A stretch of DNA of 64,000 nt. It comes from an uncultured euryarchaeote (GTDB taxonomy: Archaea > Thermoplasmatota > Poseidoniia > Poseidoniales > Poseidoniaceae). The DNA lies in NCBI GenBank assembly GCA_963981035.1, contig CAXCCF010000005.1, positions 2,056 to 66,055 on the forward strand, written 5' to 3'. A program made the position numbers and the translations under genes. Below the pieces are notes generated by a model. The model saw only the letters and a program-made list of their open reading frames with translations, was not told where the DNA came from and searched no databases. This document shows, piece by piece, positions 1 to 64,000 of the stretch (position 1 is the stretch's first letter; the number at the start of each line of letters is the position of its first letter).

Positions 1-797
1 TGCTTTTGGCCAGCACCAGCGCCACGCATTGCTCTAAGCATATCTTGAATGGAATGCAAGCAACGTAGTGAAACGATGTAAAAGTGGTGAGCCTTGTCTG
101 CTTCTTTCTTTGAAGTTCTCAAGCCTCGATGTGCAGTTTCTGCCAGTTCTCTTTGACGGTCAACTTCGGAGTTCCAAAGAAGCATTAGTTCGTGTGCTTC
201 TTGAGCCGCAGTTGCAGCCTGTTGAACTTCTTCGTGTGCAATTTCTTGCAGTGCCATTGCTTCTTGTATTGCGGCTCGAGAATCCTTCAAATCAGTGTTA
301 GATTCTTCAGCAACCTTTAGTTTCTTTATCTGAGCAGAGATATCTTTCATTCTCTTCATTACCTTTGTTTCATTGTTTCCGGTGTGCCTTCCTTGCTCAA
401 ACTCATTTTCAAGTCTGTACAGTTCTTTTCTAAGTGATGGAATAGTTGCAGGTCTCTTTTCCCATTTCTTTCTGCCGCCTTGTTGTTCTCTCGGCGCAGG
501 TGCTTCTGGACCTTTTGCACTGTCAAATGCTAATTTTGCAGCCTTCACTGCATCACTGGCAGCAGAACGTGCAGACTTCTTTTCACGAACGATTTCGTTC
601 ATTTGTTCACGAATTTCTCTCTGTTCTCTGACTTGAACAATTAATTCTCTTACTTCGGCATTCAACTCGTTACGAACTGTGGTATGAGATTTGGTTTTTT
701 CATTCCATTCATCACGGGTAGTTCGGTATTGTGTAGCTTTGTTATCTACTAGTTTTCTACGTTCTTCGAGTTGAGTTTTGAAGTCTGACATTGTCAT
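1..797 (-). CDS. Archaeal coiled-coil protein, COG1340-like (C-terminus lies beyond the window edge)
   Basis: My own minus-strand translation is uninterrupted from ATG 797 to position 1 (MTMSDFKTQLEERRKLVDNKATQYRTTRDEWNEK...). AGGTG lies 3 nt upstream of ATG 797. Other in-frame ATGs are at 791, 872 and 890. The K/E/R/Q-rich heptad pattern is typical of the archaeal coiled-coil family. It is absent from the ORF track because no stop falls inside the window. Plus-strand ORFs 68-301 and 373-636 are its shadows. Confidence 0.7.
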   Translation of the reverse strand, partial: MTMSDFKTQLEERRKLVDNKATQYRTTRDEWNEKTKSHTTVRNELNAEVRELIVQVREQREIREQMNEIVREKKSARSAASDAVKAAKLAFDSAKGPEAPAPREQQGGRKKWEKRPATIPSLRKELYRLENEFEQGRHTGNNETKVMKRMKDISAQIKKLKVAEESNTDLKDSRAAIQEAMALQEIAHEEVQQAATAAQEAHELMLLWNSEVDRQRELAETAHRGLRTSKKEADKAHHFYIVSLRCLHSIQDMLRAMRGAGAGQK

Positions 798-1007
798 TCG
801 CACCTGTTCGGGGGGAAGATTCCCATCTTCTCGCCGACTCGCCCACTTTACTCCCCCATTTAACCCCTTCATTAGAGCCTTGACATCCATTATTGCTAAA
901 GACCATGCTGAAAGGGCTTTCAGCGAATTATTTTATCCTGCAAAATGAGAATATTATTTGTGATAATAGTTAAGGTGGGGGAGCACCTGTATACTACTGG
1001 TGAGGAT

Positions 1008-1691
1008 ATGTTTTTAGGGTCAATACAAGGTTTTGAACGAGTACTTCAGAATGATGTTAATTCGCCGTACATTACATTGGTAACAGGCCCACCTGGCTCA
1101 ATGAAGTCAAGTTTTTGTATGACTATGTTATCTAATCATCTCAATAGAACTGGTGAATTCGGATTATACTGTACAGTTGAAGAAAGTGTAGATTCACTCG
1201 TGCGTGGCTCTGCCAGTATGGGAATAAACATGCCAAATAATTTGCAGCTTACAGATTTCACCGAACTACGCAGGGAAAACGAAAATATGGATTATCTAAA
1301 ATTTACTAGAAGAATGATTGAGCATTTCAAGCAGCAACATGGTGAAAGATTTACTACTTTTGTACTTGATTCTCTAGGTGCAATATATTCATTGACTTCT
1401 GTAGACCAAGTAATGCGTAAGAAAATGTTTGGCTTCTTTGATTTCTTGCGAAGCATGGATCTCAATGTATTCATCATCACTGAGAGAAATGTCGGCTCAC
1501 ATGCTGAACTACAGGGTAATGAAGGATTCTTGGCTGATGCTGTAATCAATTTGGGAATGGATCAAAGAAATGGTAAACTGATCAGAACTTTACAAATTGA
1601 GAAAATGCGTCATTGCCGCCATGCCATGGAAAAGATGGCTATTGATGTGGGGCAAAATGGAATGGTCATTCTTGGCCCGCTATTTGACTAA
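1008..1691 (+). CDS. KaiC/RecA-superfamily ATPase (single-domain, COG0467-like)
   Basis: Walker A is GPPGSMKS and the Walker B-like strand is TTFVLDSLG. The N-terminus IQGFERVL resembles the KaiC/RadA-like GxxGxDxxL entry motif. The ORF opens at 945, but the domain boundary and a GGTGAGGA motif favour ATG 1008. Confidence 0.65.
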   Translation: MFLGSIQGFERVLQNDVNSPYITLVTGPPGSMKSSFCMTMLSNHLNRTGEFGLYCTVEESVDSLVRGSASMGINMPNNLQLTDFTELRRENENMDYLKFTRRMIEHFKQQHGERFTTFVLDSLGAIYSLTSVDQVMRKKMFGFFDFLRSMDLNVFIITERNVGSHAELQGNEGFLADAVINLGMDQRNGKLIRTLQIEKMRHCRHAMEKMAIDVGQNGMVILGPLFD

Positions 1692-1693
1692 AA

Positions 1694-2068
1694 TCATATT
1701 TGAAGTGCATTCAGTTCCTCTACTGCCTTTGCTAATGATTTTCTTATTAGGCCTAAGTTACACGATGGTTGTAACTTTACTACCAACAAATTATTTTTCT
1801 CTAAACGATTTGCAATCAATATCGCATTTTGTGATGTTATAGTTACCGATTGACTCTCCGGAGTATGTTCTAATACACCGATAATAGAGGAGAAATCGAG
1901 ATTTTGTTCAGAACTCTTCGCCACTGTAACTAGTCCATCTTGGTCCAATAACTGCGCACTGACAACTCCGTTTGAATTTTGCAACTCAGTAAGAATCCTT
2001 TGTTCCACATTTACTGCAGAAATGACAGGGGCATAACCTTTGAGATGTAATATTGACATTATTGGCAC
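1694..2068 (-). CDS. Roadblock/LC7 (MglB-like) domain protein
   Basis: The 124-aa product has the pattern NGVVSAQLLDQDGLVTV...SVTITSQNAILIANRLEKNNLLVVKLQPSCNLGLIRKSL, which matches the Roadblock/LC7 alpha-beta-alpha layout. Its start lies 3 nt after the upstream GNAT stop. Confidence 0.55.
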   Translation of the reverse strand: MPIMSILHLKGYAPVISAVNVEQRILTELQNSNGVVSAQLLDQDGLVTVAKSSEQNLDFSSIIGVLEHTPESQSVTITSQNAILIANRLEKNNLLVVKLQPSCNLGLIRKSLAKAVEELNALQI

Positions 2069-2071
2069 ATT

Positions 2072-2569
2072 TCAATATTTTTTCAAATCGCCACGCATCA
2101 TATATCCCAGTCCGCTAGAATAGTATCCCTTGAGTTCATTCATTATTACAAGGCCTCTTTTTCTATAGAATTCTTGCCCCCTAATATTTGATGCCTTCAC
2201 TTCTAATTGCACTTTACGATATCCTGCATTCAATGCACAATCAACGAAATGATTCCAAGCAAGGCTGCCTAATCCTTTACTTTGCAATTCTGAGCAAATA
2301 GAAAATGCTGCGACTCTGACAATGTCATCTTTGAATGGTGTGGACCAAAATAATCCCTTTAGACACTTAGCATTTGTATAATCAGTTCCTTCAAGCAGCA
2401 ATAAGTTGCCACCCCATTTTGGGATATTAAGATTTGAAACAGAAGCACTGGAATATTGTTCTCCATTTTCATTCAAAAATAGTTCCAAAACTTCATTTTT
2501 CCACTCAGAACTCAAGTTCTTTGGTTCTGGTCCTAACATCCATTGGATGCCATCTTGCACAATTATCAC
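2072..2569 (-). CDS. GNAT family N-acetyltransferase (RimI/Ard1-like)
   Basis: Acetyl-CoA binding motif A is QSKGLGSLAWNHFVDCALNAGYRKVQLEVKASNIRGQEFYRKRGL. The size, 165 aa, fits the family. Its start overlaps the upstream stop by 4 nt (ATGA). Confidence 0.8.
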   Translation of the reverse strand: MIIVQDGIQWMLGPEPKNLSSEWKNEVLELFLNENGEQYSSASVSNLNIPKWGGNLLLLEGTDYTNAKCLKGLFWSTPFKDDIVRVAAFSICSELQSKGLGSLAWNHFVDCALNAGYRKVQLEVKASNIRGQEFYRKRGLVIMNELKGYYSSGLGYMMRGDLKKY

Positions 2570-4587
2570 TCCTTACGGGAATTTTTTGAACGGCTTCTCG
2601 TCCCTCTATGGGCTGTTAAGTCTCTAGCAGAGTTGCTTCTTTTTGCACGAGAGTATTTTTTCTTAGGAGAATGCTTGTTTTGTTTTTCAGTTTCTGTAAA
2701 AATACTTCCTTTACTCAACAGGATATTTAGTTCGGACAACGACAAACCTTCTCCAGATTCCATTTTGGACTGCACTTTGGCAATGTCTTTCTTGCTAAAT
2801 GTCTTATAATTAGACTTGTTAAAATTCTTAGAGTATGATTTTATGGAATACTGCTTCTTGATAGATTCACTATGTTTCAGCCACGACTTTAATCGGCCTA
2901 ATTCTCTCTTTATTTTCCTTTTTTCAAGGTTAAGTTCTTCAAGATAGCGAGTAATCAAGTTTGAACTGCTGAAAAATGTATCAGAATTATTTTCTTTCGA
3001 AATATTATTTTTTATTGCTGAGGCTGAATCAGTTGATGTTGATAATTCTGAATTATTCTGATTCTTTACAAGTTCTATAAATTGGCCATGTAATTTGTCT
3101 GCTTCACGTGCCTTAGGTAACATTTCTTGCAGTTCAAAGAACAATGAGAAATCATTTTCTTCTGTGAGAATTGAAGGGACTCTAAAGATGTCAACTTCGC
3201 CGGTTAAGCGTTCGTAAATTCTTGACAACTCCTCTTCGATTCTATAGGTGGGGATTAGTATTTTCTTCTGTATTTCATCGCGCAATGTTGCGATTTCAGG
3301 GATTTTCTGCACCTTCTTCCTCTCTTCTAGACAAATAATGATTTTATTTTCTACTTCCTCCAATTGGGTAGTATTGATCTTGATTGAAGCATTTACTTCT
3401 TCCTTTCCTTTGCCTCTAAGGTCGTGGAATAAATCTAATTGTTTGTCCGAAACATGAGTTTCAGGATTTCTCAATTCACACAATTGTTGCCAGGAATCAC
3501 CATTACAAATACCAAACCACATACGAAGTATTTCTTCGTGAATATCCATTACCCCTTCTGCCCGAAGAACCGTACTTAGGTCTCTCTTCAAATCAAATGG
3601 GTCTTCAATTGGTAAACTATGTTTGCCGACTCTTTTTGATTCATCATTGATAATGATATCAATTGCAGTTGGGTCGTGCTCAATCCAGTTCTTTTCATCT
3701 CTAGAAAGAGGTGCCCCATTTCTAATGGAACATATGTCATTGGCCCAGTCCCAATTAGCAAATGTTTCAAAAAAGTGCACGATAATTTCTCCAAGTGTTT
3801 GCTGATTTTGTTGCTTTAGTAAATTCTTTGGATTTGGATGAATTGTAACATCGTATTCATCGCCTTCAACATTCTGAATGTTTCGTTTTTTACCAGATTG
3901 AACATTTGCGACCAAAGGCGGTGTAGTCATTTGCATTGATTGAATGCTCATCAGAGACCACGAATATGAGGATAAAGTCCCTGCAGGGGCATCGCTGACA
4001 TCTCGACACATCGCCCAATATTTTATCGCTAAAATTGCTTGCGAAACTCTTGCATCTTGCATAGAATACGTCTTGAGTAATTGAGTATTATGTAGTGCAA
4101 GTGTATTGTTTACTGATATGTCTAAGGGTATTCCTGTTTTGGCATCTCTGCATTTCACGATAGGTACCTTCGCATGTGGAATTACCACAATATCTACAAA
4201 GTCATATTGTCTTAGTAATTTGCCGATTTTATTGAAAATCTTCTTCGGAACTGTGCCCGATATTTGCAAGCATAAATCAAGGTCTCCTTGAGCTAATGAC
4301 AATCCAGTAACTGATGAACCGAATTTGTCTAATGTGCTTCCTGGGAAGCGAGATTCCAACAACTGTTTCAAGAATTTGAATAATTTTGTCCGGCTTTTGT
4401 CTTTCTTATTGTGTTCAAGTTGCTTGCGCAACATTTCAGTGACATCATCATTTAGTCTGGCAAGGGCTTCTTGAGGAATTTCCGCAGCCGTTGGAAATTC
4501 TAACTCACCGATTAATGCATTATGCAGATTTGGCCAGCGCCCCTGCTGCTCTGCAGTAAATTGAGTAATCGGGCAGATGTCAGCCAT
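2566..4587 (-). CDS. Cid1/GLD-2/TUTase-type terminal nucleotidyltransferase with C-terminal coiled-coil and Lys/Arg/Ser-rich tail
   Basis: The Pol-beta NTase signature is FGSSVTGLSLAQGDLDLCL. The third catalytic Asp lies in AKVPIVKCRDAKTGIPLDISVNN. The nucleotide-recognition motif is KYWAMCRDVSDAPAGTLSSYSWSLMSIQ. PAP-associated-like segments are LGEIIVHFFETFANWDW and LPIEDPFDLKRDLS. The C-terminal ~270 aa are heptad-rich and end in a basic tail. Confidence 0.8.
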   Translation of the reverse strand: MADICPITQFTAEQQGRWPNLHNALIGELEFPTAAEIPQEALARLNDDVTEMLRKQLEHNKKDKSRTKLFKFLKQLLESRFPGSTLDKFGSSVTGLSLAQGDLDLCLQISGTVPKKIFNKIGKLLRQYDFVDIVVIPHAKVPIVKCRDAKTGIPLDISVNNTLALHNTQLLKTYSMQDARVSQAILAIKYWAMCRDVSDAPAGTLSSYSWSLMSIQSMQMTTPPLVANVQSGKKRNIQNVEGDEYDVTIHPNPKNLLKQQNQQTLGEIIVHFFETFANWDWANDICSIRNGAPLSRDEKNWIEHDPTAIDIIINDESKRVGKHSLPIEDPFDLKRDLSTVLRAEGVMDIHEEILRMWFGICNGDSWQQLCELRNPETHVSDKQLDLFHDLRGKGKEEVNASIKINTTQLEEVENKIIICLEERKKVQKIPEIATLRDEIQKKILIPTYRIEEELSRIYERLTGEVDIFRVPSILTEENDFSLFFELQEMLPKAREADKLHGQFIELVKNQNNSELSTSTDSASAIKNNISKENNSDTFFSSSNLITRYLEELNLEKRKIKRELGRLKSWLKHSESIKKQYSIKSYSKNFNKSNYKTFSKKDIAKVQSKMESGEGLSLSELNILLSKGSIFTETEKQNKHSPKKKYSRAKRSNSARDLTAHRGTRSRSKNSRKE

Positions 4588-5352
4588 TCAAATCTCTCCG
4601 CCCTTGTTATTTTGTGATGCTTTTGTCTTGTTCATCTTTGATATCGCAGGGGTTGAATATTCACCTTCTCGCACTCTCTTGGCATTTACCAATAATCTAT
4701 CCAATCCTTTGTCAATCAATTGTTGCCAGTGTTCAATTCCTCTTTCGCTGTAATCAAGTGCTTGGCTGAGCAGAGCAGTACGCGAGTCTGCCCTCCTTCT
4801 CATCGCTTCATTTTCGAGATAAGTATTACTGAATTTTTCTTTGGCATCCTGCAAGGGTAATAGTTCATCATGCGAAAGTATTGATGCCGAAATCTCATTC
4901 AATGTGTCATTATGGTGTGATTCAAATTGTTCATCTGAACTATTTTTACCACTAAACTGATTGAAAGTTTCAGTTGTTAGATCTTTCATTTGGTCTAGGA
5001 CAATCCTTTGTTGATGATTATTTTCATTGGACTCTTTGTATATTTGCATCAATGAGAGAAATTCTTTTTTGGATTCTTCAGCAACAGCATCTTCAATAAA
5101 TTCACACATGCTTGAAAATAACTGGCTTGCTTTATTTTGAGATTGTAAACAATTGTCTAATATTTCGTTAATTTGCTTGTCAAAACCATCGCGGTTTTCT
5201 TTAGCAGTTCTGGTCAATGGTACTGCGACATCTAACTCTTCTTGACGAGCATCCAACTGTTCAGGAATCGCCTGCGCTAACCTCTCTCGACGATGCAAGA
5301 TGGCCCGAGCCAACAAGTCTGGGGTAATTTCCAGCAACTCGTCAGGTGTCAT
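4588..5352 (-). CDS. Hypothetical alpha-helical protein (first gene of the NTase operon)
   Basis: A 254-aa ORF with no motif I recognise, and composition consistent with long helices. Its stop directly abuts the NTase start codon with a 0-nt gap. Confidence 0.55.
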   Translation of the reverse strand: MTPDELLEITPDLLARAILHRRERLAQAIPEQLDARQEELDVAVPLTRTAKENRDGFDKQINEILDNCLQSQNKASQLFSSMCEFIEDAVAEESKKEFLSLMQIYKESNENNHQQRIVLDQMKDLTTETFNQFSGKNSSDEQFESHHNDTLNEISASILSHDELLPLQDAKEKFSNTYLENEAMRRRADSRTALLSQALDYSERGIEHWQQLIDKGLDRLLVNAKRVREGEYSTPAISKMNKTKASQNNKGGEI

Positions 5353-5445
5353 ACATTCTTGGGCGAACTTTCAACATGGGATAAACATGGCGCAAGGTCA
5401 TCTTTTGGCGTGAAGGTGAAGAACCCCTTTCGCATAGGTGGTAAC

Positions 5446-7950
5446 ATGGGGGAGTACAAAACATCATCAAACACGATGTCATACCTTGTATGTTCTCTTC
5501 TTATCACCGTCATTATTGCGCCCATAGTTTCTGCATCTGGTGGAGGCGCAGTGATTGATGTAAGTAGTATTCAACTTGATGAAATGGGTACCTTCGAGGA
5601 TAGTGAATTGAATGTCCCATTTACCATAGTAGAGCAAAGTGGCATTGATGCAGATGTAGAAGTTAATGTCATCATTTCTTCACTTGAAGGTGTTGAAATC
5701 CACAATCAATCAACAAATTATACTATTTTGGCATCTGGCAGTACACCAATCAATTACACATTTGCAAACATGCCGTTTGGTTTTTCTAACCTTGTTGTTA
5801 CAATGAGTGGTGATACTGGGACAGTAGATTCAAACTATGTCACGCAATTTAATCGTACAATTCAACGTCTGCGCCCTGCACTATTGTCCATTGAAGAAGT
5901 TTCAATAATTCCGGTTGATTTTATGGGTACTCCAACGGGTAATGAAAGCATTAGAGATGGAGATTATGTGATGATTAGTGCTGAAATAGAAAATCTTGGC
6001 GATATTCAATGGTCAAGCGATATCAACGTTGATATTATTGATCAAGATTTGTTTGAGACGCACGTAACACCGGCGACCTTTAATGCAGCGTCAACAACAA
6101 TAATACAAACTTACTCTTCTTCACAGTTTACCGAAAGTAGTACAAATATTAGTTCTCATATTTCGGTAAATGTTACAGTATCAGTTCCCCCTCCTTCTCA
6201 AAATGAACTATTCCAAGTCGGTACATTTGAGGTTGGTCCACCGCCTTTAGCGAGAATAGACATGGAACTATTGCATCTTAATTCTGAAGTAAATGCGGGA
6301 GGGGTTGCAATGTGGAATCTCTCGGTAGCGAATAACGGAGAAAGAGATTTCAATGGAACAGTCACTTGTATTTTCACTGGAGGTGAAGTTGAATATTCTA
6401 GTACAATAGGACTTTCACCAAACAATAGCATTACGATTTCAATAAGCGCATCAGCTCGTCCAGGCGTTCTTTCTTGTCAAACAGAAGGACAACGAATTTG
6501 GAATGATTCAATCAGCCCAGTTTACTCCACATTATCCATGACCGCTGCAGCATTTGAGGCAGCCGGATCAGCCACTCCTGCCACTTTGGGAGGTCCTTGG
6601 CATAAAGGTGATATTGCAACATTCTCAATGTTGGTGCGTAATCATGGCGATAGTGACGGGATGGTCCAATTACGTTGTGAAATAAATGGTGTAATCAGTT
6701 TGAGTGAACCACTTAATTTAGCCATTGATGCAGCAGGGGAAGTATCAGTTGCTATTCAAATGACTACTACAGGACAAAACCAAGTCAATTGGTCTTTAGT
6801 GTCTTCAGATGGTGCAATTGACTCTGGATTAGAAGGAATTATTCAAATTCCAGTTTCTGCCCAGCAAAGTATTGAGCCAAAGATAAACCTGGTAGAATGG
6901 GACTCGGCTGAAGGGATTTCTTTCACATGGCAAGTTGAACTTGATGTTGGAGTGGAAAGAGATATCCGTCTAAGGCTCGGTTTTGTTGCGGGTGGTTCAG
7001 AGAGTTATCCATATGATTCAGTAATCACAGTCTATCCGGGAATGACTGCCGGTCAATTTGATGTCGGGCATGTTGATGCGGATATGGTGGTAATAAGTAT
7101 TGATTCGATTAATTGGACACTAGGGCCTGGACCTACATCGGCAACAAAATCGGTACCATCTGAAAGACCGGTTTACTCGATTCAAATAAATCCACTTTCT
7201 ACACCAAGAGATCCAACCGCGGGTGATGAAACCAGCATTGTTGTGGAAATTTCTAATGACGGTGTCATTGATGGAATCTCCGGTCAACTCTTATTGGTTG
7301 ATGCAAGTGGAAACTTATTGGCTCAGAGCGATACTGATATTTTGCTATCAGGAGATTCAGAAGGAGTAATTCTCAGTATTGTTTGGCCATCTGGCGCTGA
7401 TGTAAAATTAACTGCAAAATGGAGTATTGGACAAGAAATAATCACTTCAAGTCAATCATTTACATCAGGCACCAATGAAGCATCTACTCAGTCTTATGAG
7501 ATTCCTTGGATTGGTATGATTTCAGGTATTGCAATAGCAGGTGCGGTAATTCTCGCATTTAGGCTCAAGAATACCTCAAAAGAGGTTGTTCCAAAAAGTC
7601 ACAAAAACAAGAATAATACTTCAAAACCAAAGAAGAAATCATCAAAATCAAAATCTTCAACTTCAAGCAGCGACAGAAAGGTGCAAGTTGGGTGTCCTGA
7701 ATGTGCAAGACAATTACGTGTTCCAGCATCATATTCAGGTAAAGTGAGGTGCCCAGATTGCTCAAACCGTTTTGATGTGACATCGAGAGAAGAATCAGAT
7801 AAAGAAGATGAAATTGAAGAAATAATAGAGCAAGAAAAGAAAGAAATTGCTTGTCCAGATTGCGCTCAATCATTGAGAGTTCCTACTGATTATTCTGGTT
7901 CTGTTCGCTGTCCAGCCTGCAAGGTGGTATTCAGTGCAAATTCTGAATAA
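5446..7950 (+). CDS. Type I membrane surface protein with Ig/CARDB-like repeats and cytoplasmic tandem zinc ribbons
   Basis: A signal/anchor segment MSYLVCSLLITVIIAPIVSASGG follows ATG 5446. The ORF-track start at 5293 would overlap the divergent gene. The long Thr/Ser/Asn-rich ectodomain contains CARDB-like segments (e.g. GDIATFSMLVRNHGDSDG). A TM helix, IGMISGIAIAGAVILAF, is followed by a K/S-rich linker and two CPxC-N17-CPxC units. Confidence 0.8.
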   Translation: MGEYKTSSNTMSYLVCSLLITVIIAPIVSASGGGAVIDVSSIQLDEMGTFEDSELNVPFTIVEQSGIDADVEVNVIISSLEGVEIHNQSTNYTILASGSTPINYTFANMPFGFSNLVVTMSGDTGTVDSNYVTQFNRTIQRLRPALLSIEEVSIIPVDFMGTPTGNESIRDGDYVMISAEIENLGDIQWSSDINVDIIDQDLFETHVTPATFNAASTTIIQTYSSSQFTESSTNISSHISVNVTVSVPPPSQNELFQVGTFEVGPPPLARIDMELLHLNSEVNAGGVAMWNLSVANNGERDFNGTVTCIFTGGEVEYSSTIGLSPNNSITISISASARPGVLSCQTEGQRIWNDSISPVYSTLSMTAAAFEAAGSATPATLGGPWHKGDIATFSMLVRNHGDSDGMVQLRCEINGVISLSEPLNLAIDAAGEVSVAIQMTTTGQNQVNWSLVSSDGAIDSGLEGIIQIPVSAQQSIEPKINLVEWDSAEGISFTWQVELDVGVERDIRLRLGFVAGGSESYPYDSVITVYPGMTAGQFDVGHVDADMVVISIDSINWTLGPGPTSATKSVPSERPVYSIQINPLSTPRDPTAGDETSIVVEISNDGVIDGISGQLLLVDASGNLLAQSDTDILLSGDSEGVILSIVWPSGADVKLTAKWSIGQEIITSSQSFTSGTNEASTQSYEIPWIGMISGIAIAGAVILAFRLKNTSKEVVPKSHKNKNNTSKPKKKSSKSKSSTSSSDRKVQVGCPECARQLRVPASYSGKVRCPDCSNRFDVTSREESDKEDEIEEIIEQEKKEIACPDCAQSLRVPTDYSGSVRCPACKVVFSANSE

Positions 7951-7986
7951 GCAAGCATTGATGGGTATGAAGGAACTGGGATTGGT

Positions 7987-8643
7987 ATGGGTGGACATTT
8001 TCAAGAGTTTGAGGATGAATACTTAGAAGCAATGTACAGTTATTACGAAAATGATCCGGAATTGCTTGTTAGAACTGGAGAAATAGCTAGAACCCTACAA
8101 GTTTCACCGGCATCAGCAACAGAAATGATACAAAGATTAGCATCAAAGGGTTTGGTGAATTACATACCATACAAAGGCGCCAGTCTTACTGAACTAGGTC
8201 TTTCAGTGGGTATGCAGATGAAGAGAAGACATCGTTTGGCCGAGGTACTTTTGGAAAAATTACCATTTTTTGGTAATGTCCACGAAACCGCATGCAGACT
8301 AGAGCATGCAATTGATGATGATCTGGAAATAGCACTATCACTATTGTTGAACCAACCAAATATTGACCCCTCAGGAAGGCCAATTCCTCCTGCAAGAGAT
8401 GATTTAGCAACGGTAATTGAGACTCATGCAAGCGTATTACGTCCGATGAGTTCTATTTCCAACAATTGTGAAGGTGAGATTAGAATGATGGTCGTCAGTG
8501 AAACGGGTATGAAATCGTTATCAGATATTGGTGTTAGTATTGGTACTCATGTCAAGAAAATAAATGGACGATGGCAAACTTCCGAAGGGGCATATTTTGA
8601 GATATCTGAAAGATTAGCAGAAAAAATACTATTGCGTTGTTAA
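7987..8643 (+). CDS. DtxR/MntR-family metal-dependent transcriptional regulator with FeoA/SH3-like C-terminal domain
   Basis: The wHTH region is GEIARTLQVSPASATEMIQRLASKGLV. The dimerisation/metal-site region is RRHRLAEVLL...HETACRLEHAIDDDL. The 218-aa length is typical of the family. Confidence 0.85.
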   Translation: MGGHFQEFEDEYLEAMYSYYENDPELLVRTGEIARTLQVSPASATEMIQRLASKGLVNYIPYKGASLTELGLSVGMQMKRRHRLAEVLLEKLPFFGNVHETACRLEHAIDDDLEIALSLLLNQPNIDPSGRPIPPARDDLATVIETHASVLRPMSSISNNCEGEIRMMVVSETGMKSLSDIGVSIGTHVKKINGRWQTSEGAYFEISERLAEKILLRC

Positions 8644-8692
8644 GATGGAATTTCTGGTCAACAGTAAAAAGCAATAACCGCTCCCTATTGCT

Positions 8693-10261
8693 ATGGAGGG
8701 GTCAGATGTGCAGATTGAAACCTCCATGAAAGATAAATCGAGGTCGAGAAAAGGAATTTTTTCAAAGATAATGGCAGTTTCTCCTATTGGTGAAAAGGCA
8801 ACAGTCAAGGAGTGGGAAGCAATATTTCTTGCCATTGACAAGCAAATCATTAGTTTTGGTCTTAGATTAATATTATTTTTACCAGCATTTGCAATGTTTA
8901 CTTATTTCATAGCATGGGCATTTTCAACAGGTTCTCCTGAGTGGTGGTTGAAAAATATTGAACCTACTCTGGATTTGACCTTTTCAATTACCTTAGTTGC
9001 AATTACTTTTGTTATTATGTTTGGATATATATTGGCAATAATAATTCACCAGCATAGAGTTAGCCTTTCATGGAGCGTCTTTAACGATGAGATTAGAATC
9101 TCAAATGATGCGCATAGACCCGTACAATCTTTACAAGGGTACGATGGGTTAGTCGATAGGATGAATAGGACCCGTAGAAAGACAAAATCTAGTTTAATTT
9201 TGGCTATGATGAGTGCATCCCTATTATGCATAATATTCTATATTGGTTCAGAGCATAAATCTGCGATGATTTTACTATTTGGCTCCTTTTCTCTGATGCT
9301 ATTATCAATTGGGCAACAATTGGCTACTAGGTCTAATCAATTCAGCATGGTTGACCGTACCGGATTACTTGATGCCTATGAGCCAGCGATTCACCCGTCA
9401 ACAATAAACTCAGTATTCAATGATTTACTAATTACACACATGGATCCTTTGATGAGGGCTCAATATGTTGATTTCATAAAAAGAATAGAAGAAAATATTC
9501 ACGCCAATGTGGAAGTTGATTATGCAAGAGAAAAGATGCTGATGACACTGTATAGGCACTCGTGTGGTTTGGACCGTAATACGATGAATTCTGAACTATC
9601 AGAAATAATGAATGATAAAGGCCTGGAGTTAATTGTATCACATGATGTGTTTACATTGGAAATATGGATTTCATTGATTGAGCATGTCAAAAAATCATGC
9701 CCAGCATTTTTTAGAATGATCGATAGATTGGAACATGAGATTGAAGTTGGTAACGATCCTGCTTTGAAAGATTTGGTATTCGAAGTGGATTTGGAAAACG
9801 TAGTAACCAATAGAGCGAACCTATTTACAATAATTCATAATCTTAGCTCAGAAGAGAGAACGGTTGTCTTTAGAGTTCAAACACCTGATTTCCGGCCTAA
9901 TGATGTAGCCCTTACTTACAGGCTTATGCCAGGTGAAAAATATTGGTGGTCTGATAAAGCGCTGCCAAGTGTTGCTGAAGGTGATGAGGACACACTAGGG
10001 ATGATGAGTGGATTACTCAGAGATGGAACAGTTGCCTGGCAATCACTATTGCCTACCACTAATGGTGAAGCAACAATTTCAGTTCGCCTTGAACAGAAGA
10101 GTGGTGAATTATTAGTTGGTAAGCAGATAAATGTCAGAGTTCGTTCTGAATTTAGAGCAATGGTCCGTTCTTCCGGTTCACTCGCTGCCAATCTCATAGG
10201 AACTCTTGGATTATTAAGCGCAATATTTATGCAAATATATGCATTATTCGGTCAATTATAG
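8693..10261 (+). CDS. Hypothetical multi-pass membrane protein
   Basis: A 522-aa ORF with several hydrophobic helices in the N-terminal half, a soluble middle region, a beta-rich C-terminal region and a terminal TM (LIGTLGLLSAIFMQIYALF). I recognise no family. Confidence 0.5.
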   Translation: MEGSDVQIETSMKDKSRSRKGIFSKIMAVSPIGEKATVKEWEAIFLAIDKQIISFGLRLILFLPAFAMFTYFIAWAFSTGSPEWWLKNIEPTLDLTFSITLVAITFVIMFGYILAIIIHQHRVSLSWSVFNDEIRISNDAHRPVQSLQGYDGLVDRMNRTRRKTKSSLILAMMSASLLCIIFYIGSEHKSAMILLFGSFSLMLLSIGQQLATRSNQFSMVDRTGLLDAYEPAIHPSTINSVFNDLLITHMDPLMRAQYVDFIKRIEENIHANVEVDYAREKMLMTLYRHSCGLDRNTMNSELSEIMNDKGLELIVSHDVFTLEIWISLIEHVKKSCPAFFRMIDRLEHEIEVGNDPALKDLVFEVDLENVVTNRANLFTIIHNLSSEERTVVFRVQTPDFRPNDVALTYRLMPGEKYWWSDKALPSVAEGDEDTLGMMSGLLRDGTVAWQSLLPTTNGEATISVRLEQKSGELLVGKQINVRVRSEFRAMVRSSGSLAANLIGTLGLLSAIFMQIYALFGQL

Positions 10262-10320
10262 AATTGAATAGTCTTGTAAGCCATCCACAGCCTTGAAATG
10301 GTAAATGCAGTGGAGGAGTC

Positions 10321-11328
10321 ATGCGCGGAATGAAAGATGACGCTGAGGAGAAGCCTGATGCGGACCTTCGTGAAGAACTTCAGACGATGGAAGCGAAAGT
10401 TCGCAAATTGCGTGAAACACGTAATTCATTCAGCGATTCTGCTAAGCAGAGTGCTGATAAGCGCAATGCAATCCAGGCACAATTCAAGGAACACAGAGAG
10501 AAATCAGCTCTTGTTCTTTCAGAAGTAAAAGTAATTCGTGCGGAAATAAAATTGTTTAAAGAGAAGCGCAATGCAATTCAAGACCAAATCCGCCAACTAA
10601 TCTCGCAAGCAAAGGGTCGTCGCGGTGAAAAGAAAGAGAAGCGTTCAGCTACAGCTGAATTTGCTCAACTAAGACAAGAGGTTGACAACTTAGAGAGAAC
10701 TTTTGAAACATCAAGCGTTGGTGCAAAGAAAGAGAAAGAAATGATGGCTAGTCTAAAATTAAAGCATCGCCGTCTTGCAGAATTAGAACCAGAGGTTGCA
10801 CATTTTGACCTTGTTAGCGTTGATTTGTCAGATTTGGATGGTTCAATAAAAATTCTAAAGGCCGAAGCGGATGCAGCACATACAGCAATGATAGAAGCAG
10901 TTGGCCGCGTTACTGAAAAATCAAAGGAATTGGATGAAGTATTTGCCCACCGTGATTTCCTCAAAGCAGAAGGAGACCGGTTCCATGAAGAATATCTTGA
11001 ATTTAGAAAGAAGGCTGATGATATGCATGCAAAGACTGTTGAGTTGATGAAGGATGTTGACAAAGCACGTGACCAATTAAAACTTGCAAAGAAGGAGAGA
11101 GAATCTTGGATTACCGACCATAACCAATCTGTCAAAAATCAGATGTCATCGGGAGCTAGTTCCGAAGATGTTGCTAACGATTTAGTTAGTAGTCTAATGT
11201 CTTCAGGTTCTTTGACGATTGGTGGGACAAGTGGAGCAGAAAACAGTGCAAAATCCCGCCTTCCTATTGGGAAGTCATCTAAGAAAGCCGGAATGCGCCG
11301 AATAAATATGCAGAATCGTCGCCGATGA
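10321..11328 (+). CDS. Archaeal coiled-coil protein, COG1340-like (paralogue of the gene at 1-797)
   Basis: A continuous K/E/R heptad pattern runs through LREELQTMEAKVRKLRETRNSF...AHTAMIEAV...HEEYLEFRKKADDMHAKTVELMK. This has the same architecture as the partial gene at the window start. Confidence 0.7.
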   Translation: MRGMKDDAEEKPDADLREELQTMEAKVRKLRETRNSFSDSAKQSADKRNAIQAQFKEHREKSALVLSEVKVIRAEIKLFKEKRNAIQDQIRQLISQAKGRRGEKKEKRSATAEFAQLRQEVDNLERTFETSSVGAKKEKEMMASLKLKHRRLAELEPEVAHFDLVSVDLSDLDGSIKILKAEADAAHTAMIEAVGRVTEKSKELDEVFAHRDFLKAEGDRFHEEYLEFRKKADDMHAKTVELMKDVDKARDQLKLAKKERESWITDHNQSVKNQMSSGASSEDVANDLVSSLMSSGSLTIGGTSGAENSAKSRLPIGKSSKKAGMRRINMQNRRR

Positions 11329-11329
11329 G

Positions 11330-12409
11330 GTGGAATTGATGTATGGGGTCATCATGGCTGGTGGTCAGGGTTCAAGACTGCGCCCATTGACATTAACACG
11401 ACCAAAACCAATGGTTGAAGTTCTAGGCAGGCCAGTTATTGATTTCGTAAAGGATGCGATGTTGGAAGCCGGTATCGACAATGTAATTGTCACTACAGGA
11501 TATAGAGGGGAACAACTGCAAAAGCATGTTTCTACTTGGCCGCAGCAGGCACAAATTTCTCATAACCGGGAAATTTCAGCACGAATTAATCAAGAACATT
11601 CTCCAATGGGAACGGCTGGAAGTGTTCGCCTTTTGGGTGAATTATTAACTGAAACTTTTGTTGTTGGTTCTGGTGATTCAGTAGCATCGTTTGATATTTC
11701 AGGACTATTGCAAGCCCACAAACAAAGTGGTGCAAAAGTAACCATGGCACTGTGGGAAGTGGAAGATCCTAGTGATTTTGGAATTGTTGGATTATCCGAA
11801 TCCCATAATGGTGTGTTGGATGGAAATCTACGCGAGGGATATATTAGAAAATTCAAAGAAAAGCCAAGTCCACAAGAAGCATTTAGCAATGTGATAAATG
11901 CTGGATTGTACATAATTGAGCCAGAAGTATTAGATTTAGTCCCACATGGTGAAAAGTTTGATTTTAGTAAACAATTATTTCCATTGGTTTTGGAAATGAA
12001 TTGGCCAATGTATGCCAAGACAATCGATGGTGTTTGGTTTGATGTTGGAAATCCAATGGAATTACTCAACGCTCAATCAACATTGGTCAAGAGGATGAAT
12101 GAATTGCCCTTCCCTATTCCAGATGGAACTCTCCTCCCAGGAGATGGGTTCTGTATGGGCAATACGGAAAATCTTGGTGAAGTTACCAGCAGCGTAATCT
12201 CTTCCGATTGCCAAATACAAAAGGAAGTAGTTATTTCTAATTCATTATTGATGTCTGGATGCAGTATTGGTACGAATTCATCTATTACAAAATCTGTTCT
12301 TGGTCAAGATGTAGTGATTGGAAATGGATGTAATTTACACAATGTTGTGCTAGGAGATGGAACCGTTATTGACGCTGACACCAATCTTTCAGATCAAAAA
12401 ATTCCATGA
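11330..12409 (+). CDS. Sugar-1-phosphate nucleotidyltransferase with C-terminal left-handed beta-helix
   Basis: The N-terminal signature is MAGGQGSRLRPLTLTRPKPMV. C-terminal hexapeptide repeats run SIGTNSSITKSVLGQDVVIGNGCNLHNVVLGDGTVI. A GTG start is given by the ORF track. Confidence 0.85.
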   Translation: MELMYGVIMAGGQGSRLRPLTLTRPKPMVEVLGRPVIDFVKDAMLEAGIDNVIVTTGYRGEQLQKHVSTWPQQAQISHNREISARINQEHSPMGTAGSVRLLGELLTETFVVGSGDSVASFDISGLLQAHKQSGAKVTMALWEVEDPSDFGIVGLSESHNGVLDGNLREGYIRKFKEKPSPQEAFSNVINAGLYIIEPEVLDLVPHGEKFDFSKQLFPLVLEMNWPMYAKTIDGVWFDVGNPMELLNAQSTLVKRMNELPFPIPDGTLLPGDGFCMGNTENLGEVTSSVISSDCQIQKEVVISNSLLMSGCSIGTNSSITKSVLGQDVVIGNGCNLHNVVLGDGTVIDADTNLSDQKIP

Positions 12410-12464
12410 CTTAGTGAATGATGTCGGCGTATTACTCATATACCCTTGCTAGCCGGAGGAGATT

Positions 12465-12713
12465 ATGACTTCTTCTCGCGACGGCCACATGGCCGAAAGA
12501 ACCTATGACCGAACATGGGATGAGATTGAGCAAATGCTCGCCAAAGCAGAATCAAAACGTAAGCAATGGAAAAGTTGGTTTGAGGAATGTAAATCTTCAG
12601 GGGATAGAGAAGGAATGAAGGAAGCCGCAAGGAATCACAAAGCATTGGATGGAGTTATCAAAACTCTTCGCTGGACATTAGGTGAAGTTGGCGTAAGTGA
12701 TCCTCTCCAATGA
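12465..12713 (+). CDS. Hypothetical small helical protein
   Basis: An 82-aa ORF with a strong GGAGGA motif 4 nt upstream of the ATG. No recognisable family. Confidence 0.5.
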   Translation: MTSSRDGHMAERTYDRTWDEIEQMLAKAESKRKQWKSWFEECKSSGDREGMKEAARNHKALDGVIKTLRWTLGEVGVSDPLQ

Positions 12714-12747
12714 GGTTCTATAGAATTACAGACTAAAGGTTAATTTC

Positions 12748-13761
12748 TCAAAGTCCTCGTTGGTCGTAGCGTACATCAAGAGTTTCAAGTTCATCACCCT
12801 TCATGGCAGCTCCAGCCATCATTGCCATTGCTTGAGTTACTTTTTCAGCATCATCATAATGTGCTGTTGCAAGAACAATTGCATCAGCCATTGTCTTAGG
12901 GTCTTCAGACTTGAATATTCCAGAACCAACGAAGATACCATCCATTCCAAGGCGCATCATGTGTGATGCATCTGCTGGTGTTGCAATTCCTCCAGCTGAG
13001 AATGTAACCACTGGCAAACGGCCCATTGTTCTAACCTCTTCAAGAATTTCTCGGACTTCTTGATGCATTGTTTGGTCAATTGCACCAAAAGGAGTGCTAT
13101 GAAAAGTTCCTGGTAATTTTGATTGGTTTGCCAAAACCCTATATCTATCAATAATGATTTCAGTCGTTTCATCAATCCCTGAATCATCAAGCGTTTGCAA
13201 TTGTTTAATCTCTTGGTCGATTAATCTTGCATGTGTAACTGCGGCAACAACATTTCCAGTTCCTGCTTCACCTTTGGTGCGAATCATTGCAGCGCCTTCC
13301 CAAATACGCCGTACAGCCTCTCCTAATTCTGTAGCACCACATACGAATGGGATGTCATAATCTTTCTTTGCAATATGGAAAAATGGGTCAGCAGGTGTTA
13401 GAACTTCGCTTTCATCCACCATGTCAACTCCCATTGATTCAAGAATTCGTGCTTCTCCTTCATGGCCGATTCTTGCCTTCGCCATTACCGGTATTGAAGT
13501 ACAGTCGAGAATACCTTGAATCATATCTGGGTGGCTCATTCTAGCAACTCCGCCATCTCTTCTAATATCGGCGGGAACTCTTTCCAAAGCCATTACTGCA
13601 ACGGCACCAGAATCTTCTGCAATGGCCGCTTGATCTGGATTGACAACATCCATGATCACGCCACCTTGCTGCATACGTGCAAAGCCACGTTTTAGCAAAT
13701 CACTACCTCTTCTAAACTTGGTGAAATCAGTATCCTTAACCATTGCAATCAGCCTGTCCAA
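12748..13761 (-). CDS. pdxS: Pyridoxal 5'-phosphate synthase lyase subunit PdxS
   Basis: Motifs [53 protein letters not shown] and [12 protein letters not shown] are present. No pdxT gene is adjacent. Confidence 0.95.
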
Positions 13762-13825
13762 AATTATTTACTTCAAGAACATTGGTAATTTCAATGCTCT
13801 GTGGAATATAGCCCAGTTGGAATTC

Positions 13826-14101
13826 TTAATCAGCAAGAACAGGTGAATCACCTTCAGCAACTTCTGCATCAACAGACTCTGTTGCATTGCGTTCTTCCCA
13901 TGCTTCTTCTCCAGCTGGTAAGTCGGTATCTGCAAAAATAGCATCAACAGGACATTCAGGGATACAAGCGCCACAATCAATGCATTCATCAGGGTCAATG
14001 ACCAGGTATTTTTCAGCTTCTCTAAATGCTTCTACTGGGCAAACAGCAACGCATTCTTGGTATTTGTGATCAACGCAAGCGGTTGTAACAACATGTGTCA
14101 T
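13826..14101 (-). CDS. Ferredoxin, 7Fe/2x[4Fe-4S]-type
   Basis: Cysteine clusters are [16 protein letters not shown] and [16 protein letters not shown]. The C-terminal tail is acidic. Confidence 0.9.
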
Positions 14102-14172
14102 GGGTATTCCTCAAACCTGCTGATGGGGTAGCCATACATGAATAGTTTGGATAAACAATCTCGTGGGAATTT

Positions 14173-14610
14173 TCATTCACAAATTGCAATTGCTTTACGA
14201 ATTGTGCTTTGTGCCTCTTCCAAAGGGGTTTGTCCAGGATAAACTTGAATTTTGGTCTGACCCTTTACAGTAGCAAGTCCACCAGATGTTGAGAGTGTCA
14301 GTTTACCATTGATTAAATCGCCCTGATCTAAGCGGAAATGGATATTATTCGCCTCATCCAATCGGGTGCTTAATTCTGATAATATTACTTGCAAATTTTC
14401 CTTGCCAATATTCGCAAGAGCCTTTTGTGCCGGCCCTGAGCGGGTCAATTTTGCAGAAATCATGTGGATTGGAGAGTTGTGGTATGAGGTGGTGCGCTCA
14501 ATTTCAACAGCCTCTTCATCTCCGATTAGTGTAGCCAATGCTTCAGCAAGAATCATTTCATCTTCTATGCCACTGGCGGTTGCTCTCCACGTGAGTTGGT
14601 GAACTGCCAT
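14173..14610 (-). CDS. Predicted RNA-binding protein (DUF54/COG1325-like, so-called predicted exosome subunit)
   Basis: The 145-aa product shows the family-like pattern IEDEMILAEALATLIG...SYHNSPIHMISAKL...IHFRLDQGDLINGKLTL. The family assignment is from memory of the profile and is not verified. Confidence 0.45.
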   Translation of the reverse strand: MAVHQLTWRATASGIEDEMILAEALATLIGDEEAVEIERTTSYHNSPIHMISAKLTRSGPAQKALANIGKENLQVILSELSTRLDEANNIHFRLDQGDLINGKLTLSTSGGLATVKGQTKIQVYPGQTPLEEAQSTIRKAIAICE

Positions 14611-14771
14611 GAGCGAGGGTGTCGGCGAGATGGATTTGATATTAACTCCAAATCAACACGCAATCATTCGTTTTAGAAGTCCGAATCAAAGGGGGCTGTT
14701 CATATAGGGGTGGTTAGTCGGCGGAATGCAAGTGGGGTAGCCCCCGCAAGACAACACCGAGAGTGAATCCA

Positions 14772-15749
14772 ATGGCGAAGAAAGTAAGTGCAAGAGCACG
14801 TGCAGCAGCACGTAAGCAACGTGACAAGTGGAAGATGAAGAGATGGTACACTATTCGTGCACCTCGTCATCCATGGGATTTCAAGCAAATTGGAGAAACA
14901 ATCGGTGAGTCAGATGAACATATTATGGGCCGTGTCTACGAAATGACACTGCAAGAATTCAATGGCGACTTTACAAAGATGCACATCATCCTTAGATTCA
15001 GAGTTACTGAAGTAGTTGGCAGAGATGCATTGACTACATTCATCGGTCACCATCACCAAACAGACCACACACGACGTCAAATTCGCCGTTACCGTGGTAA
15101 GGTTGACGATGTCGTCGATGTCGTTTCAACAGATGGATACCTTGTACGTTTGAAGCCATTGATTATTACTCAAAAGCGTGTTCAGACTTCAGTCAAGCAA
15201 GCAATGCGAGCAAAGACAGCAGAAGTAATCCGTGCGTTTGCATCAAAGAATACCTTTTCTAAGATCCAAGAATCAATTCTTGGTGGCGAATTGGAAGGAG
15301 AAATTCTCAATGCAGTTAAGCCAATTTACCCTGTAAAGTCTGTGGCAATTCAAAAGAGCCAACTTCTACAAGAGGGTGTAACCAATGAGAAGGGTCCTAC
15401 TTTGGATGATATTCATGCAAATGAAGCTCGCCAAGAAGCAGAATTGAAAGCCAAGAAGGCTGCAGCAATTGCAGCAGCAATGGACGGAGAAGAAGAAGCG
15501 GAAGAAGAGGAAGTATCAGATGCACCATCTATTCTTGACGCAGCCGAGGCCCTAGAGCCAGCAAGCGAGAAGACTGAAGCAGCACCTGCTGAAGAAGAAG
15601 TTGTTGAAGAAGCACCTTCTGAAGAAGAAGTTTCTTCCGACGCTGACTACAGTTCAATGACTGTTGCAGAACTCAAGGAACTCTTGAAGGCTGCAGGAAA
15701 ACCAGTCTCTGGTAAGAAGGCAGATTTAATCGCTCGGTTAAACGAATGA
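14772..15749 (+). CDS. rps3ae: 30S ribosomal protein S3Ae (eS1) with acidic linker and C-terminal SAP motif
   Basis: The core runs KKVSARARAAARKQRDKWKMKRWYTIRAPRHPWDF...EMTLQEFNGDF...RFRV. ATG 14772 lies inside the track ORF that starts at 14763. The C-terminal ~120 aa are an E/A-rich linker followed by MTVAELKELLKAAGKPVSGKKADLIARLNE. Confidence 0.9.
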   Translation: MAKKVSARARAAARKQRDKWKMKRWYTIRAPRHPWDFKQIGETIGESDEHIMGRVYEMTLQEFNGDFTKMHIILRFRVTEVVGRDALTTFIGHHHQTDHTRRQIRRYRGKVDDVVDVVSTDGYLVRLKPLIITQKRVQTSVKQAMRAKTAEVIRAFASKNTFSKIQESILGGELEGEILNAVKPIYPVKSVAIQKSQLLQEGVTNEKGPTLDDIHANEARQEAELKAKKAAAIAAAMDGEEEAEEEEVSDAPSILDAAEALEPASEKTEAAPAEEEVVEEAPSEEEVSSDADYSSMTVAELKELLKAAGKPVSGKKADLIARLNE

Positions 15750-15772
15750 TTAGATTTGAACCAGTTCTCTTA

Positions 15773-15807
15773 GTGGGCCAGTGAAAGCAAGGTCCCACAC
15801 GGTTTTT
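15773..15807 (+). terminator. Hairpin plus T5 tract downstream of rps3ae (putative archaeal terminator)
   Basis: GTGGGCC-N11-GGTCCCAC forms an imperfect stem, followed by ACGGTTTTTGG about 25-55 nt after the stop codon. Confidence 0.3.
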
Positions 15808-15846
15808 GGCCGTAGGTTTGACAATGTAGAACGGTAGGCGATTATT

Positions 15847-16638
15847 ATGCAGAGGTTAGCGGTTATCGGTGGAACCGGTTTGATTGAGATGACATTTGGT
15901 CAACAATTAAACGATGCAGGGTTGATTTTGCAAAGAAAAGACGAGGTCATTGTTGAAACCAATTGGGGAGATGTACCACTAACTTGCTTGAAACTTAGCA
16001 GTTCAGAAGGTGAGAAGGAATTGATATTTTTACAACGCCATCATAACAATGGCAATCCAAGTAAGCCACCGCATATGATAGAGCATAGAGCAAATATTAG
16101 CGCATTGGCCAATAGTGGCTGTGATGCGATAATGGCCGTTTGTTCTGTGGGCGCAATATCTGATGATTTCCCGCCTGGTAAAGTAGCACTTGCAGATCAA
16201 TATATCGATTTTACCGGTGTGGCAAGTACATTTCATCATGAAGATGCAACATTTACTTCCGTTACTGAACCATTCAGCGAAGAGATAAATGATAAATTGC
16301 AGAAAATTCTGCGCAAGGCCCAATCATTTACAGAAGAAGAAAGATTGTTGTACACTTATTGGCTAGCTCATGGTCCACAATTTGAAACACGTGCTGAAGT
16401 AGACGCGATAGACAAACTTGGTGGCAATATGGTTGGAATGACTATGCCGCGTGAAGCAAAACTTTGCAGAGAACTTGAAATTCCATATGCGGCTGTTTGT
16501 ATTTCATCAAACTGGGCAGCAGGAAGGGAACCTGGAAATATTTCTGCGGACTTATCTCATCACTCAGTGTCTGCACAAGCCAATAAAAGATTAGCACCTG
16601 TGTGGAAATGTGTAATTGGAATGTTGTCGCAAGGTTGA
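15847..16638 (+). CDS. mtnP: S-methyl-5'-thioadenosine/purine nucleoside phosphorylase (PNP/MTAP family)
   Basis: Motifs AVIGGTGL, FLQRHH, the HMIEHRANISAL-type segment, GPQFETRAEV and NMVGMTMPREAKLCRELEIPYAAV are present. Confidence 0.8.
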   Translation: MQRLAVIGGTGLIEMTFGQQLNDAGLILQRKDEVIVETNWGDVPLTCLKLSSSEGEKELIFLQRHHNNGNPSKPPHMIEHRANISALANSGCDAIMAVCSVGAISDDFPPGKVALADQYIDFTGVASTFHHEDATFTSVTEPFSEEINDKLQKILRKAQSFTEEERLLYTYWLAHGPQFETRAEVDAIDKLGGNMVGMTMPREAKLCRELEIPYAAVCISSNWAAGREPGNISADLSHHSVSAQANKRLAPVWKCVIGMLSQG

Positions 16639-16665
16639 TGCCCTGTCCATGGTAAGAGCGGAATA

Positions 16666-17034
16666 ATGACCGCTGCAAGTGTTGACAAATGGATGAACCA
16701 TCAAACATCAAATGAATGGGAAGTGATGGTAAAGAAGGTTGCAGCCTTTCACCATAAGCATGACTTCGCCAATAAAAATGGTCATGATATGGGATATAGA
16801 ATTGCTCTGACTGTTGAAGAACTTGGAGAATTATCGGCAGCAATTACCAAAGGAAAACCGATTGAAGAATGTGCTGAAGAAATGGCTGATATTCTGATTT
16901 TACTGATGGGCCATTCAATTGCAATGGATATTGATTTGAAAGCAGCCTTCGAAAAGAAGTACCAAAGAATCATGAAAAGAGAAGCATTAACTGGACGATT
17001 AGGCGTTAGAGTTACAGAGTATAAAGCGGATTAG
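16666..17034 (+). CDS. MazG-like all-alpha nucleoside triphosphate pyrophosphohydrolase
   Basis: The EExGE/ExxAD signature appears as LTVEELGELSAAI...CAEEMADILILLMGHSIAMDIDLKAAFEKKYQRIMKR. The product is 122 aa. Confidence 0.7.
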   Translation: MTAASVDKWMNHQTSNEWEVMVKKVAAFHHKHDFANKNGHDMGYRIALTVEELGELSAAITKGKPIEECAEEMADILILLMGHSIAMDIDLKAAFEKKYQRIMKREALTGRLGVRVTEYKAD

Positions 17035-17061
17035 TCACTTTAGTTAGTATTTACTGACTGC

Positions 17062-17532
17062 TCAACAAATATAGTGCTGGAAAGTCATTGGATGCTGGTC
17101 GTGAGGTCCTGCTGGTTGATGGTTTTCTCCAATTAATACAAAGCCCATTTTTGAAATATCTGGAGCAAAAGTATCTGCTCCTTCAACATTAGTATGGATT
17201 ATTGTCCTGAATATTTCTTTACAGTGCTGTAGGAAGAGCGAATATATTTCTCCCCCTCCAATAATGATAATATCTTCGTTTTGAGATAACTGCATTACCT
17301 GCTCATAACTCATTACTTCAACATCTTCCCGCGGTGTTCTTGACATCACAATATTCCTTCTATTTGGTAATCCGCCTGCTGGAAGACTATCCCATGTCTT
17401 CCTTCCCATTACCACTGTTTTGTTGATTGTAGTCATTTTGAAATGACGTAAATCAGATGATTGCCTCCATGGTAGGTCGCCATCTTTCCCAATAGCGCCA
17501 TCGAGGTCACACGCGAAAATCATTGCTAACAT
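17062..17532 (-). CDS. folA: Dihydrofolate reductase
   Basis: Motifs IFACDLDGAIGKDGDLPWR, MGRKTWDSLP, LPNRRNIVMSR and IIIGGGEIY are present. Confidence 0.9.
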   Translation of the reverse strand: MLAMIFACDLDGAIGKDGDLPWRQSSDLRHFKMTTINKTVVMGRKTWDSLPAGGLPNRRNIVMSRTPREDVEVMSYEQVMQLSQNEDIIIIGGGEIYSLFLQHCKEIFRTIIHTNVEGADTFAPDISKMGFVLIGENHQPAGPHDQHPMTFQHYIC

Positions 17533-17541
17533 TGAAATCCC

Positions 17542-18336
17542 TCAAATTGCGATTGGTGCTTTGATATGTTCGTGATGTTGATAGCCAATAATCTCAATAT
17601 CATCAAAATCAAATTGATCGATTTGCATTATTTTCGGATTCAATTTTAATTGAGGCAATTTCAAAGGTTCACGACTTATTTGTAAATTTGCTTGTTCAAG
17701 GTGATTATTGTATAGGTGGGCATCTCCCAAAGTATGAACAAATGTACCTGCTTCAAGATTACATACTTGTGCCATCATATGTGTGAGAAGTGCATACGAA
17801 GCGATATTGAATGGTACTCCCAAAAATACATCTGCACTTCGTTGATAAAGTTGACAATTTAATTTTCCATTTGCTACATGAAATTGGAAAAATGCGTGAC
17901 ATGGCATCAATGCCATTTCATTTAGTTCGCCAACATTCCACGCTGAAACAATAATTCTGCGTGAGTTTGGATTATTCTTTATCATTTCAACCGCTTCGTT
18001 CACTTGATCAATAATTCTGCCATCCTTTGCTTCCCATTCACGCCATTGCTTACCATAAACAGGTCCTAAGTCGCCATTTTCATCAGCCCACTCATTCCAA
18101 ATTCTGACACCATTATCCTGTAAGTATTTTACATTGGTATCTCCCTTTAGAAACCACAATAATTCATAGACGATTGATTTTAGGTGAAGTTTTTTTGTTG
18201 TGACCATCGGAAAGCCCTCAGATAAGTCAAATCTCATCTGATGTCCGAAAACAGATTTTGTGCCAGTACCAGTTCTGTCACCTTTGTCCTCACCCTTGTC
18301 GAGGATTGTTCGGATTAGGTCTAGGTAGGTCTGCAT
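17542..18336 (-). CDS. thyA: Thymidylate synthase ThyA
   Basis: Motifs [26 protein letters not shown], the active-site segment [12 protein letters not shown] and [16 protein letters not shown] are present. The 39-aa N-terminal extension of the track ORF (to 18453) overlaps the upstream gene and is not ThyA-like. Confidence 0.95.
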
Positions 18337-18385
18337 ACTATCGCCATTCCAAAGCCAGCATTGGCAGCACTTGAGGATTACCGAT

Positions 18386-19108
18386 TCAAATAGTTGCAAT
18401 TCCAATAATATTTTCCAGGAATATTCGGTCTGAAGGTTCAAATGGATTTTCAAAATACTGATTTATTTGTTTAGGATTGCATGCGCTAACAAAGGGCTTG
18501 ATTTGATTAACAACATGACTCATCGACCATCCTGCGCATACATATTTTAGTCGTGCAATTGCTAATATTGAGGCCAAACCATCTTGCGAGTTTCCCTTTT
18601 CAATATTGCTTAATGCATCTAGCAAATCGCTTTTATTTTCTGCCGTAAATGAAGCTAGTGCTTTTTCTGCATGAGAAATATATCCCAGTTCACAATCAAT
18701 GATTCGTTGTTCTACAACAATTTCTGTCAATGTCTTTGGAGTTAATTCTGTTGGCCATCTTGCATTTCCTAGAAGTAACAAACTAATTAATGAATCAATA
18801 TAGGCTACATCTGAATTGTGCGATTCCACAACACAAACTCTACGACCATTGATGGACAATACCAAATGGAAGTTTCTCGCGAAATAGCAGTTTTCAAGTG
18901 TTTCAAACGGATCTAGCGCAATTTTATAATCACCAACTCGGCAGTGTGCTATTGGTCTTTTTGCGATTGCATCATTTAATTTCCATAATTTTGAAGTGTC
19001 AATTATTTCTTTGAATAACGTAATTCCCTTCAATTCCGCATTTACTCTTTCACTCGGTAATTCCTTTGGCAATGTCAGGATGCCAATTGCAGTGTCAACT
19101 TCTCTCAC
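18386..19108 (-). CDS. Hypothetical protein upstream of thyA-folA
   Basis: A 240-aa ORF with a GTG start, on the same strand and 49 nt upstream of thyA. I recognise no motif. Confidence 0.45.
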
Positions 19109-19190
19109 AAAATATCAAATCGTCAACGATTTATCAAGTATTGAGGTGTGCATGCCTTAAGTAATCATTTCTGAGAAATATTTTGATTAT

Positions 19191-19976
19191 TTATGGCGCA
19201 CCTAGAGCAGTAATTGAACCCATTATTTGGTCGGTAAATTTCCTATATAACTTAGCCAATGCGGCTCTTATTTCGTGCTCTTCTCCTTGAGCGATTGCCG
19301 AAAGGGACTCGGAATTCATATCTCCTCCAGCAGGATCTGCTAGCCATTGTAACCAAGTAATTCCTTCACCTGCATGAATGTCCAAGCGTTTCCAAAAGCG
19401 CGGGAATTTATGATGTTGCGGCTGCATACATTGTCGTGTACCATTTAGTGCAATGGGAATAACAACAGAAGTAGGATATGATGCAGCCAGTCTAGCGACA
19501 CCGGTTTTTCCAGGCAGTAGGAACGGCGACTCGGAACGTTTTGAACGAGTTCCTTCTGGAAAAATACCCAATGCTCTATTGGCTACTAAAATATCAGCCG
19601 CACTAGACAATGCACCACTCCCTCCCTCTTCACGAAGAGTCTCAATTTGTCCAGTTGATTGCATTACTGTGCGTAACATTGGATTATTAAAATGGCCATC
19701 TTTTGCTAGATAATGTGTTGTTCTTCTAGAACCAACAATGACCAATAATGGGTCTACATGTGATAGATGATTTGCTGCAAGAATTGTTGCTCCTTTGCGA
19801 GGAATATGGTGTGAGCCACGAATACGTAATCGCAGTAGGGGGCGAATGAGTGGAGGCAATACCAATCTTAGAAAACTGTAAATCGGGGTCTTAGGAATCC
19901 CTTTACCAGAGGGATGAATAATCCAATGCTGTCGCAAACTTTCCCATGCTTGAACAAGATGGGTGTCTGGTTGCAT
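19191..19976 (-). CDS. plsC: 1-acyl-sn-glycerol-3-phosphate acyltransferase family protein (PlsC-like)
   Basis: Acyltransferase block I HX4D is ANHLSHVDP, block III is FPEGTRS, and KTGVARLA and PIALNGT are also present. Confidence 0.85.
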   Translation of the reverse strand: MQPDTHLVQAWESLRQHWIIHPSGKGIPKTPIYSFLRLVLPPLIRPLLRLRIRGSHHIPRKGATILAANHLSHVDPLLVIVGSRRTTHYLAKDGHFNNPMLRTVMQSTGQIETLREEGGSGALSSAADILVANRALGIFPEGTRSKRSESPFLLPGKTGVARLAASYPTSVVIPIALNGTRQCMQPQHHKFPRFWKRLDIHAGEGITWLQWLADPAGGDMNSESLSAIAQGEEHEIRAALAKLYRKFTDQIMGSITALGAP

Positions 19977-20087
19977 GCCTTTGCCTCTAACTATTTGCCT
20001 TTGAGTGTTACCTCTAATTATTCTTCAGCAACCCACTTTTGGCCGAATTAGCAAATTTTTCAGTGCAAATAATGAATAGGGGATGGC

Positions 20088-21356
20088 ATGAGCACTAGGC
20101 AGGGGAATCAGATGACAAAAGGCTCGAGACTCCTAACAATTTTTGTTCTCATAACAATGATTAGCGTGACATGGAGTCCAACTGCATTAGCTGAATTAGA
20201 ATGGGATGATGATGGTTGGTTAACCACTTCACTCGCTGATGATAGGTTGGAAAGTGGAGATGAATTTGGATGCTATCAAATGCTACATTTGTCATGGAAA
20301 TTAGATCCTGGTGCAATGGCAATAGAATGTAAAGAGTACATTGAGATAAAAACAAATGCTAGCAAGTGGGGTAGTAATGCGATTTCAACCTATACACCTT
20401 CCAGTTTGACGATGTCACAGCATGAAATAATTGCTAATCAAGGATTGACAGTTCATGGCGACAATAATGGTTTGCAAGAAAGTGCTTGGCATGACTCCCA
20501 AGACGTCCCAGTGGATCTTTGGGATTGGTATAACCTTGGCCGCCGAGGTGGCAGTTTGGAACAAATAGTTGGTTCAATTGACACCGTTATCGATGCAGTG
20601 GAAGAAGGTGGCTTAGTCAATTTATATTGGATTGGCAGAGTAGATGGTGCCAGTATTAGGTATGACCGAGACATCGCTAATTATCTCAATGATGATGCTG
20701 ATGCATGGCTAACTACTTGGGGCGAAAGTTGGTCTTATTGGACGGTTGATAGATGCTATGAATTCATCGATGATTTAGTACAGCAAGAAAATGAAACAAT
20801 TCTATATTTTGAGTCACTGCAAGCAGAATCTTGTAATTCAGTTGCACCTGATGCTTGGGATGTTCCAATCACTTGGAAGATTGATACCAATGGAGTCAAT
20901 ATTAGTGAAATTCGAATAATAGATTTGGAATTAGGCAACAAAACCCTACCCAATATTGCAGGTGCTAGGAATAGTGCAGAAGGATGGTTCCAGCACAGTG
21001 GAGAATATCTGCATCTATCTGTTTTAAATGGTCACAAAGTGGAGATTCATTTTTCACAACAATCAAGTGATCATGATGTAATTGGGCGCTCACAGTTTTG
21101 GAACAATCACACAGCCGCTGTTACAATAGCATCACATCAAACATCTGATTTATTCCTATGGTCAAAGGGATTTACTGATTATGATTCAATTAAATTTACT
21201 TGGCTAGTAGAGCCAAGATTATCCGATGGATATTCAATCTGGTTGCCAATCGCGGTTATTGTGATTGCATCTTCAACAGTTTTGGGAATGTTGTATTTGC
21301 TAAAGCGTGATGATATTGGAATGTTGGTAGAAACAGAGAGCCCTAAAAAAGGGTAA
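20088..21356 (+). CDS. Hypothetical secreted protein with C-terminal membrane anchor
   Basis: The N-terminal signal is LLTIFVLITMISVTWSPTALA. The ectodomain is Trp/Asp-rich. The C-terminal TM is IWLPIAVIVIASSTVLGMLYLL, followed by a short tail. Confidence 0.6.
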   Translation: MSTRQGNQMTKGSRLLTIFVLITMISVTWSPTALAELEWDDDGWLTTSLADDRLESGDEFGCYQMLHLSWKLDPGAMAIECKEYIEIKTNASKWGSNAISTYTPSSLTMSQHEIIANQGLTVHGDNNGLQESAWHDSQDVPVDLWDWYNLGRRGGSLEQIVGSIDTVIDAVEEGGLVNLYWIGRVDGASIRYDRDIANYLNDDADAWLTTWGESWSYWTVDRCYEFIDDLVQQENETILYFESLQAESCNSVAPDAWDVPITWKIDTNGVNISEIRIIDLELGNKTLPNIAGARNSAEGWFQHSGEYLHLSVLNGHKVEIHFSQQSSDHDVIGRSQFWNNHTAAVTIASHQTSDLFLWSKGFTDYDSIKFTWLVEPRLSDGYSIWLPIAVIVIASSTVLGMLYLLKRDDIGMLVETESPKKG

Positions 21357-21418
21357 TTTTCACTCATCTCAATGCGAAGGCTTGATGCCTAATTGAAGTC
21401 GCCAATGAAATAGAGGCA

Positions 21419-22807
21419 ATGGATATGGGTGGCGAAGATTTAGTAATCGACCCATGGGGTAGTGCACAATCTACCGACTATAGCCGAATTATTGAGCAGT
21501 TCGGACTCTCATCAATGGACAATATCCAGATGCCCTCTCCATCGCGACTTCACCGAAGAGGAATTGTATTCGCACATCGTGATTTAGATATGGTATTAGA
21601 TGCGCAAAAAACAGGAGATCCGTTTGGCGTACTGACTGGGTTAATGCCTAGCGGTCAGATGCATATGGGGCATTCAATGGTAATTGACCAGGTAAAATGG
21701 TTTCAGCAAAATGGAGGTGATGTGACAATTGCGGTTGCAGATTTAGAAAGTCAAGCAACTAGAGGTGTCTCATTGAGCAAAGGTCGTGAAATTGCATTGG
21801 CCGAGTACATTGCTAACTATGCTGCTCTTGGATTGGACCCTGAAAAGACAAATGTGTACTTCCAATCATCAAGACCAATCGTTCAAAGAATGGGTTTCCA
21901 ATTGGGCAAAAGAACGAACCTAAATGAGTTTGAATCTATTTATGGATTCAATGGTGAAACCAATCTTGCACATGTTCAAGCTCCCTTGGTTCAAGTTGGA
22001 GATATATTACACCCACAAACGGATGATTACGGTGGACTAAGACCTATCGTTGTACCAGTGGGAGTTGACCAAGACCCCCATCTTCGCTTGACCAGAGGTT
22101 TGGCTGGAAAAACCAATTGGTTTAATGTTAAGGATGCGAAAATTGGAATAATTATTGGACTTTCTGTCCAAGAAGAAAACGCCGCTATACTGGGACAATT
22201 GCCGAATGGTAGAATGGATAAAGCCAGACTTAAGGAAATTTTTGATGGAATTGTATCATGTCTAGTTAATCTCGGTTTTTCAGATATTATGTCGAGCCCA
22301 AAACAAGGAACAGTACATGTTCCGAGTGCTACAAAAGGTGATAAGGGGAAAATACGCATGGCCCTACTTCAATATGAGCGTAAATTGGGAGGGATGGGTT
22401 TACTTGCGCCTTCTTCAACCTACCATCATTTTGCCGTTGGATTAACAGGGGACAAAATGAGTAGCAGTCAGCCAAAAACAACATTGTTTTTGAGGGATGA
22501 TCTATCTTCGGTTGAGAAAAAGATAAAGAGAGCATTTTCCGGTGGTCAATCCACAATTGAAGAACACAGAAGACTAGGTGGCAATCCGGATATTGACGTC
22601 GCTTACCAGTATATGATGTATTTCTTTGAAGATGATGACTCCTATTTGGCAGAAATAAATTCTGATTATAGGTCTGGAAAATTATTGGCTGGAGAAATGA
22701 AACAATTGTGTATTGATAGGGCACTAGCATGGCTCGGTAATCTTCATGAAATGAGAGACCAAACTGCGCATTTGGTCAGTGATTTCCTTGCTACAGATGC
22801 ACTGTGA
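21419..22807 (+). CDS. trpS: Tryptophanyl-tRNA synthetase, archaeal/eukaryotic type, with internal insertion
   Basis: Present are DPWGS...DYSRIIEQFG, the HIGH-type motif PSGQMHMGH, VGVDQDPHLRLTRGLA and the KMSKS-type motif KMSSS. At 462 aa it is longer than the ~370-390 aa I expect. Confidence 0.9.
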   Translation: MDMGGEDLVIDPWGSAQSTDYSRIIEQFGLSSMDNIQMPSPSRLHRRGIVFAHRDLDMVLDAQKTGDPFGVLTGLMPSGQMHMGHSMVIDQVKWFQQNGGDVTIAVADLESQATRGVSLSKGREIALAEYIANYAALGLDPEKTNVYFQSSRPIVQRMGFQLGKRTNLNEFESIYGFNGETNLAHVQAPLVQVGDILHPQTDDYGGLRPIVVPVGVDQDPHLRLTRGLAGKTNWFNVKDAKIGIIIGLSVQEENAAILGQLPNGRMDKARLKEIFDGIVSCLVNLGFSDIMSSPKQGTVHVPSATKGDKGKIRMALLQYERKLGGMGLLAPSSTYHHFAVGLTGDKMSSSQPKTTLFLRDDLSSVEKKIKRAFSGGQSTIEEHRRLGGNPDIDVAYQYMMYFFEDDDSYLAEINSDYRSGKLLAGEMKQLCIDRALAWLGNLHEMRDQTAHLVSDFLATDAL

Positions 22808-22808
22808 A

Positions 22809-23450
22809 TCAGTCATCATTAGATAATACTGGTGGGTCTGGACCCACTGGCAAATCTACTAATTCTTCTTCACTCAATTCTCTCTCTACAGCATCTTCGT
22901 GAATGATCATTGAATGTCCATTAGGGTCTAGTAATTCCAAAGTAACCGGCTGTGAACCAACTTCCTTTAATCCCCCAATAGTGGATAACATATTTTCCAA
23001 TTTACTAATCGCCTCCATTGTTTCTTCAAGTCCTTCTTCAATTTCTCCCGCAGCATGCTGCAGGGCTTCATTTTGGACATCGCGTAGAACCATATTAATC
23101 ACATCAATAAAGCGATTCATTACACCTTCAATGTTTGAAACATATCCGGTTGAATTACTTCCAGGATTGACTACCAAATCCAATTCATCAACCTTTACTG
23201 TGCAGGATGATGAACGAACAACCCTTGCCAATAATTTTTCAGGGTTATCTATGACAATTTTCCACGCACCAGATTTTTTCCCCTCCGCAGGAATGAAATC
23301 AGTTTGTCTCCAGCCGCAGGAATTACAAAGAACGGTAACTTGTGTGTGTTCACCGAAATATGGAATCTCATCAACATGGGCTATCATCTTCACTTCACCC
23401 TCGATTGAACAAATAGGGCAAGGAATGTTAACATCTTGAGGTTCCATCAC
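22809..23450 (-). CDS. ZPR1-type zinc-finger protein
   Basis: The zinc finger is CPICS...VDEIPYFGEHTQVTVLCNSCGWRQTDF, followed by the ZPR1 beta-helix-like domain. The product is 213 aa. Confidence 0.75.
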   Translation of the reverse strand: MMEPQDVNIPCPICSIEGEVKMIAHVDEIPYFGEHTQVTVLCNSCGWRQTDFIPAEGKKSGAWKIVIDNPEKLLARVVRSSSCTVKVDELDLVVNPGSNSTGYVSNIEGVMNRFIDVINMVLRDVQNEALQHAAGEIEEGLEETMEAISKLENMLSTIGGLKEVGSQPVTLELLDPNGHSMIIHEDAVERELSEEELVDLPVGPDPPVLSNDD

Positions 23451-24112
23451 AAACGCCTCTTTCCTAAATCATCTGCGTCTACTGCAAATGCCTCATTGTC
23501 AACGCCCTTTAGCCCCCTGCATCCCGGTGGAAGAAACATCAATCTAGAGTCAGTAATTTGGATTATTTGTCCACCTAAATCTCCTTCTATGAAAATATTG
23601 AGTTGGTCTAGTGCAGTGGTAAATTCAACCTCTCTCTTCATCAATCGACTCATTTCCACAATTGCTCCATGTCCGTCACTAAGCCAATCCATTAATGCTC
23701 CCACACCAGTTAAATCGTGCAATACTGCTCTATGAATAACCAAACCATTAGAATCGTCTTTTATCGGTGGGTTTGGGTACAATTTATCCAAGTCATGAAA
23801 TAGCAATTTGGTATTTGGAGTTGTTCTGGAAACACTATCTTGAGAACTTGGCATATCAAAAGAACGAAGAGGATTACTCTCCACAACTGGTTGAATAATT
23901 GCATTTTCAATGACATTATTGGAATCATCACTACCATTCTCATCCAGCATAGGCATTACGGGAATAGAAATTTCTTCTTCTATTTCGCTGGTTGAGTCGT
24001 TACTCTGCGAAGTTTTTGTAAGATCTGAAAAAGCATCAAGAGAATATTGGTGAGTGTCCTCCTCCTCAATATTCTTCCTCGCCATGTTTTGGTGGGGACG
24101 GCGACGATTCAA
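23447..24112 (-). CDS. sepF: SepF-like cell-division protein (C-terminal DUF552-like domain)
   Basis: The C-terminal ~90 aa read LVIHRAVLHDLTGVGALMDWLSDGHGAIVEMSRLMKREVEFTTALDQLNIFIEGDLGGQIIQITDSRLMFLPPG, which resembles the SepF core. The N-terminal half is acidic and disordered. Its stop overlaps the ZPR1 start by 4 nt. Confidence 0.5.
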   Translation of the reverse strand: MNRRRPHQNMARKNIEEEDTHQYSLDAFSDLTKTSQSNDSTSEIEEEISIPVMPMLDENGSDDSNNVIENAIIQPVVESNPLRSFDMPSSQDSVSRTTPNTKLLFHDLDKLYPNPPIKDDSNGLVIHRAVLHDLTGVGALMDWLSDGHGAIVEMSRLMKREVEFTTALDQLNIFIEGDLGGQIIQITDSRLMFLPPGCRGLKGVDNEAFAVDADDLGKRRL

Positions 24113-24253
24113 GAACCCCTCCCTATCTTTCGCTCAGATAATGCTGATTAGAGACCGTATTCTTCCATCCAATCTTTTCGCGGGGTTGATAAGGGTTCAC
24201 CGATAGGGGCAGATTGCGGCTCAAAGTTCAATAGGTGTCGCCACCGAGGATGA

Positions 24254-24883
24254 TTGATGATGATGGACACACCACCGAATGTCGTAAAGACCGGAACAAG
24301 CACAATAGGGATTACTTTTGATGGAGGAGTTGTTGTTGGTGCTGACCACAGAGCTACAATGGGACACTTTATCGCAAACAAAAGTGTACAGAAGTTATTC
24401 AAGATTGGTAACAATCTTGCCTTAACAACTGCAGGTTTGGTAGGTCATGCCCAATCCCTTTCAAGAACACTTTCTGCTGAAGTTTCTCTATTCGAATTAC
24501 GTCGCCAACAGTCAATGACTGTCAAGGGTGCAGCAACACTTACCGCAAATATTCTTGTTGGACGACCTCATTGGGTACAATTACTCATTGTTGGAGTAGA
24601 CGAAGATGGTAGCCATGTATACTCAATTGATTCTGCAGGAGGTTCTATTCCTGACAAGTATTGCGCTACAGGTTCAGGCTCTCCGTATATGTATGGTGTC
24701 TTAGAAGACAATTTCAAAGAAGGTATGAGTCGAAGCGAAGCATTGAAACTCGCGGCACGCGCCCTTCATGCATCGGGGCAGCGTGATGCAGCCTCCGGTA
24801 ACGGCATGGATTTGGCAGTAATTACTGCAAAAGACGGCTACCAACAGATATCACAACAAGAGATTTCTAAACTTCTCAAGTGA
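24254..24883 (+). CDS. psmB: Proteasome beta subunit
   Basis: The propeptide is followed by TGTSTIGITFDGGVVVGADHRATMG, and GSGSPYMYGVLE is also present. Confidence 0.95.
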   Translation: MMMMDTPPNVVKTGTSTIGITFDGGVVVGADHRATMGHFIANKSVQKLFKIGNNLALTTAGLVGHAQSLSRTLSAEVSLFELRRQQSMTVKGAATLTANILVGRPHWVQLLIVGVDEDGSHVYSIDSAGGSIPDKYCATGSGSPYMYGVLEDNFKEGMSRSEALKLAARALHASGQRDAASGNGMDLAVITAKDGYQQISQQEISKLLK

Positions 24884-24964
24884 TATTTTCCGATTCCCGC
24901 AACAATAAGTTGCAATTCTATAGGAACTGCCATTACATTGGGCGGAGCGGGAGCGGGTGAATAA

Positions 24965-26869
24965 ATGCGCCAAACATTTAAACAAATAAAAGACGAAATA
25001 GCCAAGATAATTCCAAAGGCAGTGGATTATTCAGTTGACCTAGAAGCCGGTGACATTGTCATCGTTACTTCCATGCTGGAAAGATTTACTGGTGGTGAAG
25101 GATTCCTCGGAAAGATATCAAAGACCATCAAGAAGAAAGTAATTCTTAGGCCGGATGAAAGTATCATGATGTCCGAAGAGGACACATTGAAAGTTATCAA
25201 AGAAATAATTCCTGAGGATGTAGATATTAATCAAATATATTTTGATCAATGTTTCCGAGAATTGATTATCCAGTGTGACAAACCAGGAAATGCAATTGGG
25301 CGCAAGGGTGTAAATCTAAAACAAATAAGAGATAAAAGCGGATGGCTGGTAAAGGTGGAAAGAACTCCACCAATCCATTCAAAGACAGTGCATGATATCC
25401 GAGGATATAGACAAGCTAATCATGAAGAAAGAAGAAAATTATTGAAGGATTTCGGCCTCAACATTTACCGCCCAACAAGGCCAGGTCAGCAATGGGCTCG
25501 ATTGACAGCACTTGGTTCGTATAGAGAAGTCGGAAGGGCCTGTCACTATGTGACGACCAATGAATCCAGAGTGATGATAGATGTTGGAGTGAATATTGCT
25601 AGTGATACCGATCCAATGCCATACTTCACTGCACCAGAGGCATTACCGATTGAAAAATTAGATGCGGTTGTTTTGACACATTCTCATTTGGATCACGCAG
25701 GAATGCTTCCAGTGCTATTCAAATATGGATATAAGGGTCCAGTATATTGTACCCCCCCAACTCGTGATTTGATGCTATTATTGCAAACAGATTATTTGAA
25801 AGTTAGTGGTTCTGAAGGAAAAAGATGCCCATATGATATGGAAGATATCCGAACCTGTATGAAGCATGTAGTCGACGTAAATTGGGGAGAAACTACTCAA
25901 ATAACCCCTGATGTCAAGCTAACATTCTCAAATGCAGGTCATATTTTGGGTTCTTCTGCAGTACATTTACACATTGGTGATGGAAAGCATAACATTGTAT
26001 TATCCGGAGATCAAAAATACGAAAAATCATGGTTATTCGATGCAGCAAATACTCGGTTCCCACGCGTTGAAACATTGGTATTGGAATCAACATACGGTGC
26101 ATCAGGAGATTATCAGCCAAGTCGTCAAGAAGCGAATCAAGAATTGCAAGATATTGTTTCCAGAACTTTGAGACGTGGCGGCAAAATGATTTGTCCTGTA
26201 TTCGCAGTAGGTCGCAGCCAAGAAGTGATGATAGCAATCGATGAATTATTCCGTTCTGGTGCAGTAAAACCAGTACCGGTGTGGCTTGATGGAATGATAC
26301 AAGAAGCTACTGCGATTCATGCAGCGCACCCTGATTATCTCACTAGTAGTCTGCGCAAATCTTTGCTGCAAGATGATGGAGAAAACCCATTCACAAGTGA
26401 ATGGTTTAGGCCGGTAAAGGGTAGAGAATTACGTGATAGTATTATCCACGATTCGTCACCATGTATTGTCTTGGCAACATCTGGAATGATGAGTGGTGGT
26501 CCGGTAATGGAATATTTCAAGCACTGGGCACATGAAGATAGAAATTCGCTTTGTTTCGTGGGTTACCAAGCGGAAGGAACTCTTGGAAGAAGATTGCAAA
26601 AAGGCTTTGGAGAAGTTCCGATGGTCATTAATGGCAAAACTGAAATCGTAAAGGTCGGCTGTGAAATGTTGACTATTGATGGATTCTCGGGCCATTCAGA
26701 TCGCAGACAATTATTAGAATTCGTAGATCAAATTCATCCAAAGCCGCAAAATATTATCTGCCATCACGGTGATTATTTCAAATGTAACGAACTTGGTAGA
26801 ACATTGCGTGATAGGTACAAATGTAGAACCTATGCTCCAAAGAATTTGGAAACAATTCGCTTGATGTAA
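24965..26869 (+). CDS. fttA: aCPSF1/FttA: KH-domain beta-CASP metallo-beta-lactamase ribonuclease (transcription termination factor)
   Basis: N-terminal KH-like repeats contain GNAIGRKGVNLKQIRDKSGW. The MBL motif is THSHLDHAG, with beta-CASP motifs downstream. The 634-aa length is typical, and the position next to psmB matches the synteny common in archaea. Confidence 0.95.
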   Translation: MRQTFKQIKDEIAKIIPKAVDYSVDLEAGDIVIVTSMLERFTGGEGFLGKISKTIKKKVILRPDESIMMSEEDTLKVIKEIIPEDVDINQIYFDQCFRELIIQCDKPGNAIGRKGVNLKQIRDKSGWLVKVERTPPIHSKTVHDIRGYRQANHEERRKLLKDFGLNIYRPTRPGQQWARLTALGSYREVGRACHYVTTNESRVMIDVGVNIASDTDPMPYFTAPEALPIEKLDAVVLTHSHLDHAGMLPVLFKYGYKGPVYCTPPTRDLMLLLQTDYLKVSGSEGKRCPYDMEDIRTCMKHVVDVNWGETTQITPDVKLTFSNAGHILGSSAVHLHIGDGKHNIVLSGDQKYEKSWLFDAANTRFPRVETLVLESTYGASGDYQPSRQEANQELQDIVSRTLRRGGKMICPVFAVGRSQEVMIAIDELFRSGAVKPVPVWLDGMIQEATAIHAAHPDYLTSSLRKSLLQDDGENPFTSEWFRPVKGRELRDSIIHDSSPCIVLATSGMMSGGPVMEYFKHWAHEDRNSLCFVGYQAEGTLGRRLQKGFGEVPMVINGKTEIVKVGCEMLTIDGFSGHSDRRQLLEFVDQIHPKPQNIICHHGDYFKCNELGRTLRDRYKCRTYAPKNLETIRLM

Positions 26870-27175
26870 TCACATTAAAGGAATATCATAACCAGATTGG
26901 ATTGGGTCTGGGATTGCAGAATCAACGTCGTCAATTTTTTCTGTTTTGCCGACATTAGCAGTTGTTGGTACAACACTTACTCCTGCGGTTGATGAATGAG
27001 AATGACTTTTCTTATCCACTGAAATAGTTGAAAATATTAATGCTACAACTATTGAAAATAGCAAAGCTGGTAAAATCAAATAATAATTCGAAGTGACAAT
27101 TACATATTTGCCAAATATGATGGCAGAGAGTACAATGATTGGCAATGCCATCATTCGCTTTGAAAGTAGTTCCAC
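26870..27175 (-). CDS. Hypothetical small membrane protein
   Basis: A 101-aa ORF with two hydrophobic helices (ALPIIVLSAIIFGKYVIV and LILPALLFSIVVALIFSTI). No family recognised. Confidence 0.4.
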   Translation of the reverse strand: MELLSKRMMALPIIVLSAIIFGKYVIVTSNYYLILPALLFSIVVALIFSTISVDKKSHSHSSTAGVSVVPTTANVGKTEKIDDVDSAIPDPIQSGYDIPLM

Positions 27176-27226
27176 AGTGCTGGTATGACCACTCTATTCA
27201 TGAACCTGTTGCACCTCTGCCATTAC

Positions 27227-27898
27227 ATGTACTCTTCAGATAACCCTTCTCAATCCTCTGCCGCTTGCCCAGGATGGTTGATGACCGCTGTTGCTCCTTG
27301 GGGAGAAAACGAGGAAGATGCGTTTGACCAAGGATTGGTTGAATTGGGATTGGGTGATGCACGATTAATCCAAGTAAAAGGTGCGATGTTACCCTTAGGG
27401 TTTGAAGCAACAGCGCCGCAATCACTGCCAATGGGGTCCTTAGTAGAGTGTCATTTGGCGACATCATTTGCTTGGAGTGGAGCCAGTGCATGCGCTGGAG
27501 TAGCATGGGCTTCTTGTAAAACACCTGAAGGTGATGAATGTGCAATTGTTGCAACGATTTCAACCAACTTGGATTATGACGAAACATCATTATTGCTAAG
27601 GCGTAATTTACAAAGAAGATTAGCAAGTAGGGATTTAGAAGTTATTACTTTTGACTTAGCGGTTGATGAAGTTACTGCAGCTGGAGACCATCATGGAGTG
27701 GCAATGGCTGCACTGATATTACCGAATTCATTATCACTTGGAGCAAATACTGCTACTGGCCCAATTAGAGGTGGATTAACTCGTCAAGCATCAGATTCTG
27801 CAGTTAATCGTGTAGAGGTAAAGGCTCCAGCAGCACCTGCAATGAGACCTGGAGGTAGAAGGTCTGGTGGTGCAGGTGACACAGATTTCTCAATCTAA
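27227..27898 (+). CDS. Pyruvoyl-dependent arginine decarboxylase (PdaD)-like protein lacking the Ser-Ser self-cleavage site
   Basis: DAFDQGLVELGLGDARLIQVKGAMLPL...LPMGSLVE aligns, from memory, with PdaD [26 protein letters not shown]...LPMGALVP. The SS site is replaced by KG. There is an extra Gly/Arg-rich C-terminal ~70 aa. The start is uncertain, since the track ORF opens at 27185. Confidence 0.45.
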   Translation: MYSSDNPSQSSAACPGWLMTAVAPWGENEEDAFDQGLVELGLGDARLIQVKGAMLPLGFEATAPQSLPMGSLVECHLATSFAWSGASACAGVAWASCKTPEGDECAIVATISTNLDYDETSLLLRRNLQRRLASRDLEVITFDLAVDEVTAAGDHHGVAMAALILPNSLSLGANTATGPIRGGLTRQASDSAVNRVEVKAPAAPAMRPGGRRSGGAGDTDFSI

Positions 27899-27926
27899 AT
27901 TAATAAAGACTTGATTAGGATTGAGA

Positions 27927-28367
27927 ATGATGACGAAGAAACAATGGGTCGTTGTTCGCTGTAATGCATGTAGGATTTGCCACGGTTCAAATGGCCATTA
28001 CAAAAAATGCCCGCATTGTGGTAATAAAATTGGTGAAACTGCAGAAATTGTAGCGACAGTAAATTCCGATGCAGAATTGAGAATGGAAGTAGCAATTGCA
28101 AACACTCCCGCTGAATTGAGAGATACTTTGAGAGATAAGTTGAGGTCGACTGATAAACTCGTTTCTCATTCAGAGCCACAGGCATTCAAGATGGCAAAGT
28201 GGGTACAACAATCGGCTGATGAAAACGGCGAAATTACATTACAGAGACTATCTTCATTGATCGCAACAAAAAATAGCGACATTGCTGCAGAAGATTTGAT
28301 TTCTATGGCAGAAACACAGGGCATGCTGCTTCGAATAAGTGAAAACCGCTGGACTCTCCTTGAGTGA
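27927..28367 (+). CDS. Zinc-ribbon protein with C-terminal winged-helix-like domain (conserved archaeal hypothetical)
   Basis: The CxxC-N15-CxxC unit is RCNACRICHGSNGHYKKCPHCGNKI. The C-terminus GEITLQRLSSLI...MAETQGMLLRISENRWTLL is wHTH-like. The track ORF starts at TTG 27921. Confidence 0.5.
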   Translation: MMTKKQWVVVRCNACRICHGSNGHYKKCPHCGNKIGETAEIVATVNSDAELRMEVAIANTPAELRDTLRDKLRSTDKLVSHSEPQAFKMAKWVQQSADENGEITLQRLSSLIATKNSDIAAEDLISMAETQGMLLRISENRWTLLE

Positions 28368-28401
28368 AGTTCATATGGTAAAGGCCGTGGCAATGAACCA
28401 A

Positions 28402-28476
28402 GGGCGTATGGGTTAGTTTGGCCTATACTCGGGCGTTTGGGACGCTTGGACCCAAGTTCAAATCTTGGTACGCCCA
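28402..28476 (+). tRNA. tRNA-Pro (anticodon UGG)
   Basis: Folded by hand. The acceptor is GGGCGTA/TACGCCC. The anticodon stem is GGGCG/CGCTT with loop TTTGGGA. The T arm is CCAAG-TTCAAAT-CTTGG and the discriminator is A. The D stem is weak. No CCA is encoded. Confidence 0.85.
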
Positions 28477-28514
28477 CTTCTTTGCTCAACTAGGGCTTTG
28501 CATTGATAATTTCA

Positions 28515-28871
28515 TCAATCATCATTGGGCAGTGTGATTGAATGAACCCAAATAATGTGATATCCAAATTGCGTCTTGATAAATCTTCGAGGCACACTTT
28601 CCGGTTGCATAGACCAAACTTCTTCTTCAAAATCTTGAACCATTTGACCTTCAATAAATTCTCCTAAGTCTCCTTTTTTAGAACCGCTTGGACATGTCGA
28701 ATATTGCTTGGCCAATTTTTTGAAGATCTTAAGGGGTTTTTTTGCATCTTGGATTGCCTCCAAACATAATTTTGCATCAGGCTTATTGCCAACCAAAATA
28801 TGCCGTACATGAGCGAATCTCGGTTTTTTCCTTCTATCATGTCTACGCATTGAAATCTCTCCTTGCAGCAT
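28515..28871 (-). CDS. Parvulin-type peptidyl-prolyl cis-trans isomerase (PpiC family)
   Basis: Motifs VRHILV, LAKQYSTCPSGSKKGDLGEF, MVQDFEEEVW and KTQFGYHIIWV are present. Confidence 0.85.
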   Translation of the reverse strand: MLQGEISMRRHDRRKKPRFAHVRHILVGNKPDAKLCLEAIQDAKKPLKIFKKLAKQYSTCPSGSKKGDLGEFIEGQMVQDFEEEVWSMQPESVPRRFIKTQFGYHIIWVHSITLPNDD

Positions 28872-29826
28872 TATCTGCTTTGCTAATTGAGTTGATATTC
28901 CTCAGTTGTTGTTTGACGACTACAGCCCTCCTATCAAAAATGTGCGCACAGAACCATGCAAAGAAGACGATAATGAATACCGACACACCTCGTTGCACCA
29001 GTTCCCTTTCTAAATCAGTTGAGATGCCAGGAATAATTGCTATCCATCCAATAAAATATGAAATAAATGCAAAAATTGTATGTGGAGTTACCTTGAATGA
29101 AAATAGCCAAAATAAGTTTCTAGCATGATGTTCTATAGTCATCATAATACCGACTTTGATGAAGAATGAAATATTGTTTATTCCAGAAATTTCATCCCCA
29201 TATATTGCACGAACTGGGTGATGTGCTATTTTCCAGCCATGTTTTGCTAACTGAATAATCCAAAAATTTGGATATCCGTAGCCGCTCCAAGATTTTTCCC
29301 AGTCCCAACTGCGTAGCACCTTGTCACTTGTTGCAGTATATCCACACTGCGAATCGGATATTGTTTGACCCGCCGCCAATGTAGTGAAAAATGACAATAA
29401 CACTGTTGCTAGTCTGCGAATTAGAGGCATACTGCGCAAACCATCAGAATGGTTTGAACGGTCACCTTTGGCATATTCAGCCTTGCCTGAAATGACGCAA
29501 GTCACCAAACCCTCGAGATCATCAGGGTCCATCTGGCCATCTCCAGCCATCACCGCACTAACAAATTTTGAATCAGCAAATATTTCTAGTAATTTTTGAT
29601 GACCAGAATCAATTGCCTTTCCAACACCTAAACCATCCAGTTTTACAATAGACAATTCAGCTGAGCAATGCGTTGAAAGTGCAATCTTTTCAGTATCGTC
29701 CTCAGACCCATCATCAACGACCACCACATGGTCTACAAAGGAAGGAATTGTTGATAGAACCTGCCCAATATGCTTGGACTCATTGCGCGCAGGAATCACA
29801 ACGCCTATGCCCCGCCCCTGCAACAT
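28843..29826 (-). CDS. Family 2 glycosyltransferase with C-terminal transmembrane helices (dolichyl-phosphate sugar synthase-like)
   Basis: Motifs VVIPARNESKHIGQVL and VVVVDDGSEDDT and the DGQMDPDD acidic motif are present, followed by 3-4 C-terminal TM helices. Confidence 0.85.
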   Translation of the reverse strand: MLQGRGIGVVIPARNESKHIGQVLSTIPSFVDHVVVVDDGSEDDTEKIALSTHCSAELSIVKLDGLGVGKAIDSGHQKLLEIFADSKFVSAVMAGDGQMDPDDLEGLVTCVISGKAEYAKGDRSNHSDGLRSMPLIRRLATVLLSFFTTLAAGQTISDSQCGYTATSDKVLRSWDWEKSWSGYGYPNFWIIQLAKHGWKIAHHPVRAIYGDEISGINNISFFIKVGIMMTIEHHARNLFWLFSFKVTPHTIFAFISYFIGWIAIIPGISTDLERELVQRGVSVFIIVFFAWFCAHIFDRRAVVVKQQLRNINSISKADNAARRDFNA

Positions 29827-29892
29827 GAATTATCGTGAGGCTATTCATTGAAGAACTAATCCCACAACCTTGCAACCGTACCGAATAAAAAT

Positions 29893-30792
29893 GTGAAGAA
29901 TCAACTATGTGTATTGTTTTTTGAGAGAGAATTGATAGAGGAAGAAATATGCAGAGGTTTCGTGAGCGACGAGTTACGTGTGATATTGATGGGTCGCGAT
30001 ATTGAATTGCGAGTCATTTCCCTTATCGTACGTTGCCGCGCAATTTCTGATGAGGTTATATTCCTAGATTTAGGTTCTAACGATGAAACTATTGAATTGG
30101 CATCTGAGATTAATTGCCCCGTATTAAATTATAATGGAAAGATGGAAACATCTAGCGTAGTCAATTATTTGGCAAATTGTACGTTGAAAGAAATTGCAAC
30201 TACATTAATGATTCATGTCACACCAAATTGGAAATTACGAGATTTACCATTGACAGTAAATAGGGCACGTGATAATTGGGACGTCCATATTTCTGTTGAT
30301 GAATTAGGCGATGAGCAAATTGTACCTGAAGAAGTAGTATTGTCAAGTATAGGATTTAACCATCTGGTTGTTACACCCGCTGGTATTCGTGCTTTATGCG
30401 ATATTGGGCCGCTTGCTAATGCAATGGATTTACCAGAAAACATACGCTTTAGAGTTGTAAATTCACATTCACAAGTAAGAGTGCCACAACAAGAATCACT
30501 TGCAACTGCAAGTCGTTTTGCTCAATTATTCTATTGGATGCTAGAATCTAAGCATCCACTGTTCTTATTTGGAATACCTGGGATTGTATTATTTGTATTA
30601 GGGTATAAATTGTCAGGTAATGTTGTCGATACATTTGATGAGTTAAACTCAACTTCTATTGGAGTCACATTATCTGTTATTGCTATGACAATGATTGGAT
30701 TATTCGCAATGATGGTAGCAATAATTCTCTACATTATGGGCAAACAAGCAGAGCAAATACAATCGCAATATGATTGGAAGAACAGGGAATGA
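29893..30792 (+). CDS. GT2-like membrane protein with degenerate N-terminal nucleotide-binding motifs
   Basis: ISLIVRCRAISDEVIFLDLGSNDETIELASEINCPVL resembles a GT-A fold start but lacks the NE/DDxS consensus. Two C-terminal TM helices are present. The start is GTG and uncertain. Confidence 0.4.
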   Translation: MKNQLCVLFFERELIEEEICRGFVSDELRVILMGRDIELRVISLIVRCRAISDEVIFLDLGSNDETIELASEINCPVLNYNGKMETSSVVNYLANCTLKEIATTLMIHVTPNWKLRDLPLTVNRARDNWDVHISVDELGDEQIVPEEVVLSSIGFNHLVVTPAGIRALCDIGPLANAMDLPENIRFRVVNSHSQVRVPQQESLATASRFAQLFYWMLESKHPLFLFGIPGIVLFVLGYKLSGNVVDTFDELNSTSIGVTLSVIAMTMIGLFAMMVAIILYIMGKQAEQIQSQYDWKNRE

Positions 30793-30816
30793 TTTCCTAA
30801 ATGAGTGGGTGATGAA

Positions 30817-31581
30817 ATGAAAGATTACACTGGTTTGGTTTGCCTTGATATGGATCGAGTATTGGTTGACCATCTCTCAACTTGGCAATTTGTTTATGAT
30901 CAGTTGGGAGTGAATAATGATGAATCCTTTGAACTTTATAATCAAGGATTACTGAATGAATGGGATTGGATCAAGTTAGATATTGCTCTGCTCAAAGGCA
31001 GTAGGAGTGAATTAGAAAATCCATTGACCGATTCTGAAATGCGCGGCCATTTATTGGGAGTCCCAATGATGAAAAATTATAAGAAATTAATTGCAACACT
31101 AATTGAAAAAGGATTCGCAGTCGCTATTGTAAGTGGTGGCTTACAACAAACTGCACGGGATATTGCAGCTCAATTCCCTAGTGAGCAGAAATGGAAAAAA
31201 CGTTGGGGAGGAATTGACCGCCATACCAGTAATCGACTTAGTTCAGGTTTTGATACTAAACTGCATGTTTTTACCAATGGATGGCTAGTTGGCAAAATGT
31301 TGCCAAGTGGTGAGTATTTGTTAGACGACTTTGGGCGTTATCAGGTACAAATGAATGGAAAAGGTGCGGTTGTAAAAATGCTGCAGAGGAGATTAGGAAT
31401 TAGCAAAGAGAGAACGGCTTCGGTAGGTGATTCTGCTGGCGATATTGGAATGTTTTCACAATCATCATTAGCGATATGCTTCAATCCATGGGATGATAAG
31501 CCAAAGCAACATGCTGATGTTGTCGTAGAAGAAAAAGACCTTGCAATCGTATTAGAATTAATAACAAATGCAATAAATTAA
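30817..31581 (+). CDS. HAD-superfamily hydrolase (SerB/HAD-IB-like)
   Basis: Motif I is VCLDMDRVLVD, motif II is IVSGGL and motif IV is VGDSAGDIGMF. Confidence 0.7.
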   Translation: MKDYTGLVCLDMDRVLVDHLSTWQFVYDQLGVNNDESFELYNQGLLNEWDWIKLDIALLKGSRSELENPLTDSEMRGHLLGVPMMKNYKKLIATLIEKGFAVAIVSGGLQQTARDIAAQFPSEQKWKKRWGGIDRHTSNRLSSGFDTKLHVFTNGWLVGKMLPSGEYLLDDFGRYQVQMNGKGAVVKMLQRRLGISKERTASVGDSAGDIGMFSQSSLAICFNPWDDKPKQHADVVVEEKDLAIVLELITNAIN

Positions 31582-31630
31582 GGGGTTTTTGGGCAACAAT
31601 TGATAATATTGTCCTCTAATAGCAGTTACC

Positions 31631-31744
31631 ATGAATGGTATTGATGACAGTTTTATTTCTTCTTTCTGCCCGCATTGTGGATTTATGCTTGGGGAGTTTA
31701 TTCCTGGGTTACCATGCCCGCATTGCGGAGAACCACTAATTTGA
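31631..31744 (+). CDS. 37-aa CPxCG zinc-ribbon mini-protein (below the ORF-track length cutoff)
   Basis: My own translation is MNGIDDSFISSFCPHCGFMLGEFIPGLPCPHCGEPLI. An AT-rich TATA-like GATAATATT lies about 20 nt upstream of the ATG, compatible with a leaderless transcript. The minus-strand track ORF 31558-31749 looks like its shadow. Confidence 0.45.
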   Translation: MNGIDDSFISSFCPHCGFMLGEFIPGLPCPHCGEPLI

Positions 31745-31745
31745 T

Positions 31746-33077
31746 TCAAGGCGAAACTCTTCTTGAATCTCTTGGAAACGGGATCACTTCTCTAATGTGA
31801 TCTGCACCAGTTAACCATGAGCAAACTCTGTCAACACCCAGTCCAAAGCCACCATGAGGTACGCCTCCATAAGAACGAGTATCTATGTAAAATTGGTAAG
31901 CCTCCCTATCAGTTCCTTCTTCATCAAGGCGAGCAAGTAACTCTTCTTCAGACCAAGTTCTTTCGCCACCACCAATAATTTCACCATATCCTTCAGGTGC
32001 TAACAAGTCGTGACATAGAACATATTTGTCTTCATCAGGGTCAACTCTGTGATAGAATGGCTTTGCAATCTTAGGATAGTGAGTTAGGAAATGAGGGACT
32101 TCAAAGTCCTGAGTCAATACCTTCTCCTTTGAATAATCTAGGTCTTGGCCCCATTCAATATCTACGCCCATTCCTTGCAATGTTTCAACCGCTTCATCAT
32201 ATCTCATTCGAGGATATGGATTATCGGCATATCTTGCTACTAAGTCTAGATCACGTCCAATGCTTTCTAGTTCATCAGAACGATGTTCAATGAGGTCACT
32301 TGCAATCTTTCTAACAACTCCTTCACCATGAGACATTATCTCATTATTTGTCGCCCACGCAACTTCCATTTCAGCATGCCAAAATTCAGTTAAGTGTCTT
32401 CTAGTACGTGATTTTTCTGCACGGAATGATGGCGCTATTGTGTACAACCTTTCTAGGGCTGGCATTGCTGCTTCAGCATATAGTTGCCATGATTGAGTCA
32501 GATATACTTTCCTTCCAAAGTATGGTACTTCAAACAAAGTAGAACCACCTTCTACAGCACCTGCTACAAAGTTAGGTGCTTGATACTCGGTGAAGTCAAG
32601 GTCTCTAAAATAATTATGAATTGCACCAAATACTGTGCTGCGAACCTGTAACATCGTCGTCATACGAGATGTTCGAAGGTATAGGTGGCGGTTATCGAGT
32701 AAAAATTCAGTTTCTCCTCCATCAGCAGCCTGCATTGCAGATTCAGTAATCGGGAATGGTTTTTCTGGGTTTACACTACCGACAATAGCAACAGAAGTAG
32801 CAACCATTTCGTGGCCGCCATCTGCCCTTTCATCGACATTTATCATTCCGGTGATAATTATTGAAGATTCGATAAGTGCTCCCTTTGCATCTTCAAAAGA
32901 GTCGTCTCCTACAGCATCTCTTTTGACAACACACTGAATCACCCCAGTGGAATCTCGTAATACTATGAATCTGATTTTGTTGGATCCACGGCTACGCTTC
33001 ACCCACCCCATCAATTCAACCTCTTGTCCGTCATAATTTCCGGCTTGGACATCGCCGATAAAGATGGTCTTCACCAT
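31746..33077 (-). CDS. asnS: Class IIb aminoacyl-tRNA synthetase, asparaginyl-type (AsnRS; AspRS not excluded)
   Basis: The OB-fold N-terminus is VELMGWVKRSRGSNKIRFIVLRDSTGVIQCV. Motif 2 is FRAEKSRTRRHLTEFWHAEMEVAW, which is AsnRS-like. Motif 3 is GGFGLGVDRVCSWLTG...FPRD. The start is taken at MVKTIF, whereas the track ORF extends to 33170. Confidence 0.8.
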   Translation of the reverse strand: MVKTIFIGDVQAGNYDGQEVELMGWVKRSRGSNKIRFIVLRDSTGVIQCVVKRDAVGDDSFEDAKGALIESSIIITGMINVDERADGGHEMVATSVAIVGSVNPEKPFPITESAMQAADGGETEFLLDNRHLYLRTSRMTTMLQVRSTVFGAIHNYFRDLDFTEYQAPNFVAGAVEGGSTLFEVPYFGRKVYLTQSWQLYAEAAMPALERLYTIAPSFRAEKSRTRRHLTEFWHAEMEVAWATNNEIMSHGEGVVRKIASDLIEHRSDELESIGRDLDLVARYADNPYPRMRYDEAVETLQGMGVDIEWGQDLDYSKEKVLTQDFEVPHFLTHYPKIAKPFYHRVDPDEDKYVLCHDLLAPEGYGEIIGGGERTWSEEELLARLDEEGTDREAYQFYIDTRSYGGVPHGGFGLGVDRVCSWLTGADHIREVIPFPRDSRRVSP

Positions 33078-33222
33078 ATTCGCACCGGCTCTTCCTACAT
33101 CGCATCGTAATTCAAGTTCACCCCAATGATTTCTCAATGGTAATTGAAAAACAGTGCAAGAATTAGTCAATAACTCATCATCTATGGCAAAGTGTCAATA
33201 CTGAGTATTGTGGATTAATGAC

Positions 33223-34131
33223 ATGCGACAAATTGCGGTTTATGCTATCGGAGGCAATGCACTATCATCTCCGTCAGGAGAAAATATGCAACAGAGTTCG
33301 CAAGTTCTTGCTAATGTGATGAGCGACGTCATCGACCTACTTGAAGGGGGGTGGGGAGTTATCCTAACGCATGGAAATGGACCTCAAGTCGGACATTTGC
33401 TGGCATTAGATGTTGAACAAGACCAAGAAATGGATAGTTGGGTTGCAGCAACACAAGGAATGATTGGTCATTCATTGTCAATCAATCTAGACTCTATTCT
33501 AATGAGAAGAAGAAGACCAGAAAGAACGGCTGTAGTATTGACTAGAGTAGAGGTTAATGGCGCAGATAAAGGATTTCAGTTTCCTACCAAACCAGTTGGA
33601 CCAGTACTGAAAAGTGAAGTGGTAATGAGCGCAGATTGGGACATTGCTGAAACTATCGTAGGTCCAAGAAGAGTTGTTGCCAGCCCACTGCCAATGCGAG
33701 TATTAGACCTTCAAGTAATTCAAAAATTAGTTGAACTAAAGGCGGTTGTTATTTGTGGTGGAGGCGGTGGTATTCCAGTTGTTAAGAAAGACAATCACTA
33801 TGTCGGCGTACCTGCAGTTATCGACAAAGACCGCCTATCATCGCTGTTAGCAATTGAATTACAGGCGGATGCGTTGATTATTTCAACAGCCATTGATTGT
33901 GTCAAAACAGGATTTGGTAGTGATGAAGAAGTTAGCCATAATTCGTTAACGATTGATCAATGTGAGAAATTTATGGAGGAAAATGAATTTCCAGTAGGTT
34001 CAATGGGTCCAAAAATTGGAAGTTTGATGGAAGCAGCACTGCACAATCCGAAATGTAAGGCAATATTATGCCAACCTGGTGATGCAATGAAGGCACTTCG
34101 CGGAGAAGCAGGTACCACGATACATCAATGA
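33223..34131 (+). CDS. arcC: Carbamate kinase
   Basis: Motifs AVYAIGGNAL, ILTHGNGPQVG, VICGGGGGIPV and VIDKD are present. Confidence 0.9.
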   Translation: MRQIAVYAIGGNALSSPSGENMQQSSQVLANVMSDVIDLLEGGWGVILTHGNGPQVGHLLALDVEQDQEMDSWVAATQGMIGHSLSINLDSILMRRRRPERTAVVLTRVEVNGADKGFQFPTKPVGPVLKSEVVMSADWDIAETIVGPRRVVASPLPMRVLDLQVIQKLVELKAVVICGGGGGIPVVKKDNHYVGVPAVIDKDRLSSLLAIELQADALIISTAIDCVKTGFGSDEEVSHNSLTIDQCEKFMEENEFPVGSMGPKIGSLMEAALHNPKCKAILCQPGDAMKALRGEAGTTIHQ

Positions 34132-34198
34132 GTTTAGTTTCAAAAATGAAAAATTTTGCAAGCGTATCTTCAATAAGCGAATCGTCTTAGCCCATCTA

Positions 34199-34648
34199 AT
34201 GACTAACGAGTTACCAACAATTGAAGCCGAAGCACACTGTGATGGACCATGCGGTGTCTATGACCCCGCAAGCGCAAGAATCGCTGCGGAAGCAGTGCAA
34301 TCAATGACAAATAAAATGCTTACATTAGAGTGCCCAGATACTTCTGATGCACCTGCAATGGCAGCATACCTAAACACAATGAGCCGATACGCAGCTATCA
34401 AAGAAGAAGAAGGCCACAAGTGTAAATCTGAATTACTAGTACTGTGGACTGATTTCTTCAAGCCTGTTCACCTAGAAGCAAATCCAAACTTACACGATAC
34501 TTTTTGGAAGGCTGCAAAATTATGTTCTGCTTGCAAAGTTGAAGTTTCAGCAGTTCACGCTCAAGAATTAATGGATGCAATTGAAGAAATCCACAATATG
34601 TTTTGGGCAGTAAAGGGTAGAGAAGTCGCTTGGGTTCGTGCATCCTGA
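34199..34648 (+). CDS. sodN: Nickel-containing superoxide dismutase precursor
   Basis: A 12-aa leader is followed by the Ni-hook HCDGPCGVYDPA. VLWTDFFKP matches the Streptomyces NiSOD VLWSDYFKP as I remember it. Confidence 0.9.
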   Translation: MTNELPTIEAEAHCDGPCGVYDPASARIAAEAVQSMTNKMLTLECPDTSDAPAMAAYLNTMSRYAAIKEEEGHKCKSELLVLWTDFFKPVHLEANPNLHDTFWKAAKLCSACKVEVSAVHAQELMDAIEEIHNMFWAVKGREVAWVRAS

Positions 34649-34668
34649 ATAATTAATGAGGATTAGAG

Positions 34669-34959
34669 ATGTCTGATTTCCACGTAATAATTCGTGGCGA
34701 TTCAATGTGGCCAACATTTTCCGATGGCGAAAAAGTGAAGGCCAGTGAACTTAGTGAGGAAGAACTGACAATTGGTGATATCGTTGTTTGTAAACACCCG
34801 TTTAAATCTAAAGTAATCATTGTGAAAAGGATAAATCAAATCCTTGCCAATAACCAATTATTTCTTCAGGGTGATAATCCCGATCCATTGTCGAGTGAAG
34901 ATTCGCATAATTTTGGACCAGTAAATGTAAATTTGATAATTGGCATAATAAAAAATTGA
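34669..34959 (+). CDS. sodX: NiSOD maturation protease (S26/S24 signal-peptidase-like, SodX)
   Basis: Motifs IRGDSMWPTF (catalytic Ser), IVKRI (Lys), GDNPDPLSSEDSHNFGPV are present. It lies immediately downstream of sodN, with GAGGA upstream of its ATG. Confidence 0.85.
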   Translation: MSDFHVIIRGDSMWPTFSDGEKVKASELSEEELTIGDIVVCKHPFKSKVIIVKRINQILANNQLFLQGDNPDPLSSEDSHNFGPVNVNLIIGIIKN

Positions 34960-34990
34960 ACAAATATCACTACTATTTGCTGAAAGTAGG

Positions 34991-35064
34991 CGGGCCTGAC
35001 GGGGTTCGAACCCGCGACCGACGGATTAAGAGTCCGTCGCTCTACCTGACTAAGCTACAGGCCC
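34991..35064 (-). tRNA. tRNA-Lys (anticodon CUU)
   Basis: Folded by hand from the reverse complement GGGCCTGTAGCTTAGTCAGGTAGAGCGACGGACTCTTAATCCGTCGGTCGCGGGTTCGAACCCCGTCAGGCCCG. All four arms are canonical and the anticodon loop is CTCTTAA. No CCA is encoded. Confidence 0.92.
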
Positions 35065-35085
35065 ATCCCGCCCTCTTGCAACCCG

Positions 35086-35092
35086 TATTTAA
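35086..35092 (-). promoter_or_regulatory. TATA-box-like element for tRNA-Lys
   Basis: TTAAATA on the minus strand lies 22-28 nt upstream of the tRNA 5' end, which is the expected archaeal spacing. Confidence 0.45.
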
Positions 35093-35132
35093 CCATTGAC
35101 GGTGTTATTTGTTTACTGGTGTAAGAGTTTAA

Positions 35133-35864
35133 TCAAGCAAGTCTTCCAACTTGATTGATATGAGTTTCTACGCCATTGGCGCCAGCTAAAACAACAGCAT
35201 CACACATATTGTTGAATAAACCAACTTGAACCACACCTGCAATGTTTAGAATATCTGATTCCATTTTCACTGGATTGGTAATGCTAGGTCCACAATGCGC
35301 ATCAGCGATTAAGTTTCCATTATCGGTGACCACAGGGTTATCTCCTGCCATTCTGCAATTGACTCTGCAATCAAGTAATCTACCTAAGGCACGAATTGTG
35401 GCACTGCTTGAAAAAGGAGTGATTTCAATTGGAAGAGGAAATGCTCCAAGAGTATCAACTCTCTTTCTATCATCCGCAACTACTACCATTGCTGAAGATT
35501 CTTGGACAACAATTTTTTCTCTCAATAAGGCAGCACCTCCGCCCTTGATCAGTTGGAAATCAGGGTCATATTCATCCGCTCCATCGATAACGAGGTCCAA
35601 TCCATCAATACTGGATAATTCAACTAGTGGTATTCCAACTTCTAGAGCCAGTTTTTCAGTTGCAAGAGACGTAGGTACGCCAACGATTTCTAAACCCTCT
35701 TCAGAAATCATTCGCCCTAATTCAATTACAGTATGTTTTACAGTTGAGCCAGTTCCGAGTCCAACTTTCATACCAGTTCTTACGAATGAGCATGCTGCAA
35801 TCCCCGCCTCTTTCTTCAGTTGCTCTACATCTGCCATGGACAGTGGGTATTGAGTGTAGTTCAT
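35133..35864 (-). CDS. rpiA: Ribose-5-phosphate isomerase A
   Basis: Motifs GLGTGSTV, VIDGADE and KGGGAALLREKIV are present. Confidence 0.95.
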   Translation of the reverse strand: MNYTQYPLSMADVEQLKKEAGIAACSFVRTGMKVGLGTGSTVKHTVIELGRMISEEGLEIVGVPTSLATEKLALEVGIPLVELSSIDGLDLVIDGADEYDPDFQLIKGGGAALLREKIVVQESSAMVVVADDRKRVDTLGAFPLPIEITPFSSSATIRALGRLLDCRVNCRMAGDNPVVTDNGNLIADAHCGPSITNPVKMESDILNIAGVVQVGLFNNMCDAVVLAGANGVETHINQVGRLA

Positions 35865-35936
35865 GATGCTTTTCGCAATGTCAATGCGGTTATGAACGAA
35901 ATGATGTCAAAAGTCTTTTCAGTCTAGTATTGATGT

Positions 35937-38900
35937 ATGGTGGATATGGGAGCAGAGACTAGTTGTAGGGCTGCGGCGATAACCCTGGTATTCATTTTCT
36001 TAGTATCCACATTTTCTGGCCTTATTTCTAATCAAGAAAATGAAACTTTACAACACCAATCCGTTAATTCCGCATCAACTCCTATTGGCCAAAGTAGTTT
36101 GCTAACGATTGGTTCGTTCCCAGATGGTTCTAATCAAAAAGTCAGTATTTCAGTTCCTGATGGTGAGGCAATACAATCTCTTGATTTGAATATTGAAGCT
36201 GCAACATTGACTACATCTACTGCTTTTTCATGGGATGATACGGCAGATTATGCAACTGGGACTGTTTATGATGGAATGGATGTCAATGGTTCTTCGTTGA
36301 GTATATTACCACAGGGTATGGAATGGGATTTTGAAGGAAGCCAACAAGGCTGGACCTTTGGACCAGGTTGGTTGCATGGAAGTGACACAACCCCCGGGTC
36401 TCATGGCCTAAGCGGTGGAGTACATGGTGGCGTCAGTGGGATCTATACCTACAATGGGGATTATCCAAACAATATAGGAACCACCTATTGGGCAACTTCT
36501 CCGACATTTGATTGTTCAGGATGTAGCGGCTCTTGGCAGTTGAAGTATTGGAAGCGTTTAGGAGTTGAATCATCATCTTGGGATCATGCATATGTTTCGG
36601 TATCAAAACCAAATGGCGGATGGCAAACAATTTATTCAAGCTCATACGTATACGATAATGCATTTTATCAAGTGACAAATGATATTTCGAATTACATTGC
36701 TGGTAACTCAGATTTCAAAGTCAGATTTGGAATTGGAACAACGGATTCCAGTGTCACATATACGGGATGGAATGTTGACGATGTTGTTATTGAACCGCTC
36801 GGTGGAGTCTCGGCTGGTGAAGGCAATTGGACATCTCAGCCATTTAGTCCTCTTTCATTAGGAATGGGCGAAGACAGGGCGTTTGGAATGTTGTACATGG
36901 ACGCAGTTATTCCAGCAGGTTCATTGTTTGATTGGAGTCTAATGGATGCCTCCACAGGTCAACTAATACCTCAATATTCTCACTTTGAAACAACAAGTAT
37001 GGATTTGGGAATGGTAGACTGGCAAAAGTATCCATCTGTAAGAATGAAAATTCATATGGGGACAGGTCAAGGAAATAGTGCGCCAATTATTCATGGATTT
37101 TATTTCGATGGAGCCATCTATGAAGATTTTAACGATGACCCATATAGAATGGGTTGGCAACTACAAGGTTCTACTTGGGCAACAGGCACTATTAGTGGAA
37201 CGTCGGATGTATTATCTCCAATCTATAGAATGAGGTCTGGCTTTGGTGCCATGGTTAGCCATTCGGTATTCAACTCAGGTTGTGAATTGCAATATTCACT
37301 GGATAGTGGTCAGACATGGGATACGCTAGTAAATGATGCAATGGAATCGTTAAGTACACCAAAATTCATGGTTCAATTCAAATTTACTTCAAGCAATACC
37401 TGTAATATTGATTTATTTGATGTTGAATTAATTCATACATCTGTTGCTGATGGTCTAAGAATAGATGTGGGATTAGATGGAATTGCAGATTGGTCTTTGA
37501 ATAATCCAGGTGATGGACGTTTTGGAATACAGGACGAGCATAGATTTGGTTCCTCTTGGAAGAGTTCAAATTCAATACCAACCGCACCATCATTCTTTGA
37601 GATATTGCTTCCGTCAAAAGGTGTATCTGATTTTTCATTCGCTCTTGCAAGTGATGTTGAGATGAAAAATCCATATGCAACAATTTCAGTAGATGGTACA
37701 TCGATCATTAACAAACCATTGTCCGACTTATTGACCTGTCAAGAAATCAGTCTGTCGGCGAGTGAATTAACATCATTAAACAATGCTCTCACTACAAATG
37801 GCGACTTTTCATTAGAAGTGATAACCATTAGAGTTGGTTCATCTGAGACTCCCGCAGAAGTGATGATGGGAGGTATATTTGCTCCATGGGATACAAATCT
37901 TGACCTGTCATTTTCTGCAACAGACGCCATAGTATTGGCACTAAATAATCAATTGACGACAATCGTTCCAATCGCTGGAGTTAAAGAAATAAAATTGCCA
38001 GTGAGAATGAGTAGTACTGGGGCGGTTAGATTAACCGTTGATGGAATCACTTCGCAATCATCCGTTACACCTGTTTCACTTACTGTTAGCAATGTAGAGG
38101 ATACATTTACTCCTAGTGTCGAATGGTATGAAGTTGAAAGTGTATTTGATTTCTCTAATTTAGGAGTTACTAATGCACTATCACATTCTAGGTCAAATAG
38201 TTGGTCGGTAGAGATGAAATTAATAGGTCAAAATCAATACTCTTCAATTAGATGTCCACTAACGTCACTCAACATGTCCGGGTCTAGCATATCAGGATGC
38301 ACAATTTCTGGAGTTAATTTGTTATGGACAAATGCCGGTGCTGATGGTAGAATCTCAGTTGTTGATGCAGGACAGTATATCCAAATAGAGCATAAATTCA
38401 AATTCCCCGAATCATGGGATGACGAATCATCATTATCGGCGACAGTATTCTTGATAGCACCAACAGGGCCGATGATTCCAGCGAGTAAGGATTTTGGACT
38501 TGGCAATTCGGCAGGAGTAGAAAATGACGTCACCCTAAAATCATGGTCTGTGGTTACTTCAACAGGAGTACATTCAGTTGAAACTGCCCCATACCTCAAT
38601 CCAGGTCAGCAGGTTGATATTGAAGCTGTAATCGGATTTGAAGACGTATACCAAAGCCCTTCACCTCGTTCAGGACAAACCATGGTCAAATTGTTTGAAG
38701 ATGGTGTGGAAATGACCACTTCTTCTATGGTTACAAATGGAATCGTATCATTACCCTATTCAATCCCAACGGGAAAAGATAAAGTGGATTTAGAAATTAT
38801 TCTTGAACCTCTAAAAGGACAGGATGTCGGATATGAAACAACCAATAATTTGACTTTTGAGTTTGATACAATCGCACCACTGATGCTGTCAAAAGATGTG

Positions 38901-41012
38901 GAGCAATTCGACCATCGTGATGTATCGCCACGCACTGAATTCACTTTCCAAATCGCAGATAGACCAGTACTGCCAAGTCATGCTAAAGCGCACTTATGGA
39001 GGTCTTGGGCAGACGACCTCAATATGGATGGAGCGATGAATGAAAATGAGGTCATTGTAAAGGATTTAATCTTACCAGATGATTTAACCCATCTGCAGGC
39101 AGATTATACATTGGACATGGATACTTCACTTGCTCCAGATGGTTCATTTTTCTCAGGATGGCTTGAAATTGCAGACCCTGCTGGAAATAGTCTCGAAAAT
39201 CCGGGTTCATACCTTGAACCTCTATTTCATGTGCAATTACGAAGTGATGGCGCACCTAGTTTGGGTTCAATTTCTAATGACTGGGGATTAGGAGAAAATG
39301 TTTGGATTCATCCAGGGGAATCTTATGTCGTTGAAGTCTCAATTTGGGATAATAATGGAATCAGTGACATTTCAAACATTAATTTGGCGCTATCTGGAAA
39401 CACCTTTGATAGTGTTGAAATCATTTGGTCTGGTGAAAGCCAGACCTGCTATTCATCGGAAATATTCCTTGATATTGAATCGTGTGAACTAATTCCTCTT
39501 GAAACGTCAGAAGTGTTTTCGTTAGAAGGATTATTTACCGTTAATTTCTCTTTAGAATGGGGATTTAATCCTGATGTGAGTTTATTGAGAAGACCGCATT
39601 TAACGCTTAATGATTATCAGGGGCAGTCAAATAATTTTGATCTATCCAGTTTAGATTGGAAATTTTCAGGAGAATTGCAAATTGATAGAGATGAACTTTC
39701 AATCTCAACAGGTGGTGAAGAGATTGATGGATTAGCAGAATGGATAACACCGAGAACGGATATTGAGATATCTGGTGGAATTGAATGGTACCGAAGTGGT
39801 AGAGATGTGATTCAACCGCTTGAATTATTGTTTTCAATATCCGACACTGATGTTGAACTTGATTACACAAATGGACACTTTTCAGGGAATATATTATCGC
39901 CCTTAGAAGTTGGAACTTTTACCTTGACTGGTGAGTTATTCGACCCACCTAATGGTGCGATTGACAAGGGCCCGAAGACTCCTTTTGCTTGGTTCATTGT
40001 TGACGAAGTCTCTCCGAAGATAGTTAGCGTTAACAATCCAGTTTATGATTCAGTTATCGATGAAAAGGATTGGAATGAACTTTCGATAGAACTGACAATT
40101 TCAGAAGATGAACAATTGGATGCAGACACGCTCAAATTAAACTGGGCAGTACATCCTGCTGGCCTTGGATTAAACATTGAGTCTGTTGTTAATGGGACGC
40201 TCCCTCTTACGGTTCTTGGTGGAAAATTAAGCGGTGATTCAATACCTTGTAAAGCTCAACTTAATTTGGCCGCAGAATTAAGTCAAGAATTACGTTCACA
40301 GAATTTGGAATTGCGCATATGGATTACTGGAATGGATAAAGCGGGCCATGAAATCTCAAAGACATTCAATGACATAGACGCTCCTCAATCCGTCTGGCTA
40401 ATCGAACAAAGAATTGCACAATTTAATTTTGCAACACCACAAATGGAACCGAGCAAGGGACTACATGCAAATGACCCAGTAGATTTAGCAGTATTAATCA
40501 GCAATGACGGAAGAGCATCAGGTAGCGCCCAATTAGTGTTAGAATTGGTTGAGAGCAATGGGGCAAGGACACGACTAGATGCTAGAGGGATTAATCTCGA
40601 AGCAGGAGAAAATATGGTGTACTCTCATCAATGGACCCCTGACCGTATGGGTACTGTGTGGGTTGAATTCCACATAATAAATGGCCCTAGTACTCAAACC
40701 GCAACCGTTCATATTGACGCGGCTGAGACCGAAGGTATTGTGGCTAGTTTTGGTGAAATCAATCCTTTGTTACTGGTAATAATCGTGCTGCTTTCAATAT
40801 CATTGATAGGTTTGATCACTTATGGATTGAAAGATGGAAATAACGCTAATCGTAAATTTAATCCAGCGAAACAAAAGAAGGCATCAAAATCATTACCGAG
40901 CATGGAGGAAATCGCCAATGCTCAGAAGGGTAATGAAACGGAAGTGTTGTCTGAAGGTAACTATTCTGGTGTCCACAGTAGCAGTTCACCCGGCGAGAAC
41001 CCGTATCAATGA
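35937..41012 (+). CDS. Giant (1691 aa) surface protein, C-terminally membrane anchored
   Basis: The N-terminal signal-anchor is AAAITLVFIFLVSTFSGLI. A MAM/choice-of-anchor-like beta-sandwich is suggested by WDFEGSQQGWTFG...YTGWNVDDVVIEP. Long Ig-like repeats follow. A CARDB-like module (NDPVDLAVLISNDGRASGSA) precedes the TM helix LLLVIIVLLSISLIGLITYGL and a 57-aa tail. Confidence 0.85.
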   Translation: MVDMGAETSCRAAAITLVFIFLVSTFSGLISNQENETLQHQSVNSASTPIGQSSLLTIGSFPDGSNQKVSISVPDGEAIQSLDLNIEAATLTTSTAFSWDDTADYATGTVYDGMDVNGSSLSILPQGMEWDFEGSQQGWTFGPGWLHGSDTTPGSHGLSGGVHGGVSGIYTYNGDYPNNIGTTYWATSPTFDCSGCSGSWQLKYWKRLGVESSSWDHAYVSVSKPNGGWQTIYSSSYVYDNAFYQVTNDISNYIAGNSDFKVRFGIGTTDSSVTYTGWNVDDVVIEPLGGVSAGEGNWTSQPFSPLSLGMGEDRAFGMLYMDAVIPAGSLFDWSLMDASTGQLIPQYSHFETTSMDLGMVDWQKYPSVRMKIHMGTGQGNSAPIIHGFYFDGAIYEDFNDDPYRMGWQLQGSTWATGTISGTSDVLSPIYRMRSGFGAMVSHSVFNSGCELQYSLDSGQTWDTLVNDAMESLSTPKFMVQFKFTSSNTCNIDLFDVELIHTSVADGLRIDVGLDGIADWSLNNPGDGRFGIQDEHRFGSSWKSSNSIPTAPSFFEILLPSKGVSDFSFALASDVEMKNPYATISVDGTSIINKPLSDLLTCQEISLSASELTSLNNALTTNGDFSLEVITIRVGSSETPAEVMMGGIFAPWDTNLDLSFSATDAIVLALNNQLTTIVPIAGVKEIKLPVRMSSTGAVRLTVDGITSQSSVTPVSLTVSNVEDTFTPSVEWYEVESVFDFSNLGVTNALSHSRSNSWSVEMKLIGQNQYSSIRCPLTSLNMSGSSISGCTISGVNLLWTNAGADGRISVVDAGQYIQIEHKFKFPESWDDESSLSATVFLIAPTGPMIPASKDFGLGNSAGVENDVTLKSWSVVTSTGVHSVETAPYLNPGQQVDIEAVIGFEDVYQSPSPRSGQTMVKLFEDGVEMTTSSMVTNGIVSLPYSIPTGKDKVDLEIILEPLKGQDVGYETTNNLTFEFDTIAPLMLSKDVEQFDHRDVSPRTEFTFQIADRPVLPSHAKAHLWRSWADDLNMDGAMNENEVIVKDLILPDDLTHLQADYTLDMDTSLAPDGSFFSGWLEIADPAGNSLENPGSYLEPLFHVQLRSDGAPSLGSISNDWGLGENVWIHPGESYVVEVSIWDNNGISDISNINLALSGNTFDSVEIIWSGESQTCYSSEIFLDIESCELIPLETSEVFSLEGLFTVNFSLEWGFNPDVSLLRRPHLTLNDYQGQSNNFDLSSLDWKFSGELQIDRDELSISTGGEEIDGLAEWITPRTDIEISGGIEWYRSGRDVIQPLELLFSISDTDVELDYTNGHFSGNILSPLEVGTFTLTGELFDPPNGAIDKGPKTPFAWFIVDEVSPKIVSVNNPVYDSVIDEKDWNELSIELTISEDEQLDADTLKLNWAVHPAGLGLNIESVVNGTLPLTVLGGKLSGDSIPCKAQLNLAAELSQELRSQNLELRIWITGMDKAGHEISKTFNDIDAPQSVWLIEQRIAQFNFATPQMEPSKGLHANDPVDLAVLISNDGRASGSAQLVLELVESNGARTRLDARGINLEAGENMVYSHQWTPDRMGTVWVEFHIINGPSTQTATVHIDAAETEGIVASFGEINPLLLVIIVLLSISLIGLITYGLKDGNNANRKFNPAKQKKASKSLPSMEEIANAQKGNETEVLSEGNYSGVHSSSSPGENPYQ

Positions 41013-41084
41013 GCAAATTTTGACAACTGCGGTGGACTTTGCTATTTGCGTGAAGTTGAAATGAGTGATGTTAAACCCTTGTTT

Positions 41085-41389
41085 GGAGGGAGAAGGAGGA
41101 CCGCTGACAGAGTTCGACTCTGAGGAAAGTCCCCTCTCCATAGTGCAAGTGGTTCGCAGAAGTGAAAAAACAGAGATGTTTAGGTTAATGCTGCAGAAAC
41201 GATACGATACAGGGTGTGTACAATGATGTTGGAAGACAGAGATTGCCTTGATGTCGGTGAGACGAGCAACCCCACTGGAGCAAGTCCAAACAGTTACGAT
41301 AGAGCTGCACGCTCTGTAACAGGTAGGACGCTTAGTTGAATGTGGTCGCCGAAAGGTAACAGAAAGGGGCTTACTCCCTTCTCCCTCCC
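41085..41389 (+). ncRNA. rnpB: RNase P RNA, archaeal type A
   Basis: The P1 helix is GGAGGGAGAAGGAG...CTCCCTTCTCCCTCC. CR-I is GAGGAAAGTCC, CR-V is ACAGAAAGGGGCTTAC, and there are internal GCAGAAAC and GGTAGGACGCTTAG-type segments. The GC-rich ~305-nt island contains no ORF. Confidence 0.85.
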
Positions 41390-41390
41390 C

Positions 41391-44279
41391 TTAATCTTCT
41401 AGAACTGCATCTAGAGGGTTCATCGATATTTCACTCGCAAGCGATATTCCTTCTCCAAAATCTATCCAACTTTCGTCGCCACGAATTTTGGCTCTAATCG
41501 TATGCTCTAGTGTGAATATTGAAGGTAGTAAGAATGCACTTGTTAGGAAAGCGAAGAAGATCAGCATACACATTATCATGAAGAAGTTTTCAAGTCCAGG
41601 GAATGCTGCTAAGAAACCAGCAGAAATACCTGCAATAGTTGTAAATGTAGTCTCGAAAATAGTTTGACCGGTTTCTTCGATTGAAGTTGCGATTCCATTA
41701 GGAGTCTCACCCTCCTCTTGTATTCTATGCATAACGTGAATGGAATCATCAACCCCGATTCCAAATACAATTGTGCCAATCATCACTGTGAAAATATTGA
41801 TGCTAACATCTGGATTTTGCATTAATAGCGGTTGCCATAATATTACTACCGCAACAGGAATCATGGAATATAGACCCAGTCTTATTGATTTGAAAACAAT
41901 ACACAATACAATTGTGAGTATGAGTAATGTAATCACAGTTGTTTGATTTTGAGTGTCGTGGATACCTTTGTTGATATCTAAGGAAACAGGAAGTCCACCT
42001 GTTAACAATGATGTTCTCGTACCATCCAAGGCTTGTTCCTCAGATAGCATGTCATCGATTTCATCTCTTAGTTCACCAGCAACATTTAGATTCATGTAAG
42101 GTTGTGTGACATAGACGATGGCTTTTGTTCCAGCCTCATTTAGTAGCATTGATTTAACCTCATCCGATAATGTGTCAAAAACAACGTTTACCATGTCCTT
42201 TCTCAATCCTTTACGGCCTTCGGGACCAGTTAATTCCAATCCTAGCCAGACATTACATTCTATGGGGTCATTACTTTCCCAACAAGGTTCGTGCAGTAGA
42301 TCCCATAAACTTCCCTCATACAATGTAACTCCATCAGTTAGAGTTATTGTTGCAGGTATTGTTCTAAGGAACGTGATAATGCTCGTAGTATTGGTTGAAT
42401 CAATATCATCAATACGATTTTCAAGTAAATCAATAGAGTCTAAAACTGGTAAATCTCTAATCTGGTCCGTGTTATTGTCATTCGGTCTATCCTCTGCATG
42501 GTAGATAAAAAGTGATGTTTGACCACTACCGAATTGTCGAGAATATTCAGATAATGCATTCAATGATTCAATACCATCGGGTGCTTCGGATGAACCGGTG
42601 ATTGGTTCATTCATTTCATCCAATGAAAGCAATCCTAGAGTAGTAACTCCGCCTGCTAGCAAGATAATTATCAAAAATCCCTTTATCGGTATTCTACTAA
42701 TACCGCCCCACACTTGAGGATTAGTCCGTTTGTTAAATTTGGTCAGCCACGACAATGTTGGTACCAATATTATTGAGAATATTAATGTCGAAACAATTCC
42801 AATGACCAAAGTTAGGCCAACAGAACGAATAGGAGTTATTGGAACTATTGAAGGAGCTATCAATACTGAGAAACCGATAATTGTAGTCATTGCAGAGAGA
42901 AATACAGCTACACCAGTTGAAGAGGCCATTTCCAAAATACATTCTTTGTAAAATGAAGGGTCCCAAATATCTGGAACTTCTTCTGGAGCCTTTCCTTGAC
43001 GTCTTCTTCGTTCATTTTCGTCATTACAAGTATCAACTTTCTTACGCCGCACTTCCTCTATTCGATTTACCATATGCAGCGCGTAATCAACACCCAAACC
43101 AATCAAAATCGGGAAAGTTGCAACAATCATTGGTGTGAGATGAACATCCATTATTACCGAAATTCCAAATGTCACAGCAAGAGCCATCACAATTGGAGTT
43201 CCAGTGATTACAATTACTTTCCAAGAACGATGCATCGCTGTAATGAAAAATATTGTGAAGAATACCGACCATGGTAAAATCATCAATAGGTCTTCGTAAA
43301 TGGCATCAGAAATATCTTGAACAACTTTTGTCAATCCGGTAACGGTCATTTCTGTGTTAGACATTTCGCTTGGTCTTGCATCAATTACTTTTTGGAAATG
43401 CGCATGTAATTCATCAAAATTTTGGTATTCATCAGTAATTTCAGGAGTGGAATGCATACCGATGACAATGGCCGCAGTATCCCATATTCCATCACCATCT
43501 TGGTCGTTGGTATAATTGCCATCACCATCTGAATCAACAGTTGGATCCATATCGTTCGTATCCTTGAATAAAGCATCGAATCCTCCTTCCGATTCTTCAA
43601 TTATTTGGTCAATTCTTTGCTGGTCTGGTATTGCATATTCTCCACCACCCGGGAGATTACAATCAATTTGAATCGGGATTCTAGTATTTATTCCATGTGT
43701 GCACATTGAATTGTTGAATCGGCCATCTGCTGAATTAATTTCTTTGATTACTTGAGCCGGTGAAATAATCCACAACACTCCATCATTTTCACCATGATCA
43801 TTTTTGTCATAATCAATTCCTCTGCCAGTGGAATCGCCACCTAAATTGTGGTCATCACCTTCGACCCAACTAATTTCACGAAGGTATTCTTCTGAAGTAA
43901 TATTGACCGTATTTCTCGTATCAAATGCATTTTCAGTTTGAACATAAATTATCGCAATATCGGTAGACCATTCCTTTTCAACTTCCAATAACAGTTCAGT
44001 GGAAGGTGCTCCTTCTGGCAAAAAGATTTCAACATCATCGTCAATTTGGTCTTGAAAAGATAATCCCTGTTGGGTGAAAAATGCAGTTATTATCAGCAAT
44101 AATATCAGTACGGTCATCGGGCTTGCAAGAACGGTTGAATACATATTATCAAGCCGACGCAATGTGCCATTAGCAAGTGCTGTGTGAGCCCGTTCAAACG
44201 GAGATAATTCGAGGGCATCATCTCCTCGGTCATCATCAGTTGAGGTGCCCATAGATAATGCGAGGCGTAAACCGCTCAT
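41391..44279 (-). CDS. RND-superfamily exporter (MMPL/COG1033-like, 12-TM with two large periplasmic-type loops)
   Basis: There are two transporter halves, each with the signature GLGVDYALHMVNRIEE or GIGVDDSIHVMHRIQEE. Hydrophobic blocks are extensive. The product is 962 aa. Confidence 0.85.
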   Translation of the reverse strand: MSGLRLALSMGTSTDDDRGDDALELSPFERAHTALANGTLRRLDNMYSTVLASPMTVLILLLIITAFFTQQGLSFQDQIDDDVEIFLPEGAPSTELLLEVEKEWSTDIAIIYVQTENAFDTRNTVNITSEEYLREISWVEGDDHNLGGDSTGRGIDYDKNDHGENDGVLWIISPAQVIKEINSADGRFNNSMCTHGINTRIPIQIDCNLPGGGEYAIPDQQRIDQIIEESEGGFDALFKDTNDMDPTVDSDGDGNYTNDQDGDGIWDTAAIVIGMHSTPEITDEYQNFDELHAHFQKVIDARPSEMSNTEMTVTGLTKVVQDISDAIYEDLLMILPWSVFFTIFFITAMHRSWKVIVITGTPIVMALAVTFGISVIMDVHLTPMIVATFPILIGLGVDYALHMVNRIEEVRRKKVDTCNDENERRRRQGKAPEEVPDIWDPSFYKECILEMASSTGVAVFLSAMTTIIGFSVLIAPSIVPITPIRSVGLTLVIGIVSTLIFSIILVPTLSWLTKFNKRTNPQVWGGISRIPIKGFLIIILLAGGVTTLGLLSLDEMNEPITGSSEAPDGIESLNALSEYSRQFGSGQTSLFIYHAEDRPNDNNTDQIRDLPVLDSIDLLENRIDDIDSTNTTSIITFLRTIPATITLTDGVTLYEGSLWDLLHEPCWESNDPIECNVWLGLELTGPEGRKGLRKDMVNVVFDTLSDEVKSMLLNEAGTKAIVYVTQPYMNLNVAGELRDEIDDMLSEEQALDGTRTSLLTGGLPVSLDINKGIHDTQNQTTVITLLILTIVLCIVFKSIRLGLYSMIPVAVVILWQPLLMQNPDVSINIFTVMIGTIVFGIGVDDSIHVMHRIQEEGETPNGIATSIEETGQTIFETTFTTIAGISAGFLAAFPGLENFFMIMCMLIFFAFLTSAFLLPSIFTLEHTIRAKIRGDESWIDFGEGISLASEISMNPLDAVLED

Positions 44280-44308
44280 GAACCATTCTCAAAAATAATG
44301 AGAAATAA

Positions 44309-45244
44309 TCAGTCTAATCCGAATTCACGGACAAGCAAGTGTCGCAAAAATCCACGTGCACTTTGCAATACAAGGCCAGTTGCCATTAGTGATAATCCCA
44401 ACACCCCTATCCAAATTGCGGAAAGCCCTGGGCCAATGATGCTATCGACTTGGGTAGAAACACCTTGTGCGGTATTTAGGCCCATTGCAGCACCTGTGGC
44501 AACTAATCCCATGCCTGGTATTCCAAGAACAAGGAGTGGTTTCTTTTGAGAAAGTGATAACATAGCCCAAGTAAGAACAGTGAAGCCATGAGATACCGCA
44601 GTGAAATTACTTCCTTTAGGGACATCGTATCTAATCACAGTTGGAACTTCTTTTATCACTAGTTTCTTATCATGAGCATCTTCAAGCATCTCAAGTGATA
44701 ATTCCATACCCTCGGAATCAAATCTCAATCTATCCAATGCATTTTTTGAGAATGCTCTAAACCCAGATTGGGTGTCTTTTATTCCCAAGTCGCTAGAGAG
44801 ATTAGAAGCAGCAGTAATCACCTTTATTCCCAATCTCCTATATGCGGGCATATCAGTGCCTCCACCACCGTCAATGAATCTTGAACCGATTGCAAAATCA
44901 GCTTCTTCATCGATGATTGGTTTCAACAACTTTGGAATATCAGATGTTTTATGTTGCCCATCAGAATCTAAAATGACAAGAGCATCAGCATTCATTGCCT
45001 TTGCTTTTTGGAAGAGACTTTGGAGTGCACCACCATATCCGCGATTTACTCTGTGTCGGTGGACAATTGCACCACATGTTTCAGCGATTTTCGCACTAGA
45101 ATCCGAAGACCCATCATCAATGCAAATTACGGCATCTACGTATCTTAGAGCCATTGTTACTACCGTCCCAATGGTCTCCTCTTCATTGTACACCGGCATG
45201 CCAGCAACGATGAATGGTTTTGTCTCTGCAGTAGCCGAGGACAT
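44309..45244 (-). CDS. Family 2 glycosyltransferase (Dpm1/dolichyl-phosphate glycosyltransferase-like) with C-terminal TM helices
   Basis: Motifs MPVYNEEETIG, ICIDDGSSDSS and ILDSDGQH are present, with a C-terminal hydrophobic pair. The start is taken at MSSATAE, whereas the track ORF extends to 45307. It lies 29 nt upstream of the RND gene on the same strand. Confidence 0.85.
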   Translation of the reverse strand: MSSATAETKPFIVAGMPVYNEEETIGTVVTMALRYVDAVICIDDGSSDSSAKIAETCGAIVHRHRVNRGYGGALQSLFQKAKAMNADALVILDSDGQHKTSDIPKLLKPIIDEEADFAIGSRFIDGGGGTDMPAYRRLGIKVITAASNLSSDLGIKDTQSGFRAFSKNALDRLRFDSEGMELSLEMLEDAHDKKLVIKEVPTVIRYDVPKGSNFTAVSHGFTVLTWAMLSLSQKKPLLVLGIPGMGLVATGAAMGLNTAQGVSTQVDSIIGPGLSAIWIGVLGLSLMATGLVLQSARGFLRHLLVREFGLD

Positions 45245-45377
45245 AGTATTCACTAATTCAACCTGAATTTCGCCCATATTTAGCACTATTTGAAAAAATA
45301 ATCTCAAATATCAGTTAATTAATGCTTCTCTATTGTTGTATTATTGTGTTATTTGTCAATAATAAATATTATTTTTT

Positions 45378-45446
45378 GGCCAATCACAATTCCTCAGAAA
45401 AGTGATTGGCGGAACCCTTACAGGTAAGTTTCAACGCATTGAAACT
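45378..45446 (-). terminator. Two perfect hairpins downstream of the 87-aa ORF (putative 3'-end structures)
   Basis: GCCAATCAC-N14-GTGATTGGC spans 45378-45409 and AGTTTCAA-CGCA-TTGAAACT spans 45427-45446. They lie 40-110 nt beyond the stop at 45486, in an otherwise extremely AT-rich spacer. Confidence 0.3.
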
Positions 45447-45485
45447 AATCTCGAAATAAATCATTGGATTATAAGAACCTTAAAT

Positions 45486-45749
45486 TTAGTCTTGGAATTG
45501 GGAAACAGTTGTTACAGCTCTTTCTCCACTCAATACTTTGTTTAGGGCATTCAAGGAAATGATCAGTGGCACATAGGCCTGGCCATCGCTTGTCACATAT
45601 GTAGAGCAATCAGCAAATGCACTAGTATTGATGCTCAATTTCAAAGCACCTCCAGCATTGCTACGCCTAACGTATCCAATCAATACACTGTTTCCAGTAT
45701 TTTCTTCGTTCTCAGTTTCAGTCTTCTTTGTTTCAGTTTTTTTTACCAT
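45486..45749 (-). CDS. Hypothetical small protein (K/E/T-rich N-terminus, beta-rich core)
   Basis: An 87-aa ORF, MVKKTETKKTETENEENTG...GYVRRSNAGGALKLSINTSAF...DGQAYVPLIISLNALNKVL. It is isolated between two long AT-rich spacers. No family recognised. Confidence 0.5.
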   Translation of the reverse strand: MVKKTETKKTETENEENTGNSVLIGYVRRSNAGGALKLSINTSAFADCSTYVTSDGQAYVPLIISLNALNKVLSGERAVTTVSQFQD

Positions 45750-45889
45750 GTTTTACACATCCTATGCACATTTCTGCTGCACAGTAATTTAACCGAATTA
45801 CCTCAATGCTCATAATTGTCACTCTTTTTGTCAATTAATACAGGACATCATTTGAAAACACTCATACATAGGAGGTGTGAGGAAGAACC

Positions 45890-46834
45890 ATGCGAGCGTT
45901 GGTCACTGGTGGAGCAGGATTCATCGGTTCTCACTTAATCGATAGATTGGTTTCCCGAGGCGATACAGTTGTTGTTATCGATAACCTTTCAAGCGGCAAC
46001 CTTGATTTCATCCAAAATCACATTGATTCAGGAAAGGTTTCACTGGTTAGAGGCGATATTACAAATTATCAAGATGTACTTTCAGCAATGAGTGGAATTG
46101 AATGCGTTTTCCACTTAGCAGCGAATCCAGATATTAGATTAGGTACAAAAATAACAGATACTGATTTGAAACAGGGAACTATTGCTACATACAACATTGT
46201 TGAAGCAATGCGGATTGAAGGTGTCAAGAAGATAGCTTTTGCTTCATCTTCTGTAGTATATGGTGAGGATGCACCAATGCCGACACCTGAAAATCATGGA
46301 CCATGTTTACCAATTTCACTATATGGTGCAAGTAAGCAAGCAGGTGAAGGATTGATTTCAAGTTGGGTTGGAACTTTTGGATTACAGGCTTGGATTTTCC
46401 GTTTTGCAAATATTATTGGAACTAGAGGAACACATGGTGTGATTTTTGATTTCATTCACAAATTAAAAGCCGACCCAAGTCGTTTAGAAGTCTTAGGAAA
46501 TGGATTGCAGGAAAAGTCCTACATGGAAGTTGGTGATTGTGTTGATGGAATCTTACATGTGATGGCGAATTCCAATGATAGTGTTAATTTGTTTAACCTA
46601 GGAAGTCATGATACAGCATCTGTAAGGAGAATTGCAGAGATAGTTGTTGAAGAAACTGGTTGTACAGGTGCTTCTATAGAATATACTGGCGGCGATAGAG
46701 GTTGGGCTGGAGATATCCCAAGAGCAATGTTGGCTATTGATAAAATGCTAGAAATTGGCTTTGATGTCAATTATAATTCCGAAGATGCGATAAGGCATAC
46801 TGCACGTGCACTAATTGACGAAATTGGTTTGTAA
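45890..46834 (+). CDS. NAD-dependent sugar-nucleotide epimerase/dehydratase (SDR family)
   Basis: The Rossmann motif is VTGGAGFIGSHL and the catalytic motif is YGASK. GGAGGTG lies upstream of the ATG. Confidence 0.9.
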   Translation: MRALVTGGAGFIGSHLIDRLVSRGDTVVVIDNLSSGNLDFIQNHIDSGKVSLVRGDITNYQDVLSAMSGIECVFHLAANPDIRLGTKITDTDLKQGTIATYNIVEAMRIEGVKKIAFASSSVVYGEDAPMPTPENHGPCLPISLYGASKQAGEGLISSWVGTFGLQAWIFRFANIIGTRGTHGVIFDFIHKLKADPSRLEVLGNGLQEKSYMEVGDCVDGILHVMANSNDSVNLFNLGSHDTASVRRIAEIVVEETGCTGASIEYTGGDRGWAGDIPRAMLAIDKMLEIGFDVNYNSEDAIRHTARALIDEIGL

Positions 46835-46854
46835 GAAAGGAGAAGGTGGAAAAA

Positions 46855-47550
46855 ATGAAAATAATATCTGATGAAAATGGCGATGCAAGAATGGATACAG
46901 CACTAACTGCAATAGCCCTATTTTTGGCTGCTATGATGGTGATCAGTTTCACATCAAGTCCAATCACTACAGGAACAAAAGAGGGCGATAGAGCTCCAAA
47001 TATTGTTGCTAAAGCATACAATGGTTCAGTATGGCAGGACTTTGACTTGCAATCTTACTATGATTATGATTGGTCCATTGATAATAATGACACCAAAGAC
47101 AGTCAATGGGTTATGATTGAATTTATGGATACCGATTGTCCATATTGTTTCAATACAGCAGAAGAATATCAAGAAGGTTCAAATTACTTTGTTCCAGAAA
47201 ACCCAAGTTGGAATGGGCCTCAAGTCAGTTTCATTGCCAGTGCAGCAGAACTTACTGGGCTACAGGGGCACGATTCTACCAGGGATGAGATAGAAGCGTT
47301 TAGGGATAAAACGGAAGGAGAAATGTGTAATTCCTCCAATGTTGATTGTTCAAGTAGAAAGGGGCAACCATTTTCCATTCCATTTATCGATGATTTGGAT
47401 AAAGAACATATGGAGAAGTGGGGAATCGGCGGAACTCCAACCTATTTCCTGATTCAACCTGATGGTATTATCGCATGGGTAAGTTCGGAACATCCGAACG
47501 AAAAATTCTACGAAGCCATTACCAGGATAGTCCCTCAGGAGAGTGCTTGA
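46855..47550 (+). CDS. Membrane-anchored thioredoxin-fold thiol:disulfide oxidoreductase (TlpA/DsbA-like, CPYC)
   Basis: An N-terminal TM is followed by GDRAPNIVAKAYNG, the active site VMIEFMDTDCPYC and the cis-Pro region GIGGTPTYFLIQPDG. Its stop abuts the VKOR start. Confidence 0.7.
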   Translation: MKIISDENGDARMDTALTAIALFLAAMMVISFTSSPITTGTKEGDRAPNIVAKAYNGSVWQDFDLQSYYDYDWSIDNNDTKDSQWVMIEFMDTDCPYCFNTAEEYQEGSNYFVPENPSWNGPQVSFIASAAELTGLQGHDSTRDEIEAFRDKTEGEMCNSSNVDCSSRKGQPFSIPFIDDLDKEHMEKWGIGGTPTYFLIQPDGIIAWVSSEHPNEKFYEAITRIVPQESA

Positions 47551-48150
47551 ATGGAATTATTTGATTCCAACACTATACTTGCATTACTTTCAGTTCCAAT
47601 GGCAATTGGTGCACTTCTAATATCACCTTTAGGTGAATCATTATCTGCTTCCATGTCAGAAAAATTTCCCTCCTTGAAAACGACACGAGGGCGCCTTCTC
47701 ACTGGATCTACACTGATTGCAGCATCTGGATTCCTCATTGCTGCAATGACGCTTTGGATTTCTAACACAATTTCCGAAGGAGCTGGTTTCTGCGTTGCAA
47801 GTAATATGTTTTCCTGCGATGATGTACTTGGTAATGACGAATACAACAAGGTGCCAATGCTGGGAATTCGATGGGCACTATTCGGCATCATTATCTATTC
47901 ATTTTTCCTTTGGTTATTGATGAGTATTAACAAGGAGCCACATGCAGATTGGGTTGGTACAAATCTAAAGTTAGGATTTATGGTTACTTCAATGGGTATT
48001 TTTGCAATTGCTTGGCTAGTATATGCAGAATCTGTTATGGAGAAAATCTGCCCATATTGCACAGCTGCACATATTGGTAATCTACTATTGATCTACGGAT
48101 TCTGGAAGATGAGCAAACTCTATGATTCTGGAGATTGGGACCAAAATTGA
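47551..48150 (+). CDS. Vitamin K epoxide reductase (VKOR) family protein
   Basis: There are four or five TM helices. The loop cysteine pair is FCVASNMFSCDDV and the membrane CxxC is CPYCTAAH. Confidence 0.75.
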   Translation: MELFDSNTILALLSVPMAIGALLISPLGESLSASMSEKFPSLKTTRGRLLTGSTLIAASGFLIAAMTLWISNTISEGAGFCVASNMFSCDDVLGNDEYNKVPMLGIRWALFGIIIYSFFLWLLMSINKEPHADWVGTNLKLGFMVTSMGIFAIAWLVYAESVMEKICPYCTAAHIGNLLLIYGFWKMSKLYDSGDWDQN

Positions 48151-48151
48151 A

Positions 48152-48451
48152 TCAAGGAATATAATCTCCTTCAAAGTGTAAAGCATCAGCTTCCATCACA
48201 GTTTCTTCCATGCGTAGGACTGTGACATCTATTCTTTCACTGTCGTGGTATGCTTGTCGTAGTTCATGAAGAAGGCTTCTTTGTACATCTTGGTGGTTCT
48301 CTCCATATAGGATAGAAAGGTGGTGGATTTTCTCCCCACTTACCAAAGCGATGTACTCGACAACCCACTCCTTTAGAGGAGTCTCCTCCTCCCATGTTAT
48401 GTCTTCCCATGTTTCTGCCATTGTATTATAATCAACTCCTACACTTATCAA
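48152..48451 (-). CDS. Hypothetical small acidic protein
   Basis: A 99-aa ORF, E/W-rich, with no recognised family. Confidence 0.4.
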   Translation of the reverse strand: MISVGVDYNTMAETWEDITWEEETPLKEWVVEYIALVSGEKIHHLSILYGENHQDVQRSLLHELRQAYHDSERIDVTVLRMEETVMEADALHFEGDYIP

Positions 48452-48528
48452 AGATGCGGTTCAATGCATCGTTTAACGCCGGTTTCCGGCAACTAATTTA
48501 GTGATTCGGTAAGATTGAAGAACTAAAA

Positions 48529-49482
48529 TTAATTATTTTTACGCATTTTTACAATTAATGCGAATCCAATGAAGATAAATGCGTAAATAAGTATTGAATT
48601 GTCAATCAGATCGGAACCTCCTTGAGTAGAAATCTCATTATTGCTCTTATATTCAACAACACCAAATGTTCCAATTGTTCCGTTTTCAAGTTGTGAAGTA
48701 GTTGGTTCGTGGATTAATAGTACGCTAAAAAACTCATTTCCAGGAGTAAATGTCACCGTGAAATCTTCAACACAAGTTGTTGTTTGAGCAGACAATAAAT
48801 TGATTTCTGAAATAATAGTTGAACTATTGATATCGCATTCGGCGATGGCCATTAGAACCCTATCTCTTGTATCGCCACCTGGATTGTCAAAACCATCGGG
48901 AACAATTTTTTGATGCTGAACAATCATTATCGTCAATTGGCCATCAATGATTGAATTATTATCAATCGCCTTTGCAGAGGCTGTCCAAGTATCATTGTCC
49001 TGCAGAATATCAAGGCTAAGACGAGTATATGATTGTCGCTTTATTTCTTCATCTAGAATGTCCAAGTTGACATCAGGCCAAGATTCAGGGCCAACTCTTA
49101 ACGCCCCATCCTCCACAATGAATGTAGGTGTTGAGCCTAAATTTGGGTGAGTGATTAGTAATCTGTTTATTCGATTTTGAGCGGCAAGAGGCTGAAAAGC
49201 ATCAATATCATCACTTGGATGGTAGGCGACCATGGCAATTCTAGAACCGTGCGTATTTGCAAAGTCCGCTAAATAAGGGTCAATTTCAGCACAACTTGGA
49301 CACCAAGTAGCAGTATATTCCTCGATTAGTAAACTACGACCTCCATCAACTGTTTCAATTTGATTTTGAGTTTCTGAGGAAGAACTGGTCGCAATTGGCA
49401 TTTGAACAGCGATTAACATCACTGAAAGAATCACAAATGCGCTGAAGCGAGCGTGATTGATTGCCATCAAACACCGCCACAT
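48529..49482 (-). CDS. Secreted thioredoxin-like protein (CPSC) with C-terminal membrane anchor
   Basis: A signal/anchor segment ARFSAFVILSVMLIAVQMPIA is followed by the thioredoxin-fold active site EEYTATWCPSCAEIDPYL. The C-terminal TM is ILIYAFIFIGFALIV. Confidence 0.6.
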   Translation of the reverse strand: MWRCLMAINHARFSAFVILSVMLIAVQMPIATSSSSETQNQIETVDGGRSLLIEEYTATWCPSCAEIDPYLADFANTHGSRIAMVAYHPSDDIDAFQPLAAQNRINRLLITHPNLGSTPTFIVEDGALRVGPESWPDVNLDILDEEIKRQSYTRLSLDILQDNDTWTASAKAIDNNSIIDGQLTIMIVQHQKIVPDGFDNPGGDTRDRVLMAIAECDINSSTIISEINLLSAQTTTCVEDFTVTFTPGNEFFSVLLIHEPTTSQLENGTIGTFGVVEYKSNNEISTQGGSDLIDNSILIYAFIFIGFALIVKMRKNN

Positions 49483-49578
49483 AGCCCGACCCCTTCATCC
49501 CTTTGATTAATCGGCATTACAAGAGGAGAGTTCATCAAAGAGAGGTGAACGAGCCTAACTTGAGCAGGAGGGGTAATT

Positions 49579-50316
49579 GTGGCCGACCAATGGATTGAGA
49601 ATCACAAGCGTGACACATGGAGGCGACAAGCCAAAGCCAGTGGTTATAGAGCACGTTCCGCTTTCAAACTCAAGCAAATTCAAGACCGTTTCAAACTAAT
49701 AGACACAGGGGATGTAATTCTTGATGTCGGTTGTTTCCCAGGTGGCTGGGCGCAAGTTGCAGTAGAACTTGTTGGAGAAGAAGGAGTGGTCATAGGAGTG
49801 GACCTTGAGGCATGTCAACCAGTAGAGGGTGCAAGTCTATTGGTTGGAGATATTACTGACCCGCATACACAAGACCGCATCCTTGAACAATTGGATGGTA
49901 AAACATTCAACAATATCGTTTCAGATATTTCACCTCACATCACTGGAAAATGGGATATGGATCAAGCTATTGCGATGACTTTAGTTTCAGAAGTTTTTGA
50001 TTTTGCACTTCCATTTTTGTGCAAAGGTGGACATTTTGTCACAAAATTATTCCAAGGAGTAGGGGTTGAGGAATTGATTAATGCAGTAAAGCCTCATTTT
50101 GAAGACGTTAGGCGATTTTCTCCTCACGCAAGCAGGAATTCTTCTTCTGAAGTGTATCTAATTTGTCGCAGACATCAGCCAGGAGCAACAGCAGATGTTA
50201 CTATCAGGGATATTTATGAATTTGAATTGAACAAAAAACTCGGTGGAGATGATATTGAAGATGGTCCTGAAATCATCAAATCTTCCTTTTCAGTTCGTAA
50301 AAAGAAAACCAACTGA
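49579..50316 (+). CDS. rlmE: 23S rRNA 2'-O-ribose methyltransferase RlmE/FtsJ
   Basis: Motifs YRARSAFKLKQIQDRF, the SAM motif LDVGCFPGGWAQV, DISP and KLFQG are present. The start is GTG, preceded by AGGAGGGG. Confidence 0.9.
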   Translation: MADQWIENHKRDTWRRQAKASGYRARSAFKLKQIQDRFKLIDTGDVILDVGCFPGGWAQVAVELVGEEGVVIGVDLEACQPVEGASLLVGDITDPHTQDRILEQLDGKTFNNIVSDISPHITGKWDMDQAIAMTLVSEVFDFALPFLCKGGHFVTKLFQGVGVEELINAVKPHFEDVRRFSPHASRNSSSEVYLICRRHQPGATADVTIRDIYEFELNKKLGGDDIEDGPEIIKSSFSVRKKKTN

Positions 50317-50382
50317 AGATTATTACAATTATTTGTTGTAATGCATTGGCTTCATAATGGTTAAGCAAATTGCTTTGTTTTC

Positions 50383-50730
50383 ATGGCTGAGATCAATAGG
50401 ATACACCAAAAGGAGAAAATGCACCAAATGTCAGCACGACAAATGGTTGCAGATTTGAGAGCGAATAGAGCAGTTGGCAGAATAGAATTAGTAGTTCTTA
50501 GAGTCTATCCGCGAAGAATGGTTTCAACAAATCGCTATACAGGTCCAGTAGCCGCGGCATGTGGCCGGGATGAAAGCGGTATTGTGGGTATTGTTCTGTG
50601 GGATGAGCAAGTAAAAAATGTGCAAAGTGGAGATATTATTCGCATAGAATATGGCTGGTGCCGCGAAAGAGAAGGTGAACTAGTTGTTAGTACGGGCAAG
50701 AATGGCAGACTAACAGTCCTTGACCGCTAA
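50383..50730 (+). CDS. Single OB-fold nucleic-acid-binding protein (short SSB / SOSS-B-like)
   Basis: The pattern is VADLRANRAVGRIELVVLRVY...ACGRDESGIVGIVLWDEQVKNVQSGDIIRIEYGWCREREGELVVSTGKNGRL. It matches the one-OB SSB layout: target, then DxTG, then WD, then GD.I, then G.L.L. Confidence 0.55.
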   Translation: MAEINRIHQKEKMHQMSARQMVADLRANRAVGRIELVVLRVYPRRMVSTNRYTGPVAAACGRDESGIVGIVLWDEQVKNVQSGDIIRIEYGWCREREGELVVSTGKNGRLTVLDR

Positions 50731-50825
50731 GCAAGAATCTGTTTTTGACAGTGAAAATGAGCCGTTTTGTCGCGCAACCATAAAGAAGGGGAGGGCGTGG
50801 GCGACTTTGTTCCTGAGGAGTTATT

Positions 50826-50993
50826 ATGACTGAGAGAGCTAAGAACTGTACCGCTTCTGGTGTGCCATTGGTAGAAACCGGATCAACTTCATTCCCTTGC
50901 CCAGGCTGTACCGCTCCAATTGGTCGCAGTCCTAGATGTAGAAATCAAGGGGTACTATACAACTGCCCTGCTTGCGGATATCAAGGTCCTTGA
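50826..50993 (+). CDS. Zn-ribbon RNA-binding protein (COG2888/DUF1610-like), below the ORF-track cutoff
   Basis: My own translation is MTERAKNCTASGVPLVETGSTSFPCPGCTAPIGRSPRCRNQGVLYNCPACGYQGP. GAGGAG lies 6 nt upstream of the ATG. The position directly upstream of EF-1beta is the one this family classically occupies in archaea. Confidence 0.8.
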   Translation: MTERAKNCTASGVPLVETGSTSFPCPGCTAPIGRSPRCRNQGVLYNCPACGYQGP

Positions 50994-51003
50994 GGTGTTT
51001 TGA

Positions 51004-51276
51004 ATGGGAATGGTAGTAATGACATACAAAATCAATCCTGACTCTGAGGTCGAGGATGTTGATGCAGATGCAATCGCAACACAAATCAGTGGCATGGCTA
51101 CTGAAGTATACGATGTCCAAAGCGTTGAGGTAAAGCCTCTTGCTTTTGGTCTAAAATTCGTGCAAGTTCACGTCACAATGAATGACGGAGAAGGTCTTGC
51201 AGATGCCTTTGAAGGACAAATGTCTGAAATTCATGGTGTCGGAGAAATAGAAGTTCTTTCAATGGGACTAATTTGA
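51004..51276 (+). CDS. ef1b: Translation elongation factor 1-beta (aEF-1beta)
   Basis: The 90-aa product has VVMTYKINPDSEVEDVD...VEVKPLAFGLKFVQVHVTMNDGEG...HGVGEIEVLSM, a typical aEF-1beta pattern. Confidence 0.9.
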   Translation: MGMVVMTYKINPDSEVEDVDADAIATQISGMATEVYDVQSVEVKPLAFGLKFVQVHVTMNDGEGLADAFEGQMSEIHGVGEIEVLSMGLI

Positions 51277-51379
51277 TTAATTTCTTCCAATCATTTTACT
51301 GATTGGCAGCATTTTCAAGTTGCAGATAATTTCAATATTAATTAGTGCCAATACTATTTGCATATTTGCAATAACTTTC

Positions 51380-52780
51380 TCAAATTTGAGATAGAGGGCA
51401 TTGCATGAATTCTCTTAGGAGAGTTGTAGCATAACTTCCAGATGATAGAGTGAAGCGGAATCTGATACAGGCACCTTCTGGGTGCCAACGACTGTTTTCA
51501 TTAGGTCCTGCAATCCATTTCTTACCCATGGTGTCATCATCTGCTATTGGTACTGTATCCACACTAAATTCACTAAATCCAGTCACCAGTGCGCGACGAG
51601 TTCCCTTTGAAGACAGTCTTGATATTGCATCGACATCCCATGAGATGTCTTGAAGATCCATTTCTTCAATCGCAGCCACTTCAATTTCGCCTGATTTTCC
51701 TTGACATGTTTTGACAATGCTACCCGGTAGTGGGCCGGTCGGAGTTAATCTTCCCAATTGGCAATTTCGAGTAATTCTTGGCAATGTTCTTTCTTCAATT
51801 AGTACACAACTATGCGCATTTAGTTGACCCTTTTCATCTATTCTTCCGACTAAATCTCCAGCGACAGGTATCGAAATAGGTAAATCAGCCTCAATTCTTC
51901 TATGTAATGACTTATTGAAAACAACTGACTGAATGGCGTGAACGGTCATCAATTGTAGATTGGTTGGAAGTTTTTTGAAGGAACCAACCCAATCATCTGG
52001 ATTGTTTACAATATGTTCTAGCATTCTTTTTTCGAATCCGAGCCATTTTGGAATATTTTCTAAAGCCTCAGCATTTGGTCCATTGGTTCGAATATTTTCT
52101 CTAAAACTAGCGACATCTTCGCTTTCGTCATAACCGGCCATAGAAAGATATGTCATTACAGCATCTTTCCAACGCCCATTGACCACATGCTTTCCAACTT
52201 CGGCAGTTACCGGGCGCCCTGAACCAAAACGCTGCGGGCCAATCCAATTTGGAAATAAATCCGGTCCAATTTTGGCAGCCATTTCATTTTTAATCGTTTC
52301 AATTTCAACTAGAGCATCTTCCTCGCTCATTGGACTGCCATCAGAATTAGCGCAGCCTCTGATTACAATTGTGAAACGATTTCCTTTATGATTGCCCAAT
52401 CCAATTTTCTGATGAGTACGACCTAGAACTTGGATAGAAACATCCGGCATTTCAAGTTCAGCAACCTTTTTTTGAGGCGCATCAATTACGAACAATTGAC
52501 TTGTTACTGCTCTCTTATCTTTAGTTCCCGCAAAAAATATTCGATTTCTAGGAATTTTCAATTCACGGGAGAGATTTGTACAGAATCTATTTGTTTCCCA
52601 ATTTGTCAAAGTAATAATTGCAGCAGTAAACCTTCCCTTGTTGTCTAATTTTACACTAGTGGAGATTTCATCAACTCTAAAATCACTTACTCTTGCTTTT
52701 AGAACACCGCCAATACCGGCGGTTTTTGTAGCGAAGCCTTCTAGACCTATGGCTTGAGCCAGCGGGTCTTTATTGCTCAA
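51380..52780 (-). CDS. truD: tRNA pseudouridine synthase TruD/Pus7 family
   Basis: Present are DFRVDEI, the catalytic motif FFAGTKDKRAVTSQ and NWIGPQRFG. The archaeal-size insertion domain is present. Confidence 0.9.
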   Translation of the reverse strand: MSNKDPLAQAIGLEGFATKTAGIGGVLKARVSDFRVDEISTSVKLDNKGRFTAAIITLTNWETNRFCTNLSRELKIPRNRIFFAGTKDKRAVTSQLFVIDAPQKKVAELEMPDVSIQVLGRTHQKIGLGNHKGNRFTIVIRGCANSDGSPMSEEDALVEIETIKNEMAAKIGPDLFPNWIGPQRFGSGRPVTAEVGKHVVNGRWKDAVMTYLSMAGYDESEDVASFRENIRTNGPNAEALENIPKWLGFEKRMLEHIVNNPDDWVGSFKKLPTNLQLMTVHAIQSVVFNKSLHRRIEADLPISIPVAGDLVGRIDEKGQLNAHSCVLIEERTLPRITRNCQLGRLTPTGPLPGSIVKTCQGKSGEIEVAAIEEMDLQDISWDVDAISRLSSKGTRRALVTGFSEFSVDTVPIADDDTMGKKWIAGPNENSRWHPEGACIRFRFTLSSGSYATTLLREFMQCPLSQI

Positions 52781-52793
52781 AAAATCACCTCGA

Positions 52794-53060
52794 TTAGAGG
52801 CTCAATGAATCATATTCACTAGAGATTGAACTGATTATCTCCTTGAGGATTTTTTCAGCATCATTCTTCCCAGTAGTACGAATATAGAATTCTGGATCAT
52901 CTAATTCTGGATGTCCAGGGAAGTAATTTGCATATTCAACCTTAGCGTGGTTGTTAATGCGCTCACGTAGCATTTGAAGAGCAGTATGGCTCTCACCAAT
53001 AACGCGTAGTTTCAGCTCATTTTTTTCGCGGAGTAGTAGCTTAACAGGCATGATGACCAC
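52794..53060 (-). CDS. rpoL: DNA-directed RNA polymerase subunit L (Rpo11)
   Basis: The pattern is KNELKLRVIGESHTALQMLRERINNHAKVEYANYFPGHPELDDPEFYIRT. The start is either MVIM at 53060 or MPVK at 53051. Confidence 0.85.
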   Translation of the reverse strand: MVIMPVKLLLREKNELKLRVIGESHTALQMLRERINNHAKVEYANYFPGHPELDDPEFYIRTTGKNDAEKILKEIISSISSEYDSLSL

Positions 53061-53203
53061 TCCGGCCTACGATGCTTCTCCTTTGAACCTTGTGGATTGA
53101 CACTTATTTGTTTGATATTGTTTCAGTAAACAAATTGCCTATTTGGTAGCCTTCATTTTGGTGCCAAAATCAATAATTTCTTGATAATGTCACCATCTCA
53201 CTT

Positions 53204-55795
53204 TTGAACCCGAATGCTTTGGACAATGCAATGGATACTGTCATCATGGAAGAAAAGGTGGCGGGAACGTCACACTATCTACGTCGTGGAGCAATTCCAT
53301 TTTTGGTAATAGCGGGATTGCTAACAGTTGGATTGGCTGCAAACTTGATGTATTCGCCTCCGACTTTTAAAACAGATTTATCTGAATTCGCGCCAGATTC
53401 TGAAAATCAGCAAGCACATCAAAGAATCCATGCTTTTTTTCCAAATGAAACTCGGCCATTATTTGTTCATGTGACTGCTGACGATGGCGGCAATATCCTT
53501 TCACTTGAGAATCTTCAGTTAATGTCTCAGCATTTAGAAATACTACAAAATAGTACTTTAGTCGATGATAATATTCCTGTTTGGACCGCTGCTCCTAGTA
53601 TTGTGCAAATTAGTTTAGATGAAGAAGCAAATGGAACATTGTTGGAAGACATCGAAAGCTGGAATCAAATGATAGATTTAATTTTGGAAGATGATGCAGA
53701 ATGCCGTCTTACTGCTGATGACCAATTGTTAAGTGCTGCAACTTATGCATCTTCTGCATTACTGAATAAGGATTTAGATATCTCTCCTACTTGCTCTTAC
53801 TTAGAGAGTGGAACAGGAGATGGAACGCCAACTTCCTCGTCAACTCTGTGGGTTCTAGAGATAGATCCAGATATGCAAAACCAGTATAGGAAAAAGTTCC
53901 AAGACCAAATGAGAGATGAATTTGCTAACTTATCTGAAAATTCACAATTAACCTATGGTGTTGTAAGCCTTGATTTGATTTCTCATGATATTGACCGAGG
54001 AACATTTGATAATTTGGCGACATTGATAATGCTGGCATTATTGGTAGTGATAATTCTATTATCAATTGCCTTCAGGTCCTTGAGAGGAGTTGTATTCCCG
54101 CTTATTGGACTCTCATCTGCATTGATTTGGACATATGGGTCACTCAATTTAATTGGTACACAATTTAGTGCGCTTGAGGTTGCAGTTGCACCTCTTGTTT
54201 TAGGATTGGGTATTGATTATGCAATACATCTACAGAGAGCATATGTTTCAATTAGCGAAGAATATCCCGAGCCAGCAGAAGCATGGGCACGGGCTTGTAC
54301 AAGGCTTAGTGTACCGCTATTGTTAGCAGTAATTACTACTGTTGCAGCATTCCTTGCCAATATGATATCTCCTTTGCCTCCATTGGCGACATTTGGCTTA
54401 GCATTAGCAATCGGTGTGGTTTGTGCCTTCTTATCTGCAACTCTAGTAGTCGGTTCGTTGCACATTATTTTCGATGCCCCTCTTAGGGACTCCTCAAAAA
54501 AGTCCATCACATTACCTCGTTCCACTGATTTACTGGTAAGAATTCAACAGAAACAACAAGTCCCAGTAATTCTTGTTGCCATCATCATTTCCGGTTTATC
54601 TATTGCAGGAGCATCTACTCTAGAAACTGATTTTGATCTTGCCGACTTTATTGATTCAGATATGGAGATAATGTCTGTTAGAGATGATTTGTCAACATCT
54701 TATGATAGTGCTGGATGGAAGATGGTCTATATCTTAATGGAGCCATTAGAAGGTGAGAATGTAATTCCGGATGATGAGATATTACTGGATCAATTACGAG
54801 GATTACACGCAGATTTGGAATCTAATCACGATGTAGTTGGTACTGACGGGAGAACGTCTTCGCCATCATACGATGGTCCATATGTTGTATTAAGAGATGC
54901 AATTTTGAGAGATTCTTCTTTTGGTGATGCATACAATATGGAAGTATTTGCGGGCGACGTCTTCATGAAAGACCATAACGGTAATCTCGACTTGGGTGCA
55001 GCTTTCTCAAATTTATCTAGTAACCAAACGGTTGCAGATGCACTGAGTGGAAAAACATGGGTTGAAAGAGTGCAGAATACTGTTAATCTTCAAGGCGAGG
55101 ATATTGTTCACCTTAGAACTGAAGTTCGTGTTGAAGCGGCTACATCATCTCAATCAAAGATTGTTGTAGATAATTTTGAAACAATGCTTGGTTCTAATGA
55201 TGAAAGTGGAACACTTCGGGCCACTCTAAGTCAGCATGGACAAATTTACATCACAGGAGATTTGGTAATATTACAAACTGTTTTGGAAGGATTAAGTGAA
55301 AGTCAACTGGAATCAACTTTAATCTCATTAGTTGTTTCAAGTGCAGTATTATTGATATTAACTAGAAGAGTTCTTCCAGCGATAATTGTTCTGTTCCCAG
55401 TCGGATTGTCTTCTTTGTGGGTTGTTGGTTCTATGGCTGCACTCGGGTTGAAATGGAATGTATTGACAGTGATGGTCACAGCACTAACATTGGGTATTGG
55501 GATTGATTATTCCATACATATGTGGAGGAGATTTGAAGTTGAATTAAAAAGAAAAGACAATCATTGGGAGGCACTACGTGCAGCATTGTCTACAACCGGT
55601 GTGGCATTGATTTTGAGTGCCTTAACTACAGCATTTGGTTTCTTAGTACTATTGTTTTCTCCAATGCCTGTAATACAAGATTTCGGGCTGATAACAGCAG
55701 TTACTGTGTTCTTTTCTCTTATTCTGGCTTTGATCTTATTGCCAGTTCTAGTTGAGATTGTAGAGCGTGCAAAAGAATTAGAAGGAACATCCTAG
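53204..55795 (+). CDS. RND-superfamily exporter (MMPL/COG1033-like), second paralogue
   Basis: The signatures GLGIDYAIHLQRAY and GIGIDYSIHMWRRFE lie in the two halves. The track gives a TTG start, and the first ATG is at 53231. Confidence 0.85.
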   Translation: MNPNALDNAMDTVIMEEKVAGTSHYLRRGAIPFLVIAGLLTVGLAANLMYSPPTFKTDLSEFAPDSENQQAHQRIHAFFPNETRPLFVHVTADDGGNILSLENLQLMSQHLEILQNSTLVDDNIPVWTAAPSIVQISLDEEANGTLLEDIESWNQMIDLILEDDAECRLTADDQLLSAATYASSALLNKDLDISPTCSYLESGTGDGTPTSSSTLWVLEIDPDMQNQYRKKFQDQMRDEFANLSENSQLTYGVVSLDLISHDIDRGTFDNLATLIMLALLVVIILLSIAFRSLRGVVFPLIGLSSALIWTYGSLNLIGTQFSALEVAVAPLVLGLGIDYAIHLQRAYVSISEEYPEPAEAWARACTRLSVPLLLAVITTVAAFLANMISPLPPLATFGLALAIGVVCAFLSATLVVGSLHIIFDAPLRDSSKKSITLPRSTDLLVRIQQKQQVPVILVAIIISGLSIAGASTLETDFDLADFIDSDMEIMSVRDDLSTSYDSAGWKMVYILMEPLEGENVIPDDEILLDQLRGLHADLESNHDVVGTDGRTSSPSYDGPYVVLRDAILRDSSFGDAYNMEVFAGDVFMKDHNGNLDLGAAFSNLSSNQTVADALSGKTWVERVQNTVNLQGEDIVHLRTEVRVEAATSSQSKIVVDNFETMLGSNDESGTLRATLSQHGQIYITGDLVILQTVLEGLSESQLESTLISLVVSSAVLLILTRRVLPAIIVLFPVGLSSLWVVGSMAALGLKWNVLTVMVTALTLGIGIDYSIHMWRRFEVELKRKDNHWEALRAALSTTGVALILSALTTAFGFLVLLFSPMPVIQDFGLITAVTVFFSLILALILLPVLVEIVERAKELEGTS

Positions 55796-55798
55796 TTA

Positions 55799-56401
55799 TT
55801 ATCTCACAGCAAGAGCATTAACAATATCTTGCATTTCGATACCCTGTTCCTTTGCCACTAATGCTAGGCACATCCAATTGGTAGCAACCGCGAGAGCTTT
55901 CTGTTTTCTGTTGGCTCTACGCTCAACTTCAGCAATTTCAATTTTGGAGGTTTTGGCGATGAATTTTGTCAATCTCTTGGCTAATTTCACTCTAGGGTCT
56001 GCTGAATCAATCTCACTTTCCGTGGTTTTTGGTTTCACAACAGCAACAGCAATTGGAGTACTTTCGACAATTTCTTCTACACTGGTGACACCATCGAGTT
56101 GAACTGGTATTGGATTAACTAATCGAGTGGGCCTTGGAAACCAGCCGAGAGGGGCGGTAATACCTGTTATGTCAATACTAGGTGTGAGAGCATTTTCTTC
56201 TCCTGTTAACCATCCTGCAGAGATTAATGATTGAACTGCAATTTCAGCATCATTAGGCGACAACCATTCCATGTCAAGCGACAATATTCTCTCAACATCT
56301 ATTGAATCAAGTGCCTTCCCATCGCGAAAACAAATGGCGAGGACTCTACGGATATCCTCCATATCTTCGGCCCCCATGGAATACTGATGAATGGCCGACA
56401 T
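55799..56401 (-). CDS. Conserved archaeal hypothetical protein (possibly DUF2240-like)
   Basis: A 200-aa ORF. The N-terminal segment VERILSLDMEWLSPNDAEIAVQSLISAGWL is wHTH-like. The family name is recalled from memory only. Confidence 0.35.
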   Translation of the reverse strand: MSAIHQYSMGAEDMEDIRRVLAICFRDGKALDSIDVERILSLDMEWLSPNDAEIAVQSLISAGWLTGEENALTPSIDITGITAPLGWFPRPTRLVNPIPVQLDGVTSVEEIVESTPIAVAVVKPKTTESEIDSADPRVKLAKRLTKFIAKTSKIEIAEVERRANRKQKALAVATNWMCLALVAKEQGIEMQDIVNALAVR

Positions 56402-56429
56402 TCAATAAGTTGAGGGACGAAATCGGTAT

Positions 56430-59400
56430 TCATTCTATGCGAGTGAAAGATTTATCCTCATTCAATAACCACTTTCCACAAGTTTCACCAGAATAATATG
56501 TAGCATCAGATGAATAATCATATTCGCCACCTCCTGGTAATTCAGACCAATCAGCAACAGTGGTTGATATTGGATTCAATGTTGTTTGAGTTGCCTCTTC
56601 AGGGCTTTCAGTGTTTTCTGTAATAAGTGAATCAAGAGCGCCAAAATGTGCAGCAGCGGTAGCCTGTAAATCTACCTCAGGTTGTTCTAATGCCGCAGTT
56701 TGTGAAATATTTGGAGGGCCGCCAGATGGTCCAGATGAAGATTTCACTCCAGGTGGGCCGTTTTTCGGCTTTGGCTTGCCAGGTGGCCCACCAGATGGTT
56801 TTGCCTTACCCGGAGGCCCTTTTTTGGGCTTGGACTTTGCATCAATCGCCGGTGGCTCACCTTTCGTAGAATCACTATTTGATTGATTGACAAGTTGATC
56901 TAAATTTTCTTTTCTTTTGCTAAGATATATTGCTGCACCGATAAGTGTAGAAATACCACCGCCAGCTAGTGCTATTGTGATGGTTGAAAATCCTTGTTCC
57001 TCTCCAGAATATTCCTTTGTCCATACGTTGTTCTCTTCATCCAATTCCCAAATTAATTGTTCATCATCAACTGAAATTAACAGGGTCCATTTTCCTTTTG
57101 GAACAGTGATTCTAGAGTTCATTATGATTGCAGTATTTTCTCCTAAATTTTCCTGTAATAGGCGGCCAACCATCGTTTTCTCATCATTTTGGACAACGAA
57201 TATGCTCAGATTAAAAGGGCTCTGAATTTTCTCTCCACCATTAATTAATTGAACTTTAATTGATAACTTGGAACCCGCCACAGCATCTCCAGATACACTG
57301 ATATCTCCTAATTCCAAATCAGGCCCAACATCGTTCAATGTACTTACTAGCCAAGGTGATAATTGACTATTTCCTTCAACAGAATCTAGGGGCCAACCGG
57401 AGTCATCAAAACCTTCGGCCCAGCACGCAAGTTGTGCTTGATTAGACAATTGTGAAGGGTCACCCGAATTACTGAAATCAAAATTGAATGCAAACATTGT
57501 CTTTCCATCGAATATAGTACTTGGTCCACGCGATAGAGTGATTACTTCCCAAGTTTCACCGGTTGACCTTACTTGGCACGATAATGATAAATTAGAACTC
57601 CAAGATTGGGGTTCATCAATATTTATTCCAATTTCTACTTCGTCAAGATGATATCTTGAAATTCCACTTGTTAATTGTGATTGCAAAATTATTGGTGCAT
57701 CAGCATCAACTACAATATTTGGCAAAGGAATTTCTAGTAATTTGGTGACATCAAGTGGATCCCAAATGCTGATTTTTGCATCATTTATTAGTCCACTTTC
57801 AATCGGTGTTGGAATTGATAATAGTAGTATCCCATCAACAACTTCAGCAGTTAGTCCACCCTGCCATCTTTCAGTCTGAATTTTACCATACCAAATAACT
57901 CCCAGTTGCCCATTGTAATCTGTGTCGGAAATCAGATGCTTTACTGAAGCCTCAATCTCTATTCTATCGCCAGCCATCAATATTGGTGACTCTCCCAAAG
58001 TTCCATTGACCCTTCCAGTTACATCCATCAAACTTTGGAATTGTACATCTAATGCTCTTTCAAGTGACCATTGGCCTTCATGTGAAATACGTATTGCTCC
58101 ATCATAATCTCGGACAATCACATCTAGTTGGCCTGTAATTAGTCCAGCATTTGTTAATGTCCAATCAACAGTAGCCCACATTTGAACAGTCATTTCATCA
58201 CCCGAAATAGTTACAATACAATCAGAAGATTCAACAAATAATCTAGCATCCAATGAACTACAAATCCCCTCGTGAGGCAAATATTTGATGCCGAGATTTG
58301 AATCTCCTCCCAGTTCAATTTTGAATTCACTAAGGTCTTCCATTTCATTTGAATCGCTTGCGGTTATTTCCCAACCAATTCGGCGTGTAGGTTCAAATCT
58401 TTGTCCATTGGTGAAATTTTCTCCTAAAGCAATAATTTCGCTGATTACCGCTTTTTGCGGTTGGCGGCTATGCCACCATGAAGTTCCATTTTCAGCAGCA
58501 ATAATCGGTAATGAATGGCCCGAAATATCTGCCCCACTAAGTAATGTGCGTACGATTTGATGGTCGGAATTTACGCTATCATTAACAGTCATATTAAGGA
58601 ACCAAATATTGCCAATATTTACTATTGAGAAATTTCTTTGTTGATATTCACCAATCTGAGCAATACCATCTAGAGGATTGCCATTTGTTCCATCTGAAAT
58701 TCCCTCAAACCAAACATACATTTGAGTCGTGTTCAGTGTGAATCCACCAACATCATAAATTTGCACTCCAAATAATCTATTGGCATCTTTGTTTATGTAT
58801 TCTCCATTTGTAATAGTAGTAGATAGAAGAATTGGAACTTCAATATTTAGAACAAAGTCATGAGATGTCTCATCAACATTTAGTATCAAGTCATCCAAAG
58901 TTGTTGCTTCAATCCAAATGCTCGATTTTCCTGAAACATTTTCCGGCAGAGTATATTCAATCACGGTATCCTGGCCAATGTTTAGGATAAACCAACTTGT
59001 TGTTGCATTATTCCATACTTCCTCTCCTTCTTCAGTCTGATTAAATTCTATAATGTCTAGATGAACTCTCGCTTGAATCGTTCCAGATAATAGTTGGCTT
59101 CCCGAAGTAGTGAAATAATTTTCAACTGTCAATGATAGTTTAGTCAATTCTGGAACGACCTCATCTTCTTGTAAAGTGTAATTGCCCGTACTTGTAAAGT
59201 CTGCAGTTACTGATTTGACTCGTACATCAACTTCTTTGTCAATATCTATTGGTGTAGCATGAATATATGTTGTATTTCTAAGACCGATCGTTTTGACCTT
59301 GACTAATACATGATCTGTTGCAAGGCCTTCATCCAAAGAAAATTGCCAGTCCATCGTTGTTCCATCTTGATTAATCAATCCTTCTTGAACAGATGTTTGC

Positions 59401-61211
59401 TGAGTAAGTAGCATTGAATCAGGGTCGTCCACTGTATATGTTGCACTATCTTGTGTCCAAGTAATAGTGGTCCATTGAGAAGTAGCTTCCTTGAAACCTT
59501 GTGAGTTTGCAGAGACAATTGATAGTTGATATTCTGCGGTATCTGTATATGCATGGTGATGTGTTGTAAAGGTTACAGGTGCAGCATTTGGATGCATTGT
59601 AGTAGGGATGGTAGAGGTTATTGCCACATTTTCACTAATAATTTCTACATTGTCTAAATCAGGAGTTGACCAATTTTCCATAGCAGTTGTTGAATATTTT
59701 ATTCTATATTGCATGAATGAAGTATCTTCGCTCAAAGTGCTGAGTGAATGATTTGCTATTCCAACAAATTCAGGAATACTTGCATTAGTTCCAATAGGTT
59801 GCCAAGTATTCATTCCTACGGCAACAGCATCAGATCCAGATTTGTATTGCATCTGCAAGTCTGTTCCATATGGTGTTGAACCATCGAGTGTCATCCATAA
59901 AGGAGTTGCAGTTCCTTGAGGCATATATCTAAGGTCCACAGGAAGAGATGTTATCCATCCTTCATGCTCAGCAGGATTTTCAAAATATTCTGTTTCAGCA
60001 AGATAGTTAGCACCCCATGATGAAAATCTGGTTGACGAAGTATCTCCACTAGCGTACATTATTGCACCGCCTCCTGAAGCGATTGTAGAGTCGTACATGC
60101 CGATGACAAATGTATGTAGTAATCTCCAAGTTTGTTCTACTGGATTATATCCGTACATCTTCTTACTTGCGATTCCACTCCACGTTTGGCTCTCATAACC
60201 GCCAATAAAAATGATTTCATCATTAAACACCGTTGCTGAATGTGCTGCGAGTTTAATTGGTAGGTCACTCAAATTTGTCCAAGTGTCGGTAGCAGGGTCA
60301 TAGACTTCAGTTCTATTAGAATCAATAATTTCAGTCAAATTGGTGACAGCGTTTTTCTCTTCAGAAACTCCCCCAGTGGCGTATAATTTTCCATGGAAGG
60401 CGGTTAATGTAAAAGAATGTCTTTTGTAATTCATGCTTGATAATTCAGTCCAATTATCTGTTACAGGATCGTATCGCAATAACGTATCAGTTAGGTCCAA
60501 GCGATTTTGTCTATTGACTCCACCTGCAACATAGAGATATCCATCAAGAGCATCAACTCCAGCCAATCCTACCTTTTTACCAGTGGGCATTGATGACTTC
60601 ATAGTCCAGTTCCCAGTATTCATGTCGTATGTTTGTAGTAATCCGCTAGACCTTATGGTAGGACTAGCAGTGGGGTGATAGTCGCCAGCAAGATAGATTT
60701 TACCGCCTATTTGTGCACAACCTGCATATTGTTGGGTCTCATTCAGCATTGAAGTAGAAAAACTCCACGTACCCGCAGAGACATCAAACACTTCCACAGC
60801 AGATGTCGGGCCCTCGTCATTGTTAGCAGTTGGATTTGGGTCAATTCTTCCCCCCATCATCCATATTTCATTTGTTTGTTCAAGATACACGGAACATGCA
60901 CCGGTACGAGGGAACATCAATCCATTGGCATTAGTTGCTCCCCACTGGATATCAGGCCGACTTAATTTTGCCTCTCCAGTAACATTGATCACCGATGTAT
61001 TTTCATGCAGAAATCCATTGCTGCTATTAAAATCATTATTTGAGTGAGATATGTGCATTGGAGTCTCATTCGGAATAAAGGAATATGAATTATCTGCAGT
61101 GATCATAGAAGAACAAGAAGAAGTCAACAAAATGATTAGTAGAATCAAAACAACTCCATTATTGCTTCTCAAACCTTTCTCCATACTTGAGGGGGTAATC
61201 ACCTGCTTCAA
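56430..61211 (-). CDS. Giant (1593 aa) surface protein with N-terminal Kelch-type beta-propeller, Ig-like repeats, TM anchor and Pro/Gly/Lys-rich cytoplasmic tail
   Basis: A signal-anchor segment VVLILLIILLTSSCS is followed by Kelch blades (MMGGRIDPNP, IGGKIYLAGDY, LDGYLYVAGGVN, FHGKLYATGGV, FNDEIIFIGGY, each followed by YDxxxxxW). A CARDB-like module lies near the TM helix ITIALAGGGISTLIGAAIYL. The 163-aa tail contains GPPGKAKPSGGPPGKPKPKNGPPG. Confidence 0.85.
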   Translation of the reverse strand: MKQVITPSSMEKGLRSNNGVVLILLIILLTSSCSSMITADNSYSFIPNETPMHISHSNNDFNSSNGFLHENTSVINVTGEAKLSRPDIQWGATNANGLMFPRTGACSVYLEQTNEIWMMGGRIDPNPTANNDEGPTSAVEVFDVSAGTWSFSTSMLNETQQYAGCAQIGGKIYLAGDYHPTASPTIRSSGLLQTYDMNTGNWTMKSSMPTGKKVGLAGVDALDGYLYVAGGVNRQNRLDLTDTLLRYDPVTDNWTELSSMNYKRHSFTLTAFHGKLYATGGVSEEKNAVTNLTEIIDSNRTEVYDPATDTWTNLSDLPIKLAAHSATVFNDEIIFIGGYESQTWSGIASKKMYGYNPVEQTWRLLHTFVIGMYDSTIASGGGAIMYASGDTSSTRFSSWGANYLAETEYFENPAEHEGWITSLPVDLRYMPQGTATPLWMTLDGSTPYGTDLQMQYKSGSDAVAVGMNTWQPIGTNASIPEFVGIANHSLSTLSEDTSFMQYRIKYSTTAMENWSTPDLDNVEIISENVAITSTIPTTMHPNAAPVTFTTHHHAYTDTAEYQLSIVSANSQGFKEATSQWTTITWTQDSATYTVDDPDSMLLTQQTSVQEGLINQDGTTMDWQFSLDEGLATDHVLVKVKTIGLRNTTYIHATPIDIDKEVDVRVKSVTADFTSTGNYTLQEDEVVPELTKLSLTVENYFTTSGSQLLSGTIQARVHLDIIEFNQTEEGEEVWNNATTSWFILNIGQDTVIEYTLPENVSGKSSIWIEATTLDDLILNVDETSHDFVLNIEVPILLSTTITNGEYINKDANRLFGVQIYDVGGFTLNTTQMYVWFEGISDGTNGNPLDGIAQIGEYQQRNFSIVNIGNIWFLNMTVNDSVNSDHQIVRTLLSGADISGHSLPIIAAENGTSWWHSRQPQKAVISEIIALGENFTNGQRFEPTRRIGWEITASDSNEMEDLSEFKIELGGDSNLGIKYLPHEGICSSLDARLFVESSDCIVTISGDEMTVQMWATVDWTLTNAGLITGQLDVIVRDYDGAIRISHEGQWSLERALDVQFQSLMDVTGRVNGTLGESPILMAGDRIEIEASVKHLISDTDYNGQLGVIWYGKIQTERWQGGLTAEVVDGILLLSIPTPIESGLINDAKISIWDPLDVTKLLEIPLPNIVVDADAPIILQSQLTSGISRYHLDEVEIGINIDEPQSWSSNLSLSCQVRSTGETWEVITLSRGPSTIFDGKTMFAFNFDFSNSGDPSQLSNQAQLACWAEGFDDSGWPLDSVEGNSQLSPWLVSTLNDVGPDLELGDISVSGDAVAGSKLSIKVQLINGGEKIQSPFNLSIFVVQNDEKTMVGRLLQENLGENTAIIMNSRITVPKGKWTLLISVDDEQLIWELDEENNVWTKEYSGEEQGFSTITIALAGGGISTLIGAAIYLSKRKENLDQLVNQSNSDSTKGEPPAIDAKSKPKKGPPGKAKPSGGPPGKPKPKNGPPGVKSSSGPSGGPPNISQTAALEQPEVDLQATAAAHFGALDSLITENTESPEEATQTTLNPISTTVADWSELPGGGEYDYSSDATYYSGETCGKWLLNEDKSFTRIE

Positions 61212-61356
61212 TTAATTTGTTGATTGCTGTTTTGGAAAATAATGCAAGAATTGGTGATAGACTTAATAATCAGTTGCCAATATATGTCTATGCTAAATGA
61301 AGAGAGCATTACTGCCATAGGTTCAAGCCTGTGGTGCTAATGCGGGCATAATAGGG

Positions 61357-62748
61357 GTGTTAGATTTGTCTCGTGAATACATCGCAAGGGACCCAAGAAC
61401 TGGGTTGCCACTAAATGTGGGAAACAAGAAGAAATCTAGGAAAAAAGTACTCCAGAAAACCGAAACTGGTCCATGGCAAGGATTGCGTAAGCAAGATATT
61501 ATTCCTTTGGCCAAAGGAGATATCAAAACTGCAAAATCTGTTTGGACTGATAAGGATTATCAATTGACTCAAGCCGATGGAGTCAGAGCATTACAAATGC
61601 TCAAAGGATTTGCTTCAAAAGAAGCTCATAAGGTACTATTAGTTTCATTTGAAAATGACGACCCAGCAATCCGGATTGCTGCCTTAAAGGCACTACCGGA
61701 AGTAGCGATTCAGAAGTCGGATGAAATGTTTGATTGGCTAAGTGTTCTCCTTGACGATGATGATGTAAATGTCAGTATGGCTGCGAGTAAAGCGCTTGTG
61801 ATTTCGGCACCTGTTTTCCCTTCAGCAGTTGAAACAATCTTGGTTAATGAGTTGCGTTCACCGATTGATTTCCGTCAAAAAAATGCCTGGGAGGCATTGA
61901 AAGGATTGTCAGAAACTTGGCCTGAAGTAGTCTGTATTCATATCGATAGTCTAATGCTTGAAACGGATGAAAAAATCCGAATCAAGGCATCAAAATTATT
62001 GCGTAAGGTGATGAAAAAGGGTGGTTCATCTGCCTGGGATTTGGTGTCATGGGCACTTAATGATGAAAGTGATGAAGTTCGTAGAATTGCGGCCAAAACA
62101 TTACCAACATTGGCAAATCATGAGCCAAGAGTTGCCACTTTATTTGCCGAGAGAGCAATGGTAGACATAGATCCAGCAGTCCGTATTTCTGCGATAAAAG
62201 CAATTCAAAACTTAGACAAGGATAACGGCAGGGCTCAAGACATCGTTCTTTCAGGAACCCGAAGTAAGGACTTACAAGTTCGTATTGCTTGTATCAATTT
62301 ACTACCACGACTATTGAGCGAAGATGTATTGCGTGTAACCGCTGAAGAATTGCTCCGTACTGAAAAGAATAGTCAACTGATAAAGAGCCTAAAAGAAATG
62401 GTATTCGATGCAGAGATTGAGGGTACGGAGGCACAAAAGAATAGTTACCTTGCAGCAGCACTACCGGTGCCTCAAATAGATCGTGAAATTGCAGAATCTC
62501 AAGGCAAACAAATTGGATTAGAACCGCTTCCATCCGAAAAGAAAATTACGGAGGAAATTAGTGAGAAGCCGGACCATTTGTTAACCGATGCTGAAAGAGT
62601 TCAGAAAATGATTGAAATGAATGAACGCATCAAGAAAAAGGAAGCCGAGAGGAAAAATGCATATCGTTCCTTTTCACAAGATGAAGTCTATGGATATGAT
62701 GATGATTTTGCACCAGATTTTGATTCCGAAGATGGTTCTGAATTTTAA
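61357..62748 (+). CDS. HEAT/PBS-lyase-like repeat protein with acidic C-terminus
   Basis: The D(P/x)xVRxxAxxxL repeat recurs as DPAIRIAALKAL, DVNVSMAASKAL, DEKIRIKASKLL, SDEVRRIAAKTL, DPAVRISAIKAI and DLQVRIACINLL. The start is GTG. Confidence 0.7.
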   Translation: MLDLSREYIARDPRTGLPLNVGNKKKSRKKVLQKTETGPWQGLRKQDIIPLAKGDIKTAKSVWTDKDYQLTQADGVRALQMLKGFASKEAHKVLLVSFENDDPAIRIAALKALPEVAIQKSDEMFDWLSVLLDDDDVNVSMAASKALVISAPVFPSAVETILVNELRSPIDFRQKNAWEALKGLSETWPEVVCIHIDSLMLETDEKIRIKASKLLRKVMKKGGSSAWDLVSWALNDESDEVRRIAAKTLPTLANHEPRVATLFAERAMVDIDPAVRISAIKAIQNLDKDNGRAQDIVLSGTRSKDLQVRIACINLLPRLLSEDVLRVTAEELLRTEKNSQLIKSLKEMVFDAEIEGTEAQKNSYLAAALPVPQIDREIAESQGKQIGLEPLPSEKKITEEISEKPDHLLTDAERVQKMIEMNERIKKKEAERKNAYRSFSQDEVYGYDDDFAPDFDSEDGSEF

Positions 62749-62857
62749 TAATCATTAGGCCAATTTTGCTTACAGTGCTTCCTTTTTGGTAACAATAAAA
62801 TCCGACACCGTTAAGAGGGGGGGGTTAGTGGCCCGAACGCTAAAGAGGTGTGTTATC

Positions 62858-63073
62858 ATGAGTGATTCTCCGTTCAACGACAAAGAAGAGCAATTTGACA
62901 GGCTATGGGACGGTATGACCCCTAAGGGAATTAACCGCAACAAGTCATTGAAATTTAGACAATACATTCTCGAGCATGTCCGCCAAACACGCCGCCCAAT
63001 GAATAGAGAAAACGCTCTAAAATATTGGATGGGCGATTTACAAAAGGAAATCGCAGAAGCGGATAATTACTGA
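62858..63073 (+). CDS. Hypothetical small protein
   Basis: A 71-aa ORF starting at MSDSPFNDKEEQF. AGAGGTG lies 8 nt upstream of this ATG. The track ORF starts further upstream at 62786. Confidence 0.45.
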   Translation: MSDSPFNDKEEQFDRLWDGMTPKGINRNKSLKFRQYILEHVRQTRRPMNRENALKYWMGDLQKEIAEADNY

Positions 63074-63136
63074 TTTAGTGCTGAGGACTCTCACTCCGTA
63101 TAGAGGGTCCAACCCAAATTAAACGGAGATAATAGA

Positions 63137-64000
63137 ATGTTCACAAACACCCGCTTCACAGATTGGGATTTACCCGAAGGTGTCATCAAAGGTATTGATG
63201 ACCTCGGATGGGAATTTTCAACACCAGTTCAAAAAGATACAATTCCTTTAGCACTTAGCGGTCGTGATGTTATCGGCCAAGCAAGAACTGGTTCAGGAAA
63301 AACAGCAGCATTTGGAATACCGATCATCAACAAATGTGAGGCAACTGGCAAACTTCAAGCTCTAGTCTTAACTCCTACGAGAGAGTTAGCCAATCAAGTA
63401 GCAGAGGAAATTAATAGTTTACAAGGTGATTGTGGACTTACAATCCTTACAGTATATGGTGGAACAGACTTAGAAAAGCAGGCCAAAACTCTCCAAGACG
63501 GTGTGGACATAATCGTCGGAACACCTGGAAGAGTAATGGATATGACCGAAAGAGGTCATATTGAATTAGAAAATGCGACCACATTTTGTCTTGATGAAGC
63601 AGATAGGATGCTAGATATGGGATTCTTCCCCGATATTATGTGGGTAGTTGAGAAAATGACCTCACGTCAACAAACTCTACTATTTTCAGCGACATTCCCA
63701 CAGGAAATTATTGATGCTGCCAATGAGTTCATGAATGAACCAGAGTTTGTTCTAACAAACGTTGAGGAATTGGACATTCCTCCAATTGAGATGTATATGG
63801 TTCACATTGGCCGTGCAAATAAGTTGTGGGTTACAGGACGTCTTCTTGCTCAAACAGGTGATGAAGGTCAAACAATTATTTTTTGCAATACAAAAAGAAT
63901 GGTAGATTTGGCAGTTCAACGCCTTTCCAAGCATGGATTTGATGTTGCTGGATTGCATGGTGACTTGAACCAAAACCAAAGGGAGAAGGTTCTAGGAAAA
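63137..64000 (+). CDS. DEAD-box ATP-dependent RNA helicase (3' end beyond the window)
   Basis: My own translation from ATG 63137 gives the Q motif FSTPVQ, motif I ARTGSGKTAAF, motif Ia PTRELA, motif Ib TPGR, motif II DEAD and motif III SAT. The frame stays open to the window edge. Confidence 0.95.
   Translation, partial: MFTNTRFTDWDLPEGVIKGIDDLGWEFSTPVQKDTIPLALSGRDVIGQARTGSGKTAAFGIPIINKCEATGKLQALVLTPTRELANQVAEEINSLQGDCGLTILTVYGGTDLEKQAKTLQDGVDIIVGTPGRVMDMTERGHIELENATTFCLDEADRMLDMGFFPDIMWVVEKMTSRQQTLLFSATFPQEIIDAANEFMNEPEFVLTNVEELDIPPIEMYMVHIGRANKLWVTGRLLAQTGDEGQTIIFCNTKRMVDLAVQRLSKHGFDVAGLHGDLNQNQREKVLGK

What the first reader, a model, noticed from the sequence alone, without database searches (positions are those of the whole stretch)
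1694..5352. Translationally coupled four-gene operon: unknown helical protein, Cid1-like NTase, GNAT acetyltransferase, Roadblock/LC7
The four minus-strand genes are packed with junctions of 0 nt (4588/4587), a 4-nt ATGA overlap (2566-2569) and 3 nt (2072/2068). That packing argues for co-expression and stoichiometric coupling. I know of no described system that combines an RNA-tailing-type NTase, an acetyltransferase and a Roadblock/LC7 module, which usually acts as a GTPase or ATPase regulatory platform. A KaiC-like ATPase (1008-1691) converges on the operon end, and a COG1340 coiled-coil gene sits next to it. This is my best candidate in the window for an undescribed RNA- or protein-modification or regulatory system.
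Basis: inference. Interest (0 to 1): 0.7.

Follow-up and report, generated by a model that had tools for sequence, protein, structure and literature searches.

The report
Eukaryote-type RNA-tailing enzyme operon in archaea

Summary
The four minus-strand genes exist and the domain calls hold: a DUF7121-like coiled-coil protein (A), a Cid1/TUT-type nucleotidyltransferase, an Ard1-type N-terminal acetyltransferase and a divergent Roadblock/LC7 protein. The order A-NTase-GNAT-Roadblock is essentially invariant in about 80 Poseidoniales species.

The genes are not equally coupled. A/NTase overlaps by 4 nt in 74 of 80 species. NTase/GNAT is tight (about -4 to +9 nt). The 3-nt GNAT/Roadblock junction is an artefact of the longest ORF: the conserved start gives a 63-nt spacer holding a conserved promoter-like DNA element. 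KaiC is present in only 24 of 85 loci.

The whole 12-gene block is syntenic, so gene order alone does not prove a four-part machine.

The NTase catalytic module matches TUT7, URT1 and Cid1 (TM 0.8-0.9). Its catalytic residues are invariant in 83 sequences. Every named relative outside Poseidoniales is eukaryotic.

The conserved core is A plus the NTase's novel C-terminal domain. One lineage has a catalytically dead enzyme, and one clade has lost the catalytic domain and A's central coiled coil together, yet both keep the operon.

Verdict: a new archaeal variant of a known enzyme kind. The four-protein system is unproven.

The parts
4588..5352 (-). Gene A: 254-aa helical coiled-coil protein. 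It is a divergent paralogue of the DUF7121 (COG1340-type) archaeal coiled-coil family and the proposed partner of the NTase.
   Evidence: ORF. The window protein has no Pfam hit, but its L001 orthologue hits DUF7121 at 40 bits against a cut-off of 29. hhalign gives A~X 86%, X~F 96% and A~F 54%. It lies upstream of the NTase in 82/82 loci with room. The junction is a -4 overlap in 74/80 species and 0 nt in the window. Its central coiled coil is deleted together with the NTase catalytic domain in L090/L092/L093.
3463..4587 (-). NTase catalytic module (residues 1-375): a Cid1/TUT4/TUT7/URT1-type terminal ribonucleotidyltransferase, made of a Pol-beta palm plus a PAP-associated domain.
   Evidence: Pfam MTPAP-like_central 3e-30, PAP_assoc 3e-11, TUTase 9e-8. 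PDB sequence hits: TUT7 1e-45, TUT4, URT1, CutA, Cid1. AF2 pLDDT is about 90 in this region, and Foldseek gives URT1 TMt 0.90 and TUT7/Cid1/CutA 0.8-0.9. G90/S91 (4315-4320), D102 (4282-4284), D104 (4276-4278) and D156 (4120-4122) are invariant in 83 sequences.
3583..3585 (-). Arg335 codon. This position aligns with the UTP-selecting histidine of Cid1 (H336) and URT1.
   Evidence: Alignments to URT1 ('DPFETSHDL') and Cid1 ('DPFEISHNV') against the window's 'DPFDLKRDL'. The position is His in 73 and Arg in 10 of 83 family members. The Arg group is the window's clade plus L003/L004/L032/L041.
2566..3435 (-). NTase C-terminal domain (residues 385-673). It has long helical hairpins, a short two-helix 'LSLxELDxLLSxGGL' motif and a disordered K/R/S-rich tail. 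It is specific to Poseidoniales and has no known relatives.
   Evidence: Conserved motifs DLFxDLR, FFELQxM, RRExGRLEAW, LSLxELDxLL and HRGxRG. The AF2 model has helices at 395-442, 447-462, 473-512, 535-585, 599-610 and 617-625, and a tail with pLDDT <50. No Pfam or PDB sequence hits. Not DUF7121 by hhalign (<6%). It occurs as a stand-alone 252-282-aa protein in L090/L092/L093.
4594..4602 (-). GGCGGAGAG, a Shine-Dalgarno-like purine tract inside the 3' end of gene A, 6 nt upstream of the NTase ATG.
   Evidence: Read from the sequence. Equivalent GGTGA/GGAGG tracts occur in the relatives' A 3' ends. Function is inferred, not shown.
2072..2569 (-). GNAT: an Ard1/RimI-type N-terminal acetyltransferase homologue (165 aa from GTG 2569; more likely 162 aa from GTG 2560).
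   Evidence: Pfam Acetyltransf_1 5e-7; NCBIfam rimI 3e-10, below threshold. Best PDB sequence hit is 4pv6, T. volcanium Ard1. AF2 pLDDT 93. The Foldseek top 10 are all 4pv6 (TMt 0.83), followed by RimI, NatD, SsArd1, NatC and Naa50. The family profile against the Thermoplasmatales Ard1 profile gives 98.9% and E 3e-17 over residues 17-151. AAGGAG at 2569-2574 sits 8 nt before GTG 2560.
2029..2043 (-). Conserved promoter-like element TCAAAGGTTATGCCC in the GNAT-Roadblock spacer, about 20-35 nt upstream of the Roadblock gene's conserved start.
   Evidence: The exact 12-mer AAAGGTTATGCC occurs once in each of 13 deeply diverged loci, always in this spacer. The element lies in different reading frames in different clades, so it is conserved as DNA. 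AAGGTT is enriched in the -50 to -13 windows of this genome's genes (4 observed, 0.58 expected, p=0.003), and a near-identical copy lies upstream of gene 16666-17034.
1694..2008 (-). Gene D: a divergent Roadblock/LC7-fold protein (104 aa from the conserved GTG; the longest ORF extends to 2068).
   Evidence: The window protein hits Pfam Robl_LC7 at E 0.014, below threshold. The family profile (A2) against PDB gives 7f8m Robl_LC7 at 1e-5 over the full length, then 9jue and the MglB entries 6h5b/6izw/6hjm. Eight of 18 members hit Robl_LC7, best 2.4e-5, and others hit LAMTOR5 or MAPKK1_Int. Present in 77 loci.
5375..5389 (-). CATGTTTATCCCATG: a candidate promoter element about 23-37 nt upstream of gene A, in the 93-nt divergent spacer (5353-5445) shared with the CARDB/zinc-ribbon membrane protein gene.
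   Evidence: Read from the sequence. It is conserved in close relatives L006-L008 and resembles the GGTTATGCC element upstream of D. Inferred only.
945..1691 (+). Single-domain KaiC-like ATPase, convergent on the Roadblock gene. It is a variable neighbour and not a fixed part of the cluster.
   Evidence: Pfam KaiC ATPase 1e-30. Present in only 24 of 85 loci. Where it is present it is 77% identical across lineages whose NTases are <45% identical.
1..890 (-). Gene F: a DUF7121 coiled-coil paralogue whose 3' end is cut by the window edge. The likely true start is Met33 at 794. In KaiC-less genomes it directly follows the Roadblock gene on the same strand.
   Evidence: Translation. DUF7121 at 30.8 bits against a cut-off of 29. 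The order D-F-PurP is seen in most loci, with a median D/F gap of 94 nt.

Best explanation
The locus is a Poseidoniales-wide operon. Its functional core is a two-protein module: gene A, a DUF7121-derived coiled-coil protein, and a composite NTase.

The NTase's N-terminal 375 residues are a eukaryote-type Cid1/TUT4/TUT7/URT1 terminal ribonucleotidyltransferase. It was most likely acquired once from a eukaryote by the Poseidoniales ancestor (inferred). It is joined to a lineage-specific C-terminal domain made of long helical hairpins, a short two-helix motif and a basic disordered tail.

Proposed mechanism. A and the NTase are made in fixed proportion through start/stop-overlap translational coupling, and they assemble through their coiled coils (inferred). 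The basic tail and helical domain tether the complex to RNA or a ribonucleoprotein (inferred). The catalytic module adds untemplated nucleotides to RNA 3' ends. In most lineages this is probably uridine, because the UTP-selecting histidine is present. In the window's clade, where that residue is arginine, the preference may be altered.

The Ard1-type N-terminal acetyltransferase is co-transcribed directly behind the NTase. It is most simply the lineage's protein N-alpha-acetyltransferase, travelling in the same transcript. The Roadblock gene follows from its own promoter-like element and, with the downstream DUF7121 paralogue, is at most a loosely associated scaffold or regulatory component. 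KaiC is not part of the unit.

Shown: the genes, folds, catalytic residues, taxonomic restriction, junction statistics and the domain-loss variants. Inferred: the A-NTase complex, the RNA substrate, U-tailing, the horizontal transfer and the internal promoter.
For: Fold and family. Pfam, PDB sequence and structure searches all place residues 37-375 in the Cid1/TUT family.

Active enzyme. G90/S91 and the catalytic Asp triad (D102, D104, D156) are invariant in 83 species-level sequences. The histidine equivalent to Cid1 H336 is present in 73 of 83.

Eukaryotic affinity. An exhaustive search of 1.84 billion representatives finds about 13 Poseidoniales clusters (223-758 bits). The score then drops to 184 bits for two-domain TUT7-like proteins. 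All 13 named outgroup hits are eukaryotes: molluscs, Amoebozoa, Fabomonas, Pigoraptor, fungi, Rozella and a haptophyte. All 80 best genome hits are Poseidoniales.

A-NTase coupling. The junction is a -4 overlap in 74 of 80 species, against 6-37% of pairs at <=4 nt for the other block pairs apart from NTase/GNAT (61%, inflated by over-extended ORF calls). A and the NTase have the same divergence, 37% median identity to the window copy. Coiled-coil lengths co-vary, Spearman 0.54 against 0.28 and 0.02 for the paralogue controls. In the L090/L092/L093 clade the catalytic domain and A's central coiled coil are both deleted, while the overlap-coupled short A and C-terminal-domain gene pair remains.

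GNAT as Ard1..

Roadblock promoter..

Not defence or viral. PADLOC gives nothing for the four proteins, there are no viral contigs, and the chromosomal position is fixed.
Against: There is no direct evidence for an A-NTase complex or for any RNA substrate.

The catalytic domain is inactivated in one lineage (L086/P0234: G90D, D102E, D104G, D156N) and absent in one clade, while the rest of the operon persists. The conserved role of the module therefore cannot be nucleotidyl transfer alone.

The window enzyme has Arg at the UTP-selectivity position, so uridylation is not assured for this copy.

The GNAT is glued to the NTase (gap about -4 to +9 nt) in all lineages and keeps an unusually conserved N-terminal half. 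That could mean a dedicated role and not a passenger one.

The length co-variation rests on only 2-4 independent indel events.

The direction of transfer, and the polarity of loss against a pre-fusion state, rest on an unrooted or midpoint-rooted NJ tree of two proteins.
Confidence: 0.55

Rival explanations
1. One reading: all four proteins (A, NTase, NAT, Roadblock) form one stoichiometric complex, a single new RNA- or protein-modification or regulatory machine. In it the acetyltransferase and the Roadblock dimer directly modify or regulate the NTase or its substrates.
For: The order A-NTase-GNAT-Roadblock is invariant in about 80 species and in every variant, including the dead-enzyme lineage and the lineages lacking the catalytic domain. 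NTase/GNAT spacing is too small for a promoter. Thermoplasmatales Ard1 is not linked to any of these genes, so the linkage arose in this lineage and has been kept since. The GNAT's N-terminal half is very strongly conserved. The NTase tail and the DUF7121 paralogues X and F share a short C-terminal 'DLxxLLSxGxL' peptide, which might dock to a common partner such as the Roadblock dimer (weak, 60%).
Against: The whole 12-gene block, including unrelated housekeeping genes, is just as invariant. GNAT/Roadblock spacing is variable (median 15 nt, up to about 70), and the spacer holds a conserved promoter-like element. The Roadblock gene is equally contiguous with the downstream DUF7121 and PurP genes. 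The GNAT is a full-length Ard1 homologue and the only NAT-like ORF in the window. No case is known of these families acting together.
Confidence: 0.17
2. Incidental operon. The four genes are functionally unrelated core genes, kept adjacent only by vertical inheritance in compact, rarely rearranged genomes. Even A and the NTase do not interact.
For: The genome is 94% coding, and 24% of same-strand pairs in the window have gaps of 4 nt or less. A 12-gene mixed-function block is conserved as a unit. The operon continues into PurP, a purine-synthesis gene, in most lineages.
Against: Synteny breaks down immediately outside the block, so rearrangement does occur. The A/NTase -4 overlap is kept in 93% of species, far above other pairs. 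A's central region and the NTase catalytic domain were lost together in one clade. A and the NTase have matched divergence and matched coiled-coil length changes.
Confidence: 0.15
3. Scaffold-first reading. The essential, conserved function belongs to A plus the helical/basic C-terminal domain, for example a nucleic-acid- or membrane-associated coiled-coil assembly related to the DUF7121 network. The TUTase domain is an accessory effector recruited to it, is dispensable, and in some lineages is a pseudo-enzyme like the inactive N-terminal NTase domain of TUT4/TUT7.
For: The dead catalytic domain in L086 retains a full C-terminal domain. A stand-alone C-terminal-domain protein with a short A occurs in three samples. 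The C-terminal motifs are as invariant as the catalytic ones. Three DUF7121 paralogues surround the locus.
Against: Catalytic residues are invariant in 83 of 84 full-length sequences, so catalysis is under strong selection in nearly all lineages, including the window. The degenerate lineages are few. This reading overlaps with the best explanation rather than excluding it.
Confidence: 0.1
4. The NTase belongs to a mobile anti-virus or toxin-antitoxin-like conflict system, for example MNT/CD-NTase-type signalling or a GNAT toxin that acetylates aminoacyl-tRNA.
For: Pol-beta NTases and small GNATs are common in defence and TA systems (general knowledge). The KaiC neighbour gives a weak PADLOC 'mad8' hit, E 2e-4.
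Against: PADLOC has no hit for any of the four proteins. There are no copies on viral contigs. The locus has a fixed position and is universally present across an order, which is the opposite of a defence island. The fold is specifically Cid1/TUT and not CD-NTase or MNT. The GNAT is closest to Ard1.
Confidence: 0.03

Closest known systems
Eukaryotic Cid1-family terminal uridylyltransferases / non-canonical poly(A) polymerases (human TUT4/TUT7, Arabidopsis URT1, S. pombe Cid1, Aspergillus CutA)
   Same: The same two-lobe catalytic module, a Pol-beta palm plus a PAP-associated domain. Sequence E down to 1e-45, Foldseek TMt 0.8-0.9, about 25-40% identity. The hG[GS] motif, the Asp triad and, in most family members, the UTP-selecting His are all present.
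   Different: It is found in an archaeal order instead of eukaryotes. It lacks CCHC zinc knuckles and the N-terminal disordered or Lin28-interacting modules. Instead it carries a roughly 290-aa helical/basic C-terminal domain with no detectable relatives. It is encoded in an operon, overlap-coupled to a coiled-coil partner. The window copy has Arg where the selectivity His sits.
NTase-plus-obligate-partner complexes (TRAMP Trf4-Air2, GLD-2-GLD-3/RNP-8, TENT4-ZCCHC14, TUT4/7-Lin28)
   Same: The working analogy: a Cid1-family enzyme with no RNA-binding domain of its own relies on a partner protein for substrate choice and stability. Here a partner is implied by conserved translational coupling and by co-deletion.
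   Different: The partner is a DUF7121-type coiled coil, unrelated to zinc-knuckle or KH partners. The interaction is inferred and not shown. This comparison rests on my own knowledge of those complexes.
Inactive N-terminal NTase domain of TUT4/TUT7 (Lin28-interacting module)
   Same: A Cid1-type domain that has lost its catalytic residues but is kept as a structural module, as in the L086/P0234 lineage. PDB entry 6iw6 appears among the hits.
   Different: In Poseidoniales the dead domain is the only NTase domain of the protein and is confined to one lineage. The window enzyme has an intact active site.
Archaeal Ard1 / bacterial RimI N-terminal acetyltransferases (T. volcanium Ard1 4pv6, S. 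solfataricus Ard1, E. coli RimI)
   Same: Full-length profile homology (98.9%, E 3e-17). Best structural match, TMt 0.83. It has the QxxGxG acetyl-CoA motif and the C-terminal 'GYY...G.GYMM' hairpin typical of NATs.
   Different: Only about 20% identity to Thermoplasma Ard1. The N-terminal half is unusually conserved within Poseidoniales. It is permanently placed directly behind the NTase, whereas Thermoplasmatales Ard1 lies between an XPD-type helicase and SAM synthetase.
Roadblock/LC7 (MglB-type) platform proteins
   Same: The family profile matches solved Roadblock proteins over their full length (7f8m 1e-5; MglB entries).
   Different: No small GTPase partner is encoded nearby. The sequence is very divergent: 18-35% identity within the family, and the window copy is below the Pfam threshold. 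Some lineages carry an 84-aa form with an internal deletion.
DUF7121 / COG1340 conserved archaeal coiled-coil proteins
   Same: Gene A's orthologues pass the Pfam DUF7121 threshold, and two clearer paralogues (X at 10321-11328, F at 1-890) lie in the same block. COG1340 has been described as a highly conserved archaeal coiled-coil group of unknown function (PMC1322226).
   Different: A is shorter and much faster evolving than X and F (37% against 61-64% median identity), and it is dedicated to the NTase. I could not test the equivalence of DUF7121 with COG1340 or arCOG01159.

Membership tests
Cid1/TUT-family terminal ribonucleotidyltransferase (TENT) | Pol-beta-type palm with the hG[GS] motif and three catalytic carboxylates | tested here: met
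   G90-S91, D102, D104 and D156 are present in the window protein and invariant in 83 sequences. Pfam MTPAP-like_central 3e-30, 105 bits against a cut-off of 27.
Cid1/TUT-family terminal ribonucleotidyltransferase (TENT) | PAP-associated (PAP/OAS1 substrate-binding) domain forming the second lobe | tested here: met
   Pfam PAP_assoc 3e-11, 43.8 bits against 22.6. The predicted structure superposes on URT1, TUT7, Cid1 and CutA over about 340-360 columns with TMt 0.8-0.9.
Cid1/TUT-family terminal ribonucleotidyltransferase (TENT) | UTP-selecting histidine in the nucleotide-recognition loop (Cid1 H336), which defines the uridylyltransferase subset | tested here: not met
   The window protein has Arg335 at the aligned position. 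Seventy-three of 83 family members have His and 10 have Arg. The window enzyme therefore cannot be filed as a uridylyltransferase on this criterion, although most of its orthologues can.
Cid1/TUT-family terminal ribonucleotidyltransferase (TENT) | Template-independent addition of ribonucleotides to RNA 3' ends | not testable with these tools
   Requires a biochemical assay or 3'-end sequencing.
Ard1/RimI-type N-terminal acetyltransferase (NAT) | GNAT fold with the Q/RxxGxG/A acetyl-CoA-binding motif | tested here: met
   Pfam Acetyltransf_1 5e-7, 30.5 bits against 20.7. The 'QSKGLGS' motif is conserved as QxxGxG. AF2 pLDDT 93.
Ard1/RimI-type N-terminal acetyltransferase (NAT) | Closest relatives and closest fold are NATs and not other GNAT subfamilies, over the full length | tested here: met
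   The Foldseek top 10 are all T. volcanium Ard1, followed by RimI, NatD, SsArd1, NatC and Naa50. hhalign against the Thermoplasmatales Ard1 profile gives 98.9% and E 3e-17 over residues 17-151. The NCBIfam rimI equivalog is below its cut-off, 40 bits against 86, so it is not a RimI equivalog.
Ard1/RimI-type N-terminal acetyltransferase (NAT) | Being the genome's general (housekeeping) N-alpha-acetyltransferase | not tested
   It is the only NAT-like ORF in the 64-kb window. No whole Poseidoniales genome could be scanned for a second NAT, and activity is untestable here.
Roadblock/LC7 | Match to the Roadblock/LC7 profile above the curated threshold | tested here: inconclusive
   The window protein scores 15.6 bits against a cut-off of 23. 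Eight of 18 family members hit Robl_LC7 at E up to 1 (best 2.4e-5), and others hit the related LAMTOR5 and MAPKK1_Int families. The family profile finds solved Roadblock proteins first, 7f8m at 1e-5 over the full length.
Roadblock/LC7 | Association with a small GTPase or other NTPase that it regulates (MglA/MglB-type pairing) | tested here: not met
   No GTPase is encoded in the conserved block. The only adjacent NTPase, KaiC, is present in 24 of 85 loci.
DUF7121 (PF23435) archaeal coiled-coil family | Pfam DUF7121 match above the gathering score | tested here: inconclusive
   Window gene A has no hit. Its L001 orthologue scores 40 bits against 29, while the L003 and L005 orthologues had no hit in my scan although the precomputed table lists L003. 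hhalign gives A~X 86% and A~F 54%. Coiled-coil composition can inflate such scores.
Single translationally coupled four-gene operon | All three internal junctions too short for independent initiation, and conserved as such | tested here: not met
   A/NTase meets it: -4 in 93% of species. NTase/GNAT largely meets it: modal gaps of -4 and +9. GNAT/Roadblock does not: only 29% of species are at <=4 nt, the median gap is 15 nt, the window gap is 63 nt from the conserved start, and the spacer holds a conserved promoter-like element.
Anti-phage defence / toxin-antitoxin system | Match to known defence families, patchy distribution, or a location in variable islands | tested here: not met
   No PADLOC hits for the four proteins. 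No viral copies. The locus has a fixed position within a conserved 12-gene block in all species.

The most novel reading that the evidence does not exclude
Poseidoniales run a genuine RNA 3'-uridylation (or other tailing) pathway, a process so far treated as eukaryotic. It would be carried out by a horizontally acquired TUTase built into an archaeal coiled-coil machine in which gene A, the Ard1-like acetyltransferase and the Roadblock protein are physical subunits or regulators. That would make it a new multi-enzyme RNA-fate system, with degenerate scaffold-only versions in some lineages.
Probability: 0.15. Interest if true: 0.85.

Novelty: new variant of a known kind. Interest (0 to 1): 0.62.

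Why it matters
Untemplated uridylation or adenylation of RNA by Cid1-family enzymes is a central eukaryotic way of marking RNAs for decay, maturation or silencing. I found no report of such an enzyme in archaea.

[quoted passage not shown] That suggests an unrecognised layer of RNA metabolism in ecologically dominant, uncultured organisms. It would also be an old, successful eukaryote-to-archaeon transfer of a regulatory enzyme.

The natural series of active, inactivated and deleted catalytic domains, with a retained partner and C-terminal domain, offers a ready-made dissection of what the module does. It also gives a first functional handle on one branch of the DUF7121/COG1340 coiled-coil proteins, a widespread archaeal family of unknown function.

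The enzyme is directly testable in vitro, and by looking for non-templated 3' tails in existing marine metatranscriptomes.

Tried and rejected
1. Relating the NTase C-terminal domain to DUF7121. hhalign gave <6% in three comparisons and 2.6% with curated alignments. Only a 13-residue tail motif is shared with paralogue X (60%). I rejected this as homology and kept it as a lead.

2. PDB sequence-profile searches for DUF7121 and for the C-terminal domain gave nothing significant.

3. Defence-system and viral origin. PADLOC and the IMG/VR scan were negative.

4. Looking for an ancestral NAT-Roadblock-DUF7121 cluster outside Poseidoniales. Thermoplasmatales Ard1 loci (L087-L089) show an unrelated context.

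5. The GNAT single-sequence homologue search returned only Poseidoniales orthologues, so it could not settle whether a second NAT exists.

6. The bacterial-type promoter and terminator scan gave counts close to the shuffled controls and does not apply to archaea.

7. The first crude TATA-motif scan upstream of the genes was uninformative, because the longest-ORF starts are over-extended. It was replaced by the spacer alignment.

8. Literature. No paper in the held library links Poseidoniales or archaea to Cid1/TUT-type enzymes. The KaiC-hub paper (PMC5717392) is not held. The equivalence of DUF7121 with arCOG01159/TK2157 could not be checked.

9. NCBIfam gives only sub-threshold SMC/Rad50 coiled-coil noise for the DUF7121 paralogues.

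10. Length co-variation between A and the NTase coiled coil is positive, but it rests on too few independent events to carry much weight.

Full report
**Observation**

The window holds four consecutive minus-strand ORFs at 5352-4588 (254 aa, 'A'), 4587-2566 (673 aa), 2569-2072 (165 aa) and 2068-1694 (124 aa, 'D'). Pfam confirms a Cid1-type nucleotidyltransferase (MTPAP-like_central 3e-30, PAP_assoc 3e-11) and a GNAT (5e-7). The Roadblock call for D is below threshold, and A has no hit.

Direct reading of the junctions gives the following:
- A/NTase is TGA|ATG, 0 nt, as stated.
- The NTase/GNAT overlap is GTGA, not ATGA. An AAGGAG site at 2569-2574 is ideally spaced for an in-frame GTG at 2560, so the junction may be a 5-nt spacer.
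- The 3-nt GNAT/D gap depends on a non-conserved N-terminal extension. The family alignment starts at 'VEQRIL' (GTG 2008), giving a 63-nt spacer.

KaiC (945-1691, +) converges on D, and a DUF7121 coiled-coil gene lies beyond it. The genome is 94% coding, and 8 of 34 same-strand neighbour pairs are within 4 nt. Packing in this one window is therefore only mildly unusual.

**Conservation**

The NTase has full-length relatives (about 690-730 aa) down to 32% identity, all from Poseidoniales / Marine Group II.

I called ORFs in 85 fetched loci and classified them with iterated profile searches. The order A-NTase-GNAT-D is essentially invariant. A precedes the NTase in 82/82 loci with room, the GNAT is found in 80 loci and D in 77. 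KaiC is present in only 24.

The same holds for a larger block: sugar nucleotidyltransferase, DUF7121 paralogue X, a 500-aa membrane protein, a DtxR-type repressor and a CARDB/zinc-ribbon membrane protein on one strand; A, NTase, GNAT, D, (KaiC), DUF7121 paralogue F and PurP on the other. Each position is occupied by the same family in about 90% or more of loci, counting the optional KaiC insertion, while synteny dissolves just outside it. Gene order is therefore selected or at least very stable, but it does not by itself single out the four genes.

Junction statistics do discriminate:

| Junction | Result across species |
|---|---|
| A/NTase | -4 overlap in 74/80; <=4 nt in all |
| NTase/GNAT | modal gaps of -4 and +9 nt |
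| GNAT/D | <=4 nt in 29%; median 15 nt |
| D/F | median 94 nt |
| Other block pairs (Y/X, X/W, W/V, V/U) | <=4 nt in 13-37% |

**The NTase**

Residues 37-375 match TUT7 (1e-45), TUT4, URT1, CutA, Cid1 and GLD-2 by sequence. The AlphaFold model is confident over the catalytic module and superposes on URT1, TUT7, Cid1 and CutA at TMt 0.8-0.9. G90/S91, D102, D104 and D156 are invariant in 83 sequences.

The residue aligned with the UTP-selecting histidine of Cid1 (H336) and URT1 is His in 73 members. It is Arg in 10, including the window (R335).

An exhaustive search of 1.84 billion cluster representatives finds about 13 Poseidoniales clusters. The score then drops sharply to two-domain TUT7-like proteins. 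Every named outgroup hit (13 of 20 sampled) is eukaryotic. No copy is found on viral contigs. I infer a single ancient eukaryote-to-archaeon transfer. The direction is an inference from distribution and not from a rooted tree.

**The C-terminal half (385-673)**

This region is as conserved as the active site, with motifs DLFxDLR, FFELQxM, RRExGRLEAW, LSLxELDxLLSxGGL and HRGxRG. It is predicted as long helical hairpins, a short two-helix motif and a disordered basic tail. It has no Pfam or PDB relatives and is not detectably DUF7121.

**Gene A**

A's orthologues pass the DUF7121 threshold, and profile comparison links A to paralogues X and F. A and the NTase have the same divergence (37% median identity), whereas X and F are at 61-64%. 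Their coiled-coil lengths change together, although through few independent events.

**Natural variants**

The most divergent member (P0234, L086) has lost G90, D102, D104, D156 and the SSY motif. It keeps the whole C-terminal domain and the operon.

Look-ups anchored on the GNAT revealed three contigs from three samples (L090, L092, L093) in which the catalytic domain is absent altogether. A 252-282-aa protein matching only the C-terminal domain (E 3e-28 in L090) is still overlap-coupled by 4 nt to a shortened A (133-141 aa) that has lost its central coiled coil. GNAT, D, F and PurP follow.

On an NJ tree of F+GNAT these three form one clade nested among NTase-bearing lineages labelled both MGIIa and MGIIb. 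L086 lies elsewhere. The parsimonious reading is two independent degenerations. The co-deletion is the best evidence here that A's central region works with the catalytic domain, and that A's ends work with the C-terminal domain. It also shows that the module has a role beyond catalysis.

**The GNAT**

The best PDB sequence hit is T. volcanium Ard1. The model (pLDDT 93) matches Ard1 first, then RimI, NatD, SsArd1, NatC and Naa50. The family profile aligns to the Thermoplasmatales Ard1 profile over nearly its full length (98.9%, E 3e-17). It is an N-terminal-acetyltransferase-type enzyme and the only one in the window.

In Thermoplasmatales, Ard1 lies between an XPD-type helicase and SAM synthetase, with none of these neighbours. 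The linkage is therefore specific to Poseidoniales. Whether it is the only NAT of these genomes could not be tested.

**Gene D**

The family profile finds solved Roadblock/LC7 and MglB proteins first (7f8m 1e-5, full length), and 8 of 18 members hit the Pfam model. No GTPase is nearby.

The GNAT-D spacer contains the element (G)TC-AAAGGTTAWGC-CCC about 20-35 nt upstream of D's conserved start. The exact 12-mer recurs in 13 deeply diverged loci, only there. It sits in different reading frames in different clades. Related AAGGTT..ATGCC elements are enriched upstream of other genes in the window (4 observed against 0.58 expected, p=0.003). I read it as an archaeal BRE/TATA-type promoter for a leaderless or short-leader D transcript. 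This is an inference.

**Synthesis**

- The firmly supported unit is A + NTase, with the Ard1-type NAT obligatorily co-transcribed.
- The Roadblock gene is adjacent but probably separately initiated, and in most genomes it is followed on the same strand by F and PurP.
- KaiC is an optional insertion.
- The enzyme is a new archaeal variant of the Cid1/TUT family, with a new C-terminal domain and a new partner.
- The claim that four proteins form one machine remains possible (about 0.15-0.2) but is not required by the data.
- Defence or mobile-element readings are rejected.
- I found no prior description in the searchable literature.

Noticed in passing
window 1-12409 (and L001, L003, L005, L086 etc.): A 12-gene block is conserved across Poseidoniales while the flanks vary. 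It runs: sugar nucleotidyltransferase, DUF7121 paralogue X, 522-aa membrane protein, DtxR-type repressor, CARDB/zinc-ribbon membrane protein | A, NTase, GNAT, Roadblock, (KaiC), DUF7121 paralogue F, PurP. It holds three DUF7121 paralogues within about 12 kb.
   Followed up: partly
window 945-1691 (+): The single-domain KaiC-like ATPase is present in only 24 of 85 loci, inserted convergently between the Roadblock gene and F. Where present it is 77% identical across lineages whose NTases are <45% identical. This suggests strong constraint or recent spread within the order.
   Followed up: partly
window 2566-2760 (NTase tail), 11130-11328 (X tail); F tails in L001/L003/L090: The NTase, paralogue X and paralogue F all end in a similar short peptide ('D-L-x-x-L-L/M-S-x-G-x-L'). 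The NTase and X both follow it with a basic tail containing 'KKxGMR[RK]'. Profile comparison of the NTase and X tails gives 60%, E 8.5e-5 over 13 columns. It may be a shared docking motif.
   Followed up: partly
window 16625-16645 (upstream of gene 16666-17034, +), also upstream of 21419, 28843(-), 52794(-), 61357: AAGGTT..ATGCC-type elements recur about 30-45 nt upstream of start codons; for example CAAGGTTGATGCCCTG before 16666. This may be the BRE/TATA-like promoter signature of this genome.
   Followed up: partly
window 906-925: A perfect palindrome, GCTGAAAGGGCTTTCAGC, lies in the 54-nt spacer between the divergent F and KaiC genes. The terminator scan flagged it on both strands. It could be a regulator-binding site or a bidirectional structure.
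   Followed up: no
window 5293-5445: The longest ORF of the CARDB/zinc-ribbon membrane protein (from 5293) overlaps the start of gene A by 60 nt. Orthologues and the signal/TM-like sequence suggest the real start is ATG 5446, which leaves a 93-nt divergent promoter region.
   Followed up: partly
window 41088-41385 (+); 34991-35064 (-); 28402-28476 (+): An archaeal RNase P RNA (229 bits) and two tRNA genes were found by Rfam. This is consistent with an archaeal chromosomal origin for the window.
   Followed up: no
window 3300-3400 region of the NTase (alignment columns 429-460 of A1): The window's NTase clade has a 32-residue deletion in the first long helix of the C-terminal domain relative to most orthologues. 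A second clade (L005-like) has a shorter deletion. Gene A is correspondingly shorter in both.
   Followed up: partly
L001, L045, L048, L059, L064 (gene D orthologues): Some lineages carry an 84-aa Roadblock variant that lacks about 10 residues after the first strand and the C-terminal helix. Most of these loci also have KaiC.
   Followed up: no

Follow-up and report, generated by a model that had tools for sequence, protein, structure and literature searches.

The 64,000-nucleotide stretch of archaeal DNA analyzed here (the window) encodes a Cid1-type terminal nucleotidyltransferase (TENT). The explanation that best fits our data is that this protein is probably a competent template-independent RNA 3'-terminal ribonucleotidyl transferase, acquired once, in all likelihood from a eukaryote, by a Poseidoniales (Marine Group II, MG-II) ancestor and then passed on vertically at a fixed site. 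The open reading frame is uninterrupted and intron-free, starts with ATG and encodes 673 aa. The gene and its catalytic half comprise the following features:

2566..4587, minus strand: complete TENT gene, 673 aa, stop codon at 2566-2568.
4063..4455, minus strand: Pol-beta-type NTase palm domain, aa 45-175 (PF22600 MTPAP-like_central, 3.1e-30; model pLDDT ~90).
4276..4284, minus strand: DxD metal-binding carboxylates D102 and D104, after the F89-G90-S91 helical turn (invariant in 77/77; aligned to the TUT7/TUT4 catalytic DLD).
4120..4122, minus strand: third catalytic aspartate, D156 (invariant in 77/77; aligned to TUT7 'vDIS').
3586..3798, minus strand: PAP-associated / PAP-OAS1 substrate-binding segment, aa 264-334 (PF03828, 3.1e-11).
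3580..3609, minus strand: nucleotide-recognition motif IEDPFDLKRD, aa 327-336 (aligned to URT1 'IEDPFETSHDL' and TUT4 'IEDPFDLNHNL').

The initial annotation had called this product a Cid1/GLD-2/TUTase-type enzyme on the basis of five motifs, and we find all five in the order it gave: FGSSVTGLSLAQGDLDLCL (aa 89-107), AKVPIVKCRDAKTGIPLDISVNN (aa 139-161), KYWAMCRDVSDAPAGTLSSYSWSLMSIQ (aa 189-216), LGEIIVHFFETFANWDW (aa 266-282) and LPIEDPFDLKRDLS (aa 325-338). The profile search returned an MTPAP-like palm (PF22600) together with PAP_assoc (PF03828; 43.8 bits versus a cut-off of 22.6) and a TUTase match (PF19088; 9.4e-8), each over its own Pfam gathering score. In a phmmer comparison with the PDB, the protein matches TUT7 (9.9e-46), URT1 (1.9e-35), CutA (8e-32) and Cid1 (5e-27) as well as TUT4, and in the similarity ranking URT1, TUT4/7, CutA and Cid1 come ahead of GLD-2, TUT1, MTPAP and Trf4, in that order. 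The Cid1/TUTase part of the claimed likeness therefore stands, and GLD-2 is the less apt comparison. Structure prediction agrees: the AF2 model has an overall pLDDT of 79, rising to ~90 for the catalytic half (aa 1-370), and a Foldseek search places CutA on top (2e-21; target-normalised TM 0.82-0.84), with TM 0.90 for URT1 (rmsd 2.5) and 0.88 for Cid1. The two-domain module as a whole can be overlaid on URT1, Cid1 and CutA across 335-360 columns, all 50 fold matches listed are Cid1-family TENTs (CutA, TUT7, URT1, Cid1, TUT1), and identity to the matched RNA-tailing enzymes is 24-28%. The protein thus combines an NTase palm signature (sought as hG[GS]x9-13Dh[DE]h plus a downstream third carboxylate), a PAP-OAS1 domain, a type II nucleotide-recognition motif and the catalytic-module fold that mark a Cid1-type TENT, and its catalytic module is confirmed as one of the Cid1/URT1/TUT4-7/CutA branch. 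Other polymerase classes were also considered. The protein has no CCA-enzyme-specific Pfam domain (PF01909 reaches just 17 bits, under its cut-off), and class I (archaeal) CCA-adding enzymes are absent from the 39 PDB sequence matches and the 50 fold matches listed. MNT/AbiEii toxins and cGAS/DncV-like enzymes do not appear among the best profile, sequence or fold matches.

Residue conservation suggests that the enzyme is likely to be catalytically active. In an alignment of 77 species-level orthologues (34-80% identity), F89, G90, S91, D102, D104, D156, N161, N167, K189, R195, S207, Y208, E328, D329 and D336 are retained in 77 of 77, and the three catalytic aspartates line up with those of known enzymes, as the initial annotation had supposed. 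By analogy with the Cid1 structure, we take K189, S207, Y208 and N167 to be the residues that hold the incoming NTP, and the invariant F89 and N161 to be the positions that contact the RNA 3' end. The second triphosphate-binding lysine of TUT7, presumably the counterpart of Cid1 K197, aligns with M193, a position that is L, S or M in the archaeal family; R195, two residues further on, does not vary. In one orthologue, P0129, the DxD and the third aspartate are gone while full length and syntenic position are kept, so the scaffold may have a function independent of catalysis. This raises the possibility that the window protein is itself a dead pseudo-enzyme with a purely scaffolding role, as in the N-terminal modules of TUT4/7. 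Its C-terminal module is under purifying selection in its own right, and the inactive N-terminal module of TUT4 likewise has Arg (VKRN) at the base-selecting position. However, the window protein and all 77 orthologues keep every catalytic and NTP-binding residue checked, and dN/dS is lower in the catalytic half (0.03-0.07) than in the C-terminal half (~0.10), and we consider loss of catalysis highly improbable.

The TENT gene lies in an operon with the order DUF7121 protein, TENT, RimI-like GNAT and small ORF. The relevant features are:

4588..5352, minus strand: upstream operon partner, a 254-aa coiled-coil DUF7121 orthologue (its orthologues match PF23435).
2072..2569, minus strand: downstream RimI-like GNAT acetyltransferase, 165 aa (PF00583, 4.8e-7).
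1694..2068, minus strand: fourth operon gene, 124-aa protein (Robl_LC7, E=0.014, not significant).
945..1691, plus strand: convergent KaiC-like ATPase (PF06745, 1.1e-30).
3..890, minus strand: second DUF7121 coiled-coil paralogue, incomplete at the window edge (PF23435, 2.5e-7).
10321..11328, plus strand: third DUF7121-type coiled-coil paralogue, 335 aa (orthologues at loci L001-L003 and L005 match PF23435).

The TGA stop of the upstream partner directly abuts the TENT ATG in the window (TGAATG, a 0-nt junction), and the two genes overlap by 4 nt at 68 of 73 species loci. The profile of this partner matches the DUF7121 paralogue with 92% probability. The GTG start of the GNAT gene overlaps the TENT stop (GTGA), and a GNAT follows TENT in 74 of 80 loci; its match to TIGR01575 rimI (3.3e-10) is under the cut-off of that model. 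The fourth gene, which begins after a 3-nt gap and has only a weak Roadblock/LC7-like signal, is kept in 57 of 80 loci. The KaiC-like ATPase is a conserved neighbor at syntenic loci without an established functional link. The second DUF7121 paralogue scores 30.8 bits (cut-off 29) and has a syntenic equivalent at L002:9727-10608; the window copy of the 335-aa paralogue had no match in a Pfam search.

The host is archaeal, and the gene belongs there. As the initial annotation held of the surroundings, the contig carries an archaeal RNase P RNA (229 bits) and genes for ribosomal protein S3Ae, FttA/aCPSF1 and TruD. Relatives of the TENT are encoded in at least 134 GTDB species genomes. All 80 of the species-level genomes examined are Poseidoniales-type, among them a 2.06-Mb MG-II chromosome (CM001443.1), and in all 80 the gene sits in a near-identical ten-gene neighborhood. 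These observations bear on whether the gene comes from a eukaryotic contaminant or a chimeric assembly and is not truly on an archaeal chromosome, a suspicion raised by the exclusively eukaryotic origin of the closest characterized TENT relatives and by a slightly lower GC near the gene (0.367 versus ~0.40 in adjacent blocks). That reading is refuted because the synteny recurs in 80 species genomes that were assembled independently of one another, single-cell genomes and the 2.06-Mb chromosome among them. Contigs bearing family members reach 316 kb, the archaeal RNase P RNA lies on the same contig, and the intron-free gene with its 0-nt and 4-nt junctions sits in a prokaryote-style operon; we give contamination practically no credence. 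The TENT is an order-wide, vertically inherited Poseidoniales family, not a one-off transfer into the window genome.

The same fixed locus helps to evaluate whether an active enzyme might do something other than tail RNA, such as making a second messenger or oligonucleotide (OAS/cGAS-like) or nucleotidylating proteins or small molecules, perhaps in conflict or signaling together with the KaiC-like ATPase. PADLOC models match none of the TENT, its DUF7121 partner, the GNAT and the small ORF, with weak matches for the KaiC-like ATPase (2e-4) and the 335-aa paralogue (1e-3), and the neighborhood is of a housekeeping type in every genome examined, with no variable island. On this basis, we reject assignment to the CD-NTase/cGAS-DncV/OAS or MNT-AbiEii-MenT classes. 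The sequence matches and the 50 fold matches listed are RNA-tailing TENTs with no CD-NTase or OAS among them, and the invariance of F89 and N161, the counterparts of residues that contact the RNA 3' end in Cid1, likewise speaks for an RNA substrate. A non-tailing activity would be consistent with the single fold class that OAS, cGAS and TENTs have in common (PMC11646218), with the lack of a recognizable RNA-binding domain in the TENT, where we saw only a basic disordered tail, and with the KaiC-like ATPase and GNAT nearby; we nevertheless judge it unlikely.

We next consider which nucleotide would be added. A stacking element, GTLSSY (aa 203-208), aligns with the corresponding motifs of TUT7, TUT4 and URT1, and the base-selecting triad D329/D332/R335 corresponds to D330/E333/H336 in Cid1 and E551/N554/R557 in CutA, equivalences that include CutA R557 with Cid1 H336 (PMC5689010, PMC7498324). 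In CutA, R557H leads to more U incorporation and R557A to more A (PMC7498324, PMC5689010). A His at this position does not guarantee U specificity, as exceptions were found in a screen (bioRxiv 10.1101/422972). Among the 77 orthologues, 69 have His at position 335 and 8 have Arg, and Arg arose independently in two archaeal subclades. Most orthologues are predicted to be uridylyltransferases given their UTP-selecting His, and the archaeal family overall looks TUTase-like. The window TENT, with R335 where URT1 and TUT4 have the selecting His, lacks this hallmark of a UTP-specific TUTase (the Cid1 H336 position). It should therefore not be taken for a poly(U) or a poly(A) polymerase, and it should not be classed as a UTP-specific TUTase. 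The window protein has its Arg in common with CutA but carries Asp at the remaining two positions (D329, D332), which is Cid1-like, so a CutA-like specificity is not to be assumed either. Based on these residues, we predict that the window subclade has a shifted or mixed specificity, with C and/or A added beside U or replacing it.

The C-terminal half of the protein falls into two parts:

2707..3474, minus strand: helical C-terminal module, aa 372-627, specific to this family and conserved throughout it (dN/dS ~0.10).
2569..2706, minus strand: disordered, strongly basic tail, aa 628-673 (pLDDT <50), ending in an HRGxRxxSK motif.

This module makes up half of the TENT protein, is lineage-specific and did not figure in the initial annotation. 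AF2 predicts long helices at 395-442, 447-462, 473-516 and 535-584, and conserved motifs include DLFxDLR, VPSL..E...F.FFELQ.M, LRRExGRLxAW and SGGxLSLxDLxxLL; in the tail, H660, R661 and G662 are (nearly) invariant (set A2). A Pfam search with eight C-terminal halves matched no family. Comparison of the C-terminal half with DUF7121 by hhalign gave probabilities of 34% (upstream partner profile) and 19% (335-aa paralogue), and only a short motif, SG(G/D)xL(S/T)xx(E/D)L, was common to the C-terminal half and DUF7121-type proteins (E=0.007).

Phylogenetic analysis places the archaeal TENTs in a single clade whose nearest relatives are scattered eukaryotes. In an unrooted tree whose eukaryotic sequences are Cid1-like only, the 23 archaeal-type representatives group in one bipartition that 196 of 200 bootstraps recover. 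Bit scores are at least 222 for the top archaeal-type representatives and at most 181 for the best eukaryotic match. Of the sequences that carry a name, the closest belong to a haptophyte, a heterolobosean, red algae, Amoebozoa, a Pigoraptor, a fungus and a mollusc. From this we infer a single ancient eukaryote-to-archaeon transfer into the Poseidoniales ancestor, the direction being read from an unrooted tree. Could the family instead be native to archaea, either left over from the lineage that gave rise to the eukaryotic Cid1-type TENTs or sister to it? The archaeal clade attaches deep, beside no particular eukaryotic lineage, it is old (divergence down to 32% identity within Poseidoniales), and the tree lacks a root. 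However, 2534 representatives (E<1e-10) fall beyond the archaeal-type clade, and all nameable ones are eukaryotic and span several supergroups, versus ~23 representatives from one archaeal order. Every named host of the archaeal-type clade among the representatives recovered belongs to the Poseidoniales, and no NCBIfam prokaryotic model matches the TENT protein. Similarity also follows a gradient that peaks in a single eukaryotic subfamily (URT1, TUT4/7, CutA and Cid1), as expected if the archaeal clade is nested inside eukaryotic diversity. We hold a native origin to be decidedly improbable and favor the transfer.

A conserved, apparently active TENT at a fixed site in at least 134 MG-II species makes a dedicated RNA-tailing pathway probable. 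In the mechanism that we propose, D102, D104 and D156 would bind two Mg2+ ions, as the conserved residues and the family mechanism suggest, K189, S207, Y208 and N167 would hold the incoming NTP as their counterparts do in Cid1, and the IEDPF..(H/R)D loop would read out the base, so that the RNA 3'-OH gains one or more untemplated nucleotides. The helical C-terminal module and basic tail may recruit RNA or partners, of which the translationally coupled DUF7121 coiled-coil protein is the likeliest candidate, and the most likely biological role would be to mark RNAs for turnover or quality control; these last suggestions are speculative. The fuller model, a dedicated NTP-dependent RNA 3'-tailing system in MG-II in which the coiled-coil module and the DUF7121 partner target a Cid1-type enzyme whose added nucleotide was re-tuned at least twice (His to Arg), seems to us evenly poised between right and wrong. 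The two alternatives offered in the initial annotation, transfer from eukaryotes and an unrecognized tailing pathway, are compatible, and both are likely.

We found no published description of an MG-II RNA-tailing pathway via a TENT in the literature. If our reading is correct, the TENT would be the first archaeal polymerase, the CCA-adding enzyme aside, dedicated to template-independent RNA tailing, and its pathway would parallel the uridylation-marked RNA decay of eukaryotes. Marine Group II belong to the most numerous surface-ocean archaea, and the order concerned is ecologically dominant. The system would be a natural experiment in uridylation-type marks without the eukaryotic readers Dis3L2 and Lsm1-7, as well as a clear and old instance of gene flow from eukaryote to archaeon, in the inferred direction. 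The enzyme is a minimal TENT, open to biochemistry, with what may be a new targeting module; the natural exchange of His and Arg at its base-selecting position provides a ready specificity series, and it can be expressed as a recombinant protein even though its hosts are uncultured.

The closest known systems are URT1 of Arabidopsis, human TUT4/TUT7 and S. pombe Cid1, which are cytoplasmic terminal uridylyltransferases. Like the archaeal TENTs, they have an NTase palm inserted in a PAP/OAS1 domain, the G-S...DxD...D signature and the SSY and IEDPF..HD motifs, and the 'HDL' of URT1 is the exact reading in most archaeal orthologues. Unlike them, the archaeal proteins, which come from an archaeal order, have no zinc knuckles, N-terminal pseudo-catalytic module or disordered N-terminus; their C-terminus is instead a ~300-aa helical module, with a basic tail, that is unique to them, and their genes share an operon with those for a DUF7121 coiled-coil protein and a GNAT. 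Nor is the second K of TUT7 conserved in the archaeal proteins, and the window subclade differs further in having Arg for the selecting His. CutA (Aspergillus nidulans / Thielavia terrestris), a CTP-preferring, CUCU-tagging enzyme, has its R557 where the window protein has R335, but its CTP preference also needs E551 and N554, both Asp in the window TENT. The CCA-adding enzyme likewise has the Pol-beta NTase fold, works on RNA 3' ends and sits in the same structural clade as the TENT (PMC11646218). In the literature, non-canonical PAPs and TUTases count as an invention of eukaryotes (PMC11646218). The initial annotation's statement that archaea are described as lacking poly(A) polymerases, their tails being credited to the exosome, accords with Portnoy and Schuster, who report just one nucleotidyltransferase gene in most archaea and nothing homologous to the eukaryotic poly(A) polymerases (PMC1635327). 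The archaeal exosome (aRrp41/aRrp42/aRrp4/aCsl4/aDnaG) is the sole archaeal activity so far credited with untemplated RNA 3' tails (PMC1635327, PMC4227792). It is a phosphorolytic machine that, run in reverse from NDPs, makes heteropolymeric A-rich tails, whereas the TENT is an unrelated Pol-beta-fold, NTP-dependent transferase; an active Cid1-type enzyme across the order would give Archaea a second, mechanistically different tailing route.

The TENT gene of the Poseidoniaceae window (2566..4587, minus strand) is an uninterrupted open reading frame of 673 codons with an ATG start. The initial annotation had described five motif blocks of a eukaryote-type Cid1/GLD-2/TUTase enzyme in canonical order, and we find all five in this reading frame in the order claimed. 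Its expectation of a PAP_assoc match and no CCA-adding profile was also borne out in a Pfam profile search, where the protein is matched by PF22600 (MTPAP-like palm; 3.1e-30, aa 45-175), PF03828 (PAP_assoc; 3.1e-11, aa 264-334) and PF19088 (TUTase; 9.4e-8), the generic PF01909 stays below threshold, and no CCA-enzyme domain was found. By profile, TENT falls among the Cid1-type non-canonical nucleotidyltransferases. A phmmer search against all PDB chains returned members of the Cid1-type family only.

PDB matches of the window TENT (phmmer E-values)
TUT7, 9.9e-46
TUT4, 1.8e-44
URT1, 1.9e-35
CutA, 8e-32
Cid1, 5e-27
GLD-2, 2e-25
TUT1, 3e-20
MTPAP, 3e-18
Tailor, 2e-8
Trf4, 4e-7

An AlphaFold2 model built from an input of 17 family members has a pLDDT of ~90 over aa 1-370. 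The structural comparison called for by the initial annotation gave the same family: Foldseek matched the model to CutA (2e-21), TUT7, URT1 (TM 0.90, rmsd 2.5 A) and Cid1 (TM 0.88), and CCA-adding enzymes, minimal nucleotidyltransferases and cGAS/OAS are absent among the 50 matches listed. In every sequence and structure comparison that bears on membership, the predicted catalytic module falls within the Cid1-type TENT family. Some copies carry the automatic label “DNA polymerase sigma” from annotation pipelines, so the domain match is visible in databases, where it appears to have been left uninterpreted so far.

The predicted catalytic residues are conserved across the species-level orthologues. 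In an alignment of 77 species-level orthologues (34-80% identity to the window protein), the helical turn F89-G90-S91, both carboxylates of the DxD (D102, D104) and the third one (D156) are found in 77/77, confirming the alignment of the three catalytic aspartates on which the original assignment depended. N161, N167, K189, R195, S207, Y208, E328, D329 and D336 are each likewise kept in all 77. Pairwise Nei-Gojobori comparison of the window gene with its five closest species puts dN/dS at 0.03-0.07 in the catalytic half and ~0.10 in the C-terminal half, with dS saturated and the values therefore rough. Together, residue conservation and dN/dS are what a working active site would leave, and not a decaying transfer. 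One orthologue, P0129 (L086:6001-8082, on a 61-kb metagenomic contig from JGI sample 3300003894), has neither the DxD nor the third Asp but is full length and keeps the C-terminal module and the syntenic slot; no KaiC-like gene was called at its locus. This suggests that in the P0129 lineage the protein may persist as a pseudoenzyme.

Nucleotide specificity was assessed from the base-selecting residues. In Cid1, His336 selects UTP, and an H336A or H336N substitution makes Cid1 a poly(A) polymerase (PMC7498324). The CutA equivalent is Arg557, and its CTP preference rests on R557 together with E551 and N554; R557H leads to more U incorporated and R557A to more A (PMC5689010, PMC7498324). The window segment IEDPFDLKRD aligns residue by residue with IEDPFETSHD of URT1 and IEDPFDLNHN of TUT4, which places R335 at the selecting position, while the other two specificity positions, D329 and D332, are in the Cid1-like state. 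With R335 in place of the UTP-selecting His, the window protein is not to be filed as a UTP-specific TUTase. Among the orthologues this position is His in 69/77 and Arg in 8/77, and the Arg sequences form two separate subclades with His-bearing relatives (the window with loci L006-L010, and L031 with L039). Based on these residues, the ancestral archaeal TENT would have been a uridylyltransferase, with the window lineage shifted or broadened towards C and/or A. The His rule has published exceptions (bioRxiv 10.1101/422972).

The C-terminal half (aa 372-627) is conserved family-wide in the motifs DLFxDLR, VPSL..E...F.FFELQ.M, LRRExGRLxAW and SGGxLSLxDLxxLL. Long helices are predicted here in the AlphaFold2 model, and beyond them lies a basic, disordered tail that terminates in HRGxRG. 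In the window subclade (the window protein and its homologs P0036 and P0040), ~36 residues within the first predicted helical hairpin are missing (columns ~431-466 of the 17-sequence alignment A1, window aa ~430), and all other members keep them; this is the same subclade that carries the His-to-Arg change. Folded alone without an alignment, the module reaches a pLDDT of 51, too low to support fold comparison. Eight C-terminal halves scanned with Pfam matched no family, DUF7121 included, and a profile search of 5.8 billion proteins via a word-index candidate list returned same-family fragments only. PF27758.1 appears in the precomputed annotation of P0117 and P0290, one a family member and the other a C-terminal fragment, and a local Pfam scan of a similar protein's C-terminal half did not return it; a very recent Pfam family may cover part of the module. 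The helical module and basic tail may serve to recruit partners or RNA.

The genomic setting of TENT is archaeal. The contig carries an archaeal RNase P RNA (229 bits) as well as genes for S3Ae, FttA/aCPSF1, TruD, two aminoacyl-tRNA synthetases and thymidylate synthase. The TGA of the upstream reading frame directly adjoins the TENT ATG (TGAATG), the TENT stop codon TGA and the GTG start of the following gene overlap (GTGA), and the fourth gene begins after a 3-nt gap; the TENT gene is thus packed like a prokaryotic operon gene. Near-exact and exact copies occur on many independent contigs of up to 83 kb, and full-length, more distant homologs on contigs of up to 316 kb. In a GTDB scan of one genome per species, with patterns from a further family alignment (A2) that are clade-specific and so informative for the archaeal clade only, relatives were found in 134 species genomes, and the 80 loci kept are all Poseidoniales-type. 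These are mostly Poseidoniaceae (MGIIa), with two titled Thalassarchaeaceae (MGIIb); among them are single-cell genomes as well as the MG-II chromosome CM001443.1 (2.06 Mb). The neighborhood, from extracted reading frames, is essentially invariant across the 80 loci.

Gene order at the TENT locus (arrows give direction)
DUF7121 protein (335 aa) ← 522-aa protein ← DtxR-type repressor ← CARDB/zinc-ribbon membrane protein
DUF7121 partner → TENT → GNAT → small ORF
← KaiC-like ATPase

Two loci that show the full Poseidoniales gene order at TENT bear bacterial titles, L071 (CALDQY010000113.1, Rhodobiaceae bacterium) and L082 (CAXQWT010000045.1, Salipiger bermudensis), and are almost certainly archaeal contigs mis-binned into bacterial MAGs. 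A eukaryotic or chimeric contig, the alternative raised in the initial annotation, is excluded, as is contamination, because of the archaeal markers, the operon packing, the independent contigs and the same synteny across the 80 loci.

The upstream operon partner belongs to DUF7121: its orthologues match PF23435, and a profile-profile comparison with a paralogue gave 92% probability. Two further DUF7121 paralogues flank the locus, and in each of the Poseidoniales genomes examined all three coiled-coil proteins are found around the TENT operon.

DUF7121-type coiled-coil paralogues in the window
3-890, minus strand
4588-5352, minus strand (the operon partner)
10321-11328, plus strand

Since it is translationally coupled to TENT, the DUF7121 partner may be a TENT subunit. 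In two paralogue types the C-terminal motif is …SG(D/S)xLTxEEL…, resembling the SGGxLSLxDLxxLL of TENT, and this common motif may be a shared docking peptide. A small-alignment hhalign comparison of the TENT C-terminal module with DUF7121 recovered a 26-column motif only; deeper profiles gave probabilities of 34% and 19%, with clear similarity confined to the short shared C-terminal motif. The downstream GNAT resembles RimI (3e-10, under the equivalog cut-off), and the fourth operon protein has no significant match. A defence-system reading of the locus was dropped for want of PADLOC support: no PADLOC profile matches TENT or its three operon partners, and the KaiC-like ATPase and the 335-aa DUF7121 paralogue have weak matches only.

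Other genes in the window are worth recording in their own right.

Further features of the window
14763-15749, plus strand, S3Ae (PF01015, 4e-54) with a C-terminal SAP domain (aa 295-328, 2e-13)
24965-26869, plus strand, FttA/aCPSF1 (KH_TffA, beta-CASP and RMMBL)
35937-41012, plus strand, 1691-aa ORF without a Pfam match
41391-44279, minus strand, MMPL/Patched sterol-sensing-domain-type transporter, beginning 6 nt from the RNase P RNA gene end
53204-55795, plus strand, second such transporter, less than 12 kb from the first
56430-61211, minus strand, Kelch beta-propeller and CARDB protein (1593 aa)
61357-62748, plus strand, HEAT-repeat protein

SAP, which binds nucleic acids, is known chiefly as a eukaryotic motif, and among archaeal ribosomal proteins its fusion to S3Ae appears unusual. 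The Kelch, 1691-aa and HEAT-repeat proteins, all large or repeat-rich, add to an impression that this genome holds repeat families more familiar from eukaryotes. FttA, an archaeal 3'-end cleavage and termination factor, would make RNA 3' ends usable by a TENT; its gene lies ~20 kb from TENT, with no linkage implied.

To place the family, we searched 1.84 billion cluster representatives exhaustively with HMMER and obtained 6187 matches. Scores of 222-1188 bits go to the top ~14 representatives, many of which are 670-730 aa long, and the next-ranked, long TUT4/7-like and other eukaryotic proteins, score at most 181 bits. In an unrooted neighbor-joining tree of the catalytic module (152 sequences, 308 columns, best 150 representatives; its eukaryotic members all Cid1-like), 23 archaeal-type representatives, P0173 and P0187 among them, form one bipartition in 196/200 bootstraps. 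The named sequences closest to its attachment point are from Pavlovales (haptophyte), Pharyngomonas (heterolobosean), Hildenbrandia and Galdieria (red algae), Phalansterium, Planoprotostelium and Filamoeba (Amoebozoa), Pigoraptor, Coemansia (fungus) and Pomacea (mollusc), a very diverse set from which no single donor lineage emerges. The closest unnamed matches (P0183, P0144 and P0229) lie on contigs of 1.6-3.9 kb that are uninformative on host. The initial annotation's suggestion of horizontal transfer stands as far as the well-supported archaeal clade beside eukaryotes is concerned; the direction is argued from distribution, and an archaeal origin of the family, which an unrooted tree accommodates, is very unlikely given a very broad eukaryotic range and just one archaeal order. 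The family probably goes back to a single, ancient gene transfer from a eukaryote to an archaeon near the base of Poseidoniales. It is further supported by the grading of PDB similarity towards one eukaryotic subfamily, by the lack of any match to TENT among NCBIfam prokaryotic models, and by the lack of viral relatives in an IMG/VR scan or tblastn against phages.

Archaeal RNA tailing is credited to the exosome, and archaea are described as without homologs of eukaryotic poly(A) polymerases (PMC1635327); non-canonical PAPs and TUTs are treated as eukaryotic (PMC11646218). In the literature searched, mostly outside subscription journals, we found no paper linking MGII/Poseidoniales or archaea with a Cid1-type enzyme, and nothing relevant on DUF7121 or archaeal uridylation. 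To those who study archaeal RNA metabolism, an archaeal Cid1-type TENT would come as a surprise, and it is directly testable. Its catalytic chemistry is expected to be conventional, and its function is predicted from sequence. What sets the window TENT apart from every characterized Cid1-type member is its archaeal host with order-wide vertical inheritance, its added helical C-terminal module and basic tail, and its operon with DUF7121 and GNAT genes.
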